From positions 1-20,877 of the forward strand of contig DXJF01000044.1 of NCBI GenBank assembly GCA_019057375.1: 20,877 nt of DNA, in the 5' to 3' direction. Shown one piece after another: positions 1-20,877 of the stretch. The translations under genes and the position numbers were made by a program. The notes below the pieces were generated by a model. The model had not been told where the DNA came from. It saw nothing but the letters and a program-made list of their open reading frames with translations, and searched no databases. This DNA is from Candidatus Heimdallarchaeota archaeon (GTDB lineage: Archaea > Asgardarchaeota > Heimdallarchaeia > Heimdallarchaeales > Heimdallarchaeaceae). Positions within the stretch are counted from its first letter, which is position 1; each line of letters starts with the position of its first letter.

Positions 1-141
1 CCATTGAATAGTCCTCTTAGAAGAATAACCACAGAACCTTTTCTTCTAACAATAAGCTGTTTAGCTAGCATTAGCATATTAATTGCAAGAAAAAAAAGAA
101 AGAAGGCTGAGTTAAGAAAAAAAACTGAAAGATTTATATAA
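1..141 (+). CDS. 3' end of a truncated gene; C-terminal hydrophobic helix plus basic tail (membrane-anchored surface protein-like)
   Basis: My translation of frame 1 is PLNSPLRRITTEPFLLTISCLASISILIARKKRKKAELRKKTERFI*, open from base 1 to TAA at 139-141. It has a hydrophobic stretch followed by RKKRKK. Confidence 0.55.
   Translation, partial: PLNSPLRRITTEPFLLTISCLASISILIARKKRKKAELRKKTERFI
127..140 (+). promoter_or_regulatory. Putative BRE/TATA box for 167..874
   Basis: GAAAGATTTATATA ends 27 bp before ATG167. The same 12-mer GAAAGATTTATA occurs at 8925-8936 before ORF 8960. Confidence 0.5.
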
Positions 142-166
142 TTGAATTCAAACTAGGTGCAATAAA

Positions 167-874
167 ATGATAGAATCAAAGGATAAGATGAAAATCAAGA
201 AATTTCTTCTAGCTGCGGGAATCAGTTTTATTTTATATCCAATTCTGGAAGTAGTGTTTGGATTTACATCTTATCTGTGGAGTGGAGAATTATATTTAAT
301 CATATATCTTCCAACAAAATTTTGTTTTATACTAGGGTTAATCTTCACTTTGCTAATCATCAATATTCTGAGAAAGAATGAGAGAATAAATTCTAATCTT
401 CATACAACCACTTTTGTATTCCTCTCTGTTCTGATTGCATTCTTTACCATTCAGTTTATAATTTTAGCACCATTAGGAATACTATCTCATAGTTACTTCC
501 TGTTTCTTTCACCTATGACCACAGGAGGGCAGGTATACTTTACCTACCCATATGGAATAGAAACGTTCATCCCCATGATTTTCATAGAAGGGATAGCTTT
601 TACAGGAATTTATCGAATTGCAAATGAGCTAGATAAGAAAAAGAGTAACAGAATCATACTATTTCAAGGATGGAATAAAGCAATTTTCTTCACATTATTT
701 GTAATCCTATCGTATTCAATCCCTTTGGAAATTAATGGAAACCCATTACCGCGTCACATAATTCATATCGTTTCAAATTCAGTGTATCTATTAGTAAGCT
801 TATTAGCAACAATAGTTTTTGGGGTTTTTATGATAATCAAAACAAAGAAAATAGAAAATAAAGCTGCAAAATAA
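167..874 (+). CDS. Hypothetical multi-pass membrane protein (about 6 TM helices)
   Basis: 235-aa ORF with repeated hydrophobic segments and no recognisable motif. The start could be ATG167 or ATG188. Confidence 0.75.
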   Translation: MIESKDKMKIKKFLLAAGISFILYPILEVVFGFTSYLWSGELYLIIYLPTKFCFILGLIFTLLIINILRKNERINSNLHTTTFVFLSVLIAFFTIQFIILAPLGILSHSYFLFLSPMTTGGQVYFTYPYGIETFIPMIFIEGIAFTGIYRIANELDKKKSNRIILFQGWNKAIFFTLFVILSYSIPLEINGNPLPRHIIHIVSNSVYLLVSLLATIVFGVFMIIKTKKIENKAAK

Positions 875-1006
875 TAGATTTATTCTTTTCAATTACTAAT
901 AGGATTGAAATGGCCAACAAAACGAAGAAAGGCTGGAATTGACTTTTTAAAATTTTTCCTCGAGTTTATAAATCAATTTGCAAATTAACTTGTTGGTGAA
1001 AGACAC

Positions 1007-2161
1007 ATGGCTTCGTCTACATCCACGAAACAAGTAATGATAAGTAAAAACGACCAAAAAGATTTTTTGACAGAATGTGTTGATATTGCAATAGGAGAAG
1101 AAACAGGTTCTCCTTATATGATAGGACTAGCAGCTGAGAAAGGGATAAAGAAGGGAGATATAAACAGCTGGGAAGAATTAGCAGAACAATTTGGACCAAC
1201 AGGCCCAAATATTTTCAGAGACAAATCGATAATGTTTACAACAACAAAATGGGCACATGAATACTATGCGAAGAATCCAGGAACAGAAATGCAGGTAGCA
1301 GAAACAGGCGGTACTACAGGAGCTCCTAAGAAAAACATACTTTTTGCAAACACTCTTAGGAACGATTTTGACAACATGGACTATTTTAGTCTTGATACAG
1401 ATACTTTCAATGTCTTAGCTAAAGTCTGTGAAGGTCAGTTCGAAGATTTTGGTATTCCTAGAGATTTAACCTACCTTGCAACAGTACCTACAGGTCCACA
1501 TACTATAGGAAAATGGACTCTGAAGAGCTTTGAACGTGATTTTGCTAAATCTGTCTTCTTGATAGATATGGACCCTCGTTTTGTTAAAGTTGCAATGATG
1601 GCTGACCCCAAGATTGGTGGTATGTATCTTCAACATATGCAAGACCAAGTTGAACGCTTAGTCAAACAAGAATTTCCTTTTATCACTGGTATGTTTACCA
1701 CTGGGGTTCTCATCGAGAAGATGTTTCCATTGATTCAAAATCTTAAGGAACGTGGCAACCTTCAAGCTATCGTACACGGCGGTACTCCGCTCTCTAATGA
1801 GACTCTAAAGGTTCTCCGCGAAGATCTAGGCTTACCTGTTATGGGCTTTTATGGTCAATCCCTTTTCGGTACTGCTTTCGAATCTCCTGACCATGAAGAC
1901 TACTTTATCGACTACTATCCTCATCCTCGTATGAACATGTTTGTTATTGACAATCCAACTGACATTTCTACAAGAGTTAACTATGGAGAACAAGGAACTG
2001 TTGTCAGTCAGAGAATTAGTCCCGAAACAGTTATTCCTGCTTTAATCCAGACAGGTGATTTAGCTACTCTAATCAAGCCAAAAGGCAAATTCGGATTTGC
2101 AGATGGCGTACGAGATCCACATAGAGACTTAACTGATAATCAACAAATGGGCGTGTATTAA
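1007..2161 (+). CDS. EhpF/GriC-like adenylate-forming (ANL superfamily, PaaK-related) enzyme
   Basis: Motifs ETGSPY, ETGGTTGAPK (P-loop-like adenylation motif), ATVPTGPHTIG, IDMDPRFVK, GGTPL, YGEQG and C-terminal GVY match, in order, my recollection of Pantoea EhpF (ETGSPF, ESGGTTGAPK, AAIPTGPHIVG, IDIDPRWVK, GGTEL, YGERG, GVY). Confidence 0.8.
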   Translation: MASSTSTKQVMISKNDQKDFLTECVDIAIGEETGSPYMIGLAAEKGIKKGDINSWEELAEQFGPTGPNIFRDKSIMFTTTKWAHEYYAKNPGTEMQVAETGGTTGAPKKNILFANTLRNDFDNMDYFSLDTDTFNVLAKVCEGQFEDFGIPRDLTYLATVPTGPHTIGKWTLKSFERDFAKSVFLIDMDPRFVKVAMMADPKIGGMYLQHMQDQVERLVKQEFPFITGMFTTGVLIEKMFPLIQNLKERGNLQAIVHGGTPLSNETLKVLREDLGLPVMGFYGQSLFGTAFESPDHEDYFIDYYPHPRMNMFVIDNPTDISTRVNYGEQGTVVSQRISPETVIPALIQTGDLATLIKPKGKFGFADGVRDPHRDLTDNQQMGVY

Positions 2162-2173
2162 GTCCCCAAAAAA

Positions 2174-2209
2174 TTCATTTTTTCAACCTTGGGGAGGTTG
2201 AGTTTTCTT
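2174..2209. repeat. Palindromic repeat site, copy 1
   Basis: TTCATTTTTTCAACCTTGGGGAGGTTGAGTTTTCTT, with arms TCAACCT (2183-2189) and AGGTTGA (2195-2201) and spacer TGGGG. It is 34/36 identical to copy 2. Confidence 0.9.
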
Positions 2210-2226
2210 CCTTTTTTCTATAGATC

Positions 2227-3254
2227 CTACTTGACTACTTCATCTGGAAGTGTGAATACAAACAAGCACCGTTCATCCTTATTCAATACTGTTTCGAGCA
2301 ATTCTGTTTCCAAGGATACTCCAAGAATAGTATCCCAAAGCTGTTTACTCCATCCTGCACCACAGTAACAGAAATCCCCGTTAATCTCAAGATCATCGTT
2401 TCTTATAGTTTCTTTTACCCATCCACAGTGACAGTAGTGATATCTTCTAGCTATATCATCTGTTGCCTCTAGATGTTCAATAATTTTGAATGGAAATTTA
2501 GCTTTATACAATTTGTTACCTTCACGCTCCCCACCCCAAAATCCTTAAAGAGGGTTGTTTTGAATGAATTCCATTGCTTCTTTGTGTTCCCCATAAGTCT
2601 TAGTCATTTTCATCACCCAGTCATTGTGCATTTGTTCTAGCAGTAGATCTATATCTCCTAGCTTTTGATATAGTTTCTTGTATTTCATTGCTACACTACT
2701 TGAACTTAGAGAGCGTTTATGCAAACCACTGGCTAAAATTTCTTGCATAGTTTTTTCATCTAATTCATTTCCATTTTTTGCATGACTTGACATATGTAAC
2801 AGCTCTTTTTCTTAGGTGAAGAATTTTGTTTAATATTTTCTTTACCCTCTAAAATCTGATTTACTTTATCTTGGGAAAGATGCTTATTCAATTCCTTCTC
2901 TAGATTAATTACAAACTTAGGTTGATTCATCAACTCTTTTTTGAACTCTTTGGATTTGGGTTCATAAATTTGTTTGAGTTTATCAAGATGAGTAACTAAT
3001 TCTTCTTTCCCTACAAAGCTAAGATAAAATCTCAAAATATAATTACCATACGAACTATTATATGTCACCCAGTTTTGATAATCATCATAAATATACTCAA
3101 AATAATCAGAAAGAATTGACTCATTTACCAATTCAAGTTTTAGGTTTTGTTGTTGGAGAAATTGCTGAAATAATCTAAATCCTTCAACGTAATCATCATA
3201 TTTTTTTACTTTCTTTTCTTTTCTCATATAAATTTCAAAGTCTTCTAAGCTCAT
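2227..3254 (-). pseudogene. Disrupted DUF6144-like protein (helical N-terminal domain; C-terminal Cys-rich domain with YCHC..W..ET, FCYCGAGW, C.F motifs)
   Basis: Three track ORFs join into one gene. 2545..2793 and 2227..2511 are in the same frame, separated only by TAA at 2545-2547 (NNPL*GFWGGEREGNKLYKAK). 2760..3254 joins 2545..2793 if one A is restored near 2766-2771 (QKMENELDEKTMQEILA). The family call is from motif recognition. Confidence 0.75.
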
Positions 3255-3282
3255 TTCAAACAGAAATTGTAAACTCTTTCAC

Positions 3283-3290
3283 TATAAAAA
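3283..3290 (-). promoter_or_regulatory. Putative TATA box of the DUF6144-like module
   Basis: TTTTTATA on the minus strand, 29-36 bp upstream of ATG3254. Confidence 0.45.
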
Positions 3291-3360
3291 GATTTTATCA
3301 ATCCAATACTCTGGAGACTTAATGACAATTATCAGATTGGAGTTTATTAAGTCCTATACA

Positions 3361-3396
3361 TTCATTTTTTCAACCTTAGGGAGGTTGATTTTTCTT
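3361..3396. repeat. Palindromic repeat site, copy 2
   Basis: TTCATTTTTTCAACCTTAGGGAGGTTGATTTTTCTT, with arms at 3370-3376 and 3382-3388 and spacer TAGGG. Confidence 0.9.
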
Positions 3397-3412
3397 TCTT
3401 GCCAATAGTCTT

Positions 3413-3817
3413 TTATGAAATGTGTTGGTTTGCTGTTGATTTTGTTTGCCCAACAAGGGACAATATTCCTCCTGATAGAACAAACAATCCTCCTGCTCCT
3501 CCAGTTATGAAACCAACAACTATCATTATTACTGCTATCACTGTAATATCCTTAATCCACGGACCAGTTTTCGCTTTCTTTTGTAACCAATCCCAAATTA
3601 GGAAGAGAACTAGTACTCCCAGAAGTAGCATTATCAAACCATTCAACCAAAAGATTCCTGTAAAGGAAAGAAATGACATTCCTCCTACTACTTCTAAACC
3701 TCTAGCAGCTTTCGCTTCAGCGATAATGGTTAATAAACCCTGTATCACAAGAATAAATCCACCAATCAATGTATTTATTCTTCCGCAAGTTAATCCACAA
3801 GCTCTTTCATTTATCAT
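3413..3817 (-). CDS. Hypothetical small membrane protein (3-4 TM, Gly-rich)
   Basis: 134-aa ORF with hydrophobic Gly-rich helices and a TTTATATA box at 3839-3846 upstream. Confidence 0.75.
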   Translation of the reverse strand: MINERACGLTCGRINTLIGGFILVIQGLLTIIAEAKAARGLEVVGGMSFLSFTGIFWLNGLIMLLLGVLVLFLIWDWLQKKAKTGPWIKDITVIAVIMIVVGFITGGAGGLFVLSGGILSLVGQTKSTANQHIS

Positions 3818-3838
3818 ATAAATCCATTAATTATAAGG

Positions 3839-3846
3839 TATATAAA
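3839..3846 (-). promoter_or_regulatory. Putative TATA box for 3413..3817
   Basis: TTTATATA on the minus strand, 22-29 bp upstream of ATG3817. Confidence 0.5.
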
Positions 3847-3920
3847 TTTGCAGCAAAATACCTAGCTTAAATAGCTAAAAGAGCTCAATAATCTTATAGA
3901 TAGAGTTGTAAAAATCTTAG

Positions 3921-3960
3921 TTTTCAACCTTAGGAGATTGATTTTTTTCTCTTACTTTTT
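3921..3960. repeat. Palindromic repeat site, copy 3
   Basis: TTTTCAACCTTAGGAGATTGATTTTTTTCTCTTACTTTTT, with left arm TCAACCT (3924-3930), spacer TAGG and variant right arm AGATTGA (3935-3941). It shares CTCTTACTTTTT with copy 4. Confidence 0.85.
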
Positions 3961-4372
3961 ATAATATTCTGACAAATTTCTTGTATTCTTTCGGAGTTTT
4001 TTTCAAAAATTTCTCATCTGCAGTGATCAATTTCCCTTCTCTTATTTTTGCTAATGCTACATAAGCCGAATCATATAAGGAGAGTTCACTCTTCATAGAT
4101 ATTTCTATGGACTTACCTGCTAGTTCTTTGTCAAGTGTGATGAATTCTATTCCATAATTTATTATTGTATCAAAAATTCTTTCTATTTCTTCTTGCTTAT
4201 GTAACTTGATATATTTTAAAGCATTCAAAACTTCATATAAAATCAGATTTGGTGCGATTAAATTAAGTTTTCCCTTGATATAATTGTCCCGTATTTCTAT
4301 TGCAGATTCAGATTTTATTTCATTTACGAACCATTTAACTAATACACTTGCATCAATCACTAGGAGTTCCAT
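3959..4372 (-). CDS. vapC: PIN-domain ribonuclease toxin (VapC family)
   Basis: VIDASVLVKW, YEVLNALK, YDSAYVALA and LITADEK are the conserved acidic PIN motifs. The gene overlaps the 3' end of the upstream antitoxin. Confidence 0.93.
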   Translation of the reverse strand: MELLVIDASVLVKWFVNEIKSESAIEIRDNYIKGKLNLIAPNLILYEVLNALKYIKLHKQEEIERIFDTIINYGIEFITLDKELAGKSIEISMKSELSLYDSAYVALAKIREGKLITADEKFLKKTPKEYKKFVRIL

Positions 4373-4598
4373 ATCTATTATCTCTCCAATTGCGGATTAG
4401 TTCTGTTGAATCCCACTTTGAGGGAGCATCTTTTCTCAATTCCTCGTTTGAAAGTAGAGCTTCTGCAATATTTTTATTTTCTTCCTGATTTATTATCTTC
4501 AAAATAGCTTCTCTAAGCTCTTCACTCCAATTAATGTGGTTTAATTTCTTCATTTTCCTCTTTATCTCATCAGGTACTCGAACACTAATTGACGTCAT
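4353..4598 (-). CDS. vapB: Ribbon-helix-helix antitoxin (VapB-like), 81 aa
   Basis: MTSISVRVPDEIKRKMKKLNHINWSEELREAI is an RHH-type archaeal antitoxin start. The real start is probably ATG4598 rather than 4715, because a TATA-like box lies at 4625-4635. Confidence 0.85.
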   Translation of the reverse strand: MTSISVRVPDEIKRKMKKLNHINWSEELREAILKIINQEENKNIAEALLSNEELRKDAPSKWDSTELIRNWRDNRYGTPSD

Positions 4599-4608
4599 TG
4601 TATATACG

Positions 4609-4635
4609 GTATGACATGTCGTACATATATTTTTC
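4609..4635 (-). promoter_or_regulatory. vapBC promoter with overlapping palindromic operator
   Basis: Imperfect palindrome GTATGACATGTCGTAC (4609-4624, perfect core GACATGTC) lies between the start codon and GAAAAATATAT (minus strand, 4625-4635). Confidence 0.6.
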
Positions 4636-4651
4636 TGTTCGAAATATTCTC

Positions 4652-4690
4652 TTTTTTCAATCTTTGGGAGGTTGATTTCTCTTACTTTTT
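4652..4690. repeat. Palindromic repeat site, copy 4 (overlaps the nitrilase 3' end)
   Basis: TTTTTTCAATCTTTGGGAGGTTGATTTCTCTTACTTTTT, with variant left arm TCAATCT (4657-4663), spacer TTGGG and right arm AGGTTGA (4669-4675). Confidence 0.85.
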
Positions 4691-5571
4691 TGTTTCTTTG
4701 CTTTGAATCTATCAAAAATAGTTGACAAGGCTAGATCTATGTTTTTTGTTATATGAATTACTCTAGCTAATTTCACATATATTTTTCTAATTGTTCTCTT
4801 TACAAGCTTCTGTTTTACAATTCCTATTTCATGGTATAAGTATTGTTCTTTTTCCTTCCCTTTTACACATATTTCTCCTACTGGGTTGGTGATTGTTAAC
4901 CACCCATCCCAAAAATGCCCTCCTTCTTCTCCATATCTATTTGCATTTACTATCCAAGCATTATAGCTTCTTGCTAGATGACCTATCCCAAATTCTCTTG
5001 GGTCTTCATCATCTGCTAAACTATGAATTATAAGGTCTAGATTACTTTTCTTCAAAGCTTTGTTAACTTCTTTGCTCTGTACATCATAACAAATAACTAT
5101 CCCTGTCTTTACATCTTTTATCTTAGCAATTGTAACTAAAACTTCTCCTGGAGTGAAGAACTTTTCTCTCATTTTTGTTTTTCGATGAACTGCTACAATT
5201 TTACCTTCTGTATCAATTAACACCTGAGAATTGTAGAATCCTTGCTGATCCTTCTCACTAATTCCAAAACAGATGTAGACATTATTTTTATCGGCTAACT
5301 CTGATATAAGCTGGGTTGTTTCTCCAGGAATATTTTCTGCAATTCTATGATGATATTCAGCAGTTTTATCAAAATTAAAAAACCAACCAGTTATTGTTTC
5401 TCCAAAAACAATTAACTCAACTTGAGGATGATTCTCCTTTATTACTGTAATCAGCTTGGTCATTTTCAATAAATTCTTTTCAGGATTTTCATCACAAATC
5501 ATGGAAACAGAAGCAATTTTAAGTTTTAAAGCAGCTTTAGAAGTATCATAGAGAAATCTTTTCAAACCCAT
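4657..5571 (-). CDS. Carbon-nitrogen hydrolase (nitrilase superfamily)
   Basis: Catalytic triad contexts FGETI (Glu), HRKTK (Lys) and ICYD (Cys). Confidence 0.9.
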   Translation of the reverse strand: MGLKRFLYDTSKAALKLKIASVSMICDENPEKNLLKMTKLITVIKENHPQVELIVFGETITGWFFNFDKTAEYHHRIAENIPGETTQLISELADKNNVYICFGISEKDQQGFYNSQVLIDTEGKIVAVHRKTKMREKFFTPGEVLVTIAKIKDVKTGIVICYDVQSKEVNKALKKSNLDLIIHSLADDEDPREFGIGHLARSYNAWIVNANRYGEEGGHFWDGWLTITNPVGEICVKGKEKEQYLYHEIGIVKQKLVKRTIRKIYVKLARVIHITKNIDLALSTIFDRFKAKKQKSKRNQPPKD

Positions 5572-5619
5572 AAAGGTGAATGAGCAGTGATATTAATAAG
5601 TATTATTAGATTAGAAAAG

Positions 5620-5982
5620 TTAAATTGGTTCATCAGCAACAGAAACTGAACAAAGTATATACTCATCTGAATGTACAACAGTATATTGTTCATTTAAATC
5701 TAAAGAAGCAAGCAACTCCATATAGAGATTTCTTAATTTCAGCGGGTTAAGTTGAGTTACAGTAAAAGTGTAATTTGATTTCTTTTCTAGAATATCAAAA
5801 TTAAATCCATATGAATGGTCTTCCGCCAAAAACTCTGCAATTTTCTTTCGCCAATTTAAAACAGAACTAGATGGTTTTGATTTGCAAAATTCTAATATGA
5901 AACTCTCTGTTTCTAGTATTCTTTCCCCATTTGAAAAGAGAAGATAAGCAATCTTATGAATCTCATCTTGAAACCTATCCAT
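5620..5982 (-). CDS. Hypothetical protein
   Basis: 120-aa ORF filling the gap between co-oriented genes, with no motif recognised. Confidence 0.65.
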   Translation of the reverse strand: MDRFQDEIHKIAYLLFSNGERILETESFILEFCKSKPSSSVLNWRKKIAEFLAEDHSYGFNFDILEKKSNYTFTVTQLNPLKLRNLYMELLASLDLNEQYTVVHSDEYILCSVSVADEPI

Positions 5983-6058
5983 CAGTACATCAGTATGTCA
6001 ATACTATATAAAAACCAAAATTAGTTAATGTTATTCCCTCTTTCAAAGTCGTTGTATC

Positions 6059-6925
6059 TCATCCATCAATTGTATGTATGTGTTTGTTAATCATTTTTGC
6101 ATACTCTACTACACCTGGTTTAATATGCATAAAATTGTAATCAGGAATTTCTATTAGAGTGCTTCTTTCTATTAAATTACTCACTTCTCTTGTTTTTTCT
6201 ATTCTGTGATATTTATCATCTGAAGTAGTAAAAATTGTTACGGGACAATTTATTTTCTGATAATCGTCTGAAGCATTCCACCTTCTCATCTTTGAGCATC
6301 TCTTCCATCTCCCAACATCAATATTCGTAACTCGTTCATAATATACTTTCTTTTGAAAACCAGGAGCCACTCTATTTCTAAGATATCTCTTAGCTATCCT
6401 TTTACCAACTCGTTCCAAGAAGAAAGTAGGTAACATAAAAGCTAATTGAGTAGATATTTTTGGGTAGCTTGAACGAATAAAAGGTCCAATGAAGACACAC
6501 CCTCTAGGTTTCACCCAGTTTTGTGCTAAACAATGGGCTACATAGTAGACACCGAAGCTAGAACCAATAAAAACGATATTCTCTTCTTTGATTTTTAAAT
6601 GATGAATAGTTTCAACAATGTCAAGTGCTATTCGATGAATTGTACATTGTTTTTTCTTTTGTAGATCAATTGTTGGTTTCTCTCTAGAGTCAATTATAAC
6701 AAGATCGAAGTCTTTGTACAACTCATCCCAAAAGTCTGTCCAAGAATAAATACCAGGACCTGCTCCTTGAATAAAGAAGATTGTAGGATTATTAGAACCT
6801 GCATGTTTTGTTGAATATAAACACTGAATTTCTTGCTCATCAGACATGAGAATTTGCTCTTTAGTTGATTCTTTGATGAAAATCATTTCTTGAGGAAATT
6901 CTTCTTCTAATGAGTTAAACATCAT
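6059..6925 (-). CDS. Alpha/beta-fold hydrolase
   Basis: Nucleophile elbow GSSFG (GxSxG), oxyanion-like segment FFIQGAG, and a late Asp/His region (SDDKY...FMH). Confidence 0.85.
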   Translation of the reverse strand: MMFNSLEEEFPQEMIFIKESTKEQILMSDEQEIQCLYSTKHAGSNNPTIFFIQGAGPGIYSWTDFWDELYKDFDLVIIDSREKPTIDLQKKKQCTIHRIALDIVETIHHLKIKEENIVFIGSSFGVYYVAHCLAQNWVKPRGCVFIGPFIRSSYPKISTQLAFMLPTFFLERVGKRIAKRYLRNRVAPGFQKKVYYERVTNIDVGRWKRCSKMRRWNASDDYQKINCPVTIFTTSDDKYHRIEKTREVSNLIERSTLIEIPDYNFMHIKPGVVEYAKMINKHIHTIDG

Positions 6926-6988
6926 TTTCTTTACTTTCTAATAGCTCTTATATAATTATTGATTTCATATCACTGTAAGAAATATTAG

Positions 6989-8290
6989 TTAATCAAGTTT
7001 TATTTTTTGTAAAGGTGAGAAGTAAGCAATTCTTCCTCTTCCAGCCATAACTTTTCCATCTTTAATTACATGAGAAAAATTCAACGGATCAACAGCCTCT
7101 GAGATGTCTTCTAGAGGATTTTTATCACTAATAACTATGTCAGCCAATTTTCCCTTTTCAATCGAACCAATTTTATCATCTAGCCAAATAGCACGAGCAC
7201 CTTCAATAGTTGCAGATTGCATGGCTTGAACAGGAGTCATGCCGATGTCATCAACCATGAATTGCATCTCCAATCCAGTATTTCCATGAAAATTACCAGG
7301 AGTAGCAGCGTCAGTTCCAATTGCAATTTTAACACCTTTCTCTAAAGCTATCTGATGATTTTCTTTTGCTTTATTAAAACACTCCATAATCTTCTGTTGA
7401 ACTTCAGGAGGCATCTGTTTGTGAATACTAGAACTAGCTAAACAGACAATCGCTGAACGAGTTGGAATCAAGTAGGTTCCTTTCGCGACCATCATCTTAG
7501 CTGTTTCTTCAGTTATAAAAGTACCATGTTCAATGGTATCAAAGCCAGCTCTGACAGCAGCTTGTATTCCAGCATTTCCATGAGCGTGGCAACCGACATG
7601 CATTCCAATTCTGTGAGCTTCTTCTCGCATAGCAACAAGTTCTTCATCGGTCCAGAGAACTAAACTAACCTTTGACTCCATCCCGTGAAGTACACCACCG
7701 GTTGTCGCAGTTTTAATGAAATCAGCTCCGAGTTTTTTCTGATCTCTAACAGCATATTTCACATTGTCAACCCCTGCTTTTATAACAGAGATTTCTCTAT
7801 CAAAATCAACCAAAGCTTGAGGACCAATAGATTCTGAATCACCCCATTGCCAGATTCCTGTTTCGGATCCGACCAATCTCGGTCCTGCAAAAATACCATA
7901 ATTGAGAATTCGTTTTAGTGAGGAAACAACCCCTTTGTAACTACCAGCATCTCTTACACAAGTAAAACCACTTACTAGATGCTTCTGTGCATTATCAAGA
8001 GCAATAAAATTATACATGTCTCTCTTTGTTCTGAGGTATTCTCTTTCATATTGAGGATCACCAGTTCCACTAAGATGAACATGACACTCAACCATACCAG
8101 GAAGGACAGTTTTTCCTGTAGCATCAATAATCTTATCAGTTTCTTCTTTCTCGAAACTTCCTTCATCTCCCACCCAAACAATCTCTTTGTTTTTAACTAC
8201 TATAGTCAGATTCTCATTTATTTTCCCTTCAATAGAATCGAAAACATTCCCCGATTTTATTACAAGTCTTGTATCTTCAGACATAAGCAA
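6989..8290 (-). CDS. Metal-dependent amidohydrolase (Xaa-Pro dipeptidase/imidazolonepropionase-like)
   Basis: PGMVECHVHL (HxH), GFTCVRDAG, GADFIK (carbamylated Lys), CHAHG, IEHG, IGTDA and GSIEKGKLAD. The start is probably ATG8284. Confidence 0.92.
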   Translation of the reverse strand: MLMSEDTRLVIKSGNVFDSIEGKINENLTIVVKNKEIVWVGDEGSFEKEETDKIIDATGKTVLPGMVECHVHLSGTGDPQYEREYLRTKRDMYNFIALDNAQKHLVSGFTCVRDAGSYKGVVSSLKRILNYGIFAGPRLVGSETGIWQWGDSESIGPQALVDFDREISVIKAGVDNVKYAVRDQKKLGADFIKTATTGGVLHGMESKVSLVLWTDEELVAMREEAHRIGMHVGCHAHGNAGIQAAVRAGFDTIEHGTFITEETAKMMVAKGTYLIPTRSAIVCLASSSIHKQMPPEVQQKIMECFNKAKENHQIALEKGVKIAIGTDAATPGNFHGNTGLEMQFMVDDIGMTPVQAMQSATIEGARAIWLDDKIGSIEKGKLADIVISDKNPLEDISEAVDPLNFSHVIKDGKVMAGRGRIAYFSPLQKIKLD

Positions 8291-8426
8291 AAGATTTTAG
8301 ACCAAATTTAAAGTCTTTGGGAAAAAATAATCTATCAGACCATCCCTACTATTGCTATGAGTGTTGATGTATATAATTTTCTTGAAAAATCATTTTTTTA
8401 CTAGCTAATTGTTTCCTTTTCAATTT

Positions 8427-8819
8427 TTATTTTATTTTATATTTACCAGTAAAACGATTGTATATTCCAGGAAGTTTTCCATTTTCTTGCAAATAAATAA
8501 ACCAGTTATGAATCTCTCCAGCTACCATTTGAGTTCCAGTAGTTGTAAACTGTTTGATAACACCGTCATAAATATTAAAGATTCTAATTTCATCCATGTA
8601 ATAAGCTTCAGCAACTGCAACAGTCGTGATTTCAAGGAGATGAATTTCATCAGAAATATTGAAAAGATATCGAACATAAGCTCTCACAATCCATTCAAAA
8701 AATCTTTTGAATTTCTTACTTACAAACATTTTACCAAGTCTTCCCACAGCATAAGGAACAAGTATCTCTTCAAGCTCTTTGATTTCTTTTTCTAACATAG
8801 CTTTACTTAGAATGTTCAT
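8427..8819 (-). CDS. Hypothetical helical protein, weak resemblance to integrase core-binding (SAM-like) domain
   Basis: 130-aa ORF. The pattern RAYVRYL...LLEIT...IHNWFIYLQENGKL resembles the core-binding domain by eye only. Confidence 0.6.
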   Translation of the reverse strand: MNILSKAMLEKEIKELEEILVPYAVGRLGKMFVSKKFKRFFEWIVRAYVRYLFNISDEIHLLEITTVAVAEAYYMDEIRIFNIYDGVIKQFTTTGTQMVAGEIHNWFIYLQENGKLPGIYNRFTGKYKIK

Positions 8820-8924
8820 ATAGTTATACTTAGTTCATTACTACAATGTAAATATGGAAAACACAGATTAAAAAGATTAGAAGAGCAGATTCATTAGTTA
8901 TTCATTAGTATGCTAAACGAATAG

Positions 8925-8936
8925 GAAAGATTTATA
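8925..8936 (+). promoter_or_regulatory. Putative BRE/TATA box for 8960..9634
   Basis: GAAAGATTTATA ends 24 bp upstream of ATG8960 and is identical to the box at 127-138. Confidence 0.55.
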
Positions 8937-8959
8937 CATGACATAAGGTATTAGATATC

Positions 8960-9634
8960 ATGTCCCCAAAAGAAAATTTTGAACCTCCTTTGAGGATTCA
9001 AATTATAATTAAGAATATTCTCATTATTATGGCATATACTCTAATCTTAACCTTGTTTTTGGCAATATTCTGGTATCCTGAAAGATATTTTGCTTTTCAA
9101 GAACATATTAGCAATTTAGGTGGAATAGTGAGTTATACCTCTTCTTTACTAAACACCACATCCATGTATATCATGATTGTTGGATTTGGTATTTGTGGAG
9201 CTTTAGCTTTATCTGTTTCCATTCTTTACTTTACAAATAAAGAATTACGTGGAAGAATTCCAAAAGGAATCTTAACTTTGATTCTTGCTTTAGGTGCAGC
9301 TGGAATAGCAATTCCTTTAGATCATTCACTAAGAATTTTACATCTTATTGGAGCAGCTTGTTTTATTGGTGGATTTGCAGCTTTCAATGCCTATCTGCAG
9401 ATATCAAGTACAGTTAGAAAGCACATCAAAGGATGGTCCAATGTTGGCAAAGGAGATGCCATATGGGATGTGATCCTTTCTGTAATAGTGCTTGTTATTC
9501 TAGTCGGATACTTCGTAATCTTCGCTTTAGATCAGCTAAATGTTGGAGCAACTTTCTTAGGACCTGTATTCCAGAAAGTAACAGTCTTTGCAATGATACT
9601 TGCGTACTATTTCATTGATAATATAGATATTTAA
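8960..9634 (+). CDS. DUF998-like (Frag1/DRAM/Sfk1-related) membrane protein
   Basis: HISNLG after TM1 and PLD....LH..GA..F motif, with about 5-6 TM helices. Confidence 0.7.
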   Translation: MSPKENFEPPLRIQIIIKNILIIMAYTLILTLFLAIFWYPERYFAFQEHISNLGGIVSYTSSLLNTTSMYIMIVGFGICGALALSVSILYFTNKELRGRIPKGILTLILALGAAGIAIPLDHSLRILHLIGAACFIGGFAAFNAYLQISSTVRKHIKGWSNVGKGDAIWDVILSVIVLVILVGYFVIFALDQLNVGATFLGPVFQKVTVFAMILAYYFIDNIDI

Positions 9635-9684
9635 TATGAATCTGAGGAAGTAAATCTTTCTTTTTTTTCTTATTTCTTGATAGG

Positions 9685-10062
9685 TTAGTTGCCTGTAGGT
9701 TTTACAGTAATGTTTTCAACCATCAGAACAGCTGTTCGAGAAGGAGCCCTAGTTTTATGCAATATACTTCGAGGAATGACAAATCCTTCTTTAGGATTTA
9801 GTTCTACAGTCTTATCCTCCAGATCTATGAACAGTTTCCCATCTATTACATAGAAGAATTCATCTCCATCATCATGCTTGTGCCAGTGAAATTCTCCCTC
9901 TAATACGCCTAATCTTACAACTGAATCATTTACTTGGCAGAGAGAATAGTTTTGCCATTTCCTCTTACTTTCCTCAACTAGTTTTGGAATATCAATTAAT
10001 TCAAGATGTTTGAATTTTATTTCCATGTTAATAGAGTATTTAGCTTCTAAATCTTCATTCAT
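9685..10062 (-). CDS. Cupin-domain protein
   Basis: GEFHWHKHDDGDEFFYVIDG and IPRSILHKTRA are cupin motifs 1 and 2. Confidence 0.9.
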   Translation of the reverse strand: MNEDLEAKYSINMEIKFKHLELIDIPKLVEESKRKWQNYSLCQVNDSVVRLGVLEGEFHWHKHDDGDEFFYVIDGKLFIDLEDKTVELNPKEGFVIPRSILHKTRAPSRTAVLMVENITVKPTGN

Positions 10063-10164
10063 AAGAATCTCTAGAATTAAGAAAAATTAAAAGAATAAGA
10101 AGATTATGTATCTCTGCTGCTAAGCATTTTTAAACACCAATTATCCTAAAGCTAGTGAGCAATC

Positions 10165-10302
10165 ATGGAATGTCCTCGTTGCAAAAAAGTTCAGAAGAAG
10201 AGAGTAGGTATGAAGCAAGTTAAACGAAAGGGGGGATTCCATAAACAAACAAAGTTTCAATGCCCAAACTGTGGGTTAGTAAAGATGATCAGAAATCGAT
10301 GA
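10165..10302 (+). CDS. Small basic Zn-ribbon micro-protein (45 aa), absent from the ORF track
   Basis: My translation is MECPRCKKVQKKRVGMKQVKRKGGFHKQTKFQCPNCGLVKMIRNR*, with two CxxC knuckles (CPRC, CPNCG). It ends 18 bp before the S66 gene. Confidence 0.7.
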   Translation: MECPRCKKVQKKRVGMKQVKRKGGFHKQTKFQCPNCGLVKMIRNR

Positions 10303-10320
10303 AAAATAGAGGAATTTGAA

Positions 10321-11358
10321 ATGAAATATATCAAACCTAAGAAACTTCAGAAAGGTGATATTGTAGGCATCATATCTCCGTCTTGGGGCGGACCAAGTAT
10401 TTTCCCTCACATCTATAAAGCCGGATTATTAGCATTAAAGGAGATGGGGCTTCAGATAAAGGAGTTCCTAACTGCAAGAGCAGATGCAAAATATCTTTAC
10501 AATAATCCAAAAATACGGGCAAATGATGTAAATGAAGCATTTCTAGATGATGAAGTGTCTGCTATTTTTGCATCAATAGGAGGGGATGATTCTGTTCGAT
10601 CTTTACCATATCTGGATTTAGATGCAATTAAATCAAACCCCAAAATAATTATGGGGTATTCTGACACATCAATATTATTGACATATGCTAATCAACTAGG
10701 ATTAGTGACTTTTGATGGTCCATCTATCATGGCTGGATTCAGTCAAATAAGAAATTTCCCAAGTGCACAAAAACATGTACAAGATATGCTGTTTAATACT
10801 AATGACTATTATGAGTATCAGCCTTTCAAAGAATATGTGGATGGATATCCTGATTGGGCAGAAGAAGGGAACACAGGTAAAATTAATGAAAAGAAATTTG
10901 AGTATACTCAATGGAATTGGTTACAAGGAACATCAAAGGTAGATGGGAATCTGTTTGGAGGTTGTATTGAAGTTTTAGAGTTCATAAAAGGAACAGATTA
11001 CTGGCCAGATAAAGAATTTTGGGATGGAAAAATATTATTCTTCGAAACATCAGAAGAGAAACCTTCTCCAGATAATGTGAAATATATGTTAAGAAACTAT
11101 GGCGTACAAGGGATATTTGAAGAAGTAAAGGGAATACTTTTTGGAAGAGCAAGAGATTATTCCATAGAAGAGAAAAAGAAGTTAGATGAAACTATCCTAA
11201 ATATAGTGAAAAACGAATTTGGTTTTTCAGAATTGCCAATTGTGACAAATTTGGATTTCGGACATACAGATCCAAGGTTCATTATGCCATTAGGGTGCAA
11301 ACTCGAAATTAATTGTGAAATGAAGAAAATTTCACTTATTGAAAGCCCAGTAAGATAG
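10321..11358 (+). CDS. S66 family serine peptidase (MccF-like/LD-carboxypeptidase)
   Basis: IISPSWG, IGGDDS, GYSDTS (Ser), GGCIEV, ETSEE (Glu) and DFGHTDP (His). Confidence 0.92.
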   Translation: MKYIKPKKLQKGDIVGIISPSWGGPSIFPHIYKAGLLALKEMGLQIKEFLTARADAKYLYNNPKIRANDVNEAFLDDEVSAIFASIGGDDSVRSLPYLDLDAIKSNPKIIMGYSDTSILLTYANQLGLVTFDGPSIMAGFSQIRNFPSAQKHVQDMLFNTNDYYEYQPFKEYVDGYPDWAEEGNTGKINEKKFEYTQWNWLQGTSKVDGNLFGGCIEVLEFIKGTDYWPDKEFWDGKILFFETSEEKPSPDNVKYMLRNYGVQGIFEEVKGILFGRARDYSIEEKKKLDETILNIVKNEFGFSELPIVTNLDFGHTDPRFIMPLGCKLEINCEMKKISLIESPVR

Positions 11359-11389
11359 ATCAATAAAAGACCAGCAAATTTATAGATGT

Positions 11390-12304
11390 TTGCAGAATTC
11401 TCCTCGCTTGCAAAGAAACAGAAATGAGGTTATTCCTATTAAACCAGAGAACGATTTACCTTTGGTTGATTGTCATAATCATTTTCCAGACAAGGAACCA
11501 TATAGGAAACCAACTCACAGTGATGAAGAACAATATGATTTCTTCTTCAACCAACACAAAGGGCAATTTATAATTTCTTCAGCTAGTGATTGGGATTATG
11601 ATTACATCCAGAATTATATTCAAGCACATGAAAATAAGTATATGACAATGGGTTATAACATTCCTTCAGAAAGATACAATAGAAGCTTTGAGGATCTCAA
11701 AGTGTTTGTTGATTTCCTAAAAAACAATAAAGATAAGTATGTAGCAATAGGAGAGTTTGGGTTAGATTTTCATCATGGAAAGTCAATTAAAATGAGAGAG
11801 ACACAGGTAGAAGTTTTCCAAAAAATAATTAAAGAAACTAAATCTCTCAACAAACCTTATGCTTTACACGTTAGAAATCCCACTCAAAGAAATATAGATC
11901 AAAACTTTCCTAATCATGAGTATAACCAGAGAGACATTTGTAACCGAATTGTTCTAGAAAAATTGGTAGAAGAGCAAATACCGCCAGAAAGAGTTATGTG
12001 GCATTGTTTTTCAGGACCAGCAGAATGGGGACCAAAACTCGCAGAAAAGGGGTACTACATTTCTATACCTTCATCAGCTTATGGTTTCAAAAGATGGAGA
12101 AGGAATATTCCAGGGGTTCCAATAGAAAACTTGTTGACAGAAACAGACGCATGTTTACAACACCCATTCCGTATGGGAGCTTATAACACTCCAGCTAACG
12201 TGAAATATTCTATAGCTGCAATTGCTTATGTCAATGAAATAGACCAGCTTGAAGTAGCTAAGAAAGTGTTAGAAAATGCAAGAAGATTTTTTGGAGTGAA
12301 ATAA
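11390..12304 (+). CDS. tatD: TatD family hydrolase/nuclease
   Basis: DCHNH, AIGEFGLDF, LHVR, HCFSG and LLTETDA. The start codon is uncertain and may lie slightly downstream. Confidence 0.88.
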   Translation: MQNSPRLQRNRNEVIPIKPENDLPLVDCHNHFPDKEPYRKPTHSDEEQYDFFFNQHKGQFIISSASDWDYDYIQNYIQAHENKYMTMGYNIPSERYNRSFEDLKVFVDFLKNNKDKYVAIGEFGLDFHHGKSIKMRETQVEVFQKIIKETKSLNKPYALHVRNPTQRNIDQNFPNHEYNQRDICNRIVLEKLVEEQIPPERVMWHCFSGPAEWGPKLAEKGYYISIPSSAYGFKRWRRNIPGVPIENLLTETDACLQHPFRMGAYNTPANVKYSIAAIAYVNEIDQLEVAKKVLENARRFFGVK

Positions 12305-12361
12305 CAACCGATTTTGCTTCACAAAAATTTTATCAATGACAAGCTGAATATAACATTAACA

Positions 12362-13186
12362 ATGCCAAAGAATAAGAATAACTATACCGTTAGAAAATTT
12401 TCTGTAGCAAGAAGAATCTTATCTGATTTCAATGATGTTGCAGCTAAATTCCCCAGAGTACAAGGAATTGTAGAGATAGATATAACAGATGCAAGGAAAA
12501 GAATCAATGATTTGAAGGAGAAAGAAAACTACAATGTTTCACTTACAGCTTGGGTAGCTAAGTGTATTAGTAAAGCAGTTAAAGAAAACCCTAGACTTAA
12601 CTCTTTCAGAAAAGGTGGGAGGAAGATTATTGTCTTTGATAATATAGACATTAGCGTTATGGTTGAAGTAACAACTAAATCAGGAAAACATGTGCCTTTC
12701 AATCATGTGATTCGGAAAGTGGAAACCAAAAGTGTGAAGGACCTAACAGATGAAATTCGAGCTGTTCAAACGAAGAAAATAGAAGAAACTGAACAGCTGA
12801 CGAGAGACTCTTCAAACTTTTCAGGTCTCATTATGTTGATACCTAAAAAAATAAGACAATTTTTCATAAAAAAACTACTCAAAAATCCATTCTATGTTAA
12901 AAAACTGATTGGTACTGTTGGTTTAACTTCTTTGGGTATGTTTGCCAAGAACATCCATGGATGGGCAATACCTTTTCCTGACAGAACCTGTAATGTTGCT
13001 CTAGGAGGGATGAAGAGAATAGGGTGGGAAGTTGATGGAAAACTACAAACTCGAGATATTCTTTGTGCAACATTTCTAGTAGATCATAATCTTGTAGATG
13101 GTGCTCCTATTGCTAGATTTATCTCAAGAGTTGCAGAAGTGATGGGACAAGCATATGGTCTAGAAGACATAACTAAAACAGATTAA
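12362..13186 (+). CDS. Stand-alone 2-oxoacid dehydrogenase E2-type (CAT-like) acyltransferase catalytic domain
   Basis: LTAWVAKCISKAVKENPRLNS, DISVMVE and DHNLVDGAPIARF (HxxxDG). No lipoyl domain is present. ATG12362 is preferred over the track start TTG12314. Confidence 0.82.
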   Translation: MPKNKNNYTVRKFSVARRILSDFNDVAAKFPRVQGIVEIDITDARKRINDLKEKENYNVSLTAWVAKCISKAVKENPRLNSFRKGGRKIIVFDNIDISVMVEVTTKSGKHVPFNHVIRKVETKSVKDLTDEIRAVQTKKIEETEQLTRDSSNFSGLIMLIPKKIRQFFIKKLLKNPFYVKKLIGTVGLTSLGMFAKNIHGWAIPFPDRTCNVALGGMKRIGWEVDGKLQTRDILCATFLVDHNLVDGAPIARFISRVAEVMGQAYGLEDITKTD

Positions 13187-13208
13187 TAAATAGAAGGAAA
13201 GAATAAAT

Positions 13209-14900
13209 CTATTTCTTCTTTCTTCGTTTGAAAATTACTATTAGAGTTCCTAAAATAAAAACTCCCAGAATTGTTGGACCTATACTTAATCCAGCAGCTG
13301 AACTTTTTCCGAGAACAAAATGGTAATAACCAGTATAATTGTTACCTAATTTGAGATGATAAATTTCTGGTCCTAGTTCAAAGGGTAAAGTAAGGGTGAA
13401 GGAAAGAAGGTTATTACTATTAGCATCAATACTAGAGGAGCTACCAAGTAAAGTACCATCAGAAGCATAGAGGTCAACAGTATCCATGGTTTTAATTCGA
13501 GGGCTTAAGTTAGTTACATTAAAGGAAAGCTCTACTTCGTCATCTAATTTGTATCCACCAGAAAGAACTTTAGAAACAATAGATAATCTGGGAGTATTAT
13601 CAAGCAAGTAATCAAAACCAGGACGAACATCAAACCAAAGTGCATTAATGTACTGTGGGTAAGGATTAAAGTAATCATAGATCGATTTCCATTCAAGAAT
13701 CAAATGAGTAGAGTTTTCTTCTAGAACAGTTTCTGAACCAGGAGCAATAGAGGAATAATTTCTGTAAAGTTCAAAGGTAATTGGAGCTAAACAATCCTGC
13801 TCAAAATATAACCAGGTGTCCCAACCCCCAGCTAAAACAGCTGATTCAGCCTTAGGAAGATTCTTTATTACATTGCCTGTATAAACTTCTGTAAAAGAAG
13901 GAGGAAGAATATTAACATAATCTTGAACCATTTTCCAGTATAAGTCTGGTTCAGCCCAGCCGTATTCATCATCTACGAAATATGTTGCATTTATCCCTGA
14001 ATGCAAAGAGTATGCCATTCCAAAACTATGGTTCAGAGCAAAATCACGAAATGCTTGTGTTTCGGGTTCAGAGAAAGGAGCATGTCCAGGAAAAACTTGA
14101 GACATGGTATCTGGACTCCATCCACTTCCATCTCGCCAATAAGAATCATAATTACGATTGAGATCTGTATAACCAACATCATCCTCGTTTACTAGACCAT
14201 CTAAATCATTGTCAATACCTTCATAATAGGTGTAGAGATAAATTGGATTTGATGGATTAGTATTATCATAAACATCGAAAGAAGAAACAATCCCGTCCCC
14301 ACTGACATCTTCAGCTCGATCTTCATCAAAAAAACCATCACTATCATCGTCAAAGGGTCTAAGATTCTTTCTTAACCAATGATTGTCTTCATTAACAACA
14401 AGATCTAATGAATCGAGATTTAGAGCGGGAATAACATAGATTTCTTGATGGTCGATAAAATCTGTTATAGTGTTATTTTCTTGATAACTGTTAAGGAGAT
14501 AATGAACAAATCTCAAAGCTATTTCAATGCTAATCTGTTCGCGCCCGTGATGGTGTGAAACAACCAATGTTTTTGCTTTTTGATGGGTTCGAAGTTCATT
14601 TGTTATTCGTAATGAGATTATATTTTTTCCTAGGAATGTTTGACCAATAACTTCCAAATCTACAAGGTCAGGAACAGAATCATGAATATACTCAATTTCC
14701 TCGTACACTTCAGAGGAATTATGAAAATGATTGTCATAAAGCAAAACTAGATCATCCCAAGTTCTATCAATATCAGGAAGGTTTTGAGCAGTAATAGAAA
14801 CTGTAATTCTCGCAGAACTTATTAATGGAGAAACACCGAGAAGAAGAATAGTTCCAAAAACAACTGCAATTAGTTTAGAACTATATTTATTAAAGAACAT
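13209..14900 (-). CDS. Secreted, C-terminally anchored M14 zinc carboxypeptidase
   Basis: N-terminal signal peptide, HGRE (HxxE), WLRKN, DLNRNY, PFSEPET, LHS and TFE. The C-terminus is a TM helix followed by KRRKKK. Confidence 0.9.
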   Translation of the reverse strand: MFFNKYSSKLIAVVFGTILLLGVSPLISSARITVSITAQNLPDIDRTWDDLVLLYDNHFHNSSEVYEEIEYIHDSVPDLVDLEVIGQTFLGKNIISLRITNELRTHQKAKTLVVSHHHGREQISIEIALRFVHYLLNSYQENNTITDFIDHQEIYVIPALNLDSLDLVVNEDNHWLRKNLRPFDDDSDGFFDEDRAEDVSGDGIVSSFDVYDNTNPSNPIYLYTYYEGIDNDLDGLVNEDDVGYTDLNRNYDSYWRDGSGWSPDTMSQVFPGHAPFSEPETQAFRDFALNHSFGMAYSLHSGINATYFVDDEYGWAEPDLYWKMVQDYVNILPPSFTEVYTGNVIKNLPKAESAVLAGGWDTWLYFEQDCLAPITFELYRNYSSIAPGSETVLEENSTHLILEWKSIYDYFNPYPQYINALWFDVRPGFDYLLDNTPRLSIVSKVLSGGYKLDDEVELSFNVTNLSPRIKTMDTVDLYASDGTLLGSSSSIDANSNNLLSFTLTLPFELGPEIYHLKLGNNYTGYYHFVLGKSSAAGLSIGPTILGVFILGTLIVIFKRRKKK

Positions 14901-14922
14901 ATATTAACAGAATCTTAAGCAC

Positions 14923-14934
14923 TTATATATTTTT
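14923..14934 (-). promoter_or_regulatory. Putative TATA box for the M14 gene
   Basis: AAAAATATATAA on the minus strand, 23-34 bp upstream of ATG14900. Confidence 0.45.
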
Positions 14935-14985
14935 AAGGGTGATAAAAACGAATGTATTTTTAAGAAGTAGACATAAGTAATTCTA

Positions 14986-15750
14986 ATGAAGATTAAAGAA
15001 GAAAAAAACGACGCTTTGTCTCTGAATTCTATAGAACTAGAAAATCTCACTTGGATGCAAGCTGAGAAAGTGTTAGAGAATTATGAAGTAGTTTTGATCG
15101 CTTTAGGAGCTAGAACTAAGGAACATGGTCCTCACTTACTGCTCAATAATGATTATGTCATGGCAGAATTTCTGAAAGAACAAGTCATTAAAGTAGTACC
15201 AGTTGCTGTTCTTCCTACTCTTCAATATGGCTATTATCCTTCTTTTCTTGAATATCCAGGATCGGTTTCACTTAAAGAGGAGACTTTCAAGCAGGTTGTT
15301 ATTGATATTTGTATGTCTATGAACGGTTATGGAATCAAGAAATTTTATATCATAAATACCGGAATTTCAACTTTAAAACCTTTGAAATCTGCCGCTGAAG
15401 AGCTAGAACAACAAGGAATAATTCTTCGTTTTCTAAATTTACTAGAAGTTGAAAAAAAGCATGATCCTGAATTGCTACAACAAGAAGGAGGAACTCACGC
15501 TGATGAGAGTGAAACATCAATCATGCTTCACATGTATCCAGAAGTAGTTGATATGAATAAAGCAGTCAAGGATTATGATTCAAGACCAGATAGAAAAGGT
15601 TTAACTCGAAATCCAGTAGGAGATGGAGCGTATAGTCCAACTGGAATATATGGTGATCCTACACTAGCAAATAAGGAAAAGGGAAAAATCTTGACAGATA
15701 CTTTAGTTGAGGAGATTATCAATCAAATAAAAAATCTGAATGAACAATGA
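14986..15750 (+). CDS. Creatininase-family amidohydrolase (variant metal site)
   Basis: GARTKEHGPHLLLNND, YPGSVSL, HADESETSIML and PTGIYGDPTLANKEKGK. Confidence 0.85.
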   Translation: MKIKEEKNDALSLNSIELENLTWMQAEKVLENYEVVLIALGARTKEHGPHLLLNNDYVMAEFLKEQVIKVVPVAVLPTLQYGYYPSFLEYPGSVSLKEETFKQVVIDICMSMNGYGIKKFYIINTGISTLKPLKSAAEELEQQGIILRFLNLLEVEKKHDPELLQQEGGTHADESETSIMLHMYPEVVDMNKAVKDYDSRPDRKGLTRNPVGDGAYSPTGIYGDPTLANKEKGKILTDTLVEEIINQIKNLNEQ

Positions 15751-15776
15751 AAAGAAATCAGTCAGATTACATTTAA

Positions 15777-16259
15777 CTACAATTTAACAATTTTTATTGA
15801 ATTTTCTGTATTCTTGATCAGTAAATGAAAAGCATCTTGTGATAGTTCCAAAGTCTCTGTATTGATGTTTGGGTGAAAAGAAACAATATCAGAGGTCCAA
15901 ACAGATTCTTCAACAACATATATCACTCTGTTATCTTTATCATTTACTAGTCCTAAAGGTGAAACAGCTCCTTTAGTTAACCCTAGAAGATTTTCTAAAT
16001 CTTGTTCATCGACAAAAGTTAGATGAGAGCAATTCAATTTTGTTTTCAGAGATTTAATATCTAAACGTTGATCAGCAGGAATTGTAACCAGAAAGTAATT
16101 ATCTCCAGTTTTTTCTTCCAGGAATAGATTTTTACAATGTAAACCAGGAATGAAACCGCAGTGAATTTTTGCTTCAGCCGCTGTAAAAACTGCAGGATGT
16201 GAGTGGAGGATATATTCGACTCCATTATCGTCTAGCCAAGTTGCTAGTGTTGAATCCAT
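15777..16259 (-). CDS. YbaK/ProX superfamily aminoacyl-tRNA deacylase (ProXp-ala/PrdX-like)
   Basis: HPAVFT..EA, CKNLFL, GAVSPLGL and HPNINTETL. Confidence 0.88.
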   Translation of the reverse strand: MDSTLATWLDDNGVEYILHSHPAVFTAAEAKIHCGFIPGLHCKNLFLEEKTGDNYFLVTIPADQRLDIKSLKTKLNCSHLTFVDEQDLENLLGLTKGAVSPLGLVNDKDNRVIYVVEESVWTSDIVSFHPNINTETLELSQDAFHLLIKNTENSIKIVKL

Positions 16260-16269
16260 TTAATCACTC

Positions 16270-16659
16270 TCAAGTAAGTTTAGTTCTTGCAAACCTATCT
16301 TTGCTCTTTCCACAACTGCTACAAACGGTTTCAGATGGTTCCATTCTAGCTTCACAATATTCACAGAAAATCGCTTCCTTAGATGCTTGAGCTTTAGATG
16401 GATCATAGTGTTTATACTCAATATCTTGATCATAAGGTCGATGTTTCTTAGCCAAAACAAAGTCGTTTCTCTCTTTTTGTCTTATCCTAACAAAAACAAC
16501 CCACATAATAGTAATTATCAACATAACACCAACAGCAGCTGGTACTACCACAATTACTGGATCTGCAAAATCCAAAAATGCTAGTATAACAACCATTCCG
16601 CCAAGTATGATTGAAATCAATGAAAGAATAATATACGCTTTCTTAGCTTTAGGTTCCAT
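16270..16659 (-). CDS. Two-TM membrane protein with C-terminal zinc ribbon
   Basis: Two N-terminal hydrophobic helices and CEYC...CSSCG. Confidence 0.8.
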   Translation of the reverse strand: MEPKAKKAYIILSLISIILGGMVVILAFLDFADPVIVVVPAAVGVMLIITIMWVVFVRIRQKERNDFVLAKKHRPYDQDIEYKHYDPSKAQASKEAIFCEYCEARMEPSETVCSSCGKSKDRFARTKLT

Positions 16660-16770
16660 TACAATTATTATGTTCGCAGACGATACTTAAATTTTGTTAA
16701 AGTGAAAATGCTTCAGACAAAACATCTATTTCACATGAAAATTTTTAAACTGAAAGAACATCAATAAAAT

Positions 16771-17373
16771 GTGTCATCCGGTGAAATTTTTAAAAGAGAA
16801 GAATTAACAGAAAAAATCCAAGAAATTTTTGGAACACCTGAATTCGGTCTAGAACATATAAATGGAGACATGTACATCTTTAACAACTCCTATCTAGTTG
16901 CAAATGTCCTTCTAACTCAAGAAATAGATATTTACATCCCATCAGAGAAAGTGTTTTTCAGTGGAGAGTATGATGAGAAAACATACTTGAGAGAAAAGAT
17001 TGTTTTTGAACAATATGTGGAGATTTACACAAATAAAAACGAAAATTTTTCTACTATGGTAAGTGGGTCTAGAAAAATAGCTTCTTTTGATGAAGCCTTT
17101 GCTAAACTAGAAAAATTTGGAAGGAAGATATATCTTTTGCTAGAGAAAATTGCAGAGTATTATAGTGGAGATGTAGAGTATTCTTATCAGGATTGCAGAT
17201 TTAAAGGTTTAGAGAAAAAAGATTATGAAAATTCTTCAGAACGCGGGTATTTTGCTCAAAGTTCTTCAGTAAGCAGTCAAGAGTTAAGTAGTGGAAGTTT
17301 AAAGAAAATTCAGCAAGTAGATAAAGAAATACAAGAGTATGCGGAGAGCAAAGCTGAAGAAAATAAAACTTAA
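16771..17373 (+). CDS. Hypothetical acidic protein
   Basis: 200-aa ORF with GTG start and no motif recognised. Confidence 0.65.
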   Translation: MSSGEIFKREELTEKIQEIFGTPEFGLEHINGDMYIFNNSYLVANVLLTQEIDIYIPSEKVFFSGEYDEKTYLREKIVFEQYVEIYTNKNENFSTMVSGSRKIASFDEAFAKLEKFGRKIYLLLEKIAEYYSGDVEYSYQDCRFKGLEKKDYENSSERGYFAQSSSVSSQELSSGSLKKIQQVDKEIQEYAESKAEENKT

Positions 17374-17415
17374 AGAAAATCATAGTCTATTTCTACACGA
17401 TAATAACTGCGAAGT

Positions 17416-18114
17416 TCAATTCAGATTTTTTCTCTTTTTTGCGTTTCTTTTTTCTAATTTCTTTTTCATAAAATCTACTTTGAAAGGTTTACCATGGGAT
17501 ATGTATATGTTTTTTGCTCCTTCTTCAATTATTCTTTCCCAGCTCTTCCAAATACGCTCTTGATCAATTGCAATCGCAGGAATTCCACGACGTAATCTCA
17601 GAGGAAATCCTTGAACTGAACATCCAATAAGTGCATCCCCATCTTCTGTTATAACTGCAACAGTACCTGGAGTATGTCCAGGGGTATGAATAACCTTCGC
17701 TTTAATACCAAAATCAATGAGTGAATATTCATCTTGAATAACGATATCAGGTTCAACTGGGTCTGTTTGTGCCCAGGATTTTGGCATAGTCGGCACCATT
17801 AATTTTGTTAGAAAAGTAAGCGGTCGAACTTCTGCAGATATTCCTTTAGCTATAAACTCTTTTTCATTTTCATGAACTAAGACTTGTGCTTTTGTAAGTT
17901 CCTGAATCGTTTTTAAGGCACCAGTATGATCGAAATGTGCATGATTTATTATTATCAACTTAATCTCTTCGGGGAGAATATGATTGTCTTCTAGAAGTCT
18001 TAAATATTTTTTCACGTTGTGTTTATAACCAGCATCGAATTGAATGTATCCAAATTCAGTTCTAAGTAAAAAGACGTTGGTAAATCCTAAATTTAAAACA
18101 ATAACATTTTCCAT
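17416..18114 (-). CDS. Metallo-beta-lactamase-fold hydrolase
   Basis: NHAHFDHTG (HxHxDH), HTPGHT and SHG. ATG18114 is preferred over TTG18123. Confidence 0.9.
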   Translation of the reverse strand: MENVIVLNLGFTNVFLLRTEFGYIQFDAGYKHNVKKYLRLLEDNHILPEEIKLIIINHAHFDHTGALKTIQELTKAQVLVHENEKEFIAKGISAEVRPLTFLTKLMVPTMPKSWAQTDPVEPDIVIQDEYSLIDFGIKAKVIHTPGHTPGTVAVITEDGDALIGCSVQGFPLRLRRGIPAIAIDQERIWKSWERIIEEGAKNIYISHGKPFKVDFMKKKLEKRNAKKRKNLN

Positions 18115-18218
18115 AGAAAGCAAACATCATATCTTCCTTTTATAGTTTTGGTGGAATAAGAGTTGCAAAATAATATAAGTTTTTTATATTAGCATGAGTT
18201 CTATTTCTTGCTTCATTA

Positions 18219-19256
18219 ATGAAATCTAATTCATTTATCCTGAGTTCCTCTCCAATTGATGAGATAATTAGACTAGCAAATTACACTGTAAAACATATAT
18301 GGAGTATTAGCGAGACAAGAAGTTTCGATGAAATAAATTTTCTTCCTCAGCAGTATTGTCAGCTCAGTAAACACATCTATACCTCTATAGTACCTAAGAT
18401 TAGAGATAGATCAGACAAACTATTAATTATCAGTCATTGTTCAGAACTAAATAGACTTCATTCATTATTAGATGAGATCTGCAAACATGATTTTATAGAA
18501 GTTCCACGAAGCAACAGAAAACATGCTCAAGTTTATCTGGAAAAGCAAATTGAAGACTATATTAACAATGATTCATCACTAGAATCTGTTTCAATAAATA
18601 AATTGAAACAAGAAATTAAAGACAGACAGAATCTAATAAAATATTTGAAAGAAGTACATACGAAAAAACAAATGAAATATGTAGATTTACTTTCTCTAAT
18701 TCCTGTAATTTTGGATCGGGATGCTGCATCTTTTCAAAAAATAAAGAATGAAATAGATAAGAAAATCAGCAGCAATAGTTTAGAAAGTAAAACAAAAATC
18801 GATAAGCCATCCGTTTTGATATTGGGAGAATTTTGGAGTGAGGAGATTCTTCTTATATTAGAAAAAATGGATGAATTATTCGAAATAAAGAAGGATACAT
18901 TTGAAAATGGGCTATGTTTTGTGTATCAAGAACTTAAGGAAACCTCAATTGAAGATCTGAAGTCATACATTAATTTTGTTGTTCTAAATACAATAAAAGG
19001 GAAGTTTAACCCATCTTTACTGGATTTTGAGGTAGACGAAATTAGCAATGTAGTTGAACAAAATGGTATCGAAGGAATCATCATCTTAAATTACAAATTC
19101 TGTGATGTATTTACATTTTTAGTACCATTGATAAAACAGATTCCAGATTTTGATTTACCTATATTGGAAATAGAACTTGAGAGCGAAGGATTAGGTTTTG
19201 AACAAGTTAAAACAAGACTTGAAGCTTTTAAGGAATGTTTGATTGATAGGAGGTAA
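18219..19256 (+). CDS. 2-hydroxyacyl-CoA dehydratase subunit (HgdB/FldC-like)
   Basis: Three Cys contexts (YCQLSK, HCSE, KFCD), IEGII and a C-terminal QVKTRLEAF. Confidence 0.78.
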   Translation: MKSNSFILSSSPIDEIIRLANYTVKHIWSISETRSFDEINFLPQQYCQLSKHIYTSIVPKIRDRSDKLLIISHCSELNRLHSLLDEICKHDFIEVPRSNRKHAQVYLEKQIEDYINNDSSLESVSINKLKQEIKDRQNLIKYLKEVHTKKQMKYVDLLSLIPVILDRDAASFQKIKNEIDKKISSNSLESKTKIDKPSVLILGEFWSEEILLILEKMDELFEIKKDTFENGLCFVYQELKETSIEDLKSYINFVVLNTIKGKFNPSLLDFEVDEISNVVEQNGIEGIIILNYKFCDVFTFLVPLIKQIPDFDLPILEIELESEGLGFEQVKTRLEAFKECLIDRR

Positions 19257-19260
19257 AAAG

Positions 19261-20511
19261 ATGGATGCAAGTAAGTTCTTACGATTCGCTTTCAAGCATT
19301 TGATGATAAAACCTGTAAGTTTTTCAGCTGCTACAGTAGCTTCATGGTTGACAAATATTAAATCAGATAGAATCATCTATAATCAATACACTAAGTTTCT
19401 CAGAGAATGCTACAGAAATTTAAATAGAGTTGCTTGGGTTCCCTTTGTATATCCTGTGGAAATCCTATATGCAATGAACTTGCTACCATTCACAACAGAG
19501 GTATTTGGGAGCAATTATGCTAGAGTACCTTGGTTAATACCAGATGCTTTTGAAAAAGCTTTCCAGATTGGATTACCTGCTGATTCATGCAGTTTTCATC
19601 ATGCTTCTGTGGGAATTTTTTCTCAGAATATTCTTCCAAAGGCAAAAATAATTTTGGGTGGTACTCCAACTGGTTGCGAAGATCAATACCATACATTACG
19701 ATTGATGTCGAAGATGTTCAAAACAAAATATTATGCTATAGATATCCCTAGAAATTATTCAGGAGAAAAAGAGAAATTTGAATATTTCAAAAATGAACTA
19801 TATGGTTTAATTGAGTTTTGCGAAAAAGAAACAGAGTTTACGTTCGAAAGGGAAGAATTGAGGAGAATTAACTCTCGTTATAGAGAGGTTTATCAGAAAT
19901 ACGAGAAAATTATGCAACTTAAAGCAGATGTTCCAACAAAGCTTTTTGAAGGTCACTTTACTGCTATTTCTTCAGTTTTGGTTGATTTTGTTGGAAGTTT
20001 AGAGAGGGTTGAGAAATATTTCGATAAAGCAGTAAAAGACTTCAACTATCTAAAATTTCCAAAAATGGGCGATTCATCTAAACGTATTGCATGGATTGGA
20101 CACCCAATTGTACCCTTAAGAAAACTTCAATATTTCTTAGCAGAAAATAATGCGTTTATAGGTTATCAAGAATTCATGGAAAGTACTGTGCCTCCTCCTT
20201 CAAAAAGAAATAATCCTATTGAGGAAGTAGCAGAGAAATATCTATCAGCATACTCAAATGTACCAATTGAGAAAAGACTAGAAGTAATAAAAAAACGTTT
20301 GAGCAAACATCGATATGATGGGATTGTTTACATGACTTCGTGGGGATGCCACCAATTAAATTCTACAGCTTCTTATATTGTTGAAAACTTGAAAGAAAAT
20401 TATCCTGTTGTTCTGATAGATTCAGATAGCTGTAATATCAAAAATGTTGGAGAAGAACAAGTTAAAATGAGATTAGAAGCTCTTTTAGAATTAATTGAAC
20501 AACGAGATTAA
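19261..20511 (+). CDS. 2-hydroxyacyl-CoA dehydratase subunit (HgdA/FldB-like)
   Basis: PVEILYAM, LPADSCS, GCED, YDGIV....WGCH and MRLEAL. GGAGGT at 19249-19254 supports a start at ATG19261. Confidence 0.85.
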   Translation: MDASKFLRFAFKHLMIKPVSFSAATVASWLTNIKSDRIIYNQYTKFLRECYRNLNRVAWVPFVYPVEILYAMNLLPFTTEVFGSNYARVPWLIPDAFEKAFQIGLPADSCSFHHASVGIFSQNILPKAKIILGGTPTGCEDQYHTLRLMSKMFKTKYYAIDIPRNYSGEKEKFEYFKNELYGLIEFCEKETEFTFEREELRRINSRYREVYQKYEKIMQLKADVPTKLFEGHFTAISSVLVDFVGSLERVEKYFDKAVKDFNYLKFPKMGDSSKRIAWIGHPIVPLRKLQYFLAENNAFIGYQEFMESTVPPPSKRNNPIEEVAEKYLSAYSNVPIEKRLEVIKKRLSKHRYDGIVYMTSWGCHQLNSTASYIVENLKENYPVVLIDSDSCNIKNVGEEQVKMRLEALLELIEQRD

Positions 20512-20560
20512 GAACAGATTTTGAAAAGTTTTTAAAAGGCCACTTCAGTAGCAGTCACAT

Positions 20561-20877
20561 ATGTTTGTAATTGGTTTAGATATTGGTTCAACTACTACTA
20601 AAGCTACTGTGTTAAACAATGAGAAGGAAATACTTAGCTATGAGATTATTCCAACTGGAGCAAATATGGTAGATGCAGAAAAGCAAGTTTTTAACACAGT
20701 ATTAGAAAAAGCTAATCTTGAAAGAAATCAAATAGCTAACGTTGTTTCTTCAGGTTATGGAAGAGAAAGATCACGATTTGCTAAGAGTCAAATCACTGAA
20801 ATTAAAGCAATGGCTATAGGCGCTGAATATCTATTCCCAGGAGTCAAAACTTTGATAGATGTTGGTGGTCAAGATAA
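20561..20877 (+). CDS. Acyl-CoA dehydratase activase (HgdC/BadG-like ASKHA ATPase), truncated by the window edge
   Basis: My translation is MFVIGLDIGSTTTKA...SGYGR...ITEIKA...TLIDVGGQD. It lies directly after the two dehydratase subunits. Confidence 0.88.
   Translation, partial: MFVIGLDIGSTTTKATVLNNEKEILSYEIIPTGANMVDAEKQVFNTVLEKANLERNQIANVVSSGYGRERSRFAKSQITEIKAMAIGAEYLFPGVKTLIDVGGQD

What the first reader, a model, noticed from the sequence alone, without database searches (positions are those of the whole stretch)
2174..4690. Candidate cassette system: four co-oriented palindromic sites divide the region into self-contained gene modules
Seen in sequence: four copies of T-tract-TCAA[C/T]CT-N4-5-AG[G/A]TTGA-T-tract have cores at 2183, 3370, 3924 and 4657, all in the same orientation (spacers TGGGG, TAGGG, TAGG, TTGGG). 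Copies 1 and 2 match at 34/36 bp, and copies 3 and 4 share a further 12 bp. I found no copy elsewhere in the window. Each site sits at or just past the stop of a minus-strand gene. Each inter-site unit (1187, 554 and 733 bp) holds one transcription unit with its own TATA-like box: a decayed gene, an orphan membrane protein and a vapBC pair. On the sense strand of these genes the site is flanked by A-tracts, so it is not an ordinary archaeal oligo-T terminator for them. Established: integron arrays and Acinetobacter pdif (XerC/D) modules are co-oriented accessory units bounded by recombination sites, often including TA pairs. Tyrosine recombinase sites are inverted arms around a 6-8 bp spacer, and using TCAACC/GGTTGA arms the spacer here is 6-7 bp. 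Inference: this is a minimal, non-attC recombination site delimiting mobile gene modules in an archaeon.
Basis: partly seen in the sequence, partly recalled or inferred. Interest (0 to 1): 0.85.

Follow-up and report, generated by a model that had tools for sequence, protein, structure and literature searches.

The report
Shuffled gene-cassette array in Asgard archaeon
Four copies of a short conserved hairpin unit mark the joints of a single-locus array of swappable gene modules (mostly toxin-antitoxin pairs) that starts at the stop codon of one conserved enzyme gene in a genus of Heimdall (Asgard) archaea; it looks like an integron but has none of an integron's known parts.

Summary
The four TCAAYCT-N4-5-AGRTTGA sites are real and co-oriented, and they are the only copies in the 3.47 Mb genome.

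The repeated unit is larger than described. Its conserved core is about 40 nt (TTCATTTTTT, hairpin, TTTTCTTTTCTT), and it is often preceded by a remnant of up to 20 codons of the 3' end of the plus-strand gene 1007..2161 (F1, a PaaK/ThnN-like adenylating enzyme).

In at least 14 congeneric Heimdallarchaeaceae species the array starts at the F1 stop codon. F1 and the distal flank are conserved, while the modules between them differ.
- Shared modules sit at different ranks. One species pair has them in the order A-B-D versus D-B-A without inversion.
- Modules are more similar between species than F1 is.
- Breakpoints fall inside the core.

The cargo is mainly toxin-antitoxin pairs, and no module encodes a recombinase. 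No tyrosine recombinase (IntI or XerA) was found in this genome or in four other array-rich congeners. The only site-specific recombinases found are small serine recombinases, and these are family-wide, so the link to the unit is weak.

My best reading is a recombination-delimited cassette array served in trans. Homologous recombination between the repeats is not excluded. No read-level evidence could be obtained. Apart from a first-reader note on this same stretch, the scan had not noted the array on other DNA.

The parts
1007..2161 (+). Anchor gene F1: 384-aa PaaK/ThnN/EhpF-like adenylate-forming enzyme. Its stop codon is where the array begins.
   Evidence: Homologues are named ThnN or PaaK-like AMP-dependent synthetases, with a weak Pfam AMP-binding match. 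It is single-copy, and the units lie immediately downstream in at least 14 congeners.
2120..2221 (+). Unit 1: the true F1 3' end (...RDLTDNQQMGVY*), a spacer, TTCATTTTTT, the hairpin 2183-2201 (loop TGGGG) and a T-rich tail.
   Evidence: nhmmer 80 bits; pattern match; flagged as terminator-like on the + strand.
2222..3313 (-). Module 1: DUF6144 C-terminal fragment (2227-2511) plus two overlapping ORFs (2545-2793 and 2760-3254), probably one frameshifted gene.
   Evidence: Pfam. In G009 its left part is the 4th module at 94.8% identity. L062 carries the same module with ~990 bp of interior deleted but both ends kept.
3314..3404 (+). Unit 2: a decayed remnant of the F1 3' end (1-nt deletion) plus the hairpin 3370-3388 (loop TAGGG) and T-rich tail.
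   Evidence: Repeat families D1 and D12; nhmmer 66 bits. Its left part matches L062:4401 at 57/60.
3405..3862 (-). Module 2: small membrane-like protein gene (3413-3817) with no family assignment.
   Evidence: ORF and gene calls. Present in G011, G009, G001 and G006, and precisely absent in L062.
3863..3958 (+). Unit 3: no F1 remnant; hairpin 3924-3941 (4-nt loop TAGG, right-arm variant AGATTGA) and T-rich tail.
   Evidence: Pattern match; nhmmer 27 bits. The same unit occurs in G011.
3959..4598 (-). Module 3: the vapBC toxin-antitoxin pair, with PIN toxin at 3959-4372 and RHH antitoxin at 4353-4598 (ATG at 4598).
   Evidence: Pfam PIN E = 4.5e-16; RHH_12; antitoxin start. The module is rank 3 here, rank 2 in G011 and G009, and rank 1 in G018.
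4640..4690 (+). Unit 4: hairpin 4657-4675 (left-arm variant TCAATCT, loop TTGGG) and T-rich tail, 59-77 nt upstream of the vapB start.
   Evidence: Pattern match; nhmmer 32 bits. Homology to G011 ends at 4695.
4657..5571 (-). Nitrilase-superfamily gene found only in this strain's array. Its last ~14 codons and its stop codon are encoded by unit 4. There is no unit between it and the distal flank.
   Evidence: Pfam CN_hydrolase E = 6.6e-26; C-terminal tail AKKQKSKRNQPPKD* read from 4657-4700; not present in relatives.
5620..8290 (-). Conserved distal flank: a 120-aa protein, an alpha/beta hydrolase and an Xaa-Pro dipeptidase-like amidohydrolase.
   Evidence: Homology with G011, G009, G006 and L062 resumes at 5630; families.

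Best explanation
The four sites are copies of a unit found in this genus and, as a single copy, in one sister genus. The unit consists of an optional remnant of the F1 3' end, TTCATTTTTT, a 7-bp hairpin with a G-rich loop, and TTTTCTTTTCTT. It forms the joints of a single-locus cassette array anchored at the stop codon of the conserved gene F1.

Modules of 0.5-5 kb, mostly toxin-antitoxin pairs, are inserted, deleted and reordered by recombination inside the ~40-nt conserved core. The core's asymmetry (T-tracts on both sides on the same strand) gives the array its uniform polarity.

Shown here:
- The array architecture, its anchoring on F1 and its restriction to one locus.
- Module turnover and reordering with breakpoints in the core.
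- Module histories that are decoupled from the anchor gene's history.
- Sequence constraint on the core.

Inferred: the joints are made by a host-encoded site-specific recombinase acting in trans. It is not IntI or Xer. The only candidates found are the small serine recombinases, for example SR-A at G000:C16:9817-10563, which is most like serine integrases in fold.

I give roughly 0.8 that recombination at the units shapes the array, and about 0.45-0.5 that it is enzyme-directed site-specific recombination rather than homologous recombination.
For: Uniqueness and range:
- There are only 4 copies in 3.47 Mb, all within 2.5 kb.
- The conserved right half occurs in 18/24 congeners plus 2/2 genomes of a sister genus. 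It was found in 0/4 genomes of three other genera of the family and 0/16 genomes of other families. Copies cluster on one contig and one strand per genome, and the reversed-pattern control gave about 0 hits.
- F1 is single-copy, with the units directly downstream.
- Distant F1 orthologues (48-54% identity) have neither the hairpin nor the array.

Turnover:
- F1 and the flank F11-F12-F5 are conserved while the content between them differs in every species.
- vapBC is at rank 1, 2 or 3, and the DUF6144 module is at rank 1 here versus rank 4 in G009.
- L037 has the order A-B-D and L039 has D-B-A, all in the same orientation, with each alignment running from hairpin to hairpin. Differential loss or inversion cannot produce this.
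- L062 has a clean 'module 2 absent' hybrid unit: the left part of unit 2 (57/60) joined to the vapBC left tail. It also has an internally deleted module 1 that keeps both ends.

Decoupled histories: module A is 95.1% identical between L037 and L039 versus 87.5% for F1, and modules are 80-86% identical between the two species groups versus 68-71% for F1.

Constraint:
- GGGAGGTTGA plus TTTTCTTT is at least 90% conserved over 46 units, while F1 has diverged to ~70% nucleotide identity.
- A solitary unit beside a 78%-identical vapBC in another genus is a full hairpin with an exact match to the 24-nt right half.

Polarity: units are co-oriented in every mapped array although cargo genes lie on both strands.

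Enzymes: no module encodes a recombinase. Four intact serine recombinases are present. SR-A has the YVRVSTADQ motif, a partly syntenic context, and best fold matches to the Bxb1, LI and PhiC31 integrases.
Against: - There is no direct evidence of recombination: no circle junctions, empty-site reads or population variants.
- The crossover cannot be placed more precisely than the ~30-40-nt invariant core, so homologous recombination between repeats fits the same junctions.
- Several units have lost the left arm yet persist, so the hairpin is not required for a unit to remain in place.
- The remnants of the F1 3' end mostly resemble the resident F1 end rather than following a given cargo. A simple 'each cassette carries its own site' model does not predict this.
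- SR-A is present in all five genera of the family, including three in which the unit was not found. No unit-like motif lies near any serine recombinase gene.
- The hairpin is only -6 to -9 kcal/mol, no better than shuffled sequence.
- Unit 1 is also a perfectly good terminator for F1.
Confidence: 0.5

Rival explanations
1. Portable-homology model. The unit is F1's terminator region, which has been duplicated. General homologous recombination (RadA) between these ~40-100-nt direct repeats, within a chromosome, between chromosome copies or with imported DNA from relatives, deletes, circularises and re-inserts modules. No dedicated recombinase or specific site is involved.
For: - All junctions fall in the most conserved, near-identical stretch of the repeat, which is where homologous recombination would resolve.
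- Internal remnants of the F1 3' end usually resemble the resident F1 end, as gene conversion would produce.
- There is no recombinase in or beside the array.
- No tyrosine recombinase was found in the genome.
- The array is stable at strain level.
Against: - Homologous recombination needs no particular sequence, yet the core is at least 90% conserved across species whose F1 genes are only ~70% identical.
- The core is also intact in a solitary copy in another genus, with no partner copy to convert from.
- An invariant stretch of 30-40 nt is a very short substrate.
- The remnants stop at 20 codons or fewer in every case.
- Plus-strand G:T wobbles outnumber minus-strand ones 21 to 4. This points to a folded single strand being selected, which homologous recombination does not require.
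Confidence: 0.27
2. Target-duplication model. New DNA is inserted at the F1-proximal unit by staggered cuts at the two edges of the ~100-nt unit, and repair duplicates the whole unit (as with a CRISPR repeat or a casposon target-site duplication). Each internal unit would then be a fossil of a former F1 3' end.
For: - Internal units carry F1 coding remnants that keep the reading frame and differ at synonymous-looking positions (M-G-V-Y-stop spelled several ways).
- Remnants never exceed the last 17-20 codons.
- Remnants mostly resemble the resident or ancestral F1 end.
- All units are co-oriented and anchored on F1.
Against: - The left edges of the remnants vary from 20 to 60 nt before the stop rather than being fixed.
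- Many units have no remnant at all.
- The same module occurs at different ranks and in reversed order. That needs excision and re-insertion, not just proximal addition.
- The tail after the hairpin travels with the downstream cargo while the remnant stays with the upstream one, which puts the exchange point inside the unit.
- No Cas1/casposase-like gene was looked for or seen at the locus.
Confidence: 0.1
3. Plain regulatory element. The unit is just a plus-strand terminator or insulator (or a protein-binding operator) that accompanies accessory genes. The region downstream of F1 is a generic insertion hotspot, and the unit plays no part in DNA rearrangement.
For: - On the + strand the unit is a hairpin followed by a T-tract directly after F1, and after + strand cargo pairs.
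- The wobble asymmetry fits an RNA hairpin on the + strand.
- The solitary unit in G042 sits upstream of the vapB promoter.
Against: - Breakpoints of module gain, loss and reordering coincide with the units in every comparison.
- Orientation is constant whatever the strand of the cargo.
- Hairpin terminators are not a general feature here: 13 found versus 9.0 +/- 3.3 in shuffles.
- The motif occurs at no other gene end in the genome.
- Outgroup F1 genes terminate without it.
- The loop and arm sequence is conserved, not just the pairing, with no compensatory changes.
Confidence: 0.13

Closest known systems
Chromosomal integrons and CALINs (clusters of attC sites without an integrase), including the toxin-antitoxin-rich Vibrio superintegrons and the archaeal integrons of Ghaly et al. 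2022 (PMC9668308)
   Same: One locus per genome. Co-oriented repeated sites separate small, mostly one- or two-gene modules. Content is highly variable between close relatives beside a conserved anchor. Toxin-antitoxin cassettes are abundant, and cassettes carry no recombinase of their own. A folded single strand may matter, given the strand-asymmetric wobble pairs.
   Different: No IntI and no tyrosine recombinase was found in the genome. The site is a 19-bp hairpin in a ~40-nt core, not a 55-140-bp attC with R/L boxes and extrahelical bases. The anchor is the 3' end of a metabolic gene, not attI beside intI. Many units contain a copy of that gene's last codons. The Heimdallarchaeia genomes listed in the part of Data S1 I read are Hodarchaeales and JABLTI01, not this genus. 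IntegronFinder itself could not be run here.
Xer-dependent elements: IMEXs integrated at dif, and pdif modules of Acinetobacter plasmids
   Same: Modules without their own recombinase, bounded by copies of a short host recombination site, piling up in tandem at a unique chromosomal site and presumably served in trans by a host enzyme. Toxin-antitoxin pairs are common cargo.
   Different: The XerA model finds nothing in this genome and is patchy in the genus. The site has 7-bp arms around a 4-5-nt loop, not 11-6-11. pdif sites alternate in orientation around each module, whereas these are all co-oriented. No evidence ties the site to chromosome dimer resolution.
Tandem accretion of integrative elements at the 3' end of a target gene (attL/attR repeats of a tRNA or protein-gene 3' end, for example tycheposon islands of Prochlorococcus). 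Recalled from general knowledge, not checked in a paper here.
   Same: Repeated partial copies of the target gene's 3' end separate successive cargo blocks downstream of an intact target gene, and some blocks lack an integrase.
   Different: Here no block in any of about 16 arrays carries an integrase. The blocks are as small as 0.55 kb. The exchange point maps to the hairpin downstream of the gene rather than inside the duplicated coding remnant.
Intrinsic (hairpin plus T-tract) transcription terminators
   Same: Unit 1 is exactly that for F1 on the + strand, and the two best terminator-like hits in the window are units 1 and 2.
   Different: The sequence, not just the structure, is conserved. 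It is found at one locus only, is oriented independently of the neighbouring genes, and coincides with rearrangement breakpoints.

Membership tests
Integron / CALIN | IntI: a tyrosine recombinase (PF00589 plus the IntI-specific insertion), usually adjacent to the array | tested here: not met
   No PF00589 match at E <= 0.001 in G000 (89% complete) or in G002, G008, G009 and G011. The genes upstream of F1 have no recognisable domains.
Integron / CALIN | attC sites: 55-140-bp imperfect inverted repeats with R''/L''...L'/R' boxes, recombined as a folded single strand | tested here: not met
   The palindrome is 18-19 bp (7-bp arms, 4-5-nt loop). The arms loosely resemble YYYCAAC/GTTGA, but they are 9 nt apart. 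The attC covariance model / IntegronFinder could not be run.
Integron / CALIN | Co-oriented sites separating cassettes whose content and order vary between relatives | tested here: met
   Units are co-oriented in every mapped array, and modules are shuffled and reordered.
Xer/dif, IMEX and pdif modules | A host XerC/D, XerA, XerS or XerH tyrosine recombinase | tested here: not met
   NF040815 (XerA) has no match in G000. It matches 12/24 congeners patchily, versus 16/16 genomes of neighbouring families. It has no match in 4 of 5 genomes from other genera of the family.
Xer/dif, IMEX and pdif modules | A ~28-bp site with two 11-bp arms around a 6-8-bp spacer; for pdif, alternating site orientation around modules | tested here: not met
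   The arms are 7 bp and the flanks are T-rich on the same strand on both sides, so there is no extended symmetry. All sites are co-oriented.
Dispersed repeats (REP/BIME, MITE) | Many copies spread over the genome in intergenic regions | tested here: not met
   There are four copies, all within 2.5 kb. Copies form one cluster per genome in relatives.
Intrinsic terminator | A stable hairpin followed by a T-tract just downstream of a gene on the same strand | tested here: inconclusive
   Met for unit 1 after F1, and for units after + strand cargo in relatives. Not met for the minus-strand genes of this window. Stability is no better than shuffles. No transcript data are available.
Serine-recombinase crossover site (res, hix or att type) | Binding and cleavage by a serine recombinase at a central dinucleotide flanked by inverted half-sites | not testable with these tools
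   Only indirect evidence: four intact serine recombinases in the genome, and SR-A has an integrase-like fold. SR-A is family-wide whereas the unit is not.
Type II toxin-antitoxin, VapBC | An adjacent small antitoxin gene overlapping a PIN-domain toxin gene | tested here: met
   PIN E = 4.5e-16 for 3959-4372; an RHH_12/DUF6290-like antitoxin at 4353-4598 overlaps it by 20 nt.

The most novel reading that the evidence does not exclude
Heimdallarchaeaceae, which appear to have lost XerA and gained conserved small serine recombinases, run an integron-like gene-capture platform on a serine recombinase. On this reading the hairpin unit at the F1 stop codon is that enzyme's chromosomal site (possibly doubling as a dif-like site), and recombinase-less cassettes, mostly toxin-antitoxin and other accessory genes, are exchanged among species through it. 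This would be the first cassette platform independent of tyrosine recombinases, and it would be in the archaeal lineage closest to eukaryotes.
Probability: 0.15. Interest if true: 0.92.

Novelty: new variant of a known kind. Interest (0 to 1): 0.72.

Why it matters
Cassette arrays bounded by recombination sites (integrons, pdif modules, IMEX arrays) are the best understood route by which prokaryotes capture and shuffle small accessory genes, and all known ones depend on tyrosine recombinases.

This locus has the same architecture and the same kind of cargo. It differs in having a new, much shorter and asymmetric site, an anchor on the 3' end of a metabolic gene, and a host in which no tyrosine recombinase was found.

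If an enzyme is responsible, it is a new type of gene-capture system in Asgard archaea and a compact site-plus-recombinase pair worth characterising. If homologous recombination between a conserved terminator repeat is enough, it shows how an integron-like array can arise with no dedicated machinery. Either way it is a defined, testable hotspot of gene flow among Heimdallarchaeaceae species.

Tried and rejected
- Strain-level variants: five assemblies encoding the identical F1 protein all have the same array, so there were no recent events to map.
- Carriers outside the chromosome: a scan of viral contigs gave 2 hits and a metagenome scan gave 40. Only two short metagenomic contigs carry a genuine unit when scored with the unit profile; the rest are chance matches.
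- Rfam: nothing matched at the units.
- Aloposons (PMC8813620) are large elements that integrate at tRNA genes and are unrelated.
- F1 as the recombinase: rejected, because it is an adenylate-forming enzyme.
- Recombinase in the cargo or upstream of F1: none found.
- Other strand-transfer enzymes: Y1 (IS200) and IS110-type transposases were not found. The Y2/IS91 search is uninformative because its control rang nowhere.
- SR-A co-distribution: it first looked genus-specific, like the unit (22/24 versus 0/16), but the family-level search found it in all five genera, including three without the unit. I therefore downgraded it to a mere candidate.
- 'Half-sites' as exact crossover scars: rejected as decisive. 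The loss of the left arm after vapBC in G018 and G009 is a small shared ~22-nt deletion, and the other half-sites look degenerate.
- 'Reciprocal arm variants around vapBC as a crossover scar' (note e1-5718952): the left-junction variant AGATTGA is shared with G011, but the right-junction variant TCAATCT is not, and TCAATCT recurs in unrelated units. This is suggestive only.
- MAFFT mis-registered the 4-nt-loop variants, so I counted stem pairs per site with a script instead of using count of structure pairs.
- The crossover cannot be placed at a single nucleotide, because the core is invariant between partners.


Full report
**1. The observation**

The pattern TCAAYCT-N4-5-AGRTTGA occurs four times in the window, at 2183, 3370, 3924 and 4657. 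All four have the G-rich loop on the + strand, and none is expected in shuffles. The window is contig C143 of a 3.47 Mb, 33% GC, 159-contig assembly. That whole genome holds no further copy, and a profile of the four sites finds nothing else better than E = 0.29. So this is not a dispersed terminator or REP-type repeat.

**2. The unit is larger and is tied to a plus-strand gene**

Units 1 and 2 share about 90 nt, reaching into the end of the + strand ORF 1007..2161, which I call F1.

Congeneric genomes carry the same hairpin with the same loop, clustered 2-5 per locus. An alignment of those copies shows that most are preceded by ATGGGnGTnTAyTAr. This encodes M-G-V-Y-stop, the C-terminus of F1, with up to ~20 F1 codons in front of it. 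A protein-level search finds remnants covering F1 residues 365-384 only, never more. Their left edges vary from 20 to 60 nt before the stop, and some units have no remnant at all.

Over 46 units the best-conserved part is the loop plus right arm plus tail (GGGAGGTTGA followed by TTTTCTTTTCTT), at 90% or more. The left arm and the preceding TTCATTTTTT are somewhat weaker.

**3. Organism and anchor gene**

Related loci come from Candidatus Heimdallarchaeota / Heimdallarchaeaceae MAGs. F1 is a 384-aa member of the PaaK/ThnN-like adenylate-forming enzymes. It is not a recombinase.

F1 is single-copy, and the unit cluster lies directly downstream on the same strand in at least 14 species. More distant F1 orthologues (48-54% identity) end in an ordinary T-rich tract, with no hairpin and no toxin-antitoxin array. 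The unit is therefore not something F1 needs in general.

The conserved right half was found as follows:

| Group | Genomes with the right half |
|---|---|
| Congeners | 18 of 24 |
| Sister genus | 2 of 2 |
| Three other genera of the family | 0 of 4 |
| Neighbouring families | 0 of 16 |

**4. The modules turn over at the units**

Across species, F1 on one side and a flank of three genes on the other (window 5620-8290) are conserved, while the content between them differs in every genome.

The recurrent modules are:
- three kinds of VapB/PIN pair;
- an MNT/HepT pair;
- a MazF/PemK-like pair;
- several unknown pairs and single genes.

Larger blocks carry a beta-lactamase-fold protein, NosD/beta-helix proteins, a Ras-like GTPase and zinc-ribbon proteins. 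The nitrilase gene is found only in this strain.

The same module sits at different ranks:
- vapBC is third here, second in G011 and G009, and first in G018.
- The DUF6144 module is first here and fourth in G009, which places it after vapBC there but before it here.
- Between L037 and L039, three modules occur in the order A-B-D versus D-B-A, all in the same orientation, and each nucleotide alignment runs from one hairpin to the next. Differential loss or an inversion cannot produce this; it needs excision and re-insertion.

Homology between genomes starts or stops within a few nucleotides of a hairpin: at WIN 2174, 2217, 3378-3382, 3921 and 4695.

The close relative L062 has a precise hybrid unit. 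It is the left part of this window's unit 2 (57/60) joined to the tail that precedes vapBC in other genomes. That amounts to module 2 cleanly absent. L062 also has a copy of module 1 that has lost ~990 bp of interior but kept both ends.

Divergence is heterogeneous. Module A is 95.1% identical between L037 and L039, where F1 is 87.5%. Between the two species groups, modules are 80-86% identical where F1 is 68-71%. This suggests that modules have more recent common ancestry than their anchor gene, which would mean they move between species.

**5. What the unit itself looks like**

The hairpins are modest, at -6 to -9 kcal/mol, and no better than shuffled sequence. Units 3 and 4 do not even fold into the hairpin as their minimum-energy structure. 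Hairpin terminators are not enriched in the window (13 versus 9.0 +/- 3.3 in shuffles), although units 1 and 2 are the two best hits.

Over 43 units, the 301 stem cells break down as follows:

| Pair type | Count |
|---|---|
| Watson-Crick | 260 |
| G:T on the + strand | 21 |
| A/C (would be G:T on the - strand) | 4 |
| Other mismatches | 16 |

No pair shows a compensatory double change. So it is sequence that is conserved. The wobble asymmetry hints that the + strand is used as a folded single strand, either RNA or ssDNA. The sites are related by descent, however, so these counts overstate the number of independent events.

In the sister genus, one genome has a solitary unit: a full hairpin with an exact 24-nt right half. 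It lies next to a vapBC pair that is only 78% identical to the one here, in an unrelated chromosomal context between a small ORF and an MFS transporter gene. A core that stays perfect while its neighbour drifts by 22% is under its own constraint.

**6. Which enzyme?**

No module and no neighbour of F1 encodes a recognisable recombinase. Searches of the genome gave:

| Enzyme family | Result in G000 |
|---|---|
| Tyrosine recombinase (PF00589) | no match |
| XerA model (NF040815) | no match |
| Y1 transposase | no match |
| IS110-type transposase | no match |
| TnpB-like nuclease | 27 genes |
| Serine recombinase | 4 intact genes, ~250 aa each |

Tyrosine recombinases are patchy in the genus. 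None was found in the five genomes with the richest arrays. In contrast, all 16 genomes of neighbouring families have a strong XerA-type match.

One serine recombinase, SR-A, is conserved at 77-98% identity in 22/24 congeners. It sits in a partly syntenic context, has the catalytic YVRVSTADQ motif, and its model (pLDDT 76) matches large serine integrases best.

However, SR-A is present in all five genera of the family, including three in which the unit was not found. XerA is likewise missing from most of the family. The apparent swap of XerA for serine recombinases is therefore a family-level trait, wider than the unit. SR-A remains a candidate, not a supported partner.

**7. Weighing the explanations**

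A plain terminator or operator with no role in rearrangement is unlikely. It does not explain why breakpoints coincide with the units, why polarity is uniform regardless of cargo strand, or why the unit is restricted to one locus.

A target-duplication mechanism would explain the F1 remnants. It fits poorly with the variable remnant edges, the units that lack remnants, the reordering, and the finding that the tail travels with the downstream cargo while the remnant stays with the upstream one.

The real contest is between site-specific recombination by a trans-acting host enzyme and homologous recombination between the repeats.
- For an enzyme: the cross-species and solitary-copy conservation of a specific asymmetric sequence, the strand asymmetry of the wobble pairs, and the very short invariant core.
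- For homologous recombination: the lack of a linked recombinase, the resemblance of remnants to the resident F1 end, and the strain-level stability.

I put about 0.8 on 'recombination at the units shapes the array', and split that roughly 0.5 to 0.27 in favour of an enzyme.

**8. Comparison with known systems**

In architecture and cargo this is closest to a chromosomal integron or CALIN, and next to IMEX/pdif arrays. It fails the defining tests of both: there is no IntI or Xer, the site is not attC-like or dif-like, and the site orientation is not the pdif pattern.

Archaeal integrons have been reported and are enriched in Asgard archaea (PMC9668308). They were defined by attC models, and the Heimdallarchaeia genomes listed in the part of Data S1 I read belong to other orders. 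Neither my literature searches nor the earlier notes of this scan describe this array. I therefore rate it a new variant of a known kind.

Noticed in passing
G000:C16:9817-10563 (SR-A); also G000:C56, C127 and C118; family-wide: The whole family Heimdallarchaeaceae (5 genera sampled, including two single-contig genomes) carries conserved ~250-aa serine recombinases. SR-A is 74-98% identical across the family, and a second paralogue is about 45% identical to it. The XerA-type tyrosine recombinase found in all 16 genomes of neighbouring families is missing or patchy here. This could be a replacement of the chromosome's Xer system, and it is worth a study of its own.
   Followed up: partly
window 4657-4700 (minus strand): The nitrilase-family ORF reads through unit 4. 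Its last ~14 residues (AKKQKSKRNQPPKD) and its stop codon are encoded by the unit's T-tract and hairpin, so its native 3' end was probably replaced at the junction. The gene is unique to this strain's array, and there is no unit between it and the distal flank.
   Followed up: partly
L129 (G042:C11) 10632-11365: A sister-genus genome holds a solitary vapBC pair (78% nt identity to window 3959-4683) with one complete unit upstream of the vapB promoter. There is no F1 nearby and no second unit. The pair lies between a 170-aa ORF and an MFS transporter gene.
   Followed up: partly
L022 (G009:C106) 7522-15186: G009 has a second cluster of co-oriented units with TA and zinc-ribbon cargo on another contig. 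It lies next to genes that sit upstream of F1 in G024 but are in the opposite orientation here. This could be a second array, a rearrangement or an assembly break; it is unresolved.
   Followed up: no
L062 4165-4430: A relative carries this window's module 1 reduced to its two ends (~80 nt and ~130 nt), with ~990 bp of cargo deleted, preceded by a degenerate unit (TCATCCT...TGGTTGA). This is reminiscent of how non-autonomous derivatives of mobile elements keep only their ends.
   Followed up: partly
window 2227-3254 (minus strand): Module 1 looks decayed. ORF 2227-2511 matches only the C-terminal third of DUF6144. ORFs 2545-2793 and 2760-3254 overlap by 34 nt in different frames, as a frameshifted single gene of ~240 aa would.
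   Followed up: no
whole genome G000: There are 27 TnpB/Cas12f-like nuclease domain matches (ORFs of about 400-750 aa) but no Y1 (IS200/IS605) transposase match. None of the four serine recombinase genes I inspected has a TnpB neighbour.
   Followed up: no
window 3399-3821 (+) versus 3413-3817 (-): There are mirror ORFs of 140 and 134 aa on opposite strands over the same bases. Public gene calls take the minus-strand one, and neither has a family match. My ORF clustering split the orthologues between the two strands (F32 and F13).
   Followed up: no
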